A stretch of 63,777 nucleotides of DNA, the filler included, from Planctomycetota bacterium (lineage in GTDB: Bacteria > Planctomycetota > Planctomycetia > JALXBF01): assembly GCA_026991575.1 (NCBI GenBank). It is 4 parts of 4 records of this genome, joined end to end, with 100 filler letters (N's around TTAATTAATTAA, not from the genome) between each part and the next. Parts side by side here need not be neighbours in the genome. Positions count along the whole stretch, not along the records: positions 49,867 to 57,053 come from JALXBF010000048.1; positions 57,154 to 63,777 come from JALXBF010000061.1; 2 more parts are not named here. One strand, 5' to 3'. The stretch's first letter is position 1. Each line of letters opens with the position of its first letter. Below the pieces are notes generated by a model. That model had not been told where the DNA came from and did no database searches. It saw only the letters and a list, made by a program, of their open reading frames with translations. Below are positions 1-63,777 of the stretch, piece by piece. The translations under genes were made by a program, and so were the position numbers.

Positions 1-910
1 CGGGTTGCGCCAGCCCGCGGTCCCGCACGACACGGAGTTCGTGCCGCTGAATCAGGGGCAGGTCCTGGTCCGTGAGGTTCTCGAACGTGTCCCGGATGAC
101 AATCGCCTCTTGCTCTCGAATCACTTCGCGCCGATGGCGGAAATATCGGTTGCTCCCGTCGACCCATCTGCCCTCCGGGATCGAGAAGTAGGTGCGGCAC
201 ACGTACTCGGCCGCGGCCACCTGAACGCGTAACGTGGTCCCCTGCCCGGTAACGCGAAACCTGGCCGGACGAGCCGGCTCCACGACCCAGTGAGGGGGAG
301 CTCCTCGGTATCCGACCCGATCGTCCCGCACCCGTTCGAGCCGTTCCACGGCGACCAGTTGGATCTGCTCCACGATGAGATCGTTGTCGAGAAACGGCGC
401 TATTCTGTTCTCGAACTCAAGAACGTTTTCGCCCGCGCGCGCAATGCCGGACACGTCGAAGACAAATTCGAACACGCTCCTGCCCGATTTCAGCGCGTAA
501 TTCGGGTGCTGATCGTTGGCCACGTATCGGTCGGCATACTCGACGGCAAACACGCGGCCACCGTCAGAGGCGGTGTTCTTGATCGTGCCGTCGACCCGTT
601 CCTCGTACGGCAGTTTGTTCACCAGGCGGTCCACCGCGAGCGTGGTGCCGTTCAGGGTCACGCGCAGCGCGTAGGTGTAGCCCCCGCGGCGAGACGCGGC
701 CAGACGTGCCCGGAACCGCAGTACGAGGTGCCGTCCTGGCGGGACTTGCGGCACTCTGAACGTCACCCGCTCGCTGTGCCGCGGCGCCACGACAACGCGC
801 CGTGCTATCGCAACGCTGGATTCAGCGCCGCTGCCGGCAAGCTGTTGCCCGGATGCAACGGCCACCAGTACGGTCAGTGCAAGAACGGCTGCATGGAGAA
901 ACTTGCTCAC
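1..910 (-). CDS. Secreted hypothetical protein, 5' part (runs off window edge)
   Basis: Not in the ORF track because there is no stop in the window. GTG at 910 with AAGGAG RBS; open to position 2; N-terminus MSKFLHAAVLALTVLVAVASG is signal-peptide-like. Confidence 0.7.
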   Translation of the reverse strand, partial: MSKFLHAAVLALTVLVAVASGQQLAGSGAESSVAIARRVVVAPRHSERVTFRVPQVPPGRHLVLRFRARLAASRRGGYTYALRVTLNGTTLAVDRLVNKLPYEERVDGTIKNTASDGGRVFAVEYADRYVANDQHPNYALKSGRSVFEFVFDVSGIARAGENVLEFENRIAPFLDNDLIVEQIQLVAVERLERVRDDRVGYRGAPPHWVVEPARPARFRVTGQGTTLRVQVAAAEYVCRTYFSIPEGRWVDGSNRYFRHRREVIREQEAIVIRDTFENLTDQDLPLIQRHELRVVRDRGLAQP

Positions 911-1006
911 GGCTGTTCTCCTTGCTCTCGTTGGCGGGTAGGGTCCGCGGGGGGGGCGGAAGTCACCGCTCACCGGCCGGCGCGGTCGCGGTAGCAGGCT
1001 GGTTGG

Positions 1007-2044
1007 TCATGTTGGAGCCCGGCTCAGTCGATCTAGGATCTCGTCCCACTCGGGCAGCGGTCTGGCAAGCAGGATCCTTTTCATGGTGTGCCGCACGAAC
1101 TGCCGACGAGCTTCGTCGGTGAGGTAGTCGACGGGGCTGGCGCCGTCTAGGCGCGCCAGTGAGCAGAGTGCGTAGTGCAGCCGAGCCCGGTCCGGCGTCG
1201 CCCGGCAGCGATCGGCCAGTGGCCCGCTGCCTTTGAGCTTCGCGTGCAGTCGCTGGCGATATCGCTCCAGAACGTGGCGGAACAGGGTTAGGTACTGGGG
1301 GCGTCTCTCGGCCGGAGCATGCACGGCCTTCAGACCGAGATGGCTGAGCAGGAACCCAAGGTCAAAGGCAGGATCGCCGTAGTGGGCGGTTTCGTGGTCA
1401 ACGATGGTCACGCCATGGGCATGAACCAGCATATTCTTGGGGCTGTAGTCGGCATGGACGAATGAGAGCACGTGTTGATTCAGCGAGTCGGTGGCTGCAT
1501 CGATAATGCCAGTCAATTCAGGATGCACCGATTTCAGTCGCCAGTAGTACGGCTCGACCCGCAGCTCGATGAAAATGCTCCGATCGCCAAGCTCTTCGCG
1601 CACGGCCGCACGGCCAAGCGTGCTTGCGTGCAGATCGGCCAGATAGCCAGCAACGCGTTCGCCGATCTCTACCGAGACAGTGCCGTCTAGCAGCAGTTTC
1701 TTCCACACGACGTGTGGCTCGGGCACGGCAGACATGGCCAGGATGTAGTTGTCGCGGTCCTCGAACAGCACCCGCGGCACGGCCCCTGCCGGCAGGCAGC
1801 CGGCCATGATTCGCATGGCGGCCGCTTCGCGGTAGATCCGTTCCAGGCGGCTGACCCAGAGCTGCTGGACACGAAGCCGCCGGTACGGCTGTTTCAAGAC
1901 GAGCGTCCCCCGACGGGTGCGGACGTAGAGCACGACATTGGAGACGCCCCAGCCGAGCGGTTGGATCTGGGGCCTTTCATCGGCGTCCAGCCAGCCTTGT
2001 TGCCGCAGGTAGGCGAGAGCGTTCTGTGGGTCGAGCCGAAACAC
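1007..2044 (-). CDS. Phosphotransferase (APH / methylthioribose-kinase-like family)
   Basis: LGWGVSN Gly loop, VLKQ lysine, HADYSPKN catalytic loop, DHE and GDPAFDLG motifs. Confidence 0.8.
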   Translation of the reverse strand: MFRLDPQNALAYLRQQGWLDADERPQIQPLGWGVSNVVLYVRTRRGTLVLKQPYRRLRVQQLWVSRLERIYREAAAMRIMAGCLPAGAVPRVLFEDRDNYILAMSAVPEPHVVWKKLLLDGTVSVEIGERVAGYLADLHASTLGRAAVREELGDRSIFIELRVEPYYWRLKSVHPELTGIIDAATDSLNQHVLSFVHADYSPKNMLVHAHGVTIVDHETAHYGDPAFDLGFLLSHLGLKAVHAPAERRPQYLTLFRHVLERYRQRLHAKLKGSGPLADRCRATPDRARLHYALCSLARLDGASPVDYLTDEARRQFVRHTMKRILLARPLPEWDEILDRLSRAPT

Positions 2045-2230
2045 TGCCTGCTCCTGCCGGTGTGCCCGCGCCCGTGTCGCTGGTAATCTTAGCTGCGGGC
2101 CGGCAGCGGCGCCGAGCGGCCGGTGGTTCCTGGGACGGGTTGCTTGCCCGACCGGAGGCGGCGCATGAAAAACCCACGCTGGCCGGGAACAGCGTGGGGG
2201 TCCGTTTGCTCGGCTAGGTTGACTGGTTCG

Positions 2231-2554
2231 TTAGCGGTAGCCGCCGCGCCAGCCGCCGCCGCTGCTGCCGCGTCCACCGCCGCGCCGGCCGCCACCACCG
2301 CGTTCCTCGCGCGGCCGCGTCTCGTTAACGACAATGTTGCGGCCACCGAGATTGCTGCCGTTCAGCTCTTCGATGGCGCGCTCAGCGTCGGCGTTGTCCA
2401 CCATCTCCACGAAGCCGAAGCCGCGTGACCGGCCGGTGAAGCGATCGGTGATCACCACTGCCGACTGGACCTCACCGTAGCGCTCGAAAACCTCGCGCAG
2501 CTCCTCAGAGGTCACCGAATACGGAAGATTCCCAACGTAGATGTTCTTAGCCAT
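2231..2554 (-). CDS. RRM RNA-binding protein with Gly/Arg-rich tail
   Basis: RNP2 IYVGNL, RNP1 RGFGFVEM, GGRRGG tail; start moved to ATG 2554 (MAKNIY). Confidence 0.95.
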   Translation of the reverse strand: MAKNIYVGNLPYSVTSEELREVFERYGEVQSAVVITDRFTGRSRGFGFVEMVDNADAERAIEELNGSNLGGRNIVVNETRPREERGGGGRRGGGRGSSGGGWRGGYR

Positions 2555-2889
2555 GCTACTCAACCGTCTATCCAACCTTGTGCACAGACCTAACCATGGA
2601 TGCGGCTCCGCGCGCGAGAACCCGCGTACGGGACAAGCTCTGTGGAGTGGAGTGTGACCGGAAGAGGCAAGGAGCAGTCAGTCAACGTTCCCGGCGTCGT
2701 TGGCCTGCCCAGCGCCTTACCGCCTATACACACTCCTCCGCCAACAAGCCACTCCGGGAAGCACTCGCACGGAAGGGAATTCCGACACAGGCAACCGGAA
2801 TTGTGCCGTTGTCAGCGTCTCCTCACACCGAGCTTATCGGCATCCGACCCGCCAAGACAGTCGGGGACTGCCTCGGCAACAACACCTCA

Positions 2890-2917
2890 AGTATACCATG
2901 CCGCGCCCCAAGGTCAA
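2890..2917 (-). promoter_or_regulatory. Sigma70-like promoter for the RRM gene
   Basis: Minus strand reads TTGACC-16 nt-TATACT with an extended -10 TG. Confidence 0.6.
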
Positions 2918-2973
2918 CCGCGATTCCCTCAGCGCGCCATCCTGGCGCAGAGCGGCACTACAATATCGCTGCC

Positions 2974-4272
2974 ATGGAGCGTGCCGCAGCGTCGCCACAG
3001 CCCGGAGCCACGATCGTCCGCCACTGGACACTGCTTGTCCTCGGTGGCCTGCTCGTTCTGCTCGGACTGCTCTTCCTGCGCATCATCCTCCCCTACCTCC
3101 TGCCCCTCTTTCTTGCCCTCGTGGCCGCCATCGTGGTGCGCCCGCAGTACGAGCGAGTTGTCGCCCTGTTTGGCGGCCGCCAACGCCTGGCAGCGTTAGC
3201 AACTTGTCTGTCAACCGTTCTTGTCCTGGTCATTCCCATCGCCACGGTTACCACGGCCCTTGCACTGCGACTGTACGTGTTCTGGCTCGACACCCGCTCT
3301 GCAGGCCGTTACGCCGAACTGGTGAGACGCTTCCGTGAGCGATTTCACATCGACGAGTGGCTCCGACAACTCCAGGATCGGTTTCCCGGCGCGATCGATG
3401 CTGATGCGATCCTGAGCGATGCCCAGGCAGCCGTGCCCGACATGGTGAGCTGGTTAGCCACGAAAACGCTGGGCGTGGCCGCGACCACGTTCGGGCTGTT
3501 GGGCGGAATCATCTCGGTCATCGTTGCCTTCGTCATCTTCGTGTTCGCCCTCTACTACTTCCTGGCCGAAGGGCCCGTGCTGCTGCAGCGTGCTACGGAG
3601 CTGATCCCATTGCCCCTGGAGTACCAGAAAAGCATCTTTGATGCGTTCACAGGCACGGTGCAAGGCGCGATCACGGCGATGTTTGTCGGCGCGCTGGCTC
3701 AAGGGCTTGTTCTTGGCCTGGGGTTGCTTGTGCTCGGCGCACCGAGTCCGCTGATCTTCACCATCCTGGCGATCCTGGCGTGCCTGATCCCGTTCGTTGG
3801 CAGCAGCCTGGTCTGGGTGCCGATGGCATTCTGGTTCTGGGTCAACGATCATCAGCTGCGCGCGATCTTGCTTGTGCTGTACGCGGCGCTGATCGTCAGC
3901 AGCGTGGACAACGTCGTGCGGATCTACGTAATGCACGGCACGGCCAAACTGCATCCGCTGCTGGCCTTGGTCAGCATCCTGGGCGGCATCGCCTACTTCG
4001 GCCTGTGGGGGGTGTTCGTGGGCCCGCTTGCAGCATCGTGCCTCTACGCGCTGGCGGAAGTGTTCAAGTGCGAGTTCAACCGGCTGACGGAAACCGCATC
4101 GACCAAGCCGCCCGCCCCGCCGCCGCAACCGGACGCCGGCGAAACGGTCGACGAGCGTGCCGATACCCGATCGGCAACAGCCCCAGCAGCCGAAAGCGCG
4201 ACTCGCAGTGACAGTTCCTCGGGCGATGCGTCCGCGTCAGGCGAGCAACAGGATGGCAACGCCGATCAGTAG
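2974..4272 (+). CDS. AI-2E family transporter
   Basis: Multi-TM protein with IPFVGSSLVWVP, DNVVR and LHPLLALVSILGG..FGLWGVFVGP. Start moved to ATG 2974, about 10 nt after a TACAAT -10 element. Confidence 0.9.
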   Translation: MERAAASPQPGATIVRHWTLLVLGGLLVLLGLLFLRIILPYLLPLFLALVAAIVVRPQYERVVALFGGRQRLAALATCLSTVLVLVIPIATVTTALALRLYVFWLDTRSAGRYAELVRRFRERFHIDEWLRQLQDRFPGAIDADAILSDAQAAVPDMVSWLATKTLGVAATTFGLLGGIISVIVAFVIFVFALYYFLAEGPVLLQRATELIPLPLEYQKSIFDAFTGTVQGAITAMFVGALAQGLVLGLGLLVLGAPSPLIFTILAILACLIPFVGSSLVWVPMAFWFWVNDHQLRAILLVLYAALIVSSVDNVVRIYVMHGTAKLHPLLALVSILGGIAYFGLWGVFVGPLAASCLYALAEVFKCEFNRLTETASTKPPAPPPQPDAGETVDERADTRSATAPAAESATRSDSSSGDASASGEQQDGNADQ

Positions 4273-5739
4273 ACCATTGTGCACGGCGTGCGCGACCATG
4301 GGAGCAATCAGGCTACCGCGCCACTCACGGCCCACCGAGAAGACCGCACCGACCAGCGTCAATGGCAGATAGGACATCCAGTGCGGGTGCACGATCCCGA
4401 AGACGGCTCCGGTGGCCAGCGACGAGCAAAGAACACTGAGCCCCCGGACCCACCTAGCGGTCGATCCGCGCACGAACCGGTAAAGCGCCCCGCGAAATAT
4501 GATCTCTTCCGTCAGCGGTGCCAGCACCACGGAAGCAAGTACGATGGCCAGCACGCCCGAGGGCCCGGCATCGATCAGCTCGCGCATGATCGGATGCATG
4601 GGCGTAGGGGGAGCTTCCAGGGGCGAGCTTTGTCCCTGATGCGGGCGTGCAAGGCAGTCCGCGAGCCAGGAGGTGAAGACCGTTCCCAGGAACAGCACGG
4701 GAAGGAGCATTGCGTAGAGACCGACTCCGGCCGCCACCTCGCGCACGATCCCCTTGCCGCGGTGCAACCCAAGCTCGTACAGCCAGCGCCGCGCCGGTTC
4801 GCGCGTCCGTACCAGAATCGCCATGCCTGTCAGGCTCAGCAGCTGCGCGGCAAGCACACCGCCCAGTCCGGCCAGGCCCGGCAGCACCATCTGAAGCCAG
4901 AACGAAAAGAGCATCGCAGCAGCGAACGCTTCCAGGTAAAACCCTGCAGGGATCGGTTCCAGTCTTAACTGCAACCGCTCCGGGCGCTCCGCCCAGCGAT
5001 ACAAGCAGAGCGGCCACGCCACACAGCCGGCGATGGCCAGCAACAGGACGGTGACCACGGAGGTGCCGATGACAGCAAGCGTGCGAACCGCGCGTGCAAC
5101 CACCTGAGCCTGCAAGCTCTCGGGCGCGTCGCGTGTCATCGTGATGTACAGATCGCCGAACCAGCCTAGATTGTCCACCAGTAGGCGGCGCTCGGCCTCA
5201 TCCAGCACCACCTGCCCCTTGCCCTGCTCCACGAGCCGCCTGGCCAACGCCACCAGCTTGAGGTCCTCGGCCGTAACGGCATCCGGGTACTGCTCGATCA
5301 GTTTGGTCAGTTCTTCCAGAGCGCTCGGCGCGCGTTCCGGATCGACCGCCATATACAGCACGATCGCGGCGACGCGGACCGGCACCGGCCCGGTATCGAT
5401 CGGGAACTCCGCCTCTAAGGCCACTTGGCCGTCGTTGGCATCCGTGCCGCTGATGGTCAGCCAGTGGTGCAGAGCGTAGTAGAGTTGACCGAGCGCCTGC
5501 ACTTCGGCCGTGACGATCCGCCGCGATACGGCGTTGTCTGCCTGTTCGATCCGGTTAACCTGAGCAGCGGCAACGAACAGCATGATCACGAACGTGGCCA
5601 GCGCGAAGGCCGTCTTCGTCATCGGCCGCGGCCGCGGCTGCTCGGAAACCGGCTCGACCGGGATCGCCAACGGCACCTGCTCGAAGGGATACGCTTGACC
5701 CGAATTGTCCGCGTGCCTGCCAGCTAGGTTCGGGTCCAT
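4237..5739 (-). CDS. CPBP (CAAX/Abi) intramembrane metalloprotease
   Basis: EEIIFRG, FGIVH and HAVHN motifs; multiple TM segments. Confidence 0.85.
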   Translation of the reverse strand: MDPNLAGRHADNSGQAYPFEQVPLAIPVEPVSEQPRPRPMTKTAFALATFVIMLFVAAAQVNRIEQADNAVSRRIVTAEVQALGQLYYALHHWLTISGTDANDGQVALEAEFPIDTGPVPVRVAAIVLYMAVDPERAPSALEELTKLIEQYPDAVTAEDLKLVALARRLVEQGKGQVVLDEAERRLLVDNLGWFGDLYITMTRDAPESLQAQVVARAVRTLAVIGTSVVTVLLLAIAGCVAWPLCLYRWAERPERLQLRLEPIPAGFYLEAFAAAMLFSFWLQMVLPGLAGLGGVLAAQLLSLTGMAILVRTREPARRWLYELGLHRGKGIVREVAAGVGLYAMLLPVLFLGTVFTSWLADCLARPHQGQSSPLEAPPTPMHPIMRELIDAGPSGVLAIVLASVVLAPLTEEIIFRGALYRFVRGSTARWVRGLSVLCSSLATGAVFGIVHPHWMSYLPLTLVGAVFSVGREWRGSLIAPMVAHAVHNGLLIGVAILLLA

Positions 5740-6548
5740 AGGAGGATCTCTCCGAGGCCCCCTTCGACCAGGTCACCGCAGTAGCGCTCGTACAGACCGT
5801 GCCATGCCGCCTCCGGAAGTGATGCGCCTAGTGTCTGGAGTCGGCGTCCGAAGAAGCGGAGGAACACGGGTTGGTACATACAAGCATAGCGGAAGGTTGG
5901 CAGCAGCGCCAGTTGCGGGTCCGGGCACAGGGCCCAGACCGTGCCTCGTTTCATGCCCGCGGCGGGCCGCGATCCGAGACGGCCGCCCACGACGATCGTG
6001 CCGGCTATCATGCTTACGCCGCAGAAGTCCCCCACGTCGCCTTCGATAACGATCAGCCCGCGGCGCATCGTGCTGCCCACTTCGTTGCCTGCACTACCCT
6101 TGACCACAATCACCCCGCCGCGCATGCCGCGCTGGCTGCCCCGGTAAGCGGCTCCGACCAGGTGCCCGGCGCTGCCGGCCACTCGGATCAGGCCGCCGCG
6201 CATCTCCGCACCGCACCAATCGCCCACATTACCCCTGACTTCGATCAGGCCGCCGCGCATCTCCGCCCCCAGGTGCATGCCCGCATCGCCGTCAATGATC
6301 AGCTCCCCCTCGGTCATCCCCGCGCCGAGCCACTTCACCCGGCTCAGATCGCCCTCCAGCACGACACGGCCGTCTTCGGCGGCCGAGCCGACCACGTCGA
6401 AGAACTCGCCTAGCGGCACGCTCCGATTGCCGTGGTAGACCCTCAGCGCAGCAACCTCCGCTGGACTGAGCTGGCGTAGCCGGTCAGGCCGTACCACCTC
6501 GGCCTCAACCGGCACGGTCGTTGCTCCTTTCCAACGCAGCCTCAGCAT
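5724..6548 (-). CDS. fhcC: Formylmethanofuran dehydrogenase / Fhc subunit C
   Basis: GXGXG beta-helix repeats (G.EMRGGLI.V.G), GAAYRGSQRGMRGG; directly follows fhcD. Confidence 0.9.
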   Translation of the reverse strand: MLRLRWKGATTVPVEAEVVRPDRLRQLSPAEVAALRVYHGNRSVPLGEFFDVVGSAAEDGRVVLEGDLSRVKWLGAGMTEGELIIDGDAGMHLGAEMRGGLIEVRGNVGDWCGAEMRGGLIRVAGSAGHLVGAAYRGSQRGMRGGVIVVKGSAGNEVGSTMRRGLIVIEGDVGDFCGVSMIAGTIVVGGRLGSRPAAGMKRGTVWALCPDPQLALLPTFRYACMYQPVFLRFFGRRLQTLGASLPEAAWHGLYERYCGDLVEGGLGEILLWTRT

Positions 6549-6552
6549 AACG

Positions 6553-7479
6553 TTAGCTTTCGCTCAGCAGCCGTCTGAGGTGAAAGTGGAACGGTCCCAG
6601 CTTGCCGCCGTAATTGCCCGCGCTGATGGCCACCACACCGGGACCACAAGCCGCCAGGATGCCGGCGCGCATCGCCTGCACCACCGCCTGCTCACTGAGA
6701 CCGTCGATCACGATCTCGTACACGCAGTTGACCCCGTCAGGCAATCGACTGTCGACCAGCGGCCGTAGCGTCGGACAGTAGGCGTCGTTCGTGCTTGCCC
6801 GCAGGCCTTTGTATTTGCTGCCCACCTTGCTACCAGAACGGACCACGCCGCCGGGAAACGGCGTGATCACATCGGGGACGGCGGCAATCGCTTCGACCGC
6901 CCGCGCCACGGCCGCCAGAGCCGCCTCCTGGTGCTCGGCTAGTACGAGGAAGTTGCCGCCAGCCACCCCCTTGCACGTCCCGGCAACATCCTCACAGACA
7001 AACTCCCCGTCCATCACGGGCACGCGCCACAGCCGCCGCTTGCGGCGGAGCTCGTCGCACGCACCAAGGGGATCTTCCAGGAGCTTCGAAATCTGAAAGC
7101 CGTCACCAAAGTAGCGTAGCTTCGCGCCTACGCGAATCGTCTTCGGCTCCTCAGGTAGCCCGTCGTAGCAAGCAGTCGTCGGGCACGTCATCACACACTG
7201 GCCTACCCGGTTGGCCACGGCCTCCTCGAGCTTCTCCCGGCCGAAGCCGAAAAACAGACACGCCACGCCGGGACGGCCATCGGGCGTCTGCTCGGGGTCA
7301 AGCACGGCCTCCACACCGCACTCCGCATCGCAGGCGATGACCGACGTGCCGTATCCGGTGACTTCCCGGGCCGCGATGTCAGCCCAGTACGGAGTCGCCG
7401 CGGTTACGATCAGCCGCGTCCCGACCATCGGAAACGCTTCTGCAAACGTGTCGACAATCTCCGTGCCTCGAATCCGCAT
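6553..7479 (-). CDS. fhcD: Formylmethanofuran:H4MPT formyltransferase
   Basis: [48 protein letters not shown]. Confidence 0.95.
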
Positions 7480-7486
7480 CAGGCCA

Positions 7487-9472
7487 TCACGACCGCTGTT
7501 CCGGGGTGATCACCTCGCCGGTGTGTTCGACGCCGAAGCCAAGCCGCCGCAACAGCGCCACCCCCTCAGCCGATCGCAGCAAGTTCAGGAACTCTTGGAC
7601 CGCTGGCCGATCCAGTCGCTCGGCGGGAACGAGAAAATCATAGTGTTCCTCGCACAGCGGCAGAAACGCCAACCCGGCACCACGGGCTACTGTCTCGATC
7701 GCCACCCCCCAGTCGGCTCGTCGCTGCGCGACTGCGGCCACAACCGCATTGTGCGTGCGTAGCTCAACCGTGTACCCGTCCGGCCGATGCCCCTCCAGTA
7801 GCCGGTCGATCAAGACCCGCGTGCCGCTGCCGCGGTTCCGGTTCACCATCCTCAGACCAGGCTCCTGTCGGAGCAGTTCGATCAGCTGGTCGAGTGCCTT
7901 GCCCGCCAGCCGCGGATCGTCTTCCCGGTACACGATGCCCTGTGTCCGGGTGTAACCGCGCACCAGGCACAGGCCCGGCTCCAGGTAGGGAACGTTGTAC
8001 CGGCCGGTGTCCGGATCGAGCAGGTGCACGCCGGCCAGGTCGCACTCATTGCGCCTTGCTGCTTCTAGCCCCCCCATCGAGCCCACCCACAGGGCCCGGC
8101 TCGTGATGCCGCGGTCGTGCAACAGGCTGAGCAGCCGGTCGAACCCAATACAGTGGCTCCCGATCGAGACCAACTGCGGTGCTGTCAGGCCGCGCCCAAG
8201 TAGCTGGACCGGTACGACCTGGCCGCGCTCCAGGTATTCCTCGTAGCGCCCCACAGTCACGAAGCCGTCGGCCCGGGCAAACGCGGTCACCGAGCCGGAG
8301 CCTTTGCCCATCGGGTACGCAACCAGTTCGCCCGCCGATCCAGAACGGGCCAGTCCCACGAGCACGTACTCGGTCCGGCCTCGGTCGGACCGGACCCGCA
8401 CGGCCAGCCGGGCACGGCATTGCTCCTGCGGCTCCTCGGGCAGTCCGACCAGTGCGCGCAGCACCGGTGCGACAAACTCGTGAAAGGTGAAGATTGCCGA
8501 CGTCGGAAAGCCGGGCAGGATGACGACCGGGACAGGGCGCGCGAACGGTCTGGCTTGAGCGACCGCCAGGCAGAGCGGTTTGCCCGGCTTCAAGGCAACG
8601 CCATGGGCCACGATCCCCGGCCCCGGCAGCTCAGAGACCACCCGGTAGCTGATGTCTCCGGCCCCTTTCGAAGTGCCTCCGGAGAGAATGACCACGTCGT
8701 GGTCCAACGCCCGCTGTACCGCTTCCCTCAGTGCCTCAATCTGGTCGGCAACGATGCCGAGCACGGTCGGTTCACCGCCGAGTTCACGGACGGCCGCGGC
8801 GACCATCCAGGCGTTCGAGTCGTAGATCTGACCCGGTGAAAGGCTAGCCCCGGGCGGCTGCAACTCGTCGCCGGTCGAAAGGATGGCCACCCGGGGCCGC
8901 CGCCACACAGGCACCCGTTCCAGTCCCAGTGCTGCCAGGACGCCGATTTCGCGCGAGGTAAGGCGCGTGCCCCGTCGCAGCACCACTTCACCACGGGCAA
9001 TGTCCGCTCCTGCATGCATGACGCCGCTGCCCGGGGCGACCGAACGCCGAATGAGCACCCAGTCACCGTCGCAATCCGTGTCTTCGACCATGACCACGGC
9101 GTCCGCGCCGCGTGGCAGCATCGCGCCGGTGGCGATCACCGATGCGTGCCCTGGCCGCACCTCGCGCTGCGGTTCCCTGCCCGGCGTGATAGCCTCGCCG
9201 GTGAGCCGTAACCGGACCGGCTCGGTCTCGGAGGCACCGTACGTGTCCGCTGCGCGTACCGCGAAGCCATCGAAGTTGGACCGGTCGAAGGGGGGAACGT
9301 CGATGGCTGCGGCCACGTCCTCGGCAAGCACCCGACCAAGTGCCTCGGCGAGTCTGACTTGCTCGCGGCCCAACGGTGACAGGTCCAGCGCCGCGCGGAA
9401 GCGGCGCATAGCCTCGTCCCGGTCGAGCACCTCCAAGAACTGTTCTTGCTCATGGCCCGGCCGGTTTGTCAT
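7487..9472 (-). CDS. moeA: Molybdopterin molybdotransferase MoeA fused to a C-terminal periplasmic-binding-protein (PBP_2)-like domain
   Basis: [32 protein letters not shown]-terminal [19 protein letters not shown]. Start set at ATG 9472. Confidence 0.9.
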
Positions 9473-9485
9473 GTCGCCCCGCACA

Positions 9486-10724
9486 CTAGTCATAAAGGAA
9501 CACCTCGACCTCGGTCCCCGCACTCCAGCCTTCGCTATTAGGCGGCACCAGCACGAACCCGTCCGCTTTGACGGCGCTGGTCAGGATCGAGGCACCGCTG
9601 GTGGCCAGAGGCACGACGCCCTGCTCGGTCAACTGAACCCGCACGTAGTCAAGCCTGCCCAGCACAGAGGAGATCTTTCGCGCCAGCGGCGCCCGCCGCC
9701 GCTCGTGCGGCAACTCCGGCGAACGGCCGCCTAGCCGACGGATTGCCGGACCGGCCAACAGATCGTAGGCAGCCAGACACGAGACCGGGTTGCCAGGCAG
9801 CAAGAACACGAGCACCTCTCCCACGACGCCAAAACCGGTCGGACTCGAAGGCCGCATCGCGATGCCATGCACCAGCAACTGGCCCTGCTCAGCCACGATC
9901 AGTGGCGCGTGGTCCTCACGTCCCACGGACGTGCCGCCCGTGACGAGGATCACATCGGCCCCCGGCTCGCTGAGTGCCCGAGCGATCTCCTCCCGCCTGT
10001 CGGGCACAATGCCGGCCATCTCGGCCTCGGCACCGTCGCGGGCAATCAACCCTTCGAGAATGACGGAATTAGCATCGACGATGCGATAGTCCGTCGGCGT
10101 GCTACCGGCCGGTAACAGTTCGTTACCCGTAACCACGATGCGGACCCGCGGCTTGCGAACGACCGGCACCCGGGCAATGCCAAGTGAGGAAAGTACGCCG
10201 ACGTCCTGCGGGCGTAGCCGGCGACCCGCAGCCAGCACTCGCTCGCCCGCCTTGATGTCCTCCCCCGGTTCGCTAACGTGCTTCTTCGGAGGCACCGGCT
10301 CGTAGATGGCCACCTTGCCGTCCTGCTCCCGAGCGTACTCGGCCATCACCACCGCGTCTGCCCCGTCCGGCACAGGAGCCCCCGTCATGATTCGCACTGC
10401 TTGGCCCGAAGCGAGCGACCGGCCGTACGGCATGCCAGGAAGCGATTCGCCGACGAGTTCGAGGAGTATCGGGTTGTAAGCCGACGCGCCAAAGGTCTCC
10501 TCAGCTCGTACGGCGTAGCCGTCCATTGCCGCGCGGCGAAATGCGGGCACAGGCCGAGCGGCGACGATGTCCTCGGCCAGCACCCGGCCATGAGCGGCGC
10601 GCAGCGGAACAAGTTCCGCATCGAGTCTTCGGCAGCGCTCCAGGATCAGCTCGCGCGCGCGTGCTACCTCCATGCGCTGCCGAAACCCTCTCATGCGAAC
10701 ATCAACATCGACCGGATCTCCCAT
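9486..10724 (-). CDS. moeA: Molybdopterin molybdotransferase MoeA (gephyrin-like)
   Basis: AMDGYAV, IMTGAPVPDGADAVVM, TGNEL, TGGTSVG, LPGNPVS. Confidence 0.92.
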   Translation of the reverse strand: MGDPVDVDVRMRGFRQRMEVARARELILERCRRLDAELVPLRAAHGRVLAEDIVAARPVPAFRRAAMDGYAVRAEETFGASAYNPILLELVGESLPGMPYGRSLASGQAVRIMTGAPVPDGADAVVMAEYAREQDGKVAIYEPVPPKKHVSEPGEDIKAGERVLAAGRRLRPQDVGVLSSLGIARVPVVRKPRVRIVVTGNELLPAGSTPTDYRIVDANSVILEGLIARDGAEAEMAGIVPDRREEIARALSEPGADVILVTGGTSVGREDHAPLIVAEQGQLLVHGIAMRPSSPTGFGVVGEVLVFLLPGNPVSCLAAYDLLAGPAIRRLGGRSPELPHERRRAPLARKISSVLGRLDYVRVQLTEQGVVPLATSGASILTSAVKADGFVLVPPNSEGWSAGTEVEVFLYD

Positions 10725-11058
10725 GACATGCTCCTGTTGGCCCGATCCACCGTCGTCCTCAGCCGATCACAGCTTCTGCGGGCCAGCTGCCGTGGCACGG
10801 CTTGGCTTAAGACAAACTGCGCGGCGGATCCTTCGTACTTTACTGTATACGGCCGCCGACCCGGCACCGACGACCGTCCCGATCCGTCTCACGCTCCCAC
10901 AATAGCAACTACCGTTGGTCGCGGTGCCCTCGTCGGTGACCGCCTCCAGGGCGGATCGTCCAGGTCGCAGCGGTCCAGTCCCGCCGCGATGCGGAACGGA
11001 CCTGTGCGGCGGTGGCCAGCTCCACGCATGCATCGGAACCTCGGGAGGATCGCACTCG

Positions 11059-11436
11059 ATGCCGACAAGCCGACTGCTTCTACTTGCTGTCACCACGCTG
11101 CTGGTCATGGCCGTTGGCCCGGGCTGCTACCGGCGCGGCATCGTGCCCGACCCGAATGCTCCCGTGCCAGACTACAGCTTCCGCGACGTGATCGAGCGGT
11201 TCCAGAAAGGGGAACCCGGCCAGGCCGCGGCGGGTGAAGGTCAGATGCCAATGATGGGCTTCGGTCCAGGCATGGCACCACAAACCGGGCAAGCCGACAC
11301 GGAAGCGGACAGGGCAGCGTCGCCGTCCGCAACTGGCTCTGCACAGGACGGCAAGCCCGATGCGGACGCGTCGGCGTCCCCTTCTGAGAATCCTTCCCCA
11401 GGCGACGAAACCGGCGCGTCACCGGCAAAAGACTAG
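11059..11436 (+). CDS. Putative lipoprotein
   Basis: GGAGG RBS, ATG 11059, hydrophobic leader ending GPGC (lipobox-like); low-complexity tail. Confidence 0.6.
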   Translation: MPTSRLLLLAVTTLLVMAVGPGCYRRGIVPDPNAPVPDYSFRDVIERFQKGEPGQAAAGEGQMPMMGFGPGMAPQTGQADTEADRAASPSATGSAQDGKPDADASASPSENPSPGDETGASPAKD

Positions 11437-11448
11437 CGCGGCGGTACG

Positions 11449-12450
11449 CTAAGCGGCCCGTACTACTCGTAACTCATGAGCACCGTCGGGCCGGGCAACC
11501 TCATAGTAGACGAACCGTCCGCGGTCGGGTACGTCCAACACGTCGACGTACCGAACCGAGCCGCTAGCATGTGGGACCGTGCACAATGGGCCATTCAGCG
11601 TGACGCGGTGGAACGTGCGAAGATCGAAGCTGTAGGCAAAGCCGAGCTTCTCCTCGTAGTTCTCCTGCACGCTTGCCGAGCCGTCGTAGAACGCGCACCA
11701 CAGGCCACCGTCGTGCCAGACGGTGCTGATGCGCGAGCAGTACCGGTCCCAGCCCCCCGCCCGTGGTCCGAAGACTTCCCCGAGCCACTGCCAGTGTCGG
11801 CCGTCCTCGCTGACGGCCAACCCAGTCGCCGATCGGATGAGCCCCGTGTTGTACGCGTCGGCGGTGCCATGCAGCTGCGTGGCGTCAGCATTGGTGGTAG
11901 CCGTTGCAAAGCTGACGATCATGTGCCACAAGCCGCCAACGCGGAACAGGAATGGGTCCTTGACCCCCTCTACCCCCAGCTCACCCGGCAGTAGTACCGG
12001 CTCGCGGGCTTCTGGGTCAAAGCCGCTGGGATCGGTAGCCTCAATCCGGTCAATGCGCCAGCGGTTATCGGCCGGGTCGACGTAGCTGACGAAGAACACC
12101 CAGCGGTTCGTGTCTAGCTGGACCAGCGCGCAGCGTTCGATGGACGGCGACTGCAACGTGGTCTTCTCGAGACGGAACACATCTTCATCGAACGACACGC
12201 CGTCGCGACTAGCGATGATCCGCACCTCGGCGCCCCGGTCCGGCTCGACGCCGCGGGGGCGCCGGATGCGGTAGCACAGTAGGACGCGATCGCCGGTCGG
12301 GTCGTAAACGGCTCCGGGAGCCCCCGCCCAGTAGCCGGGCCGGCCGGCAAGCGGCTCACGCACAACTGAGCCGGCCAGGGGATCGAAGCACAAGGGATCG
12401 ACGAATGAGCGTGCGGCAAGTGGTCCGTACATCGCTGGCATCTCGCTCAT
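11449..12450 (-). CDS. Five-bladed beta-propeller glycosyl-hydrolase-like protein
   Basis: WAGAP, VKDP, S.DG..W/F repeats. Confidence 0.65.
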   Translation of the reverse strand: MSEMPAMYGPLAARSFVDPLCFDPLAGSVVREPLAGRPGYWAGAPGAVYDPTGDRVLLCYRIRRPRGVEPDRGAEVRIIASRDGVSFDEDVFRLEKTTLQSPSIERCALVQLDTNRWVFFVSYVDPADNRWRIDRIEATDPSGFDPEAREPVLLPGELGVEGVKDPFLFRVGGLWHMIVSFATATTNADATQLHGTADAYNTGLIRSATGLAVSEDGRHWQWLGEVFGPRAGGWDRYCSRISTVWHDGGLWCAFYDGSASVQENYEEKLGFAYSFDLRTFHRVTLNGPLCTVPHASGSVRYVDVLDVPDRGRFVYYEVARPDGAHELRVVRAA

Positions 12451-12688
12451 CGTTGGGTAATCCGCGCCCGTCAGGCATGCTCAGCTGGAATGGCATGGTC
12501 GGGCTTTCTATGGTAGAGCCCACGCCGACGAGCAGGAGGGTCACGAGACGGATCGGGGTTGGCGCAATAGACTTCAGTGGTGGAGAATGCTCGGCAGTCG
12601 CACGGGCGCGGTCGAGCGGGAGACCGTGGACGGAACGCTCGGTAAACCGGGCGAGGGCGAGTGAGGTGTTTCGGGAGGTGTGTGGGCT

Positions 12689-13826
12689 ATGGCCGTGGAT
12701 CCGGATCTGAGGCGTCAAGTCGAGGACATCATCGGTCGCATCGTACGTCTGCGGGACAGTCTTTGACATCGCTGCCAAGGAGCAGGAGCGCGCCCGGCTG
12801 GAGGCGCGCATGGGTGAGGCTGGCTTCTGGGACGATCCGGAGCAGGCACAGCGCACGATCGACCGGCTCAAGTCGCTGAACGCGTTCATCAAGCCGGTGC
12901 AGGAGCTTGAACAGGCTGCCGGCGACCTGGAGGCTATGCTGGAGCTTGCCGACGAGGATCCCACCGACTCGATGCAAGCTGAGCTGGCGCGCGAGGTGCG
13001 TCGGGTTCAGGGGCTGCTGGAAGCGGTCGAGCTGCGCACGCTCATGACCGGCAAGTACGACGACCGGGCCGCATTCGTGGCAATTCAGGCGGGCGCTGGA
13101 GGCACGGAAGCGTGCGATTGGGTCAGCATGCTGCTGCGTATGTACACGCGGTGGGCACAGCGGCACGGCTTCGAAACGGAGATCGTCGATGAGGTTCCGG
13201 GCGAAGAGGCTGGTTTCCGGAGCGTGACGCTCGCGGTGCGCGGCGATTACGTGTACGGCTTCCTGCAGGGCGAGACCGGCGTGCACCGGCTGGTGCGCAT
13301 CAGCCCCTTTGATGCCGCAGCACGGAGACATACGTCGTTCGCATCCGTAGAGGTGATTCCAGAGCTGGAGGAAACACCGGATATCGAGATTCGGGATGAG
13401 GATCTGGTGATCGAGACCATGCGGGCCAGCGGAGCAGGTGGCCAGCATGTGAACAAGACCAGCTCGGCCGTGCGGATTACCCACATCCCAACAGGCATTG
13501 TGGTGAAGTGCCAGAACGAGCGGTCCCAGCACCGGAATCGTGCCATGGCGATGAAGATCCTGCGGGCTAAGCTGCTGCGGCTGGAGGAAGCGAAGCGGCG
13601 CGAGGAGTTGGGCAAGCTCTACGACGAGAAGGGCGACATTGCCTTCGGGCACCAGATCCGCAGCTACGTGTTACAGCCCTATCAGCTGGTAAAGGATCAC
13701 CGCACGGGTGTGGAGACCGCTAAGGTCCAGGACGTTCTGGACGGGGAAATCGACCCGTTCCTGGAAGAGTACTTGCGGCAGAAGGTTAAACGGGAGCAAG
13801 CCGAACTGGCCCGCAAGCGTCAGTAG
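12689..13826 (+). CDS. prfB: Peptide chain release factor 2, programmed +1 frameshift
   Basis: GGAGG RBS and ATG 12689; 24 codons, then CTT-TGA-C at 12761-12767; +1 frame joins the ORF containing SPF and GAGGQHVN. Confidence 0.97.
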
Positions 13827-14166
13827 GAGCCGCCGCAGATCTCCCCTAGCTCAGCCTGCACCCTCTCAACCCTGGATGCATCCGTTCGTTTCGATCGCGT
13901 ACGGCGGCCGATCAAGACGGTTGTGCGAAACGGCACAGGGGGACCCTACGGAAGCGGCGCGCGCCTCAGGCAGCGCCGCGCTCGGCGCTGCGCCTGCCGA
14001 GGAAACGGACGCCAGCCGACGCGACGTTTGCCACCGCGCCTCGGGGCTCGATTGGTCCTCGGAACCCGATCGCCGCTCGGGCGGTGCGAACCGGGCTGCG
14101 TTGCCGAGGGCGTAGGCGTAGAATCACATGGGTGGCGCCAGCGGCCTTTACAAAGGAGATGCGACA

Positions 14167-15312
14167 ATGCTGGCCGTAACACGTCTGCACGCCTGGGCCA
14201 TGGTCATCTTTCTCGGTACGCTGCCGGCGGCGACACTGGCACAGCATCACGGCGGGCATCACGGCGGTGGACATTTCGGTGGCCATTTTGGCGGACATCA
14301 CGGCGCCATTGGCGGCCATTTCGGCGGGCACGTCGACATCGGACACGGTGTGCACATCGGTGGTCACATCGGTCACGGCCTCGGCCACGACCTGATCGAT
14401 CACCACGTCGGGCTGGATCATCACTTCGGTTTCCTCGATCACCACGACATCGTGCACCACGAACTCCATCACTACGAACCCCACCATGCCGCATTCTTTC
14501 TCTATGGCGTGAACGTCTACGTGCCTGTTGGGTATTACAGCTACTACTACGGTCCGTGGCCGTACTGGCAGTACTACTACCCATTTCCGTACGGGTCGGT
14601 GTATGCCGATCCAGTCACGCCGCGGCGGGTGGTGCAGCGTGCCCAGCGGTCCACGACCAGTCCGGTGCGGCGGCAGGGCGCTTCGGCAAACCGCTCCAGC
14701 CAGGACCAGAATGATCCGCGGGTCGTTGGCGCCCGGTTCCTGCAACGGGCTCGTGAAGCATTTCGCCGTGGCAACTATCGGCAGGCCGCACGGATGGCCA
14801 GCCACGCGGCCGTCGAATTGCCGCGTGATCCGGAGGTACACCAGATGGTCGCGCTTGCTCTGTTTGCTCTGGGCGACTACCCGGGTGCTGCCGCAGCGGC
14901 TGCTGCCGCACTCGCAAACGGCCAGCCCTGGCGGTGGCCGGAGCTGCGTGCTCAGTACGCCTCGGTCAGCACCTACGAAGCTCAGTTGCGCAAGCTCGAG
15001 AAGCGGGTTCGGGACCATCCAAATGACGTCCCCGCCCGCTTCCTGCTGGCCTACCACTACCTTGTGCTCGGACATGCCCGAGTTGCCCGGGAGGAGCTGC
15101 AGGCGCTGGTTCGCGTAGAGCCGCGCCATCAGCTGGCCCAGGGCCTGCTCAAATGGCTCACCGACGGCTATCCGAACGGACAGCCGTGGCAGCCTGCCCG
15201 TTGGCTGCCCGGCCCGCCGTCCCGACCATCGAGTCCCCCAGCTGCGAACACGCCCGGCCCGCAGCCGCGACCGCTGCCTGAACCAACCACTCCGCCGAGG
15301 CAACAGCCGTGA
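14167..15312 (+). CDS. Secreted TPR protein with His/Gly-rich and Tyr-rich N-terminal region
   Basis: AAGGAG RBS, signal peptide, GGH repeats, TPR-like helices (ARFLLAYHYL). Confidence 0.8.
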   Translation: MLAVTRLHAWAMVIFLGTLPAATLAQHHGGHHGGGHFGGHFGGHHGAIGGHFGGHVDIGHGVHIGGHIGHGLGHDLIDHHVGLDHHFGFLDHHDIVHHELHHYEPHHAAFFLYGVNVYVPVGYYSYYYGPWPYWQYYYPFPYGSVYADPVTPRRVVQRAQRSTTSPVRRQGASANRSSQDQNDPRVVGARFLQRAREAFRRGNYRQAARMASHAAVELPRDPEVHQMVALALFALGDYPGAAAAAAAALANGQPWRWPELRAQYASVSTYEAQLRKLEKRVRDHPNDVPARFLLAYHYLVLGHARVAREELQALVRVEPRHQLAQGLLKWLTDGYPNGQPWQPARWLPGPPSRPSSPPAANTPGPQPRPLPEPTTPPRQQP

Positions 15313-15576
15313 GCCCGGACCACGCCCGGACGCCCTGGCCAGCGCGGACGTCGCTGCCTTAGAGACGCTACGCCAGTCTACGGGCGCGATGGCGCGCGCA
15401 GGACGTTTCGGCGGCCAGTGCGGCACTAAGCGGGCTGCCGCCCCGCGAACCTTGTCCCCCGCCAGAACGATTAACTATGAGGGGATCTGCTCTGAAGACC
15501 CTCGCGTTCCGGCGACCGACGCCTGTGTCTGGCCACGTGACAATCGCCACGATCGTGGCAGGGGGCCGGCCATCCG

Positions 15577-16347
15577 GTGAGCAATTCCGGTGAGAAGCCA
15601 GCCAAGTTGCTATCGGTTGTTATCCCCTTCCTGAACGAAGAAGCCACCCTAGGCAGCCTGGTCGAACGAGTTCAACGGGCTCGGTTGCCATCGGGCTGGT
15701 CCAGGGAGCTGATTCTGGTCGACGACGGCTCGACCGACCGTTCAGGGACACTCGCCGACGAACTCGCCGCTCGCTGGCCGAACATCCGGGTATGCCACCA
15801 TAAGCGGAACCGGGGCAAGGGAGCGGCGGTCCGCACCGGCTACCGGCTCGCCCGAGGCGACGTGGTGATCGTCCAGGATGCGGATCTGGAATACGACCCG
15901 CGGGACTATGCTCGGATCCTGGCCGCGATGGATCGACACGGCAGCGCTGCGGTCTATGGGTCCCGGATCCTCGGGCACACCGGCACGCGCTACCGCCGCT
16001 ACTGGCTCGGTGGCCGCCTGGTTACCACCGTTAACAACCTCCTTTTCGGCGCAACGTTGACCGATCAGCCCACCTGCTACAAAGCGGTGCGCCGTTGGCT
16101 GCTGGATGCGCTTGAGCTGGAAGCCGACGGCTTTGAATTCTGCACCGAACTGACGTGCAAACTGCTCAACCGCGGCATCCGGATCCGCGAGGTGCCGATC
16201 CGTTACTACCCGCGGGGCTTTGAGGAAGGAAAGAAGATTCGGCCACGCGATGGGCTAAAGGCAGTCTGGACAATGGTGCGGTTGTTGCTCTTTGACCGCT
16301 GCGGTCCGTCGGCTCGTCGGCGCGACTGCTCGGCGGAGGGCTGTTGA
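15577..16347 (+). CDS. GT2 glycosyltransferase (DPM1-like)
   Basis: VVIPFLNE, VDDGSTD, NRGKGAAV, QDADLEYDP. Confidence 0.9.
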   Translation: MSNSGEKPAKLLSVVIPFLNEEATLGSLVERVQRARLPSGWSRELILVDDGSTDRSGTLADELAARWPNIRVCHHKRNRGKGAAVRTGYRLARGDVVIVQDADLEYDPRDYARILAAMDRHGSAAVYGSRILGHTGTRYRRYWLGGRLVTTVNNLLFGATLTDQPTCYKAVRRWLLDALELEADGFEFCTELTCKLLNRGIRIREVPIRYYPRGFEEGKKIRPRDGLKAVWTMVRLLLFDRCGPSARRRDCSAEGC

Positions 16348-16583
16348 GTGCCACCAGACGGGGCGGGTGCAGCGTGCGTAGTAGAGACGCCGAAAGAAGC
16401 CAGGACGCCGAAGAGGCGTGCACCGTCCGGAACGTGTTCGTCAGCCTTCGCCCCGACGGCATTCGAAGCCGCCGCGGCCGTCTGCTCATCCGACCCGGTC
16501 TGCCGGACGGCAGCCCCCCGTTGAACCATGCGGCGCCGTTGCCGGCCATCTACTCAGGCTCTCAGAGCGACCATGGCGGCTAC

Positions 16584-16615
16584 TTGACCCCGTACCAAGG
16601 TACAGGCTCTAACCT
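16584..16615 (+). promoter_or_regulatory. MerR-family operator/promoter
   Basis: TTGACC-20 nt-TAACCT; the spacer holds the dyad CCCGTAC-CAAG-GTACAGG (GTAC-N4-GTAC), in the same register as mer operators. Confidence 0.8.
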
Positions 16616-16662
16616 TTAGCGGGCGGTCCATGCGGCGAACACAGTCGGAGGAGGAAGATGCC

Positions 16663-17361
16663 GTGCCCACCGTGGACGATGTCCATGCGGCCATCAGCAG
16701 TCTGACCACGATGTCTCCCTGGGCTATCGTGCTCGCGGCCACCGCCGGGCTACTGCTGATGGCCACCCCCAGTGTTTTGGCCATGCTGCCGGTGATCGTC
16801 GGCTACGTGGCGGCCGAGCCGGGGCTTAGCAGGATGCGGGCCATCACGCGTAGCGTGGCCTTCCTTACCGGAACGGCAACAACGTTCGGCATCTACGGGC
16901 TCGTCTTCGGCTGGGCCGGCACCGTGCTGGCGCCTTTGTTTGGCCCGAACGGATACCTGGTCGCGGGCATCGTGCTTATGGTGCTGGGCAGCCTGGTGCT
17001 CGCACGGGTCAAGCTGTCGCTGCCGGCGCTACGGCTGCCGGAGCGCAAGGTGGAAACGCTGTGGGGGGCGTACTTGTTGGGTATTCCCTTTGGCCTGGCC
17101 GGCTCAGCCTGTCCCTGCTCTGTGCCGGTCGTGCTGGCCATGCTGCTGTATGCCACCAGTGTGGGTAGCGCATGGTTCGGTGGCCTGCTCCTGTTTACGT
17201 TCGCCTTCATGCGCGGGCTGCCTCTGGTGCTGGCCGGTGCGTTTACCGGCTTTCTCAAGGACCTGCGTCCCCTCACCCGTTGGCGGCCGACGCTGGAGAA
17301 GCTCTCCGGCATCCTGCTGATTCTGCTCGGCGTGGCGTTCTTGCTGCATCCGCTGAGGTGA
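16663..17361 (+). CDS. CcdA/DsbD transmembrane-family protein with atypical cysteines
   Basis: About six TM segments, GAYLLGIPFGL..SACPCS.PV. GTG 16663 has a GGAGG RBS (alternative start ATG 16630). Confidence 0.8.
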   Translation: MPTVDDVHAAISSLTTMSPWAIVLAATAGLLLMATPSVLAMLPVIVGYVAAEPGLSRMRAITRSVAFLTGTATTFGIYGLVFGWAGTVLAPLFGPNGYLVAGIVLMVLGSLVLARVKLSLPALRLPERKVETLWGAYLLGIPFGLAGSACPCSVPVVLAMLLYATSVGSAWFGGLLLFTFAFMRGLPLVLAGAFTGFLKDLRPLTRWRPTLEKLSGILLILLGVAFLLHPLR

Positions 17362-17371
17362 CCGGACTGCC

Positions 17372-20119
17372 ATGACTTCCGCCGCGACGAACACGATCGA
17401 ACGTCTGACCCTGCGGATCGTCGGGCAGCGTAAGCTGCATTGCGCCAGCTGCGAGCAGCGGGTCGCCGAACAACTGCGTAGCGTCTCCGGTGTGGTCGAT
17501 GTCCAGGCCAGCGCGTCGCGTCAGGAAGTCAGCGTCACCTACGACCCACGGCAGACTGATCCGGAAGCCCTGAGACAGGTCCTGGAACGGCTCGGCTACC
17601 GGACCAAGCCGGCCGACGAGGTTAGCGAGGTCGCGGGGCCGGGCAGTTCCGCGGCCCAGGCTCCCGACCAGGATCGGCAATCAACTGCATCACACGACGG
17701 GTGTGACCGATTGCAGCCCCCCAACGCTCGGCGCGAGCGCCGACAGGTCCTGGCCTCCAGGGAGTCTTCGCAGGAAGCAGCAGCGGTCGCCGTCGCGGGG
17801 GGCGGAGAGCTACCAACCAACAGGCAGTTTGAGAAGCTGCAACTGAAAATCGGTGGCATCGAGTGCTCTTTCTGCGTGGGCACGATCACGAAAGCCCTGG
17901 GTCAGATTGACGGCGTTGAAGAGGTTGCCGTCAATATGGCCCATGAAGAAGCGCTGGTACGGTACGATCCCGCCCGGGTGACTCCCACGGAGCTGAAAGA
18001 GGTGCTCCGAGAGCTGGGCTACGTGGTGCGGGACGTTGGCCGCGAGCGTTCGTTTGAAGAGCAGGAGGCAGAGCTGAGGGCGGAACGGAACAACCTTCTG
18101 TTGGCCGCGGCATACGCCGCAATCGCCTTCAACTTCATGTTGTTGATGTGGTTCGATCTTCTGGCCATGGAGCGGGCCTGGCCGTTTCTGATCTGGCTTG
18201 CACCGACGCTGGCGCTGGCCACGATGTTTGGCCCCGGGTGGCGGTTCCTTACGGTGGCCTGGGCCAGTCTGAAGCGCGGCATTCTCAATCAGCATGTGCT
18301 CATGGAACTCGGCGCCTGGGCCGGCCTGATCGGGGGCTTTCTCGCCTACGCGGTTGACTTTCCCGATTCCCCTCTATCGCGCTGGCTCGGGGTCGACTAC
18401 CCGGTACTGTTCGATTTCTTCGGCGTCGTGGTATTCATCAACACGTACCACATCCTCTCCGCGTACGTGTCGCTGCTGGTTCGTACGCGCGCTTCGCAGG
18501 CCGTACGTCGCCTGCTGGATCTTGCGCCGCCGACGGCCCGAGTCGTGCGGGATGGCCGCGAGCAAGTGGTGCCGGTCGAGGAGGTGGAGAAAGGCGACCT
18601 GATACGGATCCGCCCCGGTGAGGCCATTCCGCTGGACGGCGTCGTGGTCGAAGGCAGTTCCACGGTTGATGAACATCTGGTAACCGGGGAGTCGATCCCG
18701 GTGGAGAAGGGGCCTGGGGACGAGGTGATCGGGGGGGCGATTGTGCAGACCGGCACACTGCTGGTGCGGGTCACGCGAGTGGGTGCTGAAGGCTTCCTGC
18801 AGCAGGTGGCACGTCAGGTCGAAGAGGCACGGGCGCTGAAGCCGGGGGTATTGGTGCTCGTAGACCGCGTGCTGAAGGTGTACGTGCCCGGCGTGCTGGC
18901 ATTCGCCGTTCTGGCGTTTCTGATCTGGACCATCGGAGCCGCGCTTTTCGGCGACGGCCCCGATTGGACCCGAGCCCTGCTGGCGGCGCTTGCTGTCCTG
19001 GTAATGGGCTATCCGTGCGCGCTGGGTATGGCAACGCCGCTGGCAATGATTCGCGGCGGCGGCATCGCCGCAGAACGTGGCATCCTGATGCGCTCGGGTG
19101 AGGCGTTCCAGGTGTTGAAGGACGTCCGCAAGGTGATTCTGGACAAGACCGGCACGATCACGCGGGGCGAGCCGGCCGTGGTTGAACTGGTTGCTTACGA
19201 TCCGTTCACGCCCGAGGAGCTGCTTCGGTGGGCAGCGGCGGTCGAGAGTTTCTCTGAACACCCCCTTGGCCAGGCAATTGTTCAAGCCGCGGAGGCTGCC
19301 GGGGTGGCGCTGCCTCCGGCCCGCAACTTCGCTGCTGTGCCCGGCAAAGGCGTGATCGCAGCGGTCGAAGGCAAGATGGTCCGCGTCGGCAAAGCGGACT
19401 ACATCCGTGAGGCCGGCGTTACGTTGGACGAGCGTGTCACCGCCACGTTGACCGAGCTTCAGGCGGCCGGCTGCACGACCGTCGCTGTGGCAGTTGACGG
19501 AGTGCTGGCCGGACTGATCGCCCTGGCCGACCCGATTAAGCCGGACGCTGCCGAAGCGATCCGGCGTCTGAAAGCACTGGGGTTAGAACCGGTGATGCTC
19601 ACCGGCGACAACGAGCGAACGGCACGGGCAGTGGCGCAGGCCGTAGGGATTGACGATTACCGCGCGGAGGTGCTTCCTCATCAGAAGGTCGAAACGGTCC
19701 GCTCATTGCAGCGTCGCGGCTATCGTGTGGTCATGGTCGGTGACGGCATCAACGATGCCCCCGCGCTGATGCAAGCCGACGTGGGCATTGCCATCGGCGC
19801 AGGCACAGACATCGCCATTGAATCGGCCGACATTGTCATCATCGGCGACCGTCTCACGGCTGTTGTCGACGCGTACGAGATCGGTCGTGAGTCGTACCGC
19901 AAGACGGTGCAGAACCTGGTGCTTGCCTTCTCCTTCAATGGCATCGGCGTGCCGCTGGCCACCACCGGTCTGGTCCACCCGATCTGGGCAATGATCGCCA
20001 TGATTGCCAGCGTCACCACCGTGCTTGCCAACTCCTTCGGCGGGCGGTTGATCAAGAGCACGCCGTGGCGGTCCGCGCCCGAGGCGCGCGGGAACGGAAC
20101 CAGTGCCGCGGGCTGCTAG
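17372..20119 (+). CDS. Heavy-metal P1B-type ATPase with two HMA domains
   Basis: HCASC and ECSFC metal-binding motifs, TGES, YPC in place of CPC, DKTGT, SEHP, GDGIND. Confidence 0.95.
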   Translation: MTSAATNTIERLTLRIVGQRKLHCASCEQRVAEQLRSVSGVVDVQASASRQEVSVTYDPRQTDPEALRQVLERLGYRTKPADEVSEVAGPGSSAAQAPDQDRQSTASHDGCDRLQPPNARRERRQVLASRESSQEAAAVAVAGGGELPTNRQFEKLQLKIGGIECSFCVGTITKALGQIDGVEEVAVNMAHEEALVRYDPARVTPTELKEVLRELGYVVRDVGRERSFEEQEAELRAERNNLLLAAAYAAIAFNFMLLMWFDLLAMERAWPFLIWLAPTLALATMFGPGWRFLTVAWASLKRGILNQHVLMELGAWAGLIGGFLAYAVDFPDSPLSRWLGVDYPVLFDFFGVVVFINTYHILSAYVSLLVRTRASQAVRRLLDLAPPTARVVRDGREQVVPVEEVEKGDLIRIRPGEAIPLDGVVVEGSSTVDEHLVTGESIPVEKGPGDEVIGGAIVQTGTLLVRVTRVGAEGFLQQVARQVEEARALKPGVLVLVDRVLKVYVPGVLAFAVLAFLIWTIGAALFGDGPDWTRALLAALAVLVMGYPCALGMATPLAMIRGGGIAAERGILMRSGEAFQVLKDVRKVILDKTGTITRGEPAVVELVAYDPFTPEELLRWAAAVESFSEHPLGQAIVQAAEAAGVALPPARNFAAVPGKGVIAAVEGKMVRVGKADYIREAGVTLDERVTATLTELQAAGCTTVAVAVDGVLAGLIALADPIKPDAAEAIRRLKALGLEPVMLTGDNERTARAVAQAVGIDDYRAEVLPHQKVETVRSLQRRGYRVVMVGDGINDAPALMQADVGIAIGAGTDIAIESADIVIIGDRLTAVVDAYEIGRESYRKTVQNLVLAFSFNGIGVPLATTGLVHPIWAMIAMIASVTTVLANSFGGRLIKSTPWRSAPEARGNGTSAAGC

Positions 20120-20169
20120 GCGGATCGGCGGGCAAGCGGGCATGAGCCGAACGCATGGGGCCGGGTTTC

Positions 20170-21633
20170 TCACGCGAAGCGGAACGAGAACACATCCGCG
20201 TCACGGAGGACAAACCGGATCCGCACGGGCTGGCCTGCCAGCTGACCAAGCCTTTGTCCCGATCGCCACCGGACGGCAGCATCGATCCGGTCGCCGATGA
20301 TTTCGGCACATTCCGCCAGCGTGAAGCCCGGAATCGGCCGACCATCCGCGCGCTGAAGCTCCACGCGCAGCCCACCGGCGGCCGAAGTCGAGTAGTTCAA
20401 CAGTAGTCGGTTGCCCCGAAAACGGAGCGGTTTCGTGACCAGTTCACCGCCGGCCAGCGGGGCATAGACCGAGACGAAACCGTCGAGCCGCAGGCTGTAG
20501 CGTCGCAAGTGAATCGACGGATACGCGTAGTGATGGAGCACGTAGATGGAGAGCTCGTGTGGCCCGGTCTGCAGAAAGCCGCGCGCCGCGTAATTGGCAC
20601 GCGAAGTCCAGTTGCGCGGATCGAGGCCAGGTCGAATGAAAGCCTCACGGAAGCTGCGCTTCAGCTCGGCGCCACCTCGCGTGCTGACCAGGACAATGTC
20701 CGTGCAATCGCGGCCAAAGTCACCGAAGTCAGTCGATGTCCCCAGTGCGCGCGCTTCTTGCTGCGAGATCACCCGACGACCGGGAAAGAACCGCGTCGGT
20801 AACCCGAGGTAGATGTGTGGCGCGCGCGGGTACGGTGCGAACTGATTCGTGTAGAAGTGCACGCGAGGCTTACCGTCCAGCCCCAGGTCAACCGGTCGGC
20901 TCCAGCGCAAAAAGTCCTCAGATGTCGTCCGCGCAATCCATCGTTTTCCCTCCCGGGAGACACGGAAATAGCAAACATAGCAGCCTTCAGACTCGGACCA
21001 GAAAGCGACGTTCTGCGAATCGAACGCCCCCTCGGTAAACACCGGCCGGTCGCTCAGGAACCGCCAGCGTAGCCCGTCCGCAGAAGCAAGCGCGTACAGG
21101 CCACCACCGCCGCGAGTGCCGCCGATCGCTTTGAACCGCTGGTCCGCAGGACAGGCCGGGTTGCGATCGTAGAACGGTGCCATGTTGTGACACACCGAGT
21201 GGCGAGCCATGACGACGTTGTTGTCCTTGGTACCCAGTACCTCAAAGCGGCCAACCGTAGGCCGCTCCCAGCAAACGCCGTCCGAACTGGTAGCCACACA
21301 GGTGACCTCAGTGGCCGCATCGTGGCGGGCACGCGGCATGCCACGGTAGTAGGCAAGAAAGCGTTTCGTCTCCGGGTCATGGAGCACGGTCACGTAGCCA
21401 CTGTACTTGCCCTCCCACGGCCGGTCGAACCGTAGCACGATTTCGCGTTGCTGGGGTGAGTGCAAGCGGAGTACCGCGCCGTTGAGACGATCGATCACGT
21501 AGTCGTCGACGAAGAGTTCTCGTCGCGATCCGATGTGGCGTGGCTGCTGCTCGACACCCGCACGCAGCAGACTGACGGGAACGAACAAGTTTGCAGCGTT
21601 GCAAACACTCAGCAGGAACGCTCGCCTGTCCAC
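20170..21633 (-). CDS. Tat-exported beta-propeller (glycosyl-hydrolase-like) protein
   Basis: DRRAFL twin-arginine leader, S.DG..W repeats, FDSQN, RLDGFVS. Confidence 0.7.
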   Translation of the reverse strand: MDRRAFLLSVCNAANLFVPVSLLRAGVEQQPRHIGSRRELFVDDYVIDRLNGAVLRLHSPQQREIVLRFDRPWEGKYSGYVTVLHDPETKRFLAYYRGMPRARHDAATEVTCVATSSDGVCWERPTVGRFEVLGTKDNNVVMARHSVCHNMAPFYDRNPACPADQRFKAIGGTRGGGGLYALASADGLRWRFLSDRPVFTEGAFDSQNVAFWSESEGCYVCYFRVSREGKRWIARTTSEDFLRWSRPVDLGLDGKPRVHFYTNQFAPYPRAPHIYLGLPTRFFPGRRVISQQEARALGTSTDFGDFGRDCTDIVLVSTRGGAELKRSFREAFIRPGLDPRNWTSRANYAARGFLQTGPHELSIYVLHHYAYPSIHLRRYSLRLDGFVSVYAPLAGGELVTKPLRFRGNRLLLNYSTSAAGGLRVELQRADGRPIPGFTLAECAEIIGDRIDAAVRWRSGQRLGQLAGQPVRIRFVLRDADVFSFRFA

Positions 21634-22163
21634 GGCCGCTCTCCCGGATCGTTCGGTCTACAGCCACGGTAGCCTATGTTACCCGAGTAACAGCCTGACG
21701 CGATCGCTCTCGTCCGCGTCCACTCTCATGACCTGCTGGCAACCAGAGCGCGCTGGGGCGTGGGCAAGCGAAAATCGCCACCGCTTGGTTGCAAACCAGC
21801 GCCGCTTGACGTGAACCTGTCAGAAACACGCGGCCACGCTGCGTTAGTTCCTGGGAGGTTGGACAGAGAGGTTTCCGTTTCGGACCCGGCACGCTGGCGC
21901 AAGACCGGTGCGGGGCGCGTCGGTCCGCTTTGTTGGCTGGGTCGGCCGGCGGTGCGCGGGAAGCCAGAGCGATTAGAATATGGGTGTCTGGATCTGCTCG
22001 ACGGTGGGCTGGGGTCGGCTGGGCACAAGCGGCCTGGGGGTGGCTTACCGCTGGTGTATGCTCCAGCCGGACGACGCGCACAACGCCGTCGGGCAAATGA
22101 GGTGGGCAACTGGGGTGATATGGCTGGGTTAGGTGCAGTGTGAAGCCGGCTGGAGGTTGAGGG

Positions 22164-23429
22164 ATGCGCAAGAGCCAATTGCGCGAGCTGGCTGGGGCAA
22201 GCTGGCGGCTGGGCAAGCGGAACTTCACGTTCTTGCCGGCAGATCTCGCAGGTGATGTCGTGGGCCGTTCCCGGCCGTGGATCAAGGGGAAAGACGTCTA
22301 CCGGCTGCCACTCCTGGATGAACGCGGTCGTCTGGCGTACCTGGTGAGCATTCCCCGCAAGTTCGTCTCCTTGTTCCGCCAGCGTGCGCAGCAGCTCACG
22401 GCTGCTCGTCTCTACTGCGTCCCTCAGCTCCGCTGCGCACCCCGAGTTCTGGTCGACACACGGGACGTGGGGCGCCCGGTCGGTGTGTCGTTCGACTTCG
22501 TGGCGACACTCTGGCGCGCCCCTCGCGGTCATTCGTGGGCGTACTGGTTGAAGCAGTTTGAGAAGAAGGGAAAGATCTGGCCGCTCCACGTGCGGCTTCG
22601 GCTGATCCGCCAGCTCGTACAGGCCACCGCTGCTCTGGAGACCGCCGGGGTCGAGCACGATGCTCTCGATGCCAAGCACGTTTTCGTCCGGCTACGACGG
22701 CGGAAGAGCCCGGAATTGGCTATCACTGGATTTGACCGGTTGCCTCCTGCAGCGTACGCGGAGGCCATTCTGGACCGCCCCCCTCTTGCCGAGGGACACT
22801 CCGTTGACCGCTTCCGGCGTGACCGCCTCCTGGCGCAATTCCTGCTGCCCGAAGTGCAGTTTCCCGAAGAAGACAGGCCGCTGCGAACCGAGCTGGTAGC
22901 TCCGCTGCAAAAGGCTTTGTCGACGGCCATCGGTGCATTGCCGTCATCGTGGCACCGCTGCTTCGCCTACCTGGCCGATCCTTCGGTTGTGCTCTCCAGC
23001 GGCGTGGCACGTCCGAGCAGCGTGGCGCTCTGCGAGCAGATGGGCTGGGCCTACGTGCAGTTGCCCGGATCGGTCCAATCCCCCTCGATCTCCGTGCCCG
23101 GCACCGCGACCGTAGACTTCAATGCCGCTTCAGGGCCGGCCCCTTGGGCCGGGCCATCCGCACGGCGATTCCTCAGACGGCGCGGCTGGCGCAATCATCG
23201 GCTGGAGGCAGCCGTAGCCTGGATCGTGGCCGTCGCCCTGGGCTTTGTCGCCGGCACGCTGTTTGCCCGATACATCCTGGAACACAGGAGGCCGCCAGCG
23301 CAGCAAAACCAACGGCGACTCGGCCGCCAGATAGAGGTTCGGTCACTGCGCCTTCTTAGAGACAGGTACCTTAGAAACAAGTACGACACACTCCTGGACG
23401 AAGTCTTCGGAAAGGATGGCCGGCCGTAG
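22164..23429 (+). CDS. Hypothetical protein, degenerate kinase-like region plus C-terminal TM
   Basis: GGAGG RBS; GVEHDALDAKHVFV resembles a kinase catalytic loop; TM AAVAWIVAVALGFVAGTLF. Confidence 0.5.
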   Translation: MRKSQLRELAGASWRLGKRNFTFLPADLAGDVVGRSRPWIKGKDVYRLPLLDERGRLAYLVSIPRKFVSLFRQRAQQLTAARLYCVPQLRCAPRVLVDTRDVGRPVGVSFDFVATLWRAPRGHSWAYWLKQFEKKGKIWPLHVRLRLIRQLVQATAALETAGVEHDALDAKHVFVRLRRRKSPELAITGFDRLPPAAYAEAILDRPPLAEGHSVDRFRRDRLLAQFLLPEVQFPEEDRPLRTELVAPLQKALSTAIGALPSSWHRCFAYLADPSVVLSSGVARPSSVALCEQMGWAYVQLPGSVQSPSISVPGTATVDFNAASGPAPWAGPSARRFLRRRGWRNHRLEAAVAWIVAVALGFVAGTLFARYILEHRRPPAQQNQRRLGRQIEVRSLRLLRDRYLRNKYDTLLDEVFGKDGRP

Positions 23430-23628
23430 CGCTGGGAAACCGCTGGTCATCCCAGAACTGCCCTGGGTTGAGCGGCTGGCACAGGCTTCTTGATCGGCTT
23501 GTAGCGGGGCGTCGAACTGATGCACTGCTGGCCCGATCAGGAGCAGCCGCGGGACGAGGCGATTGCCGATTCGTGACTCGGCTCGGCCAGACGAACGCGC
23601 TGCGCCTGCAGGAGAACACCAAAGCGGC

Positions 23629-24906
23629 CTACATGCCCTCCACCGCACGTCTTACCTCACGCAGCGCGGCTTCGTCCGGCGGCCATGTCACCCATCTGCC
23701 GTCGCGCGCCACCTGAAGCAAGACCCTGGCACCCTTTGATACTTGCTCGCGCAGCTCCCGCACCGGGAAGACACACTGTGCGTGTTGGTTAACTGCGCTT
23801 CGCACGCCGGCTAAGAGCACCCCGGTGCCGGATAGCTCGGGCGCTTCCTCGCCATCGGCGGTACGGACGAAGAGCAAGCAGACTTTATCGTCGTCTTCCA
23901 GCGGAAAGTTCACCCGGCTCTGCGCCTGATATCGTCCGCTCGGATCGTGCCATACCAGCCAGAGCTGCTTGACGCCCGGCTTGGCCACCAGGCCGGCCAG
24001 GAGCGATCGCGGGTATGCTTGTTGAGCTCGTTGTTCACCTTTAGCAGCTGACGATTGCCCGGCGGCTTGCGGCCCAGCTGTGAAACTGTGGCACCAGGCG
24101 GCCAGGGCGTCGTGCAGGGATTCAGCCCAGTGGCGCAAGTCGCGATTCGCCGCGGACTCGTCGCCAGGGCAGCTACCACTTTCTGCAAGTGGCCGTTCGT
24201 GGTAGCCCGAATCGGCATTCGGAAACTTACCTAGCGCACCGAAAAGCTCTTCGACCAAGCTCGCGACCTTGCGCTGGGCCTCCCGTGCTGCTTCGTCCAG
24301 GCCCGGGCCAAGCCACCAGGGGAGAGCCCTACGGTAGCTTTCGGCCAGGGCGTTACACCAGCATGCAACTTGTGGGTGTGCTCTGACAGTGCTGAGAACG
24401 CCGCGTTGTTCGCGGAGGCGCGTGTCGTACTCCTGCAGCAAGTCAGTAAGCGGTTCGGATAGGTCGAGCACCTTGGCCGCGTCCAGTTCGCCTCTTGTCT
24501 CTGCCTGGCGCAAGCTGTGCATCAGGCCGAGGTAGAGTGCCTGCGCGTTGAGGCGATCAGACAGTGCCTCCAGACACATCCGGTCGCGCAGCTCCTGGTC
24601 TGCCTCTTCATCCCAGAACTCACCCAGCTTGCCGGCACGGGCTGCCAGGTCACGAAATCGTTCGCAAGCTGCTGGCAACGCAGCGAGGACCAGGCGCAAT
24701 GGCAGCCTACCGAAACGCTCCTCAGGCTCTCCACCAAACAGCAGACACTTGCCTAGCGCTTCGGCCGCCTCCACAGCCACTGCTCGGAGGACCTCGTCGC
24801 TGCAGTGCGCGTCGCCCGACACGCACGGGTGGCTGAGGGCTTCGCGGAGGCGACTGAGCGCAATCTTGGCGAGGTTCTCGTTTCTTGCTAGCTGTTCCGC
24901 ACTCAT
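23629..24906 (-). CDS. Hypothetical protein
   Basis: 425-aa ORF, GAGG RBS, natural composition; no recognised motif. Confidence 0.65.
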   Translation of the reverse strand: MSAEQLARNENLAKIALSRLREALSHPCVSGDAHCSDEVLRAVAVEAAEALGKCLLFGGEPEERFGRLPLRLVLAALPAACERFRDLAARAGKLGEFWDEEADQELRDRMCLEALSDRLNAQALYLGLMHSLRQAETRGELDAAKVLDLSEPLTDLLQEYDTRLREQRGVLSTVRAHPQVACWCNALAESYRRALPWWLGPGLDEAAREAQRKVASLVEELFGALGKFPNADSGYHERPLAESGSCPGDESAANRDLRHWAESLHDALAAWCHSFTAGPQAAGQSSAAKGEQRAQQAYPRSLLAGLVAKPGVKQLWLVWHDPSGRYQAQSRVNFPLEDDDKVCLLFVRTADGEEAPELSGTGVLLAGVRSAVNQHAQCVFPVRELREQVSKGARVLLQVARDGRWVTWPPDEAALREVRRAVEGM

Positions 24907-25064
24907 CGTTGCCTCACGTGTGTGAACGGTTGTCGGCGGGGCCGGCAGCCGACATGCTGCCGCCAGTTACGCTGTTCACAGACCCCGACCGACTCACGTT
25001 CAACGCCATCGAACTCTGACATGGATCCTACCGGTTTGTTGTGAGGATGTGCGGGAAGTCGGTC

Positions 25065-25164
25065 NNNNNNNNNNNNNNNNNNNNNNNNNNNNNNNNNNNN
25101 NNNNNNNNTTAATTAATTAANNNNNNNNNNNNNNNNNNNNNNNNNNNNNNNNNNNNNNNNNNNN
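25065..25164. other. Artificial contig spacer
   Basis: N44-TTAATTAATTAA-N44; the linker has stops in all six frames. Confidence 0.99.
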
Positions 25165-26954
25165 TACTTCGCGTTCCGCACCCCCTTTTGCGTCAGCTCC
25201 TGAACCTGCTTCTCACGCAGATGCAGGATGTTGTCCCGGTCGATCGGCTGACCACTGTAGACGAACCGGTCGCGCAGCCGGCAGACTGCTGCGGCCAGCG
25301 GTTCCGGACCGGCAATCCCGCGCAGTTTCACCAGGGCGAGACGCTCGAACTGCTGGGCGCGGCCGTTCGGTCGATAGTAGTCGGCGCAAAAGGAGAAAGA
25401 CGGGCTCAGTGGTCCGGAGTTTCCAAACGGCCGGAGCCTCAAATCGATGTGGAACACGCCCTCGCGGCGTGCCCAAACAACCTGCCGGAACACCCGGACG
25501 ACCGCGTCAGCCTGCTGTTGCAGTTCGTACCGTTGCCGCTCATCCGTCGCCGAGCGGTCATCGTGCACGAAGAGCAGCTCGATGTCCGAAGCAAAGCCTA
25601 ACTCGCGCCCCCCCAGCTTGCCCAGACCGAAAACAGCCATCTCCGGCAGCGGAGAACCACGACCAGTGACCTTTCCGATGCGCTGCCGCGCAAGCTCCAG
25701 TGCCACGCACACGACGGCCTCGGCCAGCTCGGTCAGCTCATAGCCGAACCGCGCAAAGTCGATCCGTCCGGTCAGGTGCCGTAGATCGATACGGAACATC
25801 TCCCGGTCCTTGAACCGGTTGAGCCGCTCGACCTTCTGTTCCCACCCCCGCTCGCTGGCCAGTTCATCCCAAAGTGCCTGCTCCAATTCCCGACGCACTG
25901 TCTGCCGGTCCAGCTCCGGTGCACTGGCCAGCACCGGGAAGAGCGTCTCGTGTTGCATGCGGAGGAAGTCCTCCCAGAGAAACTCGCTGGCACCGAGTAC
26001 CTGGGCCAGTCTCCGGAGGACCTCGTCTGAGGACAGATCACGGAGCCGCTGAAGCCAGTCCCGCCAGCGGAGCACCTCCTGGGCAAGCACGCTGAACTGA
26101 CGGAGCGCCTGCGCCGGGTTGGGCGCGCCGGGCAGAAGATGGGTGAACTGCTTGATGAGCACGGCAGCAACGCGCAGGTCGGCCAGCGCCGCTTCGTCAC
26201 GGATCTTTTCGCCCTGCTGGGTCGTCAACCAGAAATCGTCCCGCACCAGGCCGTCCACCGTGCGGACACGAACCCGGACGATGTTGAACCGCAGCATCGC
26301 CAGGGCATTGGCAAACTCGAAGACAAAGCCCAGTGTGTCGACCGACTCGATACGCACCACCGTTGCGGCCGGGTCACCGTCGTTGTCCACCTCGACACGC
26401 ACAGGGTACAGCTGCCGCGTCGGTGGCGGCTGGCGCGCAATCACCTCTGCAAACCGCTCCACCAACTCGGCGCGCGCCTGCTCCAGCTTGCCCTCATAGG
26501 CCATAGCCAGCAATCGCCGCAGCCCGGAGCGGATCCGCCCGATCAGCTCCGCAGGCTCCTGACCCTCGGGCAAACGGACCACGAAATGATCGAACAGTAC
26601 CGGGACCTCTTTCGGGCGCGCCGATCGCCGACGCCACGGTGGACGAGGCAGAATCGATCGGCTGCGGCGGCTCTTGAGCACCGGGATCGTATGGATGTCG
26701 CCTTCGACAATGTTGACCGAATGGACGGCAAACGTGCCCGAAATGAGCGACAGGGCCCCCAGCGTGTCCCGTCCGATGGCAACCAACACCCAGTGTTCGC
26801 CACGAGGCCACGCATCGACGTGAACGGCGCCTTCGTCCGCAGCCTCCTGGGCCAGGCGCGCCAGTTCAGGCAATCTGGCTTCGAACGCTTCGTCAAGCTG
26901 CCCGTGCAACCGGGCTCTCAGGCTCTGAACGAGCGACTCGGAAGACTCGGCCAT
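25165..26954 (-). CDS. glnE: Glutamine synthetase adenylyltransferase-like protein with N-terminal ACT-like domains (3' truncated by contig end)
   Basis: GLGKLGGRELGFASDIELLFV, IDLRLRPFG.SG, FERLALVK.R; ACT-like segments D..GAL and DTLGFVF. Confidence 0.8.
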
Positions 26955-27106
26955 GGGAAGACCTGTGTCGAGCGGACCGTGGCTGCGAAGTGCCACTTAT
27001 TCTACCATGCACCCGCTCCGTGCGGGCGCTGGGCGACGCAGCCTCCGTGGCACCGCGCCACAGGTCCGGACCTCACAGGGCCACGAACAGCACATCCGGC
27101 GAACAC

Positions 27107-28192
27107 TCATGTGCGCTTCAGCTCCTCCCTGCCGACCCCACTGCCAGGCCCCCCGTCTGACAACTCCAGCACATCCCGTACCTGATAGGCTGGCTTGCCC
27201 TGCGACTCGTAGTAGGTGCGCATCACCATCTCAGCCAGCAGGCCCATGAGGATGCTGAGGATGCCAGTAAGCACGAAGAGCACGACCAGTAACGGTAAGG
27301 GGGTCTCAACGAAGTCTTTGCCGGACTGTGGGGAAACTCCGAGCCAGCGCAGCCATCCCAGCTTAGCCAGCTTGTAGTAAACCGCCCAGACCGCGCAACC
27401 TATGCCAGCCAGCACACTGAACAGCCCAAAGCCGCCGAACAGGTGCATCGGCCGCTGGCCGTAACGGTCCAGGAACTTCAGCAGCAACAGATCTAGCACA
27501 ACGCGAAACGTGCGGCTGATGCCGTACTTGCTCCGCCCCTTCGTCCGTGGCCGATGGTTGACAACGATCTCCGTAACACGGGCCCCCTGCCAGACGGCAT
27601 AGATCGGCACAAAACGATGCATCTCGCCATAGAGCCGAACGCCGTCCAGCACAGAACGGCGGTAGGCCTTGAGGGTGCAGCCGTAGTCGTGGAGGTAAAC
27701 GCCGGAGATGCGTGAGATCAGACGATTGGCCAGCATCGACGGCAGCCGGCGACTTAAGAACGGATCCTTGCGGTTCTTGCGCCAACCGCTGACAACGTCA
27801 TAGCCCTCCTTCAGCAGGGCGATCAAGCGCGGGATGTCGCGCGGGTCATTCTGCATGTCCCCATCCATGGTGACCAGCACGGCGCCGCGGCTGTGATCGA
27901 TGCCCGCCGACAACGCGGCCGTCTGGCCCATGTGCCGCCGCAACCGGATGACCCGCAGCCTCGGATAACGGGCAAGCAACGAGCGGAGTCGCTCGACGGT
28001 ACCATCCGTGCTGCCGTCGTCGCAGAAGATCACCTCATAGTCTGCACCCAGCGATTCGAGCACGTCGAAGAGTTCAGCGCACAGCGGCTCCACGTTGTCC
28101 GCCTCATTGAACACCGGGATGACCACGGACAACTCCAGCCGCTCAGCTTGCTCCGTACGATGGTCCGTCACGGTACGCTGCAGTGTTGCCAT
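27107..28192 (-). CDS. GT2 polyprenol-phosphate glycosyltransferase (ArnC/GtrB-like)
   Basis: DDGSTD, GQTAA, MDGDMQNDP, HDYGCTLKAYR, GEMHRF, two C-terminal TMs. Confidence 0.9.
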   Translation of the reverse strand: MATLQRTVTDHRTEQAERLELSVVIPVFNEADNVEPLCAELFDVLESLGADYEVIFCDDGSTDGTVERLRSLLARYPRLRVIRLRRHMGQTAALSAGIDHSRGAVLVTMDGDMQNDPRDIPRLIALLKEGYDVVSGWRKNRKDPFLSRRLPSMLANRLISRISGVYLHDYGCTLKAYRRSVLDGVRLYGEMHRFVPIYAVWQGARVTEIVVNHRPRTKGRSKYGISRTFRVVLDLLLLKFLDRYGQRPMHLFGGFGLFSVLAGIGCAVWAVYYKLAKLGWLRWLGVSPQSGKDFVETPLPLLVVLFVLTGILSILMGLLAEMVMRTYYESQGKPAYQVRDVLELSDGGPGSGVGREELKRT

Positions 28193-28927
28193 CCGGCGCG
28201 CACGCGCAAAGCCGATCCACCCACGCGCAAGCGGTCCCGTTCACGCGATTTAGCCGATCGAAACGACCGGACCTCCGGCCCGACGCGCGATCGCCACAGA
28301 TCGGCCAGTCGACCGACCGCAAAGCTAAACCCACGTACCCACAGCGCTCGTCGACACGGCGTCCTGTACTGTCACTGCGCCCGAGCGACCATCGTGGTTC
28401 GCCCACCACGAGCACCCTTGCCGGTGCTCGCGCAGGCAACCTCTGGCCGCGCGCGATCGCCCCCGATCACGCAACCGACCCCAGAATATGCCCTCGCGCA
28501 ATCGGTCGATCGGGCGCACGTTCAACTTCGGCGATGCAATCAACGTAGCGAGATCGGTGGGGGTTCGGGCCGAGTAAGCCGAGGTCCCGTTACACTGAGA
28601 AGGCCGGTGTCGCCCGGGAAAGCATTGCCGCCGTCCAGTGACAGGCTGACACGCAAAGCTCGCGCAGAAAGCCTGACCCCGTCGCGGCCGCTGCCGCCGG
28701 CTGATGCGGGGTTGACGCCGAAGAACGGTCTGAGCGGGCACTATCCCGGCACACCCTGCCGCCCGGACAGGCCCTGAAGCGGTCGGCCCGCATCACGCTG
28801 GTGCCTCGTGCTGGGCGCTGCGGACGCTAACTTACGGAACAGGCCGGTCTATCGTGAGCTCGTGATCGAACCCCGGACATGGACAAGCACGCGGACACCG
28901 GCAGGAACCGCTAGAGCGAGGTCGTGG

Positions 28928-30067
28928 ATGAACGGACACGTGGCGCGCTTGGCGGGTACGAGCGAGTATGTCGAATTACGGCTGGACCGCGTCGGCGAGT
29001 CCGTGCAGATGAACCGCACCAGCCGAAGCGGCAGCGGCACGGCGATTCTCAGCCCAGGCTGGATCGATCTCCAAGTCAACGGGCTGGCCGGCATCGCGTT
29101 CAACAGCGACCAACTTCATGTTGACGACGTCCACTCCGTGACCCGTCAACTCTGGCAGTCAGGCACCAGCCAGTACTGCCCCACGCTCATCACCGACAGC
29201 CCGGATCGGTTGGCCCGCGTGCTGCGGATCCTGGCCGATGCGGCTGACGACCCCACCGAAGGGGAGGCTATTGTGGGCATTCATCTGGAAGGTCCGTTCA
29301 TCTCGCCGGAAACCGGGCCAAGGGGGGCTCATCCGCTTCAGTTCACCAGACCGCCGGATAAGGACCTGTTCCGGCGGTTTCAGGACGCGGCGCGCGGTCT
29401 GATCGTCGTCGTCACGCTGGCACCTGAGCTACCCGGTGCTTTGGAGTTCATCGAATGGCTCCGCGATCAGGGAGTCATTCCGGCCATCGGCCACACGGCT
29501 GCCAGCCCGGAGCAGATCCACGACGCGGCGCGTGCTGGAGCGTTGCTCGCCACTCACCTTGGCAACGGCGCCCACGAACAGCTGCACCGTCATCGCAACT
29601 ACATCTTCGCCCAACTGGCCGACGACCGGCTCATGGCCAGCTTCATTGCCGACGGCCACCACTTGCCGCCCGACACGCTGAAGGTCTTCCTGCGTGCGAA
29701 GACGCTTGAGCGATCCGTGCTGGTCAGCGACGTCATGCACTGGTCCAAGATGACGCCGGGCACTTATCGCTGGGAGCACCTGGAGGTTGAAGTGACCCCG
29801 TCCGGGAAGGCCCAAATTGTCGGCGAGCCCCGTCTGGCCGGTGCGACCGCTTGCCTGGACGAAGGGCTGGCGAACGTTGTCCGGTGGCTGTCACTTGACG
29901 TGGACGAAGCGCTGCAGCTTGTCAGCACCAATCCGGCTCGTCTACTCCGGGCGTCGCCCGCGGCCGCCAGACGCCTGGCCGCCGGTACCTACACGCTCCT
30001 GCACGATCTCCGGCCGGTCGCCACGATCGTGGCCGGCGCGTTGCGCTGGCGCGCCGCGGAGTTCTGA
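28928..30067 (+). CDS. nagA: N-acetylglucosamine-6-phosphate deacetylase
   Basis: PGWIDLQVNG, PTLIT, HLEGPF, GAH, TLAPE, GHT, THLGN, IADGHH. Start uncertain (28928 or 29009). Confidence 0.9.
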   Translation: MNGHVARLAGTSEYVELRLDRVGESVQMNRTSRSGSGTAILSPGWIDLQVNGLAGIAFNSDQLHVDDVHSVTRQLWQSGTSQYCPTLITDSPDRLARVLRILADAADDPTEGEAIVGIHLEGPFISPETGPRGAHPLQFTRPPDKDLFRRFQDAARGLIVVVTLAPELPGALEFIEWLRDQGVIPAIGHTAASPEQIHDAARAGALLATHLGNGAHEQLHRHRNYIFAQLADDRLMASFIADGHHLPPDTLKVFLRAKTLERSVLVSDVMHWSKMTPGTYRWEHLEVEVTPSGKAQIVGEPRLAGATACLDEGLANVVRWLSLDVDEALQLVSTNPARLLRASPAAARRLAAGTYTLLHDLRPVATIVAGALRWRAAEF

Positions 30068-30088
30068 GTCGACCGCTCGGGCCAGTCC

Positions 30089-31837
30089 TCACTCCTGGAG
30101 CACCGGATCCGTCTGGCCTGCCAGCCAGCGGGCCAAGACCTTGATCTGGACGTCGGTCATCTTGCCCGCAAAGGCCGGCATTTCCGCTTCGTCGCCGTAG
30201 AACTTCTCGGCCGCCGGATTGCGGATGAACTCCTCGATCCACTGAGCCGATCCATACCCGGTAAAGTCCGGCCCCTTAACGTTGAATCCCCCCTCCCCCT
30301 CGTACGTGTGGCACTCGATGCACCACGCGTCGAACGCTTCGTAGCCGAGCGCAAAGGGGGACTCGTCCTCCTCCTCGGGCACCCCTGTCGGGTGACCTGC
30401 CAGCCAGCGAACAGCTTGCCGGATCTCTTCCCGTTCGTCCTCGGTCGCTTCCGCCAGCGTCTCTTGACTCCATTCGGCCATTTCTCGGTGTTTCGTATGC
30501 CCCAGGAAGCGAGGATCGTCCGGCTTCTGCACCAGGCCCCAGATCCACTCCTCGGTGCCGAATCCTTTCAAGTCCGCTGCCTTTGGCTCCTTGGCCCACT
30601 GACCGCCGTACGGATGGCACGCGGCGCAGTGCTGGCGGTAGAGGATCGGGCCCATGATCACAGGGTCACGCTCTAAGAGCTCGGCCGGACCCGCCGGCGG
30701 CACGCCGAACTCGGCCAACGTCGCCGCCCGCCGTGCAACCCGTTCCAACTCGGTCAACACTGCCTGATGCTCAGCATCCGCCGCATCGCGCTGAAGCGGC
30801 AACCACGTCAGCAGCCCGCCGCCTGCCACCAGAACCGCGGCCGTCACCACGGCCAGCACGCGGGCCACCACCGCTCCCATCACGCGATGGAGCGCCGGCA
30901 GGAGAATCAGCCAGCCGAGGATGGCAACCGGGATAACCCCTGTGGCAACGAACTCCATCGGCCCGGTGAAATAGCGGCGCAGCTCAAACAGGGCCAGGAA
31001 ATACCACTCCGGCCGCGGCGAGTTGGGCAGGCCAGGGTGAGCGGGGGGGCCCAAGGGAACCGGCCGCGTAACCGCCAGGTACAGCAAGCCGCCCATCAGC
31101 ATGGCGAACGCTACCGCGTTCCAGGCACTCTGGTACGGGAAGTAGCTCGCCGCGACGCTCTGCGCATCCGCACCGGCAGCGGTCGCTTCACGCCGATCAG
31201 CATGCGAGATCTGGCCAAGATGCACCATCCCCAGGACCAGCCCCACCAGCGGCAGCAGCGCGACGTGGACCATGAAGAAGGTGCTCAGAGCCCGCTGGCC
31301 CAGCTCTGTTCCGCCAACAATCAGACGCTGAAGCATCGGGCCGAGCACCGGCATTGAGCCAACGATGTGCGTCTCGACCTGCGCCTGCCCTAGCTCCTTT
31401 TGCCCCCATGGCAACAAGTTACCCGACGCGGCCAGCATCAGCACAACGGGAGCCAGCAGCAGACCGGTGATCCACGCCCAGTGGTATGGCGGTCGGAACC
31501 GACCCGACACCAGCACGCGGACCAGATGCACGGCCAGCACGATGATCATGGCGTGCGCAGCATAGTAGTGCAGCGCCCGGACGACGGCGCCGTAGTCCAC
31601 CCGGTGCTGGATATACCAGACGCTAGGCCACGCATCCGTGGTCGAAGGGGTGTAGACCGTCATCAGTGTCAGGCCCGTCAGCAGCTGAACGCCAGCCAGG
31701 CCTAACAGCAGTGCCCCGGTCGTGCGCCACCAGCGAGCACCACCGGTCAACGGACGATTGCGCCACTCATGCCAGAAGGCGGACACAGCTATGCTCCTGA
31801 AGGCAGGGTCGTGTCGGCAAGGGGGGGTGTCGCTCAA
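30089..31837 (-). CDS. Cytochrome b fused to a C-terminal diheme cytochrome c
   Basis: Heme b His pairs, LPWGQ, PEWY motif, then CAACH and CIECH. Confidence 0.9.
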   Translation of the reverse strand: MSDTPPCRHDPAFRSIAVSAFWHEWRNRPLTGGARWWRTTGALLLGLAGVQLLTGLTLMTVYTPSTTDAWPSVWYIQHRVDYGAVVRALHYYAAHAMIIVLAVHLVRVLVSGRFRPPYHWAWITGLLLAPVVLMLAASGNLLPWGQKELGQAQVETHIVGSMPVLGPMLQRLIVGGTELGQRALSTFFMVHVALLPLVGLVLGMVHLGQISHADRREATAAGADAQSVAASYFPYQSAWNAVAFAMLMGGLLYLAVTRPVPLGPPAHPGLPNSPRPEWYFLALFELRRYFTGPMEFVATGVIPVAILGWLILLPALHRVMGAVVARVLAVVTAAVLVAGGGLLTWLPLQRDAADAEHQAVLTELERVARRAATLAEFGVPPAGPAELLERDPVIMGPILYRQHCAACHPYGGQWAKEPKAADLKGFGTEEWIWGLVQKPDDPRFLGHTKHREMAEWSQETLAEATEDEREEIRQAVRWLAGHPTGVPEEEDESPFALGYEAFDAWCIECHTYEGEGGFNVKGPDFTGYGSAQWIEEFIRNPAAEKFYGDEAEMPAFAGKMTDVQIKVLARWLAGQTDPVLQE

Positions 31838-32406
31838 GCCACGGGCACCCGCTCAGGCCTGCCCAGCTCGAATCGCACGTACTCGACCTCCAGCCACAGC
31901 TCACCCGTCTCATCCTCGACCAGCGACCATTTCAGCGGATCCATCCCGCGTGGCACCGGGTTCTGGTAGCCGAGCTCCTTGGAAGGCACCGGCTCCCCGT
32001 CCAACGTGAACACGCCGGCATGACAGGGACAGACAAAGCGCCGCTTCTCCGGATCGTGGTTCACGGTGCAGCCTAGATGAGGGCACGTGGCCGAGAAGAC
32101 GCGGAGACGAGCATGGTCTGCGTCGGTTGCGTCATTGTCGCGGATCACCCACACCTGGCCCAGGATTCGGCTCGGGTATACCTTCCACGCATCGACCTGT
32201 CGGCCGCGGAGTACAAAGGGCGTTGGCTCGCCGACCGGCAACTCGGCGAGCCGAGCGAGGCGGTATCGTTTCGGCCCTGTCTCCTCGCGTCTGCGGAGCG
32301 GGTCGGCCAGGAAGCGGACGTTGGGGACCAGTGCCGCAACGGCAGAGGCCGCCGCGACGATGCGGCTGAACAGCGCCAGCAACATTCGGCGGGTCATAAC
32401 TGTCAC
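31834..32406 (-). CDS. Rieske 2Fe-2S subunit
   Basis: TRRML Tat anchor, CPHLGC and CPCH boxes; 4-nt overlap with cytochrome b. Confidence 0.95.
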   Translation of the reverse strand: MTVMTRRMLLALFSRIVAAASAVAALVPNVRFLADPLRRREETGPKRYRLARLAELPVGEPTPFVLRGRQVDAWKVYPSRILGQVWVIRDNDATDADHARLRVFSATCPHLGCTVNHDPEKRRFVCPCHAGVFTLDGEPVPSKELGYQNPVPRGMDPLKWSLVEDETGELWLEVEYVRFELGRPERVPVA

Positions 32407-32829
32407 CTTGTCAAGCTACGTCGCCGTAGCGGCGAACCGTTGACCGTTCTCGATAGTCCAGCGCATCAATCGACATTATCGTATCACGTTCCCTACTGGC
32501 TCGAACCGCCGGACCACCACGCACGCCGACAGGCGCCCTGCAACGGCGCGCGCGCTGCCCGTGTCGCGTCGGTAGCACGGCGCTGCCGCCGCCGCTGGCC
32601 CTCAGGGCACCTTCCCTCGACCGCCGCTTCCGCCTCAGGTTTCGCTAAGCTAGTGACAGGATGTGTGCCTAACCGCGGCCACAGGCTATGGGCCTGACCG
32701 CAGTTGCAGGCTCCTAACCCTCTCAGCAAGAGGGGCAGTAACGGCTGACGGCATGCGCGCCGGAGTCGTCACTCCAGGTGCGGGCTACCGGAACACGGCG
32801 CGGTCGATGGCCCAGCGGGAGATCCGAAC

Positions 32830-34149
32830 ATGCGGCCGAATGTGACGCGACGACAGTTCGTCTCGGGTTGTGTCGCAGCGACGGCGGCTGCTTGGGCAGC
32901 GTCGGGCAAAGCGGCGCCATCGGAGCGAGTGCGCGTGGGCGTGATGGGAATTCGAGCCCGAGGGCTACGGCTGGTTGAACTGTTTGCACGCAATCCGTAC
33001 GCAGAGGTGGTTGGGATTGCTGACGTTGACCGCCGCCTGCTGCCACGGGCTCAGGCGAAGGCCGCTGCGTACCAGGATCGTCCTCCGTACACAACGCAGG
33101 ATTTCCGGCGCCTGATTGATGACCGCTCCATTGATGCTCTGGTCATCGCGACACCGGATCACTGGCACGCTATACCCACGATCCTTGCTTGCATGGCCGG
33201 CAAGGACGTGTACGTCGAGAAGCCCGCCAGCCACAACATCGTCGAGGCGGAGCGGATGGTGCAAGCGATGCGTAAGTACGGTCGGGTGGTTCAGATGGGC
33301 TCACAGCATCGCAGCACCGAGCGGCTCAAGAGCGCGCTTGCGTATGCCCGCTCCGGGGCTCTGGGACGGTGCCTGTTCGCAAAAGGCTGGGAAAGTGCCC
33401 GGCAGCGCTCGCTGGGCCACCCGCCCGACGGCGAACCGCCGGCTGGGGTCGACTACGACATGTGGCTTGGGCCGGCGCCGCTGCGGCCGTTCAACCCGGC
33501 CCGCTTCCACGGCAACTGGCGGTGGTTCTATGACTATGGCACCGGTGACCTGGGCAACGACGGCGTGCACCGCATCGACATGGCACTGGCCGTACTGGAA
33601 GCCGCCTCAGAAGCGTCCGGCGAAGGCCCGCTAGGATGGCCCACCGGAATCCATGCCGCCGGTGGCAAGTGGTACTTCGACGATATCCAGGAGTTCCCTG
33701 ACACACTGCAGGTGACGTACACGTTCCCGGGACCGCATCCGAAGGTCGTGACGTACGAGATGCGCATCTGGGCGCCGTACCGGATGGAACAGGAGCACGA
33801 GGGAGCTGCGGTCTACGGCGACCAGGGCTACATCGTGATCGGCAACAATGGCTGGCGTGCGTACACGCGGGACAACAAGCTGGTACGGGAAGTCAAGGGC
33901 GACAGTGACGCAACGCCCCACGTGCAGGACTTCATCGACTGCATCAAAACGCGGAAACGGCCGGCCTGCGACCTGGAGACGATCGGCCTGCGGGCCACGG
34001 TCATGTGCCATGCGGGGAATATCTCCGCGAGGCTGGGCCGATCGTTGCGGCTTGATCCGCACACGCTTACGTTTGTGGGCGACGCCGAAGCGAACCGATT
34101 GCGCGACCGGCCCGAGTGGCGCAAGCCGTGGGTTCTGCCCGAAGTGTAG
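32830..34149 (+). CDS. Gfo/Idh/MocA oxidoreductase, Tat-exported
   Basis: TRRQF, ATPDHWH, VEKP, WLGPAP. Confidence 0.92.
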   Translation: MRPNVTRRQFVSGCVAATAAAWAASGKAAPSERVRVGVMGIRARGLRLVELFARNPYAEVVGIADVDRRLLPRAQAKAAAYQDRPPYTTQDFRRLIDDRSIDALVIATPDHWHAIPTILACMAGKDVYVEKPASHNIVEAERMVQAMRKYGRVVQMGSQHRSTERLKSALAYARSGALGRCLFAKGWESARQRSLGHPPDGEPPAGVDYDMWLGPAPLRPFNPARFHGNWRWFYDYGTGDLGNDGVHRIDMALAVLEAASEASGEGPLGWPTGIHAAGGKWYFDDIQEFPDTLQVTYTFPGPHPKVVTYEMRIWAPYRMEQEHEGAAVYGDQGYIVIGNNGWRAYTRDNKLVREVKGDSDATPHVQDFIDCIKTRKRPACDLETIGLRATVMCHAGNISARLGRSLRLDPHTLTFVGDAEANRLRDRPEWRKPWVLPEV

Positions 34150-34161
34150 CCAGGTGTCAGA

Positions 34162-35775
34162 TCAATGGCTGGTCACGACCGCGCGAAGCGCCTCGACCGC
34201 CTGGCCGCGCAGCTGCTCTAGGGGCGCTGCGGCGTCCAGCCGCCACACGTCGGACCGGGTCAGGTCGCTGGCCAGGGCAAACAGCGCATACTGTCGGGTG
34301 ACGATCTCGGGGCGAGCATCTGAAATGTCTGTGCCACGGGCACGGCGCGCGGCCACACGCCCGATGGCAACCGTGGCTGGCGCTGCGCAGTAGAGGAAGC
34401 AGTACTCGATGTTTGATTCGCGGGCCGCCCGACGCAGCGCGTCGCGCTGCCAGCGGTGAGCAAACGTCGCATCCACCACCACACTCGTGCGCCAGTCACG
34501 TGCGCAGCGAAGCGCCCGTCGAAGCAGCTCCTGGTAGACGCGACGGGTGAACGACGGCGCGTAGAGCCCTGCCTCGTACGCGGCGTCCGGATCCCGCCGC
34601 CCGGCCAATTGCTGACGGACCACGTCGCTTCGCAGCACCGGCGCGCCGACTGCCCCGGCCAGCTCGTAGGCTAGTGTCGTCTTGCCTGTACCCGACGGCC
34701 CGATGACCGCAACGATGAGCGGCCGGTGGTAGGCGTGGTCGTAGTAGGCAGCCAGCTCCGCATAGCGGCGCGCGGTCGAGCGGTCGCGCTGGGCAGCTGT
34801 AGGATCGCGCTCCTGGGCGGCGCGCAACAGCGCAACTTTCGCACGCACGAGCGCCCGATACGCCTTGTAATAGGCCAACAGCGGCCTATCCAGCACGCCA
34901 GGGTACCGTCGGGCAAAGCGCCCGATCAGCCGCTCGGCTAGCTGCGGATGACCGGCAGCATCCAGCTCCATAGCCAGGAAGGCAAGGTCGTTGAGTACGT
35001 CGGCGGCACGAAACGCTTCGGAGAACTCCACACAGTCGTACACCACGGGCGGCTCTGTCAGGCAGATGTGCTCCGGCCGCAGGTCGCCGTGGCCCTCGCA
35101 CACCCAGCCCTCGCGCAGCCGCCGCTGGAACACGTCCGACCTCACCGTCGGGAACTGAAGCTGCGCCGACTCCAGACGCCGCAACAGATCGCACCCGAAC
35201 AGGTCAGGGTTCCTCAGGAGTTGCTCAAGGTTGTCCGCCGCGTTAGCCCGGACCGCTTGCGGCTCGGCGTACTGGTCCAGCCGTTCGGACCGCCGTGCGG
35301 AGCGGTAAAAATCGGCCAGAAGTTCCGCCAGCTGGTCGATTTGACGCATCTGAACCCGCCCCGCAGCAAGCAGCCGATCCATCATCCGGTCCTCTGGAAG
35401 CCGGCGCATGACGACCGCATACTCGATCGTCTCGCCACCAACGTTGCCGACACGGATCCGGCCCGTGCGGTCACGCTGGATCGGCCACACGCCCAGGTAG
35501 ACGTTCGGCGCCAGGCGCCGGTTCAGCCGCAGCTCGGCCTCGGCTGCTTGCCGTCGCTTCTGGAGTGTGCTGAAGTCCAGGAACGAGAACCGCACCGGTT
35601 TCTTGACCTTGTAGACGAGCTTCGGAGTCAAGAACACCCATGAGATGTGCGTCTCGCGCAGCTCGATGCTGGCAGGCCGATCCGGGTAGCTCGCCGGGTC
35701 GAGCAGAGCGCGTAGCAGCTCGCTGTTCGGCTCCCTCGTGTGCGGTTTCGCACGCAGCGGTGCCTCCGCCCACAT
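34162..35775 (-). CDS. Bifunctional phosphotransferase / AAA_33 P-loop kinase
   Basis: ETHISW, KVKKPV, HGDL, DCVEF; C-terminal GPSGTGKTT and DATF. Confidence 0.9.
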   Translation of the reverse strand: MWAEAPLRAKPHTREPNSELLRALLDPASYPDRPASIELRETHISWVFLTPKLVYKVKKPVRFSFLDFSTLQKRRQAAEAELRLNRRLAPNVYLGVWPIQRDRTGRIRVGNVGGETIEYAVVMRRLPEDRMMDRLLAAGRVQMRQIDQLAELLADFYRSARRSERLDQYAEPQAVRANAADNLEQLLRNPDLFGCDLLRRLESAQLQFPTVRSDVFQRRLREGWVCEGHGDLRPEHICLTEPPVVYDCVEFSEAFRAADVLNDLAFLAMELDAAGHPQLAERLIGRFARRYPGVLDRPLLAYYKAYRALVRAKVALLRAAQERDPTAAQRDRSTARRYAELAAYYDHAYHRPLIVAVIGPSGTGKTTLAYELAGAVGAPVLRSDVVRQQLAGRRDPDAAYEAGLYAPSFTRRVYQELLRRALRCARDWRTSVVVDATFAHRWQRDALRRAARESNIEYCFLYCAAPATVAIGRVAARRARGTDISDARPEIVTRQYALFALASDLTRSDVWRLDAAAPLEQLRGQAVEALRAVVTSH

Positions 35776-35972
35776 CACTCACCTCCCCCGGCCCGAGGGC
35801 CGGCCACTGTCGGGCTGCCGCGGTAACCCCGTGTGGCCATTGTGCAAACGGTGTTCCGCACGCTGCCCCGCACCGGTACGGCATCCGCTATGCTTAAAGC
35901 TGATGGTGCAGCCCGGTCGCTAGCCGACGGGGACACTGACAGGCGCAGGCAAGATGCGGAAAGGAGAAACGC

Positions 35973-36710
35973 ATGGCCGACTACCGTGCTCGAAGCAGAG
36001 CGGAGTTGGAAGCCATTGCGCGCGCGGCCGAAAGCCAGCTCCGGCGCGCCGAATTCCTCCGCCGCCTCCAACAGACGGCCCAGACCGAACCAACGCCTCA
36101 GGCAATCGCCGAGCAGGTGCAGCCTTACATCGCACTGTCGCGGGAAGCAGGCGTGCCTGCCCGTGAGATTGCCGAAGAGATCAGCAAGCAGACGGGCATG
36201 CCGGTCTGGGACAAGGAGCTGCTGGAGTACATGGCCCAGTCACGCAACCTGCCGAGCACGGTGCTGGAAACGCTGGATGAGACAACGGCCAACTGGATGG
36301 TGGACGTCGTCTACAAGTGGCTCGACCAGAAGGCCATCACCCATGAGCAGTACGTGCACCTGCTGACGCAGACAATCATCCTGCTGGCCTGCGAGCGACC
36401 GGGCATCTTCATCGGGCGGGGTGCTCAGTTCATCCTGCCCAGGGACCGTGGGATAGCCATCCGGCTAGTCGCCCCCGAGCGGCATCGCATCGAGTGGGCA
36501 ATGCAGGCGCTGCAGCGCAAACGAGAGGAGGCGGCTCAATGGGTGGCCGAAACGGAGCGGGCCCGAAATGGTTTCATTCGCACCTACTTCCACGCCGAGC
36601 CGAACGACCCGCACATCTATGACGCACTGCTGAACGTGGCACGGCCCGGTGTGATGAAGACTGCCGAGATCATCCTTGCGCTGTTTCGCTCCCTCGTTCC
36701 GCAAGGCTGA
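35973..36710 (+). CDS. Cytidylate-kinase-like family protein
   Basis: IALSREAG, WDKELL, IGRGAQFILP, YDALLN; AAGGAG RBS. Confidence 0.85.
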   Translation: MADYRARSRAELEAIARAAESQLRRAEFLRRLQQTAQTEPTPQAIAEQVQPYIALSREAGVPAREIAEEISKQTGMPVWDKELLEYMAQSRNLPSTVLETLDETTANWMVDVVYKWLDQKAITHEQYVHLLTQTIILLACERPGIFIGRGAQFILPRDRGIAIRLVAPERHRIEWAMQALQRKREEAAQWVAETERARNGFIRTYFHAEPNDPHIYDALLNVARPGVMKTAEIILALFRSLVPQG

Positions 36711-36944
36711 CGCGGTGACCTCCACTTGGTAGCCATCCCCGAGCCGCCCTAACCTGCCGGCCGGCCTTCGGACAACGGCAAGCGGCGGATGCCCGAGTCG
36801 GCCCAATGGCCGCCGCCACAGGCCATCCACGCCAGGGTTCTACGGCGGCCGCACCGCCCGGCACGCCGCGTCGCGGGCCGTGACCAGGGCATGAGCCTCG
36901 ATGAAAGCAAGCTCCCATCTACCTCGTGACGGCTGCTGTAGCGT

Positions 36945-37415
36945 TCAGGGCATGACGAATTCATGTTCCGGGTGCCGGACCGTCAGCACCGGGCACGGGG
37001 CCTTGCGCACCACGCGGTCCGCGACGCTGCCCAGCAGGATGTGGGCGATCGGCCCGCGGCCGTGGGTTCCGATGACGATCAGATCAATCTCTTCGTCGCG
37101 CGCGTACCGCACGATCTCAACAAACGGCGTACCGGTCTTCAGGACCAGTTTGGCGTCGAACTTGGTGCGCTCGTCATCGGAGAGGGTCTCTTCGAGCCGT
37201 TGCCGGGCGCGCTTCTCCAGCTCCTCACGCACGCTTTGCAGTGCCGGGATATAGCCTTCGGTGGTCCAGGCCGGCACTACCGGTTCCTCGAACACGTGCA
37301 ACACGTGCAGCTGAGCGTTGAACGCCTCGGCGAACGCTTTGCCATAGCGGAGCGCCACTTCGGCTGCTTCGCTGAAGTCGACCGGCACGAGAATCTTTTT
37401 CAGGTCGATCGTCAT
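36945..37415 (-). CDS. Universal stress protein
   Basis: ILVPVDFS, DLIVIGTHGRG, LLGSVADRVVRKAPCPVLTV. Confidence 0.95.
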   Translation of the reverse strand: MTIDLKKILVPVDFSEAAEVALRYGKAFAEAFNAQLHVLHVFEEPVVPAWTTEGYIPALQSVREELEKRARQRLEETLSDDERTKFDAKLVLKTGTPFVEIVRYARDEEIDLIVIGTHGRGPIAHILLGSVADRVVRKAPCPVLTVRHPEHEFVMP

Positions 37416-37454
37416 TGCAGCTACCTCCTTTCGCGGGCGCCACGCCCGCGGGCA

Positions 37455-37934
37455 TCAAGTGGTAAGAAGCAAGGCCGGTTCAACGAGCCAGCGCAGCTTG
37501 CCGCTTCCCTGAGCCACAGGCAGGTCGGTCTCAACCAGCGCAAGCCCCCCCTTTTTCAGCTCGATCCGCGCTGATGCTGACGAGATCAGCGCACCGACAA
37601 TCGAGCTGAAGTCTGGCTCGTGTCCGACTAACAGCACCGATTCATCGGCCGCACGGCCCTCGAGCACATGCTGCAGATCGCCCAGCGACGCGCCCGGAGC
37701 GAGCTCCTCACGCTGCACCACCGCTACCTCCGGCACCAACACCTCCGCAACAATCTCGGCCGTCTGCACCGCTCGCGGCAGGGGACTGGTGAAGATCGCA
37801 TCCGGGCGTACGTCCAGCGCCTTCAGCACGGCCGCCTCCGCACGGATCCGATTCGCCCCTTCACCGGTCAGTGTTCGGGACCAGTCGTCGCCGCTGGTCG
37901 TCGCTTCGCCGTGTCGCAAGAAGTACAGCAGCAT
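37455..37934 (-). CDS. sixA: Phosphohistidine phosphatase SixA
   Basis: RHGEA, SP..RA.QTA, VGHEP. Confidence 0.9.
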   Translation of the reverse strand: MLLYFLRHGEATTSGDDWSRTLTGEGANRIRAEAAVLKALDVRPDAIFTSPLPRAVQTAEIVAEVLVPEVAVVQREELAPGASLGDLQHVLEGRAADESVLLVGHEPDFSSIVGALISSASARIELKKGGLALVETDLPVAQGSGKLRWLVEPALLLTT

Positions 37935-38065
37935 GGTCTGCTCCGCTCTCGTCTACAGGCCGTCCTGCAGCAGTCCGCCTGTTCCCTAGGATACGACAAG
38001 CAACTCGCGTGCCCAAGCCTCGGCCCTCCGCCCACCGGCCCGCGGCACAATTCGTCTTCGCCGAC

Positions 38066-39175
38066 CTAGCTACGCGGTTTCAAGAATTGCACGACAAGGA
38101 AGAGGACCAGAACGACGACCAGCCCGCCGACCAGCGCGGGGGCGGCAGCAAAGCCGAAGGATTCCAGCGCGACCGCCGTGGGTACCAGCAGCAGCAGGAG
38201 CCACAGCAGGCCGCAGCCCCACATGGTCATGGTCGCTTTGAACTGCGTCTCGGGCGAAGCCACGCCCTCCGTCACCGGCTCAGTTCGCTTCCGTTCCATG
38301 CTGTACCGCGCTGCCTCTAGCACAGCCATCGCGGCCAGGGCCGCATCCCAGTTTGCCGGCGGGTCCCCCTGGCCGGCAGCTGCCCGCATGAACTGAGTCA
38401 GAAACTGCTCCTCGGCCAACGCCGGCTCGTGCCGTCGATCCACTTCACCAGGCACCTGCTCTGCGAGACCGTCCTCGAAACGGCAAGCCCGCGCCACGGT
38501 CCACCGGCAGATGGTGGCCTGTGCGGTGCGCAGCGTGAGGCGAACGCGGGCCGCGTCCGCTTGCCGCACGATCAGCTTCAAGGCATGCTGCTCGGACACG
38601 AACCCGCGTAGCTCCAGCTCGCCCGTGGGCTGCTCGGTCGCAAGTACCTCCCTGGGCCGGAACCCCAGCTCAGCCGCGACCCCGATGAGCTGAGCAAGGC
38701 TCGGGTCGGCAAGCAGCGGCCGCTGGGTTGCCGTGTCCAGTTCGATCTCAAGCACGGCCCCCTCAGCAGAGCTCACCCGTCGCGCTCGCGCAGCAAATCG
38801 CTCGCAGCACGGATCTGCGAGCATCGGCCAATATGGCACCAATTGCGCGCCAGTCTCCTGGGCAATCACGCCCAGCTCATAGTGCACGTCGGCAGACGGA
38901 TCCAGGGGCACTTCCGTCAGTACAGGCAGACCCGCCTGGACTGCCTGGCGCACGGCCTCGTGCGTCGCCGCCGCTGCGACCCGACCACCTACCACCACCG
39001 CGGCCCCGACGTCCGCCTCAGCCAGTAGCTGATTGATCGAGGCGACGAGCTCCGGCAACGGGACCTCGGGCCCAGGCAACGCCAGCTCGAGCGTGGCAGT
39101 CCCGAAGCAGGCGCGACGCAGCAGGTCGCGCACCCGCCCGCGCTCGCTGTCGCTGCCGATTAACACTACCTTCAT
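38066..39175 (-). CDS. Divergent Gfo/Idh/MocA-like protein with two C-terminal TM helices
   Basis: MKVVLIG Rossmann-like start, GLPVLTEVP (degenerate EKP), hydrophobic tail. Confidence 0.55.
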   Translation of the reverse strand: MKVVLIGSDSERGRVRDLLRRACFGTATLELALPGPEVPLPELVASINQLLAEADVGAAVVVGGRVAAAATHEAVRQAVQAGLPVLTEVPLDPSADVHYELGVIAQETGAQLVPYWPMLADPCCERFAARARRVSSAEGAVLEIELDTATQRPLLADPSLAQLIGVAAELGFRPREVLATEQPTGELELRGFVSEQHALKLIVRQADAARVRLTLRTAQATICRWTVARACRFEDGLAEQVPGEVDRRHEPALAEEQFLTQFMRAAAGQGDPPANWDAALAAMAVLEAARYSMERKRTEPVTEGVASPETQFKATMTMWGCGLLWLLLLLVPTAVALESFGFAAAPALVGGLVVVLVLFLVVQFLKPRS

Positions 39176-39334
39176 GGTGCCGCCAACAAAGGAGACCGGC
39201 CGGGTGGTAACGGTTGGCTGCCACTCAGACCGCTCGGGGGCAGTAACCAGTCGCAACCCCTGCCGGCCCGCGGATCGATCAGCCACCGGCTACTATCATA
39301 GGAGTACACCAGAGAATGCACCGTGGAGGTCAGC

Positions 39335-40279
39335 ATGCTGGGGCAACTCAGATCGGCTGTGCTGTTGCTCTGTGGACTTTGTCTGTCCGCGTTTGCCTTC
39401 CTGCCCGCTTCGATCGCCGGCGAGGTCAAGCTCGCACGGGACGAAGCGGGCAACGTTCGCTGCACGATCGACGGGAAGCTATTCACGGTCTACAGGGTGC
39501 AGCCGGACCAGCCGAAGCCGTTCTTCTACCCGGTGATCGGACCGGCCGGCAAGCCGATGACCTACGTGTTCCCCCCCGTCAGGCCCAGGCGGGGCGAGTA
39601 CCATCCGCATCATCGTAGCGTGTGGATCGCCGTCGACGAGGTCAACGGGGTCGACTTCTGGGCGGAGCGCGGCAAGATCGTCAACCGCGAGATCCGCATC
39701 GACGTTGCGTCAGGAAACCCGGCCGTGTTCGTCGCCGTCAACGACTGGCTGGGCCCCAACGGCAAACCGGTCGTTCGGGAGCGGACCCGGTTCGCCATCT
39801 ATGCTGACCGAATGATCGGCGTGAAGCTGACCTTTGAAGCCGCGTACCGAGACGTCACCTTCTACGACACAAAAGAAGGGCTTTTCGGCGTGCGCGTCAA
39901 TCCGCAGATACGCGAGCGGACGGGCGGCGGCACGATTGTCAATGCCCGGGGCGAGCGGGGTGAGCGGAACTGTTGGGGCAAGAGGGCACCGTGGGTGGAC
40001 TACTACGGGCGCATTGATGGTGTATTGCAGGGAATCGCGATGTTTGATCACCCGGAGAACTTCCGTCCTGGCCGCTGGCACGTCCGCGGCTATGGGCTGT
40101 TCGCGGTGAACCCCTTCGGTGAGCGGGCCTACACGCGGGGCAAGTTGCCGCCGGCTCCCGTGAAGCTGCCCCGGGGCAAAACGCTCACGCTCCGGTACGG
40201 CGTGTACTTCCACAACGGCGGTCCGGAGGAAGGGAAGGTCGCCGAACGGTACCGCGCGTTCGTCGAGCAGCTGCGTTAG
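39335..40279 (+). CDS. Secreted DUF6807 / 'PmoA-family' (PF14100-like) protein
   Basis: Signal peptide; KPFFYP, HPHHRS.W, KEG..GVR, DHPEN, WHVRGYG. Confidence 0.8.
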   Translation: MLGQLRSAVLLLCGLCLSAFAFLPASIAGEVKLARDEAGNVRCTIDGKLFTVYRVQPDQPKPFFYPVIGPAGKPMTYVFPPVRPRRGEYHPHHRSVWIAVDEVNGVDFWAERGKIVNREIRIDVASGNPAVFVAVNDWLGPNGKPVVRERTRFAIYADRMIGVKLTFEAAYRDVTFYDTKEGLFGVRVNPQIRERTGGGTIVNARGERGERNCWGKRAPWVDYYGRIDGVLQGIAMFDHPENFRPGRWHVRGYGLFAVNPFGERAYTRGKLPPAPVKLPRGKTLTLRYGVYFHNGGPEEGKVAERYRAFVEQLR

Positions 40280-40523
40280 TAGACGGCCCCGCGCTGCGGT
40301 ACTGCCCGCGTTGCATCCCCCCCCTAGGGACGATGACCCGGGGTTCCTGACGAAGCCGCGTCTGAAGCGTCGCGGCGGCAAGCGAACGGACACGTGGCTA
40401 GTAGTACCGGTTGCCGTGCCCGCGGCTCATTGCGGCACCGTCCAAGACAAACGTGGCCCGCAGCAGCGGGCCACGCGTCGAGTCAGGGAACGCAGCTGCA
40501 ACCGGTCCTCAATTTGAACCTCT

Positions 40524-41924
40524 TCAAACCTCGATCTTCGGCAATTCCCACGGCTTGCGGTACTCGCGGGCCAGCCAGCGGTTAGCGTCCGCGTCCGGAA
40601 TCTTGTGTTCGGGGTCCTTGAAGCAAAGTTCGCGTTTGTGGTCCCAGTAGATCTTGCGGCCCACGCGCCAAGAAATGTTCGCCAGATGGCAAGCCACGGT
40701 CGTGTAATGCATCGACTCGATGTCGCTTCGGGGCGTGCCGCGTGAGCGAACGCACTCCAGGAAGTTCACCACGTGCGGGTAGTGCTGGTCCGAGCCGCCG
40801 CTCTTGATCGGCTCAGTCCGCTCCACGGTCTTCTTGCCTTCGCGGCGGACTTCGGGGATGATCTCAAAGCCGCCGCGGTTCAGGTTCAGCACGCCGTCCG
40901 TGCCGAGGAACTGCATCCCGTGGCCAGGCGACCACTGGCTACGATCCACGCAGAACTTGCGCATGGTGTAGACCTGCACGAACTTCTTACCGTCGCTAGG
41001 CCGGATGAACTCGTAGGTGACTTCCAGGGTATCGGGCGTGTCGCGGTTGTCGCGCAGCGCGAGCTTTCCACCGGAGGCGTGTACCGAGATCGGGTGGAAC
41101 GTGCCCATGGCCAGGTGGATGATGTCCTGCAAGTGCACGTTCCAGTCGCCGACCATGCCCGCCGCGTAATCGAAGAACCAGCGCCATGTGTAGTGGAAGC
41201 GGTTCTTGTTAAACGGCCGCTTGGGAGCTGGTCCCAGCCACAGGTCGTAGTCGACATACGGCGGCGGATCACTGTCGGGCGGGTTCCCGATACCGTCGGG
41301 ATGTTCGTTGGACAGGTTCCAGGTCCGGGTCATGTACACTTCGCCAATGGCCCCCTTCTTAACGAGTTCGATCGCACGCTGGAAGTGGGCTCCGGAACGT
41401 TGCTGTGTCCCGATCTGACAGACTCGCTTATACCGTTTCACCGCATTGACCATCATGCGGCCTTCGACGATGTTGTGTGAGATCGGCTTCTCGCAGTACA
41501 CATCCTTACCCGCCTGGCAGGCGTAGATCGTCGGCAGCGCATGCCAGTGGTCGGGGGTGGCAACGATGACGCAGTCGACATCCTTGCGGTCGAGCAACTC
41601 ACGGAAGTCCGCGTGCGTTGTGAACTTCTCCACGGGCTGGTTCCGCTGCTTGCGGAACTTCTCGACCTCGTTGGCCGTTCGTTCGATGTGTCTCTTGTCC
41701 GGGTCACACAGCGCAGCCACCCTGACGCCTGCGCGCATAAAGTCGCGTAGGTTGGCCCGACCCATGCCGCCACAGCCGATCAGGCCCACGGTCAGCTCTT
41801 CCAGCGCGCTCGGCACGCGCGGCCCGCCGTGCACCATGGTGTGCACGCCGTGCAGCGCAGCCGCTGCCCCCAGCACCGTGATCCCGTCCCGCATGAACTG
41901 GCGGCGATTCGGTCGTTGGCTCAT
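40524..41924 (-). CDS. Gfo/Idh/MocA oxidoreductase, Tat-exported
   Basis: Start moved to ATG 41924 (GAGGAG RBS, NRRQF); GCGGMG, TPDHWH, CEKP. Confidence 0.92.
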   Translation of the reverse strand: MSQRPNRRQFMRDGITVLGAAAALHGVHTMVHGGPRVPSALEELTVGLIGCGGMGRANLRDFMRAGVRVAALCDPDKRHIERTANEVEKFRKQRNQPVEKFTTHADFRELLDRKDVDCVIVATPDHWHALPTIYACQAGKDVYCEKPISHNIVEGRMMVNAVKRYKRVCQIGTQQRSGAHFQRAIELVKKGAIGEVYMTRTWNLSNEHPDGIGNPPDSDPPPYVDYDLWLGPAPKRPFNKNRFHYTWRWFFDYAAGMVGDWNVHLQDIIHLAMGTFHPISVHASGGKLALRDNRDTPDTLEVTYEFIRPSDGKKFVQVYTMRKFCVDRSQWSPGHGMQFLGTDGVLNLNRGGFEIIPEVRREGKKTVERTEPIKSGGSDQHYPHVVNFLECVRSRGTPRSDIESMHYTTVACHLANISWRVGRKIYWDHKRELCFKDPEHKIPDADANRWLAREYRKPWELPKIEV

Positions 41925-42155
41925 GGCACACTCCTCGCTGTAGACACGTTCTCCGAGGCGGGCAAACAACGCGACATTGTGCTTAACGCTACTCCATAGG
42001 TTACCAAGATCGACTGCCTTCGCAAAGGTGACGTGCCCGCCAGGGGGCAATCGTGTCGCCGCGACCGGGCGCTGCCTGTGGCCCGATCCGCGCCGCCAGC
42101 CGGGCGACGCGCCCGCCACCACGCGCGCCGACGGGCCAGAAGTCACCTCCGTCAC

Positions 42156-43352
42156 TCATCCGGCCCCTCTGCGTGCGCTGCGGCGAGCCCGCTGCCCGCA
42201 AGCCAGCAACCGGCGGCGGGCGGCGCGGAGGCGGTCCAGCGGATAGGGGGTATCGCGCCAGCGGACCACGCCTGACGAAAGCGTTCGCCATGCGCTGCGA
42301 ACCAGCGCAACAACCAGGACCAAGGCAGCGACCGGATAGCAAACCGCCGGCACCACCCTGCGTCCAAGTAGCCAGGTTAACCGAGCGAGCGTCGCAGCGG
42401 TTGCCAGGCAAGCGGCTAGCGCAGCCGGATCGGTGCACACGAGCGCGTAGACCGGAGCTATGACGAAAAGCGCCACGAGACCGGCAGCGCCCCCGAGCGT
42501 CCGTGCCGCGCTATAGCCCATGCCGGCGAACGCGTTCTTTTCCAGACCGAGGACGATCCCCAGAACCCCTTTTTGCCAATGGACCTGGACGCGGTGTCCG
42601 CCAAAGAGCAGTTCCTGCCGAAACCCCCCCTGCTTTAGCAGCCAGCCGAGCATCACGTCGTCGACCACTTCGAGCCGCAGCGGCTCATGCCCCCCGACCG
42701 CCTCGTACGCCGAGCGTCGCACGAGGTTGAATGCTCCCACGCCCGCGTACGCCCACTGGAACCGGCGGCTGCGAGCGAGTGAGCCCCAGGTGGACGCCAG
42801 AAACAGCAGGCCGAAGAACCCCAACGTTGCGGCCTCGAGGAATCCGACCAAGGGACTGCCAGGCACAAGCGTGAGGTGATCAAGTCGTTCGGCCTCTGCC
42901 CGCGCGATAGCATCGCGTACCGCGTCCGGATGGAAGCACACGTCGGCATCGGTGAACAGCAACCACCGGCCGCGCGCCTGGCCGGCAGCCAGCCAGCATG
43001 CGTGGTTCTTGCCCAGCCAACCATCGGGCAAGTGCCGCACCTGCAGCAGTTGCACGCGCGGGTCGTGCTCAGCATGGCGGGCCGCAACAGCCGCGGTGTT
43101 GTCGGTGGATCGGTCGTCGACGACGAGGATCTCGAGGTTGGTGTAGTGCTGCGCGCGCAAGTCCTTCAGCGTCTGATCCAGGTTCGCAGCCTCATTGCGC
43201 GCCGGGACGATCACCGTCACCGGTGGCTCGGCGCTCAGGCCGCTGCAGCCCGCGGCGGGCAGGCGACCGGGCCGGCGCAGCAGGAGCAACCACGTGGGCA
43301 GGAGCACGTAGCCGGTGGCGACAAGCACGCAGAGGCCCAGCAGGGTGGTCAT
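42156..43352 (-). CDS. GT2 glycosyltransferase (HpnB/CrtQ-like)
   Basis: VPARNE, DDRSTD, GWLGKNHA, FTDAD, GGH.....VVDD. Confidence 0.85.
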   Translation of the reverse strand: MTTLLGLCVLVATGYVLLPTWLLLLRRPGRLPAAGCSGLSAEPPVTVIVPARNEAANLDQTLKDLRAQHYTNLEILVVDDRSTDNTAAVAARHAEHDPRVQLLQVRHLPDGWLGKNHACWLAAGQARGRWLLFTDADVCFHPDAVRDAIARAEAERLDHLTLVPGSPLVGFLEAATLGFFGLLFLASTWGSLARSRRFQWAYAGVGAFNLVRRSAYEAVGGHEPLRLEVVDDVMLGWLLKQGGFRQELLFGGHRVQVHWQKGVLGIVLGLEKNAFAGMGYSAARTLGGAAGLVALFVIAPVYALVCTDPAALAACLATAATLARLTWLLGRRVVPAVCYPVAALVLVVALVRSAWRTLSSGVVRWRDTPYPLDRLRAARRRLLACGQRARRSARRGAG

Positions 43353-43452
43353 AGCCGGTTAGGAGCGTTCAGCGGTTGATGCGGCCCGGCAGAGCTCGGT
43401 GCTACACCAGGGTGTCAGCCGTTCGCTGCCGGGTCGTACGGGGCGCTTGCCA

Positions 43453-44472
43453 CTAGCCGGCCCGGCGCAGGCCGGCGTGCCTGGCCTCGCTCTGAGACCC
43501 CCTTCTCATCAGAAAGCTGTTCTGTTGTCGGATCCATGCGACCGTCTCTTCCAACAGCCGGCGGTTGGCCGCGAGGCTTTCGCCGACGAGCCCCACTGCG
43601 AGCATGATACCGGAGAGGCTGAAGAGGATTGTTGCCAGGATGATGGTCGCCAGGATGGTCGTGTCCGGCACGCCGAGCCAGTAAACGCAGACCAGGTAGC
43701 GCACGCACAGAAGCAGTGCGGCCAGGAACGCAATGGCGGCAAAGCCACCGAAGACCGGCAGCGGTCGATACAGGCAGATGACGCGCAGCAGCGTATCGAA
43801 CGAGCGCCACAAGTAGCCTGGGATCGATCGGAACAATCTGGAGGGTCGTGTGGGGGGGTTGACGCGGACCGGAACACTGGTAACCGCTAGCCGCTTGACG
43901 CCGGCCTGAACAAGCGTTTCTAACGTGTAGGTGAACTGGGTGTGCACGTGGAGCCGGAGCATGGCGGAGCGGGCGAAGGCGCGGAACCCGCTGGCGGCAT
44001 CTGGTACCGGCACGCCGGACAACCAGCTCACCACGGCCGACCCCCAGCGCTGGAGCCTCTTCTTCCATCGGCCGAAGTGTTCCATCTGTTCGATCGGCCG
44101 TTCGCCCACGACGATCTCCGCCTCGCGACGCAGGATCGGCTCGATCAATCGCGCGATGTCGTCGGCCACGTACTGATTGTCGGCGTCCGTGTTGACCAGG
44201 ATGTCAGCGTCCAGCGCCAGGGCGGTCTGCAGGCCGGTCAGGAACGCCTGGGCAAGGCCGCGGCGCACAGGGTGGCGCACGACGTAATCGGCGCCGCAAC
44301 GGCGGGCGACGTCAGCGGTGCCGTCGGTGCTGCCATCGTCGATGACCACGACCTCGATCGCGCCCACTCCGGGTAAGGACCGTGGCAGATCGGCCAGCGT
44401 ACCCGGCAGTGACTCGGCCTCGTTGTAGCACGGAATCTGGATGATCAGGCGGGGTCGGCTGAGCGCACTCAT
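43453..44472 (-). CDS. GT2 glycosyltransferase
   Basis: IPCYNE, DDGSTD, NTDADNQY, DAASGFRA, two C-terminal TMs. Confidence 0.9.
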   Translation of the reverse strand: MSALSRPRLIIQIPCYNEAESLPGTLADLPRSLPGVGAIEVVVIDDGSTDGTADVARRCGADYVVRHPVRRGLAQAFLTGLQTALALDADILVNTDADNQYVADDIARLIEPILRREAEIVVGERPIEQMEHFGRWKKRLQRWGSAVVSWLSGVPVPDAASGFRAFARSAMLRLHVHTQFTYTLETLVQAGVKRLAVTSVPVRVNPPTRPSRLFRSIPGYLWRSFDTLLRVICLYRPLPVFGGFAAIAFLAALLLCVRYLVCVYWLGVPDTTILATIILATILFSLSGIMLAVGLVGESLAANRRLLEETVAWIRQQNSFLMRRGSQSEARHAGLRRAG

Positions 44473-44720
44473 TGCTCCATCCCGTCACAGCTGCCGAAGG
44501 CCCGTGAGCTTGGCCGGGGGTCAAGCTACTGGGTTCTGCGTTTGTGGCAAAGTGCAATCACGCTCGCTGCTGCGCTTGCGTCGGCCTGGCAGCGATCTCG
44601 GCACGGTCGCGAGCGGACGGCTTCGGCACACGGCGTGGACCGTGCCGGACGAGATCGCTCCGCGTCGCTGTGCTAGGATCGGTGGTAGAGAACCGGAGTA
44701 GTTCGGTGCGGAGGTAGCTG

Positions 44721-45902
44721 ATGACCATCGCGGAGCTGCAGCGCGCGTTGCGCGAGGCGGGCCTGGACGGCTGGCTGTTCTACGACTTCCGCGGCTCCGA
44801 CCCGATCGCCTGGCGTGTGCTTGGACTTCCGCCCGGCGTCCACACGACCCGCCGCTGGCTGTGCTATGTGCCGGCGGACGGTGAGCCGGTGCGGATCGTG
44901 CATCGGATCGAAGCCGGTGTGCTGGATCATCTTCCCGGCCAGAAGCTGGTCTATTTGCGCTGGCAGGAGCTGCACGAGGCGGTGCGTCAGGCGCTGCGCG
45001 GGGCCCGGCGGATCGCCATGCAGTACTCCCCCCTTTGTGCCATCCCGTACATCTCGCGGGTTGACGCCGGCACCATCGAGCTCGTCCGAACGCTGGCGCC
45101 GGGGATCGAGATCGTCAGCTCCGCTGACCTGGTGCAGCGGTTCGAAGCCGTCTGCACCGAGGCTCAGTACCAGAGCCACCGTAAGGCAGCAGAGCTGCTA
45201 GGGAAGCTGGTGGACGAGACGTTCGGTGAGATTGGCCGGCGCGTGCGTCAGCGGGGCAAGACCTCCGAGTACGAGATCCAGCGGTACATCATCGAGTGGT
45301 TTGAGCGGCACGGTCTGGTCACGGACCATCCCCCGATCGTCGCCGTAAACGCCAACTCGGCGAACCCGCACTACTTCCCGAGCGATACCCGAAGCTCCGA
45401 GATCCGCCCAGGTGACTTCGTCCTGCTTGACGTCTGGGCACGCCTGGACCAGCCCGACAGCATCTATGCGGACATCACCTGGGTCGGCTACGTCGGCGAC
45501 CAGGTGCCAGACGAGATCGCTGAGGTTTTTGCTGTGGTCGCCCGCGCGCGGGACCGGGTGGTTGCGTTCCTCCGCGAGCGGCTACCAGCGGGCGAGCCGG
45601 TACGAGGCTTCGAAGCGGACGAGGTCGCACGCCGGGAGATCGAAGCAGCCGGCTATGGCGACTACTTCATCCACCGCACCGGTCATTCCATTCACACCAC
45701 GACGCACGGCAACGGGGCCAACCTGGACAGTCTCGAAACGTGCGACGAGCGCCAGTTGCTCGACGGCACCTGCTTCTCCGTCGAACCGGGCATCTACCTA
45801 CCGGGCCGCTTCGGAGTCCGCTCCGAGATCGACGTGTTCCTCTGGCAAGGACAGGTCCACGTGACCGGCCCTGAGCCGCAGCGTGCGGTGGTGACGATCT
45901 GA
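44721..45902 (+). CDS. M24 family Xaa-Pro peptidase
   Basis: ANPHY, DVW, ADIT, HRTGH, SVEPG, RSE. Confidence 0.9.
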   Translation: MTIAELQRALREAGLDGWLFYDFRGSDPIAWRVLGLPPGVHTTRRWLCYVPADGEPVRIVHRIEAGVLDHLPGQKLVYLRWQELHEAVRQALRGARRIAMQYSPLCAIPYISRVDAGTIELVRTLAPGIEIVSSADLVQRFEAVCTEAQYQSHRKAAELLGKLVDETFGEIGRRVRQRGKTSEYEIQRYIIEWFERHGLVTDHPPIVAVNANSANPHYFPSDTRSSEIRPGDFVLLDVWARLDQPDSIYADITWVGYVGDQVPDEIAEVFAVVARARDRVVAFLRERLPAGEPVRGFEADEVARREIEAAGYGDYFIHRTGHSIHTTTHGNGANLDSLETCDERQLLDGTCFSVEPGIYLPGRFGVRSEIDVFLWQGQVHVTGPEPQRAVVTI

Positions 45903-45914
45903 TCGACGCGCACG

Positions 45915-45950
45915 AAGAAAGGCCGAAGCCCCGGGGGTTGGCTTCGGCCT
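45915..45950 (-). terminator. Rho-independent terminator between convergent genes
   Basis: Perfect 11-bp stem AGGCCGAAGCC (45920-30) / GGCTTCGGCCT (45940-50), followed by a U-rich tract on the minus strand. Confidence 0.75.
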
Positions 45951-45985
45951 CGATGGGACGGACAACGGTCCGGGGGAACGACCGT

Positions 45986-46267
45986 CTACCGGAGCATGAA
46001 GAAATCACGGGGGGAGCGGATAGGATCGATGCAGCGTCGCTTGTGGAGGGAGGGAATCTTTGGCAGCGTGAACTTCGGTACCGGAATGCCCACACCGCAC
46101 GAAGCGCACGGATGCGACAGGCCGGGCAAAGGCAGGATGCTCTGGACCTTGGCCAGGGCTGCGTAGCTCTTCGCCTTTAGCGTTCCGAAGATCCCGGCTT
46201 GGGCCGGTGCGTTCATGAATGCCAGCGTCATGGCAGCGGCTACGACGTAGAGTATCGGCCTGCGCAT
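45986..46267 (-). CDS. Small secreted protein with C-terminal RSPRDFFM motif
   Basis: RBS (GAGGGA; AAGGAG further upstream), signal peptide ending AQA, own terminator. Confidence 0.75.
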   Translation of the reverse strand: MRRPILYVVAAAMTLAFMNAPAQAGIFGTLKAKSYAALAKVQSILPLPGLSHPCASCGVGIPVPKFTLPKIPSLHKRRCIDPIRSPRDFFMLR

Positions 46268-46595
46268 CGCTCTGTATCCCTCATCTCCTTCGGGCCAGCT
46301 CGTCTGCTTTCCTCCTGAACGCCGTTCCCTTCATCGACCACCACTCGCTGCCGCGATGATACCGGTTCGCTGCTGTTGGTCGGGCTGTGCGGGCTGAAGC
46401 GGTTAACCAGCCGGTGGGCTGCTGCGCGAGGGCGACATTCTGTCGGAGGGTGACCGATTGGGACGTCAGGGCAAAGGCACCTTGCCACACAACCCCAGTT
46501 TGCCCAAGCTATTGCTGTGCCGCACCACACGGCACGCCGGTTGCGTAGGCGTGCCACCGGGCAGCCGACACACGCGCGCGACGGGAGTGGGCACC

Positions 46596-47090
46596 ATGAC
46601 CCGGGAGCAAGTGTTGATCCTGGTGGTGGCCGAACCGGGTGCTTGGTCCGAGCAGCTCTCCGAGCCGCTGCGCACCGCCGGCCTGACCGTACGGCTCGCG
46701 ACGCTGGAAACCGACCGCGGTCGGCTCAGCGGCAACGGGCTGGTCCTGGACGGGCCGGACCGCCGACCGGTGCGAGCGTCCGAATTCGTTGCCCTGTCCC
46801 GCCCCGTGGTCCTGGTGCTGGACATGGATTTCTGCGGTGGCGCGGCGCTGGAGCTTCTCGAGCAACTGAAGCAAGCAGGCCATGCCGCACCGGCGGTGCT
46901 GCTCAGCAGCAGTGAGCGTGCCGCCTTGTTGGAGCGGGCCTGGCGCGCCGGTGCCCGCGTGGTACTGCACAAGCCGGTGGCTCCCGCCAGCCTGCTCCGC
47001 GCGGTCCTGCGACTCGTGCGCCTGGCCCGCCGTGCCGGCGCCACCCCGGCGCTGCCGCCGCCCAGCGGCAACCAGATGTCGCTCCGGTAA
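46596..47090 (+). CDS. Receiver-domain protein
   Basis: LVLDMDF..G, HKPV; GGGAG RBS before ATG 46596. Confidence 0.7.
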   Translation: MTREQVLILVVAEPGAWSEQLSEPLRTAGLTVRLATLETDRGRLSGNGLVLDGPDRRPVRASEFVALSRPVVLVLDMDFCGGAALELLEQLKQAGHAAPAVLLSSSERAALLERAWRAGARVVLHKPVAPASLLRAVLRLVRLARRAGATPALPPPSGNQMSLR

Positions 47091-47289
47091 GCAACCCCTC
47101 CCGAGCCCGGCACATCCTGCGTGATCACTACGCCCGTTACCTGACCATGCCTGCGCTTGCCCGCACGCTCGACGCAAGCGTGCTTCTTTCCATGCATGAG
47201 CTAGAGTTGCGTGGACACACCCTTGGGCCAGCAGCGATGGAACCGTTTAGCCACCCCCGGGACAGCGGAGGCAGCACGAGGACCGCGCC

Positions 47290-49167
47290 GTGTTCCGTAA
47301 ACCGTTTCAGAAGCCGTTTCGACCGAGGGGAACGTTGAAGAAACACCTGGCCGCCATCGACTGCGCGGTGCCAATCGTCGTGCTGGGCAGCGCCGAAGAG
47401 CTCCTCGCCCTCTCGTGCCAGGCTGCAAAGCTGCTGGCCATTGACCCGGACGAGCTACGCGGCCGGCCCATGCCCACACTAAGTGAGCTCGGCGTCGAAC
47501 GGTTCGCAGCCGCTCAGCAGATCGACGGGGATTGGCGCCGGCAACTAATCCGCTCCACACGCAACGGGGCGGCGTTTGAGTTCTGGTCCAAGGCTACCGC
47601 TGGCGGCAAGGAAGTGGGCGTGCTGGTGCCAGAGCGATCCAAACCGGGTAGCGGCTCCGGCGCAGCGCCGGCGCACCTAAGCCACGAGCTGCGCACTCCG
47701 CTGCAGGGTATCCTCGGCCTGTGCGAACTGCTTAGCGGGGTGGAACTGACCGAAGAGGCGCGCGAGTACGTGGAGCTCATTGAGTCCAGCGCGCGCACGC
47801 TGCTGAGCACCGTCAATGAAGTGCTCCTGTTCAGTTCGCTGCAGCGTGGCAAGTACCGCGTTCGTCCCGAGCCGCTTGACCCGCACCGCACCGTGCTGGA
47901 CATCTGCCGCAGCGTCTGCACCAATGCCTTCCTGAAAGACATCGACCTGTTCGTCGACGTGGCCAGCCCGTTGCCTGAGCGGATCGTGGTCGACCGGGGC
48001 GCGTTCTGGCACACGGTCGTCAACCTCGTGGGCAACGCGGTGAAGTTCACCGATGAAGGACAGGTCGTCGTGTCGCTGTGTTACGACCGAGCCACGGACG
48101 CGCTGGAAGTCGCGGTGCGGGACACCGGTCCGGGCATTGCCACCGAGGAACTGCAGCGGATCTTTCAGCCGTTTGAGCAGGGTTCTTCTGGTACGGACCG
48201 CCGCCACGCCGGCTCCGGGCTCGGTCTGTCGATCGTCGCCGACTTGCTGAAAGCCATGAACGGCCGCCTGCATGTGGACAGCGCGCCTGGCTGCGGCTCA
48301 ACGTTCGCCTTCACGCTCACCGCAGTCCAAGGTGCAGCCCACGGGGCGGCGGCCCTGCCGGACCTGACCGGCAGGACGGTGGTCGTCGCCTGCAGCCGGC
48401 GTGGCACCGAGTCGCTGCTGTGCGAGCGACTGGCAACCCTGGGCGCGTCCGTGGTGAGAGCAGACCAGTGCGGTGACAACGGCTGCTTTGGGGTGGATCT
48501 GGTCGGTGACACCAAGGGGCTTTCGGCACTGCTGACAAGACGGGGCACAAACAGTGCAGCCTTGCAAGACGCCAGGGTCGTGCTGCTGAAGTACCCCGGC
48601 CAAGCGGTCCCCAGTCTGGCCGGGCTGACAAACCCGACGGTGCTCACCATGCCCACCTCGACGCTGCTTGTCGCCCGCGCGCTGACGGACGAAGCGGCCG
48701 ACGCTGCGGAAACGACAACTGACCTGTATGGACCGAGCCGCAACGAGACGATCCTCGTTGTGGACGACGCGCCGATCACGCGTCGACTTGTCCAGCGCAC
48801 CCTGGAGCGCGCAGGTTTCCGCGTGCTCACGGCATCCAGCGGGCCCGAGGCGTTGCAGATTGCATCCCGGGAACGGGTCGATCTCATCCTGCTGGATGTC
48901 TGCATGCCCGACATGGACGGTCTGACCGTGATCGACATCATCCGCAATGTGCCCAGCTGTCCGAACCGGACAACGCCTGTAATTGCCCTGTCGGCTGACG
49001 GCAGCGCGGAGATGCGTGAGGCGGTATGGAGTCGGGGCGTGAACTACTTTCTGGAGAAGCCCGTGCGGGGCTCCGAGCTGCTTGCCGCCGTCGAAGCCGC
49101 TCTCGGCGGCACGCCGCTGCCGGAAGCCGGTGATGACACCTTCCTCTTCGTCGGAGCGTCGATATGA
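47290..49167 (+). CDS. Hybrid histidine kinase / response regulator
   Basis: SHELRTPL, NLVGNAVKFT, DTGPGI, GSGLGL; C-terminal VVDD, LLDVCMP, EKP. Confidence 0.92.
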   Translation: MFRKPFQKPFRPRGTLKKHLAAIDCAVPIVVLGSAEELLALSCQAAKLLAIDPDELRGRPMPTLSELGVERFAAAQQIDGDWRRQLIRSTRNGAAFEFWSKATAGGKEVGVLVPERSKPGSGSGAAPAHLSHELRTPLQGILGLCELLSGVELTEEAREYVELIESSARTLLSTVNEVLLFSSLQRGKYRVRPEPLDPHRTVLDICRSVCTNAFLKDIDLFVDVASPLPERIVVDRGAFWHTVVNLVGNAVKFTDEGQVVVSLCYDRATDALEVAVRDTGPGIATEELQRIFQPFEQGSSGTDRRHAGSGLGLSIVADLLKAMNGRLHVDSAPGCGSTFAFTLTAVQGAAHGAAALPDLTGRTVVVACSRRGTESLLCERLATLGASVVRADQCGDNGCFGVDLVGDTKGLSALLTRRGTNSAALQDARVVLLKYPGQAVPSLAGLTNPTVLTMPTSTLLVARALTDEAADAAETTTDLYGPSRNETILVVDDAPITRRLVQRTLERAGFRVLTASSGPEALQIASRERVDLILLDVCMPDMDGLTVIDIIRNVPSCPNRTTPVIALSADGSAEMREAVWSRGVNYFLEKPVRGSELLAAVEAALGGTPLPEAGDDTFLFVGASI

Positions 49168-49523
49168 ACATGCTGCTATCGGTTCTGGAACGAGTCGAGG
49201 GCGACCTCGCCTTGCTGAACGAACTCGTGGCTATGTTCCCGGAGTGTGCCGAGGAGTGTTTCCAGGAACTGGAACGGGCCATTGGTGAGGGCGCCGCGGA
49301 GGAAGCCAGAGCCGCGGCCCACACGCTCAAAGGCATGTGCGCCAATCTGTCTTTGGATGGCTCCGCGCAGCTAGCCTTCCAGGCCGAGCAGGCGGCCGCG
49401 GCCGGGGAACTGGACCGGTGCCGGGAGCTGTTCGAGCAGCTGCGCGGTGAGGTTGAGCGGGAGTACCAACTGCTGGCCGAACTCGTGCGGCAGGAGTGCA
49501 GCCGTGAAGGTGCTGATCGCTGA
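49164..49523 (+). CDS. Hpt phosphotransfer protein
   Basis: AAHTLKG motif; ATGA overlap with the kinase gene. Confidence 0.9.
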   Translation: MNMLLSVLERVEGDLALLNELVAMFPECAEECFQELERAIGEGAAEEARAAAHTLKGMCANLSLDGSAQLAFQAEQAAAAGELDRCRELFEQLRGEVEREYQLLAELVRQECSREGADR

Positions 49524-49766
49524 AGACAACCGGCTCACGCGCCTGATGCTGGAAAGCACCCTGAGGCGGTGGGGCTATGAAGTGATCGCCACCGCCAACG
49601 GGGCCGAGGCGCTCGAGGCGCTCCTCAGCGACGAGAGCATCTCCCTGGCAGTGCTCGACTGGATGATGCCCAAAGGTGACGGCGTCACCGTTTGCCGCGA
49701 GGTGCGGGCCCGACGGATCGAACCCTACGTCTATCTCATCCTCCTCACCGCCCGCAACAACAAAGA
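49504..49766 (+). CDS. Response regulator, N-terminal part (truncated by contig end)
   Basis: KVLIAED, LDWMMP..DG, YLILLTA. Confidence 0.9.
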
Positions 49767-49866
49767 NNNNNNNNNNNNNNNNNNNNNNNNNNNNNNNNNN
49801 NNNNNNNNNNTTAATTAATTAANNNNNNNNNNNNNNNNNNNNNNNNNNNNNNNNNNNNNNNNNNNN
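49767..49866. other. Artificial contig spacer
   Basis: N44-TTAATTAATTAA-N44. Confidence 0.99.
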
Positions 49867-50396
49867 GCGTTTGACATTGACGACCTCAGTGACCACGACG
49901 GACCGATAGACGACGACACGGACAGCGACAATGACAACACGACGGGGGCGACGGACCAGTACGGTGGGATGGGCGGTTTCGCGACGGCAGGCGACAGTGT
50001 GGTGACGGAGCTCTGTGTGGAGGCGGGCGAGGAATACAGCGTGGCGGAAGCAGACCGATGGCTGGTTACGGTGCCGTTTGACGTGGTTGGCTCGGATGAC
50101 CGGGCGCAACCGGGGGACAACTATCGTGTGGGGCTGAGTGGTCACAAGAGCGACGAGCTGGGCTTTGTACGGCCGTATGAGAGCCACACGGTTCCGGGCG
50201 ATGAGCTGTTCTTGGACTGGAACGGGGATCGATCACGTAGCGGGGCCGAGCCGCTGGTGGACGAACAGGAGACGGCATACAACCTTCGGGCAAGCGGTCC
50301 CCTGGTAGTGTGGCGTTGGCTGAACGTCGAGGTGGATTCGATGGCTGGGGGCCCGGACCAGCCCGGTCCGGATGACGTGCGGTTCGACGATGTGCC
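49867..50396 (+). repeat. Near-identical to 57154-57683
   Basis: First 127 nt identical; about 12 mismatches in 530 nt by hand count. Confidence 0.95.
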
Positions 50397-51006
50397 GGAC
50401 CCGGACCTGCAAGCGCTTAGCCGGGCGATGGCTGGACGGCAGGGAGATCCCACGTTGGATTACCCTGGAGCGTTTGTTTCCGTTCGACGTGTGCGACCCC
50501 AGGGGTGGAATCAGCCCGATCTCCCCTTCGTGTACGCCTTCGCCTCCAATGGCCAGTTCCTTGTGTACGTCGTTACCCACCAGCAGAGTGACGTACTTGA
50601 GGAACAAGCGGTGCCGTCGCTGTGGTCTGTCCGTGTTTTGGGCGCGTACGAGCCTGGGCGAATCGCTCCCGGGTTAGCCGACGGTGATCCCGCTCCCGGC
50701 GAGGCTGACGCGGATGACGACCCAGAGGCGGACGACTATATTGCAGGGCTAACGGACCACATTGGTGCGGAGTACAGTGTCGTCTTCATGGAGGTCGTGA
50801 GGGACATCGCGGCCGATCTAGGAACAACATTCGACCACTTGAACGCGTTCATAAGCGGTCACGAAGTTGGGCATCAGTTCGGGTTGGCAGACTTAGAAGG
50901 TAATCCCTCTGTGACACTTATGGACCGTGAAGACGCTGGCGGACCCGATTCATGGAGGTGGCGGGAACAAGAGATCCAGAAGATGCGGCAGACCTCCCTA
51001 CCGTGA
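49867..51006 (+). CDS. C-terminal part of a large exoprotein ending in a metzincin domain (variant A; 5' truncated)
   Basis: Open from the contig start (AFDIDDLSDHDG...); HEVGHQFGLAD zinc motif followed by an LM Met-turn candidate. Confidence 0.8.
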   Translation, partial: AFDIDDLSDHDGPIDDDTDSDNDNTTGATDQYGGMGGFATAGDSVVTELCVEAGEEYSVAEADRWLVTVPFDVVGSDDRAQPGDNYRVGLSGHKSDELGFVRPYESHTVPGDELFLDWNGDRSRSGAEPLVDEQETAYNLRASGPLVVWRWLNVEVDSMAGGPDQPGPDDVRFDDVPDPDLQALSRAMAGRQGDPTLDYPGAFVSVRRVRPQGWNQPDLPFVYAFASNGQFLVYVVTHQQSDVLEEQAVPSLWSVRVLGAYEPGRIAPGLADGDPAPGEADADDDPEADDYIAGLTDHIGAEYSVVFMEVVRDIAADLGTTFDHLNAFISGHEVGHQFGLADLEGNPSVTLMDREDAGGPDSWRWREQEIQKMRQTSLP

Positions 51007-51037
51007 CCCCGCTGGCACTCTGCGGAGAGGACTGGCC

Positions 51038-52525
51038 ATGCGTGCTGATCCACATCGTGCTTCGACAGTGTTCGTTCTATGCGTTGGAACGCTGCTGACG
51101 TTGGGCACGCGCATCGTGGCTGAAGAGGACGACCGAGGTCAGTCTCGGCCCTTCCATAGCCTATTCGCCCACCCGGAGGTAACGCTCACAGCTCTCGGTG
51201 GGAGGTATGTTCCGACACTGCACCGGTACGTCCGATGCGTGGCGAGCTTTGCACGGCGAACACCGAGTCCGGAGGAGGTGCTTGTGTACGAAGGGGTGTT
51301 AGCCGTGCTGCGTCACGCACGTCCTGACCAAATGGCCATGGACTTCAACTACGCCTGGCGCCACTTTCAGATCGTTGGCATTTTGGCCAAGCGGCCACAT
51401 TTTAGCCTGACAGAAGATTTGTTGGACATCGTCGAATCTCATCTGGGAGGCCTACAGGTCGTCGGGCTACAAGGCGGAACGGCATGGTCTCGTACAAGAC
51501 ACATTTACCGTTCTGGTTTCTCGGCGGTGGTTGACCGACGTATGGTTCAGCGCGCACTGCGGTGGAGAAGAAGCCCGTCCAGCACTCTCCGGGCTGTAGC
51601 CGAGTCCTGGTTGCGAGAACTCGGCATCCGGGACGAGAAGTCCATGCCAAATCCATTCTGGCCCTACCGTCGGGGGGCACTCCTAATCGTGGACTCCTGG
51701 AACGGTGGCCCCTCGCCAGGATTTTCACTGCATTGGCACCCGCCGCTCGGGAAGCCTGCGTCCGTTGACCTGGCTGAGCTCATCACCGCACAGGCAGCAC
51801 TCCGGTTGGTCGAACAAGCGCTTCCGCGGAAGGTACCCACCCGCTCGCGGGGAACTGCTGCAGCGGCCGCCACGCTGATGCCATACGAACTGGATGCTGG
51901 CGGCGCGATGGCCCGCATAATCGAAGACGAGTCGCTGCCGACCTGGATGCGGTTCCAAGCCCTGGAGTTGTTTGTTACTCGATCGGCAACCTATGACCTC
52001 GGTTTGCTGAGACGTTTGGCGCTGCCAGCCGTGGAGGGATTCTCGGCCGAAATCATGGCCCTGGGTGCAGTCTGCGCCTTGAGCCGGTGCCCGACGAAGC
52101 GGGCGCTTGAGCTGCTGGTGGATGTCGTGGAGCAGGGCCACGAGTCGGCGCGTTTCCAGGCGGCGTCGCATTTGCGGTTCGTTGCTGGCCTCAAAGTCCC
52201 CCCGCTGGTGGCATGGTTTGACGTGGAGGAACAACACCAGGCGGAACCGTGGCGTAGCCCAGGGGCATGGAGTGACGTGGCACGGTGGATCGTGGACGAC
52301 ACACTGCGAGCGACCGTGGTACGAGACCTGCGGGATCAGGTGAAACGCCTGCCGGAGAACTGGCCCGGAACGAGGCTTTATGACCTGGAACCGTTCTTCC
52401 TGCATCAGCATCCGGCGCCATGGTACCTTGAGCAACATGGCATACCGGAGGTCGTGCTGGAACGCAGCAAAGGCGAGGACGTCTTCTGGATGCCGCATGA
52501 TGGGCAGACGGCGCAGGCAAGGTAG
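51038..52525 (+). CDS. Signal-peptide HEAT-like protein, putative immunity/inhibitor (variant A)
   Basis: GAGG RBS, hydrophobic leader, helical repeats (ALELLVDVV..GHESARFQAASHL); paralog of 58345-59709. Confidence 0.7.
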   Translation: MRADPHRASTVFVLCVGTLLTLGTRIVAEEDDRGQSRPFHSLFAHPEVTLTALGGRYVPTLHRYVRCVASFARRTPSPEEVLVYEGVLAVLRHARPDQMAMDFNYAWRHFQIVGILAKRPHFSLTEDLLDIVESHLGGLQVVGLQGGTAWSRTRHIYRSGFSAVVDRRMVQRALRWRRSPSSTLRAVAESWLRELGIRDEKSMPNPFWPYRRGALLIVDSWNGGPSPGFSLHWHPPLGKPASVDLAELITAQAALRLVEQALPRKVPTRSRGTAAAAATLMPYELDAGGAMARIIEDESLPTWMRFQALELFVTRSATYDLGLLRRLALPAVEGFSAEIMALGAVCALSRCPTKRALELLVDVVEQGHESARFQAASHLRFVAGLKVPPLVAWFDVEEQHQAEPWRSPGAWSDVARWIVDDTLRATVVRDLRDQVKRLPENWPGTRLYDLEPFFLHQHPAPWYLEQHGIPEVVLERSKGEDVFWMPHDGQTAQAR

Positions 52526-52648
52526 CCAGCCCCATGCTGCCGAGAGTAGCGGACGTCGCTCATGCACAAGCGTGCCAACCGGAACGCGCTGTGGAATCAG
52601 AAGCACGTCCGGGATGTGTTCAACTGTCGGATTGCAGAGTACGCGGAC

Positions 52649-52996
52649 GGTCCGACCGGCCCTGAGTCGGAGCGGTTCACGTTTGTGCTGCATGATCTGG
52701 CCCAGCCGCCGACGGCCGAGCAGGTGGCTCAGGGCGGGCTGGCTCCGTATGTGGATGGCATCTACGCGAGTGCGCTCTTTGCGGCGAACCCACTGGCGGA
52801 CTTTACGGATCCGGACACTTCGGACGGCATCACCCCGCAGCTAACTGAGCGGCGTCTGTACGCCGAGGCGGTCGACGCCCTGCTTGCCCGCGAGGACGCC
52901 CTCGGCGAGATCACCTTCGACCTCACCGACTACCTGGGCAGCATCCGCGCCTGGACCGATGCCTCAGGCGCAATCCTGGAGAGCCTTGCCTATGAG
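52649..52996 (+). repeat. RHS core segment shared with 61281-61628
   Basis: About 17 mismatches in 348 nt by hand count. Confidence 0.92.
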
Positions 52997-53385
52997 AGCT
53001 ACGGGCTGCCGCTAGGTATCCCGCCCGTGCGGTCCCGCTTTGGATTCACGGGTAGGGAGTGGATCGGTTCCTCCGACGACTGGTTCGCTCGGGCGAGGTA
53101 TCTGTCGCCGGTAGTTGGCCGGTTCCTGACACAAGATCCCCTGGGTACCGTTACATCGGTGGCCGACGTCGGCGGTTACCTGTATTCGGGCAACAGCCCC
53201 GTTACTCACAAGGACCCGCTCGGTTTGTGGCGGGTCGGTGTGGAAGTGTGCGTGCCTGTTTTCGTTCCCTTCTGGTTCAATGTCGTGTGCGTTGAGCTGT
53301 CGGTCGGTACGGGCGGTGTCGGCGTCTACGTGGGTTATGGCGTAGGGCTGCCTGGCGTCGAACTAGAAGTCGGTCCAGGTGCTAA

Positions 53386-54549
53386 GAATCTGTCCGGAAA
53401 TTCTTTGTGCCGGGTGCGAGAAAGAGGTGTATGGGCAGGGGAAGGTGGCGAGCGGTGGTAGATGCGGATTCATGGAGGTGATAGGTGGGCCGGAAGGGCC
53501 TGATAGGAGAGTTATGGTGGATAGCGTCCCATGAGTGTCGGTGTGATCAGGGTGATCTAGAGGTGTAAACGCAGGAAGCTCGGGCAGACGATTCCGTACT
53601 ATCCGGGACAAGGGGCGATGGCACGGCGCACCTTCTTCGGGAGGGCACGTAGGACATAGTGCCCTGCGGCGAGGGCGACAGCGGCCAGATAGCAGCACCG
53701 CTTGCGGGCCCAGCACAAGCGTACCCCTCGGAAGGACTTCAGCCAAGCTGCGGCGCGTTCCGTGTTGGCCCGCACCCGACGCACCTTCTTCGACGCTCGC
53801 CTGTAGGATGCACGCCGCTTGGCGAACCGTGGCGTGAAACCGTACTCGGCCGCTTGCTCACGCGCCTGGTTGTAGTCATAGCCCTTGTCCGCGACCAGCT
53901 CAGGTCGGATCTTGCCCTGGGCCAACGCGTCCAACACCGGCCCTGCCAACTCCGCCAACGTCTCGCCTAAGAGCTTGAAGTCCGGGATGTTCGCTCCAGC
54001 CACATGCAGGGCCAGTGGCACACCCGCCTCGTCCACCGCCACGGACACCTTCATGCCTTCCTTCCCACGGTCTGCCGGATTAGGCCCGCTGCCCTCACAT
54101 CCCAGTGGGGCCGGCACCAGGGTGCAGTCGATCCCAAGCCGACGCAGCTGCGCCCGACCATCTTCGACGTACAGCGCCACCAGCAACAAGTGCAACAACA
54201 CGAACACCCCAGCCTCAGCCCACCGCTTGAACCACTCGTGTGCCGTGCTCCCGTTGGCCAGCTCATCGGTCGCTGGGATGGCTCTCCACTGGCGTCCCGT
54301 ACGCATCCGATACCAGATCGAGTTGCAGATCCGCCTCAGCGATGTGGCCGGACGACCTCGCCGACCCGGGCCAGACCGCGGCCCAACGCCCAGAGACTTC
54401 ACAATCACCTTGATCAACGCTACAATTGGCTCCGGACAGCGATAGCGAGCGTCCATGCGACGCCTCCCTGCGTTGGGGGTCTGTTTGCCTAACAACAACC
54501 CTCCCCGACGCAGGGAATTTTATGCGTTCAGCATTTTCCGGACAGACTC
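53386..54549 (-). mobile_element. Complete IS5-family element (1164 bp)
   Basis: TIRs GAATCTGTCCGGAAA / GAGTCTGTCCGGAAA (14/15); TAA target duplication at 53383-85 and 54550-52. Confidence 0.93.
53599..54456 (-). CDS. IS5-family transposase
   Basis: RTGRQWRAIP, F.RW...GVF, IDCT, VDEAGVP, ADKGYD, ERAAAWLKSFR; GGGAGG RBS before ATG 54456. Confidence 0.92.
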   Translation of the reverse strand: MDARYRCPEPIVALIKVIVKSLGVGPRSGPGRRGRPATSLRRICNSIWYRMRTGRQWRAIPATDELANGSTAHEWFKRWAEAGVFVLLHLLLVALYVEDGRAQLRRLGIDCTLVPAPLGCEGSGPNPADRGKEGMKVSVAVDEAGVPLALHVAGANIPDFKLLGETLAELAGPVLDALAQGKIRPELVADKGYDYNQAREQAAEYGFTPRFAKRRASYRRASKKVRRVRANTERAAAWLKSFRGVRLCWARKRCCYLAAVALAAGHYVLRALPKKVRRAIAPCPG

Positions 54550-54739
54550 TAAACCGCCAGTCGGCCCGGCCGTCGACATTGGCGTGACGCCGCCTTGGCC
54601 AGGGTATGCCGGCGTCGACGTCAAGATATCAGGAGTTAATCAGGGGCCCCCACCCCCTGCCCCGCATTGGGGGTTGACCCTAGGTACGCCAGGTTTCGAG
54701 GTAACCTACGGTTACCAGTTCTGACACGGCGTCCCGACG

Positions 54740-55216
54740 GTGACGTACTGGCTAGCCTTCGGGTTCATAGTGCATGACTGGCGTGGTGGAGCTTACTGGC
54801 GCTGTGGCGCCAACCGGGCGGGCATCGCGCTGGTTTGGGTTGGCCCGAGAACTATCCGACTACTTATTGTGGGTCCAATCAGGATTAGATTCTGGCGCCC
54901 CTTCCGGACCAGGATTTCAGCGCGCCACGACAGGACAACCCTAGTGGTCCAGTGGGTGGGCTTCGTTGGGCGGACTCTGGCATGGCTCGCTGCTCATCTA
55001 GAGTTGGTAGCCATCCGCCTGACTGGAGAGTGGCACATCGTGCTGTCCCATCCTCAATGGGTTAGGCGATCCCTGGTGCAGGAGTTGAGGAGTCAGGGAT
55101 TCAGAGTGCGGAGTTGTCCGCTAGGCGGACTGGCCGCTGTTCAAGCAGTTATCTGTCCGCCAACGATGCTGAAGAGTTGTTCACGAGACGACGCGTCACC
55201 AACTCTCTGCCGGTGA
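54740..55216 (+). CDS. Putative immunity protein for the upstream RHS toxin
   Basis: 158-aa ORF starting 15 nt after the toxin stop; positional inference only. Confidence 0.5.
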   Translation: MTYWLAFGFIVHDWRGGAYWRCGANRAGIALVWVGPRTIRLLIVGPIRIRFWRPFRTRISARHDRTTLVVQWVGFVGRTLAWLAAHLELVAIRLTGEWHIVLSHPQWVRRSLVQELRSQGFRVRSCPLGGLAAVQAVICPPTMLKSCSRDDASPTLCR

Positions 55217-55315
55217 GGGCGCACGGGCGTAACGGTTCACAGGGCACTGACTCGTTGCTGGGCAGGGAGGCGTTACCGCTACGGGGGGGTAGAGACGGCT
55301 TATGCTGAGTGAGGG

Positions 55316-55968
55316 GTGCGATGGAGCGACAACCCGGAGCGTGCCCGTTCAGCGAGGTGGAAGTCCTCGCCAGGATTCGGTCTGGACCCTGTAGCCGGAG
55401 GTAACTGCGTCTTCGTGAGGGGGCGTGGGGAGCAACCGGAGGCGAACGAGTAGTCCGCACGAGAGGAACCCGATTCGGCCTGACGTCGTGGCGAGCCTGC
55501 CGGGTACTGGCGGAGCCCAAGATGCGTTGTCGGGAGGCCAGGTCAGCATCCGGGGGAAAACAGACCGATCCGGATGGCGACGTGGGGTGGTTGGGGGCGG
55601 AATGCTCGGAAGGTCCGACGACGTGAACGACGGAGGCCTGATGGGCACAGGACGCGAAGAACCTGCGGTACATCAGGGTAAGGGGGTGGGCCCTGTAAGA
55701 CGTCCCCCGGCCAGCCGCTTGGTGCTCGGCGGACTGGAGCGAACCAGAGCACCCAACCGACAGGAGAAGCGGCCCATCAGGAGTCAGAGGGTCACAAGCA
55801 AGCGAGGAAGCGGGGTAATGCCCGTGGAGCGAAGGGACCCAGGAAGGTGGCTGCGTGGAGAACAGGGCTGCGGAAGTGACACCACCGTCCGGAGAGCCGT
55901 ATGCGGGAGAACCGCACGTACGGTTCGGAGGGGGCGGGCCCCGGGCAACCGGGGCTTGCTACCCCTGT
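55316..55968 (+). ncRNA. ORF-less group II intron (about 653 nt)
   Basis: 5' GTGCG; DIII with GGGTAATGCCC..GGAGCGAAG; 49-nt DIV hairpin; canonical DV 55894-55926; DVI with GCAA loop and bulged A55961. Confidence 0.88.
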
Positions 55969-56193
55969 CTCTGTTGATGGGTAGCGCGGGCAGTACCGGT
56001 TTTGTTTTTTTCTACCTCCCATTTCAAGAATCCCCCGACGTCGCGGACCCCGTCCGCGGGGTCGGCGGGGCGGATTTGCGCGCACCGCGCATCTAAAGAA
56101 ACGCAATCACCCTAGCCGCGGGCGGGATCGACCCCTGCGACTCGGCGGCGAAGAAATCTTTCTTGGGGTACGCCGGCGCTACCCCTGAACCTT

Positions 56194-56224
56194 GCGGCAG
56201 GGGGGCGTAAAACCCCCCTGCCGC
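56194..56224. repeat. Perfect 12-bp GC-rich hairpin
   Basis: GCGGCAGGGGGG-CGTAAAA-CCCCCCTGCCGC. Confidence 0.8.
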
Positions 56225-56569
56225 TCATCAAGGCAGGCTGGCGGGTTCAGTCAGCCATCCCCGCGGCAGCGTCTGGGCTACTCGTGGTCGCCTGTTGCCG
56301 TGGCACGGAGTTCTGTACCGTCTACCCACCGGACCGCCTCGGCGCCGCGTGGTTCCGCTTCGGTTGGAGGGCCGTTCAGCTCGCCAGCTGCCGTGAACTC
56401 ACGGGAAGGGGGCTCTCTCGCCCCCCGATGCGCGTCGAAGCGTCTGCGTTCAGCGCGGGGGAAGTGCTCAGCACCGGCTCGCAGGACGTCCTGGAAACGG
56501 CCTACCGGGGGCCCACACGGAAAAGCAGAAACGTACCGAGCTGAGGTGCAGGGGTTCGCAATCGGTGCC

Positions 56570-57053
56570 TTACTCGCGCCCCTCGGCCACGTACAGCGTC
56601 TGACCAATTACCGCAACCGTGCGCTGAGGCTGTTCCGACTGTTGACGGGACCACTCGTCGGCACTGTGCACCAGCCAGACCTCGCCAGCAGTGGTCGATC
56701 CTTTCGGCTCCCACTGCGCACGTAGCCCCACCTGAACCGGCATCATGCTGGTCATCCGGACCGTTGGATGGGACGGCAAAGCGTCCAGCCAGCGCGCCAG
56801 GTATGGGTAATCGGCCAGGACGTTAGAAGCCAGGTTGCCTACCGCCAGATACGCAGCGGGCGGACGCCCGAACGCGAACAGGTTCACATAGGCATGCCAG
56901 TGGGCGAAGCTACTGAGCGTACTGCCCAGTTGGGCAGCAATCAGTGCGGCAACGACCCACCGAGCCCTGCGCAGCCGAGCGACAACCACTGCCCCCCCGA
57001 CCACCAGGAACGGCCATCCGGCAAGCCAATACCGAAACAGGCCGACTTTGCCC
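56570..57053 (-). CDS. C-terminal part of a membrane glycosyltransferase (ArnT/PMT-like; 5' truncated)
   Basis: Open from the contig end: GKVGLFRYWLAGWPFLVV, TM helices, HWHAYVNLF. Confidence 0.55.
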
Positions 57054-57153
57054 NNNNNNNNNNNNNNNNNNNNNNNNNNNNNNNNNNNNNNNNNNNNTTA
57101 ATTAATTAANNNNNNNNNNNNNNNNNNNNNNNNNNNNNNNNNNNNNNNNNNNN
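57054..57153. other. Artificial contig spacer
   Basis: N44-TTAATTAATTAA-N44. Confidence 0.99.
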
Positions 57154-58311
57154 GCGTTTGACATTGACGACCTCAGTGACCACGACGGACCGATAGACGA
57201 CGACACGGACAGCGACAATGACAACACGACGGGGGCGACGGACCAGTACGGTGGGATGGGCGGTTTCGCGACGGCAGGCGGCAGTGTGGTGACGGAGCTC
57301 TGTGTGGAGGCGGGCCAGGAGTACAGCGTGGCGGAAGCAGACCGATGGCTGGTTACGGTGCCGTTTGACGTGGTTGGCTCGGATGACCGGGCGCAACCGG
57401 GGGACAACTATCGTGTGGGGCTGAGTGGTCACAAGAGCGACGAGCTGGACTTTGTGCGGCCGTATGAGAGCGACACGGTTCCGGGCGATGAGCTGTTCTT
57501 GGACTGGAACGCGGATCGATCACGTAGCAACGCCGAGCCGCTGGTGGACGAACAGGAGACGGCATACAACCTTCGGGCAAGCGGTCCCCTGGTGGTGTGG
57601 CGTTGGCTGAACGTCGAGGTGGATTCGATGGCTGGGGGCCCGGACCAGCCCGGTCCGGATGACGTCCGGTTCGACGATGTGCCTGATCCTGACCTCGAAT
57701 CCCTGAGCCGGGCCATGGCCGGCCAGCAGGGAGACCCCATGCTGGACTACCCTGGTGCGTTCGTCTCGGTGCGACGTATGAGACCGGCTGAGTGGAACCA
57801 GCCAAGTCTGCCGTTTTCCTATTGCTTTGACCACTGGCAGCAGTTGCGGGATTATGGTACCGCCAGTAGACAGAGCTTCCCACTCGAAGCGGCGGCGCTC
57901 TGGGTGGTTCACGTGGTAGGCGCCTACGAGGGGGGGAACGGGGCGGCTGGCGCAGGGAGCGATGACGGCGACCCGTGTCCGCAAGACGCAGACCACGACC
58001 CGGACGGCGAGGGTTGGCGGGCCGGAATCACGGTATGGCCGCCTTCGCCATGGGTTCCAACGGAAGAGGAGACGTCGTTTGTGTTCGTGGAAGTCGCCCG
58101 CGACTTGAGCGCAGCCATGGGCGGTTTGCCTGTCAACGAAACGATTTCGCATGTAGCCGCACACGAGGTGGGGCACCAGTTTGGGCTTGCCGACGCTGAC
58201 CGGCACCCCGAGGATCATCTGATGGACGCGTGGGATCTCGCCCAGGGCCGCAGCGCTTGGCGCTGGTTGGAGACAGACATTCAGCAAATCCGAGAAACGG
58301 TGACACCCTAG
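57154..58311 (+). CDS. C-terminal part of a large exoprotein ending in a metzincin domain (variant B; 5' truncated)
   Basis: Same N-terminal part as variant A, divergent C-terminus that keeps HEVGHQFGLAD and LMD. Confidence 0.8.
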   Translation, partial: AFDIDDLSDHDGPIDDDTDSDNDNTTGATDQYGGMGGFATAGGSVVTELCVEAGQEYSVAEADRWLVTVPFDVVGSDDRAQPGDNYRVGLSGHKSDELDFVRPYESDTVPGDELFLDWNADRSRSNAEPLVDEQETAYNLRASGPLVVWRWLNVEVDSMAGGPDQPGPDDVRFDDVPDPDLESLSRAMAGQQGDPMLDYPGAFVSVRRMRPAEWNQPSLPFSYCFDHWQQLRDYGTASRQSFPLEAAALWVVHVVGAYEGGNGAAGAGSDDGDPCPQDADHDPDGEGWRAGITVWPPSPWVPTEEETSFVFVEVARDLSAAMGGLPVNETISHVAAHEVGHQFGLADADRHPEDHLMDAWDLAQGRSAWRWLETDIQQIRETVTP

Positions 58312-58344
58312 AGCCGGCAGGAACGCTATCTCAGGAGGGTCGCG

Positions 58345-59709
58345 ATGTTGGGGGCTACCCCAGTGATCTGTGGAATCGTTATGCTTTTGGCCGCGCAAGT
58401 TGCAGTGCCCGCCCACATCCCTAAACAGCGGTCCCCTTCCGATGCTGAGATATTAACGGTCCTGAGCAGTCGGTTGAACGGGTTGGCGAACCGGAAGTGG
58501 GACGTCGCCTGGCAGTATCGCATTCCCGTCTGGAACGAAGTTGCGCTGTGGGAGCTATCGCTGTGCGTGCTTCGATCTGTAGAGCCAGAGCAACTGGTCA
58601 ACGGCATCTCGCTGGAGGGTGTTCGATCGACGTACACGCTTGAGAGATTGGTTCGTGGGGCATGGCATTCGGCGCTGACGATTGAGATTGCGGACCTTGT
58701 CACAGCTAAGTACACGGCCTTAGCCGATAACAGCGAGGTCGCCCCGATATGGAATCTCGCTTTGCAATTTCCGTGCCTAGATCGGCGTGCGATCCGGATT
58801 GCCGAAGGCTGGCTAGACAGCGACAGTCCCCATCTCCGCAGGCTTGGAGCGCAATGGCTCAAAATGACAGCTTCCCGTCAGGAGTGGCCCTGGAGGCGAC
58901 AAGAGCCGTGGTACATCTGTATCGGGATAGGTAGCCGAGACCCGCGCAAGGGGATTCGAAACACGCTGCGCCACAATCCGGTGTGGCCCTTGGCTTTCCT
59001 TGACGAGCGCACAACAAAGGTCACACCGTCGACAGTGCCTCGCCCGTTGGCAGAGCTGCCGCGAGATATCCGAGCAGAAAGGGTTCGCATGCTGCTTACG
59101 GTTGTTCGCGATCCGGATTGGGACCTGTACCTCCGCTACAGGACACTTGACCTGCTGACGCGGGCCGAGGGGTGGTATGACTTGGCAACCTTGCGTGACC
59201 TGGCGATGTCAAAGCGTGAGGGACTGGCTTCAGAGGTCATGGCCCTAGGCGCGGTGTGTGCGTTGAGCCGGTGTCCCACGAAGCGAGCGCTGGAGCTGCT
59301 GGTGGAGGTAGTCGCACAGGGCCACGAGTCGGCTCGCTTCCAGGCGGCATCGCATTTACGGTTCGTGGCCGGTCTGGAAGTGCCCCCCCTGGTAACCTGG
59401 TTCAACGTGGCGGGACAACGCCGCGCGGAACCGTGGCGACAGCCCGGAGCATGGAGCGATGTCGCACGATGGATCGTGGATGATGCTTTGCGAGCCCACG
59501 TGGTGCGAGACCTGCGGGCTCAGGTTAAGCGTCTTCCGGAGAACTGGCCAGGCGCCAAACAGCCCGAGTTGACACCGTTGCTTTTGCACGATCATCCCGG
59601 TCTGTGGTACGTACACCGGCACCGCATACCGGAGATCGTGTTGGAGCGAAGCAAAGAAGAGGATGTGTTCTGGGTGCCGTACAAGGGCGGGACGGAACGA
59701 ACGCCGTGA
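58345..59709 (+). CDS. Signal-peptide HEAT-like protein, putative immunity/inhibitor (variant B)
   Basis: AGGAGG RBS, signal peptide; C-terminal ~150 aa closely match variant A, N-terminal part strongly diverged. Confidence 0.75.
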   Translation: MLGATPVICGIVMLLAAQVAVPAHIPKQRSPSDAEILTVLSSRLNGLANRKWDVAWQYRIPVWNEVALWELSLCVLRSVEPEQLVNGISLEGVRSTYTLERLVRGAWHSALTIEIADLVTAKYTALADNSEVAPIWNLALQFPCLDRRAIRIAEGWLDSDSPHLRRLGAQWLKMTASRQEWPWRRQEPWYICIGIGSRDPRKGIRNTLRHNPVWPLAFLDERTTKVTPSTVPRPLAELPRDIRAERVRMLLTVVRDPDWDLYLRYRTLDLLTRAEGWYDLATLRDLAMSKREGLASEVMALGAVCALSRCPTKRALELLVEVVAQGHESARFQAASHLRFVAGLEVPPLVTWFNVAGQRRAEPWRQPGAWSDVARWIVDDALRAHVVRDLRAQVKRLPENWPGAKQPELTPLLLHDHPGLWYVHRHRIPEIVLERSKEEDVFWVPYKGGTERTP

Positions 59710-60425
59710 GCGGGGCTCGCTTGCTGCGAAAGACGATCTGCCTCCCGGCTGGACCGTTGCGCCAGCAGGCGGTTTTTCCTTGCCGTGATGCCACACCGAG
59801 CGTTGAGCCTCGGAGCGCGGCCAGGGGCACCGCGAGTTCGCGGTACCGTCGCGTGTGTGCGACCACTCGGCACTGCGACGGTCAGCCCAGGCAAGTGAGT
59901 CGCTTGGAAGCGCAGCCGGCCTCGACTGCAATTACGCCCTTGAGACGGTGGCACGCTTGCCGGTTAGCGCCCACAATCCATAGTTTCCTGAAGCGGCGCG
60001 GCACGGCGCAGTCGACGCGGGCCTAACTGTCTGGCCGGAGGCCGAGCCAGCGTTCGGCCGAAAAAGTGGCAACCCAGCGTTGTCTTGCCTAGTCGGCGCT
60101 ACCGGCTCACGGGGACGGATCTCTCGAAACGGTGAACCCGAGACGCAACCAGAGACCGAGAATGTCGAGCGTCATTGTAGGCCCTCTGCGGCTTCGTGAC
60201 TTTGGGATCTCAGCCCTTGTTCCAAAATCGAGACGAATGGGGATGCCGATTCTGTGAGCCGGTAGGCCATCGTATGAAAACGCGTGTCTTTGCAGTGGAG
60301 CCCACCCGGCGTGTCAGCGTGGGGACTCTGGACAAGCCCCTCGGAGAGCACGTTATGATGGACGACATCAACACGCTGCCGCTGAGTTCCTTCATTGAAG
60401 ATGATGTCGCGCGCCGCTGACCGCC

Positions 60426-62383
60426 GTGTGTGATCCGAATCAGACGTATGCGTTGACGTACGACGTGCTGGGGCGAGTGGAGAGCCTGGACAATGCGGAC
60501 AGTCCGTCGATCTATCCCCACGTGGTGCTGGTGAACCAGTACGATCCGAATGGGAATCGGACCTCGCTGACGGATAACTACGGTACGGAGTGGTGGTTTG
60601 AGCATGATGCGCTCAATCGGCTGACGAAGGCCGAGTTGGTGGTGGACCAGGCGGTGAAACCGGTGGCGGAACTCAGTTATGATCCCGCGAGCCGGTTGAC
60701 CCAGATCGTGCGGTACCAGCCGGGGACGGCGGGTAGTGGGTGGATGGATCCGCAGCTCATCACGACCTACGGTTACGATCCGGCATCGCGGGTTACCTCG
60801 ATTGACCACGATTACAAGGATTCGCAAGGGAACGTCAGTGGGCTACAGGACTTTGCGTACACGTGGGATGCGGCCGGTCAGATTGTGAGCTACGTTGGTC
60901 CGGAGGGGACGCGCACGTATGGGTACGATCCGCAGGGTCAGTTGACGGACGTGTGGGATGGCCAGGGGAACCTGGTCGAGTACTACCGGTACACGCCGAA
61001 TGGCAATCGCACGGAGTCCCACCTGCACGGGACGGGCTACGTGACCGGAGCGGACAATCGGCTGCTGTCGGATGGAACCAACGACTACGAGTACGACAAC
61101 GAAGGGAACCTGATTCGCAAGACGAACACGGTGACCGGTGAGGTGACGGAGTACACGTGGGACTACCGCAACCGGCTGACGGCCGTGGTGCACAAGGATG
61201 GCCAGGGCAATGTGCTGTGGACTGAGACGTACGTCTACGATGCGTTCAACCGCCGGATTGCGTTCTATGAGGACCCCGATGGTCCGACCGGCCCTGAGCC
61301 GGAGCGGTTCACGTTTGTGCTGCATGACCTGACTCAGCCGCCGACGGCCGAGCAGGTGGCTCGGGGTGGGCTGGCTCCGTATGTGGATGGCATCTACGGG
61401 AGTGCGCTCTTTGCGGCGAACCCGCTGGCGGACTTCACCGATCCGGACACTTCCGACGGCATCACGCCGCAGCTAACTGAGCGGCGTCTGTACGCCGAGG
61501 CGGTGGACGCCCTGCTTGCCCGCGAGGACGCCCTCGGCGAGATCTCCTTCAACCTCACCGACGACCTGGGCAGCATCCGCGCCTGGACCGATTCCTCAGG
61601 CGCAATCCTGGAGAGCCTTGCCTATGAGGCGTTCGGCCTACCGATTGGCGGCTGGTCAAGCAGCTCGCGGTTCGGATACACGGGCCGCGAATGGGGCGGG
61701 CCCAGTGCCCTGTGGGCCATGCGGGCACGCTACCACGGGCCCGCTACAGGGCGGTTTGTGTCGTCAGATCCAATCGGCCTCCGTACGGACCACATGCCAC
61801 ATCGCTACGCGGGGAACGATCCAATTGCCGCGCGCGACCAGTTGGGACTCTTTGTATCGACAGGCGACGCGCTACCGATATTTGCCCCGGGTGGAGGTTG
61901 GTCGGAGAAGCTCGTTCAGGGCATTAAGGGGCTGGGACAGCGAATCCGGGATAGGTTCAAAGAGGGATGGGAGAGAACAAGGGAGCGGTGGGAGGAACTC
62001 AGGGGACCTGACTTCAGGAGAAAGCTCAAATGTGCGATATTGGCATCCGGTTTCGCCCTTGAGGTAGATGCAGTTCTACTAGGGCTATTGATCGCTGTAT
62101 TCCCCGAGAGCGGTGGTATTGGAGACGTCCCCAAGTGGCGGTGGCCGTCTTGGCTGCGCTGGGATTCCTCGCGACCGCGCACGAGCAGCTGGACCACATA
62201 CGAAACGTCTGCAAGGGACTTGGCCCCGGAATGGAACAGAAGTTTAAGGAGATAGAGAAAAAGATCCAGCGCACTGAAACAATGGTCGACGGCTTGGAGC
62301 AACAGTATCCGGGACTCTTGGACAAGCTAGCCCCGTCACCACGCCGAAAAGGAAAACCGACGCATGGCCCAAGGGCGGAGTGA
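60426..62383 (+). pseudogene. Orphan RHS/YD-repeat toxin with a 1-nt frameshift in the toxin domain
   Basis: Many YD repeats, YTGREW, GRFVSSDPIG, PIAARDQLGL. Adding one C at CCCC 62129-62132 joins ORF 62135-62383. Confidence 0.85.
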
Positions 62384-63090
62384 GGGGCGCTACTACTAAC
62401 ATGGAGGCCCTGAGATCGCGGGCCTTCGGACCATCACACAGCAGGGACCTCTCCATGGATCAGATAGCAGAACGCGACATCGAGCTCCTTGCAGAGCGTC
62501 TGAGGCTGGCCTACGCAGACGCGGATCGATTGAGATACGCCCTGTCCATTGAAAGGACGTCGCGGAGCCGCGTCCGGCTCGGCGTCGGGTTGGCGGCACT
62601 GTCGGCAAGCACGGTGGGTTGGCTGCTTCTCGTCTTGGTGGACGAGGACGGCCTAGCGCTAGTCGCGTTTCAGTTAATCCTCCTTTTAGTGGGTGCTGTC
62701 TCAATAGAGTCCATGCGGGTATCGTTATGCGAACTCATCCAGGCCGTAACAAGATCTATCCTTGACCAGGGCTCTAACGTACTGACGCTGAATCAGCGGG
62801 ACGCGTTGCGTCACCTAGCGACGACACCACGCCGGCGGGACTGGCGTCTGATCCAAGGCATCGGGGGTGCTGTCGCCGTCGCCGCCTTCGTCGCAGTCCG
62901 TGCGGCGCCGACCGAAGGGGCGTCTACGATGACCTGGTCGAGCCTCGGGGTGTTTGCGATGCTGTGGCCGCTGGTTGCCAGCAGAACCCTGTTGAATTAC
63001 GAGCTGTTGGCAGCCTCCTTGTGGAAGCTCTACGAGGGAGAGGACGCGCCGTCCTGGCGGGACCTGCCTGGGCCGACGCGGCAGGGGTAA
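62380..63090 (+). CDS. Four-TM membrane protein, putative immunity protein
   Basis: Directly follows the toxin (GTGA overlap; ATG 62401 or 62455 also possible); two TM hairpins. Confidence 0.65.
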   Translation: MRGATTNMEALRSRAFGPSHSRDLSMDQIAERDIELLAERLRLAYADADRLRYALSIERTSRSRVRLGVGLAALSASTVGWLLLVLVDEDGLALVAFQLILLLVGAVSIESMRVSLCELIQAVTRSILDQGSNVLTLNQRDALRHLATTPRRRDWRLIQGIGGAVAVAAFVAVRAAPTEGASTMTWSSLGVFAMLWPLVASRTLLNYELLAASLWKLYEGEDAPSWRDLPGPTRQG

Positions 63091-63236
63091 CACACTTGGG
63101 ATAAGGTAGCTGGTGGTACGTCTGAGGCCCTTGGACTGGGCTAGTAAGGCTCTAGTCAGAGGTTGCATTGGCGAGGCGATCATGGCAAGCTGTCTCGGCT
63201 TGAGGAGCCTAGAAACGAGGACAGCGAAGGAATGTC

Positions 63237-63777
63237 ATGGTTCGGACGAAGAGGATTGCTTTGGTGGAGCATTTGTCAAGGGCGCCGGACCGACGGCGGC
63301 AGTGTGCGAACGTACGCGATCCGCAGGTGAGCGTACTTGTGCTGGCGTTGTGTGGGATCCTGGGTGGGGTAAGGAGTTTTCGAGCGATTGAGGCGTACTG
63401 CCGTAGGAACGAGACGTTTGTTTGCGAGTGGCTGGACTTGCCGCATGGGATTCCGTCGCACGACACGTTTGCCCGGGTGTTTCAGGTGGTGGACCCTGAG
63501 GAGGTGATTGGGGCGTTGACGGAGTGGCTGTTGGACTTGCGTGCCCGTCGTGGGGAGGGCGGTCGGCCGTTGGTGGCGATTGACGGGAAAGCGTTGCGAG
63601 GGACGCAGCGTGGGCGGTCTGGGGGCGCGGTGCTGCAGGTGGTGACGGCGTGGGCCACGGAGGCGGGGCTGGTGTTGGCCCAGGTCGGGTCGGAACCGGA
63701 CACGAACGAGACGGCGGTGATTCCGCATCTGATTGATTTGCTTGAACTAAAGGGTGCCATCGTGACGATCGACGCGG
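63237..63777 (+). mobile_element. ISAs1-family (H-repeat) transposase, 3' truncated by window edge
   Basis: Not in the ORF track; translation from ATG 63237 gives GIPSHDTFARVF, AIDGKALRG, NE, LKGAIVTIDA. Confidence 0.92.

Follow-up and report, generated by a model that had tools for sequence, protein, structure and literature searches.

The gene pair analysed here is best read as a diversifying protease and its cognate, immunity-like inhibitor, a reading for which the chances stand about even. Two variants of the pair were found in the window, the whole stretch of 63,777 nucleotides, which is composed of four contigs with N spacers between them. Contig 3 (49867-57053) and contig 4 (57154-63777) each start within a metzincin-like protease gene that is followed by a partner gene (Table 1), and the similarities between both contigs' gene pairs, to judge from the sequences, are far beyond chance.

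The two genes would form an operon encoding an exported zinc metalloprotease, whose C-terminus forms a catalytic domain of the metzincin type, and a Sec-exported or signal-anchored alpha-solenoid HEAT-like partner, which would bind the protease and keep it inactive or harmless in the envelope of the producer. The locus would exist in several forms in natural populations. These would differ by the replacement of one block, which begins just past strand two of the catalytic domain and ends some two thirds into the partner gene; the protease gene would remain conserved in its 5' half and the partner gene in its HEAT-like 3' end. In metzincins the substrate cleft is lined by the rim strand, the region around the active-site helix, the Met-turn and the C-terminal helices, and the variable protease segment would hold these parts. 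If the segment and the partner N-domain diversify jointly, as may be so in the three linked pairs, a specificity race between enzyme and inhibitor would be a possible cause, and the substrate or target range would change too.

Table 1. Positions of the features of contigs 3 and 4 along the window
Feature	Position	Strand	Remarks
Contig-3 metzincin gene, 3' part	49867..51006	+	379 codons + TGA; 5' end cut by contig start
Contig-3 constant arm	49867-~50400	+	DNA near-identical to contig 4
Contig-3 AFVSVR	50470-50487	+	protein conservation reaches this far
Contig-3 metzincin variable part	50488-51003	+	
Contig-3 HEVGHQFGLAD	50860-50892	+	
Contig-3 LMD	50917-50925	+	Met-turn candidate
Contig-3 partner gene	51038..52525	+	495 aa (P0055); hydrophobic N-terminus; N-terminal about 300 aa variable
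Contig-3 partner conserved C-terminal arm	about 52010-52495	+	holds HEAT-like VCALSRCPTKRALELL... segment
Contig-3 orphan RHS fragment	52562..53461	+	RHS core end (TIGR03696), then short hydrophobic Gly-rich tip
IS5-family transposase gene	53599..54498	-	
Contig-4 metzincin gene, 3' part	57154..58311	+	385 codons + TAG; 5' end cut by contig start
Contig-4 HEVGHQFGLAD	58162-58194	+	
Contig-4 LMD	58219-58227	+	
Contig-4 partner gene	58345..59709	+	454 aa; hydrophobic N-terminus
Contig-4 RHS fragment	60405..62255	+	5'-truncated; YD repeats, core end, different C-terminal tip
ISAs1-family transposase gene	63237..63776	+	continues past contig end

Protease gene and position of the breakpoint

The nucleotide comparison of contigs 3 and 4 revealed an identity of 97.7% (518/530) over 49867-50396, in accordance with an earlier note on this DNA which gave about 98% up to 50396/57683. 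The identity falls to 75.8% over 50397-50516 and to about 46-50% thereafter. In the codon block 50407-50496, 25/30 residues are identical and 14 of these 25 codons differ synonymously, and in the 30-codon blocks 3' of 50496 the number of identical residues is 10-15/30; thus synonymous sites lose identity before the protein, which is the order of loss described earlier. The protease tails as a whole share 71% identity (BLASTP, E 6e-170). Six tip variants are known, all homologous with 39-64% identity. They are preceded by an almost invariant segment of 60 residues and diverge after the same AFVSVR strand, and the DNA of the contigs matches that of a related MAG locus (L001) at 72% up to this boundary, with nothing detectable beyond it. 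Strand 1, helix 1 and strand 2 of the catalytic domain precede the junction, which is thus internal to this domain. The claimed variable tip holds as a sharp constant/variable junction; a swappable toxin module was rejected, as the six tips are one homologous domain and the junction falls within it.

The claimed HEVGHQFGLAD motif, acidic DGDP...D.D.DP loop and LMD were all located in both protease tails. Among 12 aligned relatives H337, E338, H341 and M357 are invariant, and the third-ligand position is D or H in 10. The P0057 variant has Q at this position, and some alleles may therefore be inactive as enzymes. The glycine of the zinc motif is not kept among the relatives (G, T, Q or E), and the family has extra motifs of its own (LTVWRxLxVEVDSMG, DVPDPD, YWxxYVxGxYE and DNDPD). 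In the structure model of the contig-4 protease (pLDDT 76, pTM 0.80), residues 57-160 are beta-rich and the catalytic domain, of alpha/beta type, occupies about 150-385. All listed Foldseek matches to solved structures were metzincins (ADAM17, archaemetzincin, fragilysin, MMPs). ADAM17 was matched with E 6e-4 and prob 0.99, and archaemetzincin with TM 0.53-0.60 relative to target; the TM-scores of the top matches were modest (0.29 relative to query, 0.40 relative to target). By sequence the window protease gave no significant PDB match (best profile hit E 0.0057) and its family gave no Pfam family at threshold, the sub-threshold matches in Pfam and PDB being confined to M10/M12 metzincins. This metzincin family is undescribed and without a Pfam model. 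The note had assigned a snapalysin-type metzincin; the invariant zinc motif and Met and the fold bear out the metzincin part, and the snapalysin part was rejected on a sequence match of E 0.14, a third ligand of D or H and fold matches led by ADAM17 and archaemetzincin.

Partner gene, related loci and neighbourhood

The partner ATG lies 31 nt (51038) and 33 nt (58345) past the protease stop, within the about 35 nt stated earlier, and each start is preceded by a GGAG-type Shine-Dalgarno-like sequence on the same strand as the protease. The lengths and hydrophobic N-termini (Table 1) agree with the claimed signal-peptide protein of 450-500 aa, and export is predicted. The claimed division into a divergent N-terminal and a conserved C-terminal part was also recovered, 60/269 residues (about 22%) being identical in the N-terminal about 270 aa of the two partners and 128/180 in the C-terminal 180 aa. 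The identity of the C-terminal arm is 48-71% versus about 22% for the N-domains; just three relatives of the partner were found. In the DNA of this arm (52053-52495 versus 59237-59679) the identity is 77% (E 7e-94), and in each block 11-12 of the 21-28 conserved codons differ synonymously, which points to old divergence under protein-level constraint. The 5' arm is near-identical DNA and is a recent recombination tract or a collapsed repeat, so the two arms are not equivalent and their earlier description as mirror images does not stand.

The contig-4 partner model, built from 4 sequences, is all-alpha and poor overall (pLDDT 52.8), with confidence confined to the conserved arm (residues 240-345 and 375-410). 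This confident part consists of paired helices, for which the Foldseek matches were ARM/HEAT solenoids with E no better than 1.5e-3 and TM about 0.2. Alignment of the window partners with HEAT_2-bearing partners using hhalign gave prob 76% and E 2e-5 across the 37 residues of highest conservation, and the Atlas neighbours were HEAT_2 clusters (0.92-0.94). Pfam HEAT_2 was found in the partners of three distant loci (L005, L002, L003), and the Pfam search of the window partners gave no HEAT match at E <= 0.1. The HEAT-like nature claimed for the partner is plausible on the helical model, hhalign, Atlas and these HEAT_2 partners, and lacks the direct Pfam match. As far as sequence can tell, the partner is probably the cognate inhibitor of the protease. 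Its size of 454-495 aa, several times that of known metzincin inhibitors, counts against this. Typical immunity proteins are also several times smaller.

L001 contains the metzincin and partner pair and is the only full-length relative, with 407 residues more upstream and about 780-800 aa in total; with contigs 3 and 4 it makes three physically linked close pairs. In 13 of 15 distant loci, spanning several phyla, a same-strand ORF with a hydrophobic N-terminus lies directly 3' of a C-terminal metzincin gene, L004 and L009 being the exceptions. The metzincin domain is always C-terminal in the distant relatives and the N-terminal regions vary (Ig-like, dockerin-like, TIG). The distant partners form at least three mutually unrelated sequence groups, one with Pfam HEAT_2.

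Downstream of the pair, the RHS fragment begins 37 nt past the partner stop on contig 3; on contig 4 it is preceded by about 700 nt in which no gene is recognisable. A third tract common to both contigs, absent from the earlier note, covers the RHS core (52563-52996 versus 61189-61628, 89% nt identity). The label non-RHS therefore fits the protease gene itself; it does not fit the surroundings, as both contigs bear 5'-truncated RHS core-plus-tip fragments after the partner. A group II intron remnant is also present in the neighbourhood. On this mobile, conflict-rich setting of orphan RHS tips, IS5, ISAs1 and intron remnant, we lean towards a use of the pair against competitors. RHS and IS elements are lacking around the L001 locus, and a conflict island is thus not a general companion of the pair.

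Weighing of the explanations

A strict polymorphic toxin would have a constant delivery body, interchangeable C-terminal toxin cassettes and dedicated immunity genes for contact-dependent or secreted killing of relatives, and it appears unlikely here. The part of this pattern seen earlier that stands is the sharp junction common to six variants and the partner directly downstream in 3/3 linked close pairs and 13/15 distant loci; the C-terminal place of the metzincin domain after widely differing N-terminal regions and the adjoining orphan RHS tips and IS elements agree with it as well. The trafficking domain and the differing tip folds are missing from it. The domain search of the 780-aa L001 protein found no trafficking domain, RHS repeat or pre-toxin domain (0 families), which also goes against the exoprotein tail of the note, as does a total length well short of a giant exoprotein, and the six tips are versions of one domain, divided from the rest within the catalytic domain. 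A search with L001 residues 1-410 matched solely the L001 protein itself, so no alternative C-termini on that body were found, and the orphans downstream are RHS and not metzincin-tip/partner cassettes. The partner would also make an unusually large immunity protein. The account of toxin systems in PMC3482391, in its available part, lists Imm-HEAT as an immunity type and Tox-MPTase1-5 without known immunity proteins, which counts in its favour. A similarly doubtful explanation is an ordinary secreted protease that serves nutrition or matrix degradation; the partner would then be its dedicated secretion chaperone or a temporary inhibitor, anchored in the membrane like the CpaB of CpaA, and the variation would come from substrate adaptation or escape from external inhibitors, and not from bacterial warfare. 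The TM-anchored periplasmic CpaB, encoded beside CpaA, blocks its active site (PMC7542363), and the single N-terminal hydrophobic segment of the partners could likewise serve as an anchor. Many distant members resemble large secreted multi-domain enzymes and L001 is without toxin context. An N-domain identity of about 22% beside a near-identical 5' arm is unexpected for a housekeeping chaperone, however, and both window copies lie amid RHS orphan fragments and IS elements; the partner families also vary by lineage, as is often the case for immunity or inhibitor genes.

That the downstream gene is a mere neighbour, unconnected to the protease both physically and functionally, is very improbable. 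The partner families of distant loci are unrelated in sequence, and binding is a prediction; against this stand the tight spacing of 31-33 nt with ribosome-binding sites, the arrangement kept in the close and distant loci across several phyla, and a variable block that crosses the gene boundary. An assembly or binning effect stands at about even chances; contigs 3 and 4 would then hold two alleles of one locus, contributed by strains living side by side, or a collapsed repeat, and one shared upstream de Bruijn node would be left. This bears on genome organisation only and not on gene function. The contigs have an identical start base and are exactly alike for 127 nt, the first mismatch being at offset 127, which would fit the overlap left where an assembly graph of k=127 branches. 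Both window tips recur on contigs of 3677 and 5142 bp starting near the junction, and the fragments of other variants (P0002, P0057, P0058; contigs of 970-1703 bp) begin at or near it, so that assemblies appear to break there repeatedly. The downstream structures differ in RHS fragment length and IS type, which fits two loci or two haplotypes equally. The two variants of the window may be alleles from two strains and not two loci in one genome.

Comparison with known systems

The diversifying protease-inhibitor pair resembles several known systems in part. The protease shares with ADAM17, archaemetzincin and fragilysin the HExxHxxGxx(H/D) zinc site, the conserved Met after it and, in the model, the mixed beta-sheet with active-site and C-terminal helices, but it differs in having 10-14% sequence identity to them, a variable motif Gly and its own extra motifs. 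In the nuclease colicins E2, E7, E8 and E9 the catalytic domain and the adjacent gene for its cognate binder diverge together and the rest is near-identical; here also variation is concentrated across the gene boundary, in a homologous catalytic domain and its neighbour. Colicins are plasmid-borne with receptor-binding and translocation domains, and their immunity proteins are small and cytoplasmic, whereas the present pair has a metzincin enzyme, a helical-repeat partner of 450-500 aa predicted to be exported, and no recognisable uptake domains.

The KLIKK peptidases of Tannerella forsythia are secreted and include metzincins; each has an exported inhibitor specific to it, a potempin protecting the envelope of the producer, and the two genes are linked and co-transcribed (PMC9890683). 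The window pair is similar in the genetic linkage of a putatively secreted peptidase with a partner of predicted export. The potempins described there are beta-barrel lipoproteins of 98-132 aa with genes upstream of the peptidase; the present partner has its gene downstream, is all-alpha and has about four times their size, and the pair, unlike KLIKK/potempin as presented in that source, shows allelic hypervariability. In Acinetobacter, the membrane-anchored periplasmic CpaB forms a 1:1 complex with the metzincin CpaA and keeps its active site blocked up to secretion (PMC7542363). In both cases a metzincin gene adjoins the partner gene, and the partner here is putatively membrane-anchored and periplasmic too. 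The searches run here detected no relationship of the window proteins to CpaA or CpaB; CpaB is needed for T2SS export, and the available text of PMC7542363 describes no hypervariable cassette for CpaA/CpaB. Zhang et al. 2012 described the metallopeptidase toxin domains Tox-MPTase1-5 and Tox-HopH1 (PMC3482391). Such toxins ride RHS or other delivery bodies, and no Pfam family reaches its threshold with the present proteins, for which sub-threshold M10/M12 matches were the closest; Pfam Tox-MPTase models, presumably included in the Pfam copy used, were absent among the matches. In that source, as far as available, Imm-HEAT is paired with the nuclease Tox-REase-7 and the MPTase domains are given no immunity protein. 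The HExxH peptidase domain at the C-terminus of secreted proteins is a feature in common, and HEAT-repeat immunity proteins occur in Planctomycetes among other groups (PMC3482391).

Motifs, fold and family of the protease

The zinc-site motifs described in the earlier note were recovered in both copies of the protease gene, on contig 3 (c3) and contig 4 (c4): HEVGHQFGLAD, LMD and the acidic DGDP...D.D.DP loop are all kept. Across 12 aligned relatives the residues H337, E338 and H341 were invariant. The third zinc ligand, at position 347, was D in 6/12 and H in 4/12, both window copies, reading HEVGHQFGLAD, being counted here, and the Gly position of HExxHxxGxx(H/D) was variable (G, T, Q, E or L). 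M357 of LMD, invariant in 12/12 and 10 residues past the third ligand, is a candidate Met-turn by the alignment. The protein carries the extended zinc-binding motif HExxHxxGxx(H/D) by which metzincins are recognised.

No Pfam or NCBIfam model matched the gene at threshold, and the weak matches (Reprolysin, Matrixin and Zincin models) covered the zinc motif only. A HMMER search against 1.84 billion representatives gave 52 relatives at E <= 1e-3 and just 2 at E <= 1e-30. These relatives have the homologous region at their C-terminal end (HExxH near the C-terminus in 41/52), and the N-terminal regions are diverse, with signal peptides, Ig-like, TIG and dockerin-like domains; the proteins are 120-1291 aa long and many of them are fragments. 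The family has motifs of its own, namely FDxDDPS, PGDNFRV, LTVWRxLxVEVDSMG, DVPDPD, YWxxYVxGxYE, DNDPD, HEIGHQFxL with LM about 10 residues on, and a terminal IRxxxxP. By its sequence the metzincin-like protein, a predicted protease, represents a family that so far has no Pfam model. PADLOC returned 0 matches for six proteins.

The structure of the c4 protease fragment was modelled from 39 sequences (pLDDT 76, pTM 0.80); residues 1-55 formed a disordered acidic stretch, residues 57-160 a beta-rich region and residues from about 150 to 385 an alpha/beta catalytic domain. In the Foldseek comparison with solved structures all of the matches listed were metzincins; the best was ADAM17/TACE (E 6.2e-4, prob 0.99), others were archaemetzincin (3lmc, TM 0.60 relative to target), fragilysin and MMPs, and just 2 lay at E <= 1e-3. 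The arrangement of beta-sheet, active-site helix and C-terminal helix in the modelled catalytic domain is assigned to the metzincin fold with moderate confidence. The protease had been called snapalysin-type, a label that did not hold. Snapalysin is a small single-domain enzyme in which Asp is the fixed third ligand. The snapalysin chains 1c7k and 4hx3 scored E 0.14 against the family profile and snapalysin was absent among the listed fold matches of the c4 model; on these results, and with a third ligand alternating between D and H, membership in snapalysin (MEROPS M7) was rejected. The size of the catalytic domain, about 235 aa, and the beta-rich domain preceding it also count against snapalysin. 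As the snapalysin scores were weak but motif and fold matched metzincins, the protein is termed metzincin-like.

The closest genomic relative of the window genes, locus L001 on the Planctomycetota MAG contig JALSID010000064.1, showed 63% identity. Its protease frame is open from the contig start over 780 codons, and the window fragments align to residues 408-780. The fragments had been read as the tail of an exoprotein; L001 indicates a protein of about 800 aa and not a giant exoprotein. The N-terminal end of the L001 frame is Arg-rich and contains '...VESLEQRT...', which we take to resemble the LExRxLL-type N-terminal signal of secreted planctomycete proteins, and a signal-like stretch of this sort is also present in the database relatives P0015 and P0038. 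At E <= 0.1 no Pfam family matched the 780-aa ORF, which like the window fragments misses its very N-terminus. The window protease tails showed no domain of RHS or other repeats, and neither these tails nor the L001 ORF contained a known trafficking or delivery domain (T5SS, T6SS, T7SS, RHS, filamentous repeats). The search with L001 residues 1-410, covering proteins of 429-1365 aa, returned just the protein itself.

Shared start, junction and variable tips

The features of the window are collected in the table. The spacers are artificial, so ORFs running across them are artefacts. Contigs 1 and 2 carry housekeeping genes, including DUF6807, several GFO/IDH/MocA oxidoreductases and a formylmethanofuran-tetrahydromethanopterin (H4MPT) formyltransferase, an enzyme which is a marker of H4MPT-linked C1 metabolism and typical of Planctomycetota. 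Taken together, this gene set is one associated with Planctomycetota. Neither blastn nor tblastn found a further copy of the metzincin or the partner gene in these two contigs.

Features of the window, with positions along its whole length
Feature	Position	Strand	Remark
Contig 1	1-25064
Formyltransferase gene, contig 1	6556-7479	-	Pfam FTR and FTR_C
Contig 2	25165-49766
Contig 3	49867-57053
Protease gene, c3	49867-51006	+	5' end cut by contig start
HEVGHQFGLAD, c3	50860-50892
LMD, c3	50917-50925
Partner gene, c3	51038-52525
RHS fragment, c3	52562-53461		5'-truncated; core end and short hydrophobic tip
IS5-family transposase, c3	53599-54498	-
Group II intron match, c3	55892-55968	+	Rfam RF00029, 54.6 bits, E 1.2e-8
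Contig 4	57154-63777
Protease gene, c4	57154-58311	+	5' end cut by contig start
HEVGHQFGLAD, c4	58162-58194
LMD, c4	58219-58227
Partner gene, c4	58345-59709
RHS fragment, c4	60405-62255		5'-truncated; YD repeats, core end, different tip
236-aa ORF, c4	62380-63090	+	directly past RHS tip
ISAs1-family transposase, c4	63237-63776	+	runs off contig end
Artificial N/ttaattaattaa/N spacers	25065-25164, 49767-49866, 57054-57153

Contigs 3 and 4 begin at the same base and are identical over exactly 127 nt, the first mismatch being at offset 127. The near-identical stretch, put at about 98% in the earlier note, amounted to 518/530 positions (97.7%) up to 50396/57683; identity was 75.8% across the following 120 nt and then about 46%. 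Divergence at synonymous sites before the protein was likewise borne out, as 25/30 residues are the same in block 50407-50496 and 14/25 of those codons differ synonymously, while in the codon-wise comparison the blocks beyond it retain 10-15/30 identical residues. The two protease tails are 71% identical overall as proteins.

The common start suggests that c3 and c4 are two branches off one de Bruijn graph node (k=127), and the upstream part of the gene, roughly 1.2 kb, would then be shared or collapsed, on a contig outside the window. The chances are evenly balanced that c3 and c4 are alleles from co-existing strains, or a collapsed repeat, as against two loci of one genome. The c4 tip, that is the variable C-terminal stretch of the protease, also occurs as database protein P0056 on a 3677-bp contig and the c3 tip as P0059 on a 5142-bp contig, and the relatives P0002, P0057 and P0058 are known only as fragments whose start lies at the junction or close to it, on contigs of 970-1703 bp. 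The junction thus seems to be a recurrent break point of assemblies, as expected if several variants in one sample have a common 5' part. The 127-nt prefix is a worked example for genome interpretation, in that conclusions on copy number are limited by an assembly-graph branch.

Six distinct tips were found (c3, c4, L001/P0001, P0002, P0057 and P0058). The six have in common an almost invariant 60-residue segment (VWRWLNVEVDSM...YPGAFVSVR), directly after which pairwise identity falls to 39-64%; against L001 the 72% nucleotide similarity stops at the same junction, c3 50486 / c4 57773. In the c4 model the segment in common makes up the opening of the catalytic domain (first strand, first helix, second strand), so that the variable part is the remaining two thirds of that domain, which in metzincins includes the elements forming the substrate cleft. 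The catalytic scaffold motifs are retained in all six tips. The claimed constant body with a variable tip stood as regards a sharp junction in six variants, but the tips are all homologous and the junction lies inside the catalytic domain. The variation is allelic diversification of one domain and not a swap between toxin folds. The 225-aa fragment P0057 reads HEVGHQFGLNQ, with Gln at the third-ligand position where the other variants have D or H, and could be an inactive allele or one with a different ligand.

The mirror-image conservation claimed for the two arms was seen at the protein level but not at the DNA level. The 5' arm, the conserved part of the protease, is near-identical DNA, each 30 codons showing 0-4 synonymous differences, and this indicates a collapsed repeat, gene conversion or a recent recombination event. 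The 3' arm, the conserved C-terminus of the partner, has 77% nucleotide identity with 11-12 synonymous differences per 21-28 conserved codons per block; this indicates an old divergence kept by selection on the protein.

The partner gene, related loci and neighbourhood

The partner lies as close to the protease gene as had been stated, within about 35 nt: it starts 31 nt (c3) and 33 nt (c4) after the stop codon, behind GGAG-type sequences. The proteins are 495 aa (c3) and 454 aa (c4) long with hydrophobic N-termini, and the reported pattern of a divergent N-terminal and a conserved C-terminal part was reproduced, about 270 N-terminal residues being identical at 60/269 and the last 180 at 128/180. 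A search over 5.8 billion protein clusters gave 3 matches, the query itself, the c3 partner and P0054 (467 aa, 49% identity); L001 encodes a fourth partner (488 aa), 18 nt past its protease gene. A variable N-part and a conserved C-part are common to all four. The N-domain of P0054 is closest to that of the c4 partner (113/265) and the tip P0002 is closest to that of L001 (92/162); physically linked tip-partner pairs number three (c3, c4 and L001).

The window partners had no Pfam match at E <= 0.1, their top NCBIfam match was weak (NblB, E 0.043), and a PDB sequence search with the partner profile gave nothing meaningful. The partner model, from four sequences, is all-alpha with pLDDT 52.8 and confident for residues 240-345 and 375-410 only. 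Its Foldseek matches were ARM/HEAT solenoids and weak (E no better than 1.5e-3, TM about 0.2), and its Atlas neighbours were HEAT_2 clusters (0.92-0.94) at a recognition value (2093) under the reliable range. The strongest evidence for HEAT repeats came from distant loci. Pfam HEAT_2 was found in the downstream genes of the related loci L005 (44.4 bits), L002 (27.4) and L003 (21), for a cut-off of 27.7, and in hhalign the HEAT repeat of these three partners aligned to the 37 residues that are best conserved among the window partners (prob 76%, E 2e-5). The HEAT-like nature proposed for the partner is plausible from the hhalign, Atlas and fold leads, although a Pfam match is lacking and the model is of low confidence. 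The complex prediction for protease 140-385 with partner 25-454 scored 0.02 against a mark of 0.32 and speaks neither way.

Distant loci were searched with a zinc-motif pattern taken from the 12-sequence alignment. Fifteen were obtained, from Fervidibacter-type, Acidobacteria, Planctomycetaceae, Leptospira, Nitrospirae, Saprospiraceae, Chitinophagales, Fimbriimonadia and Phycisphaerae MAGs. In 13/15 the metzincin domain ends a large ORF, and directly behind this, on the same strand, comes an ORF of 178-482 codons whose N-terminus is hydrophobic; in the two exceptions, L004 and L009, a longer ORF encloses the match. A partner gene thus adjoins the protease gene in c3, c4, L001 and 13/15 distant loci. 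The matches span about 75-190 residues around the zinc site only, so the kinship to the window protease is distant. By BLASTP at least three groups of downstream partners can be told apart: one of HEAT type (c3, c4, L001, L002, L003, L005), a second group whose Atlas neighbours are unnamed clusters (L006, L008, L012, L014, L015, L016) and a third (L007, L013); the partners of L010 and L011 had no BLASTP match in the grouping. An HMM of the four partners run against all ORFs of the 16 loci found the L001 partner alone, so the window-type partner is limited to a close clade.

Two of these loci showed further features. The metzincin gene of L003 (1901-3428) is broken into two or more frames (ORFs 1901-2548 and 2549-3235), and the near-identical database protein P0003 (316 aa) covers its later part in one ORF, which suggests that the gene is a pseudogene or that the sequence contains an error. 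Downstream of the pair, L001 has two paralogous ORFs (4349-6043 and 6382-7428), each with a hydrophobic N-terminal stretch and with a common hydrophobic C-terminal stretch '...APWLWI.LVAC..AGLLWWLRSRMRGAGE'; neither matched a Pfam family.

The fragments next to the pair in c3 and c4 belong to the RHS class, whose marks are YD/RHS repeats and a core ending in DPxGL, followed by a variable tip; the assignment concerns these neighbours and not the metzincin gene. The c4 fragment matched RHS_repeat (E 7e-29), TIGR01643 (E 4.5e-17) and TIGR03696 (E 3.8e-14) over 60426-62252, and the c3 fragment matched TIGR03696 (E 9.7e-12) over 52562-53458. They have 89% of nucleotides in common (52563-52996 vs 61189-61628), the c3 copy being cut about 255 residues deeper into the core, and look like orphan RHS toxin cassettes. 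The 236-aa ORF of c4 looks hydrophobic by eye; its sole Pfam match was weak and sub-threshold (MASE2, E 0.095), and its location would suit an RHS immunity gene. That c3 and c4 are short is probably due to mobile elements. The group II intron match may mark what is left of an intron, or an intron lacking an ORF: no reverse-transcriptase ORF was found near it, the six surrounding ORFs matched 0 Pfam families, and so did the nine ORFs near the match and in the c4 spacer. None of these RHS, IS and intron features is present at L001, so the RHS link is a local feature of this genome, outside the module proper.

Interpretation and comparison with known systems

The protease and partner are best read in general as a protease with its cognate inhibitor, to which an even chance is given from the sequences and models. 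The metzincin would be exported, and the partner would be an exported cognate binder that inhibits it; the facing parts of the two proteins would diversify together and be exchanged as one block. Within this protease-inhibitor reading, the possibility of most interest, though unproven, is that the protease serves as an antibacterial effector to which the partner gives periplasmic immunity, toxicity being presumed. It is rather unlikely, and put forward tentatively, that the pair is an undescribed kind of effector/immunity system, in which a Sec-exported metzincin weapon and a large periplasmic HEAT-repeat immunity factor are exchanged as a cassette without a known delivery body. Such a system would occur in Planctomycetota and other environmental phyla. 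One recombination cassette, made up of the immunity protein's N-terminal domain and those two thirds of the catalytic domain that bind substrate, would yield new specificities, that is, colicin-like diversification applied to a protease and without RHS, CDI or T6SS.

A strict polymorphic toxin, with a constant delivery body, interchangeable C-terminal toxin cassettes and dedicated immunity genes, is defined in PMC3482391. The gene directly downstream in c3, c4, L001 and 13/15 distant loci fits such a system if its putative immunity role is granted. However, a known delivery body is lacking, the six tips are one homologous domain at 39-64% identity where unrelated toxin domains on the body were not found, the junction falls inside the catalytic domain, orphan cassettes of the metzincin-tip/partner type are absent and the partner is large, all of which makes the strict form unlikely. 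Passages of Zhang et al. 2012 (PMC3482391) list both HEAT-type immunity proteins and toxin domains of the metallopeptidase kind, though not as a pair. A description of a metzincin paired with a HEAT-repeat-type partner was not found in open-access papers.

The analysis would add an uncharacterised metzincin family, without Pfam or NCBIfam model, with a conserved two-gene architecture; its members occur in Planctomycetota, Armatimonadota-like, Bacteroidota, Acidobacteriota, Nitrospirota and Leptospira MAGs. Should the partner prove to be a cognate inhibitor or immunity protein, it would be a new protease-inhibitor scaffold, an alpha-solenoid against a metzincin, and the pair would form a natural series of matched variants, of which six tips and at least four partner N-domains are visible. 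The series could show how protease-inhibitor specificity evolves, as colicin-immunity pairs do for nucleases. If the effector/immunity reading is true, a metallopeptidase toxin domain would for the first time have an immunity partner, in a broad family with a C-terminal metzincin and an exported partner from at least three partner families.

Among known systems, nuclease colicin/immunity pairs are the analogue for the pattern of variation, and serralysin/Inh, a genetically linked peptidase/inhibitor pair, is among the closest functional analogues. The potempins are likewise close to the protease-partner pair in that peptidase and inhibitor genes are linked (PMC9890683). CpaA/CpaB, a protease-chaperone pair, is a further close functional analogue of the protease and its partner (PMC7542363).
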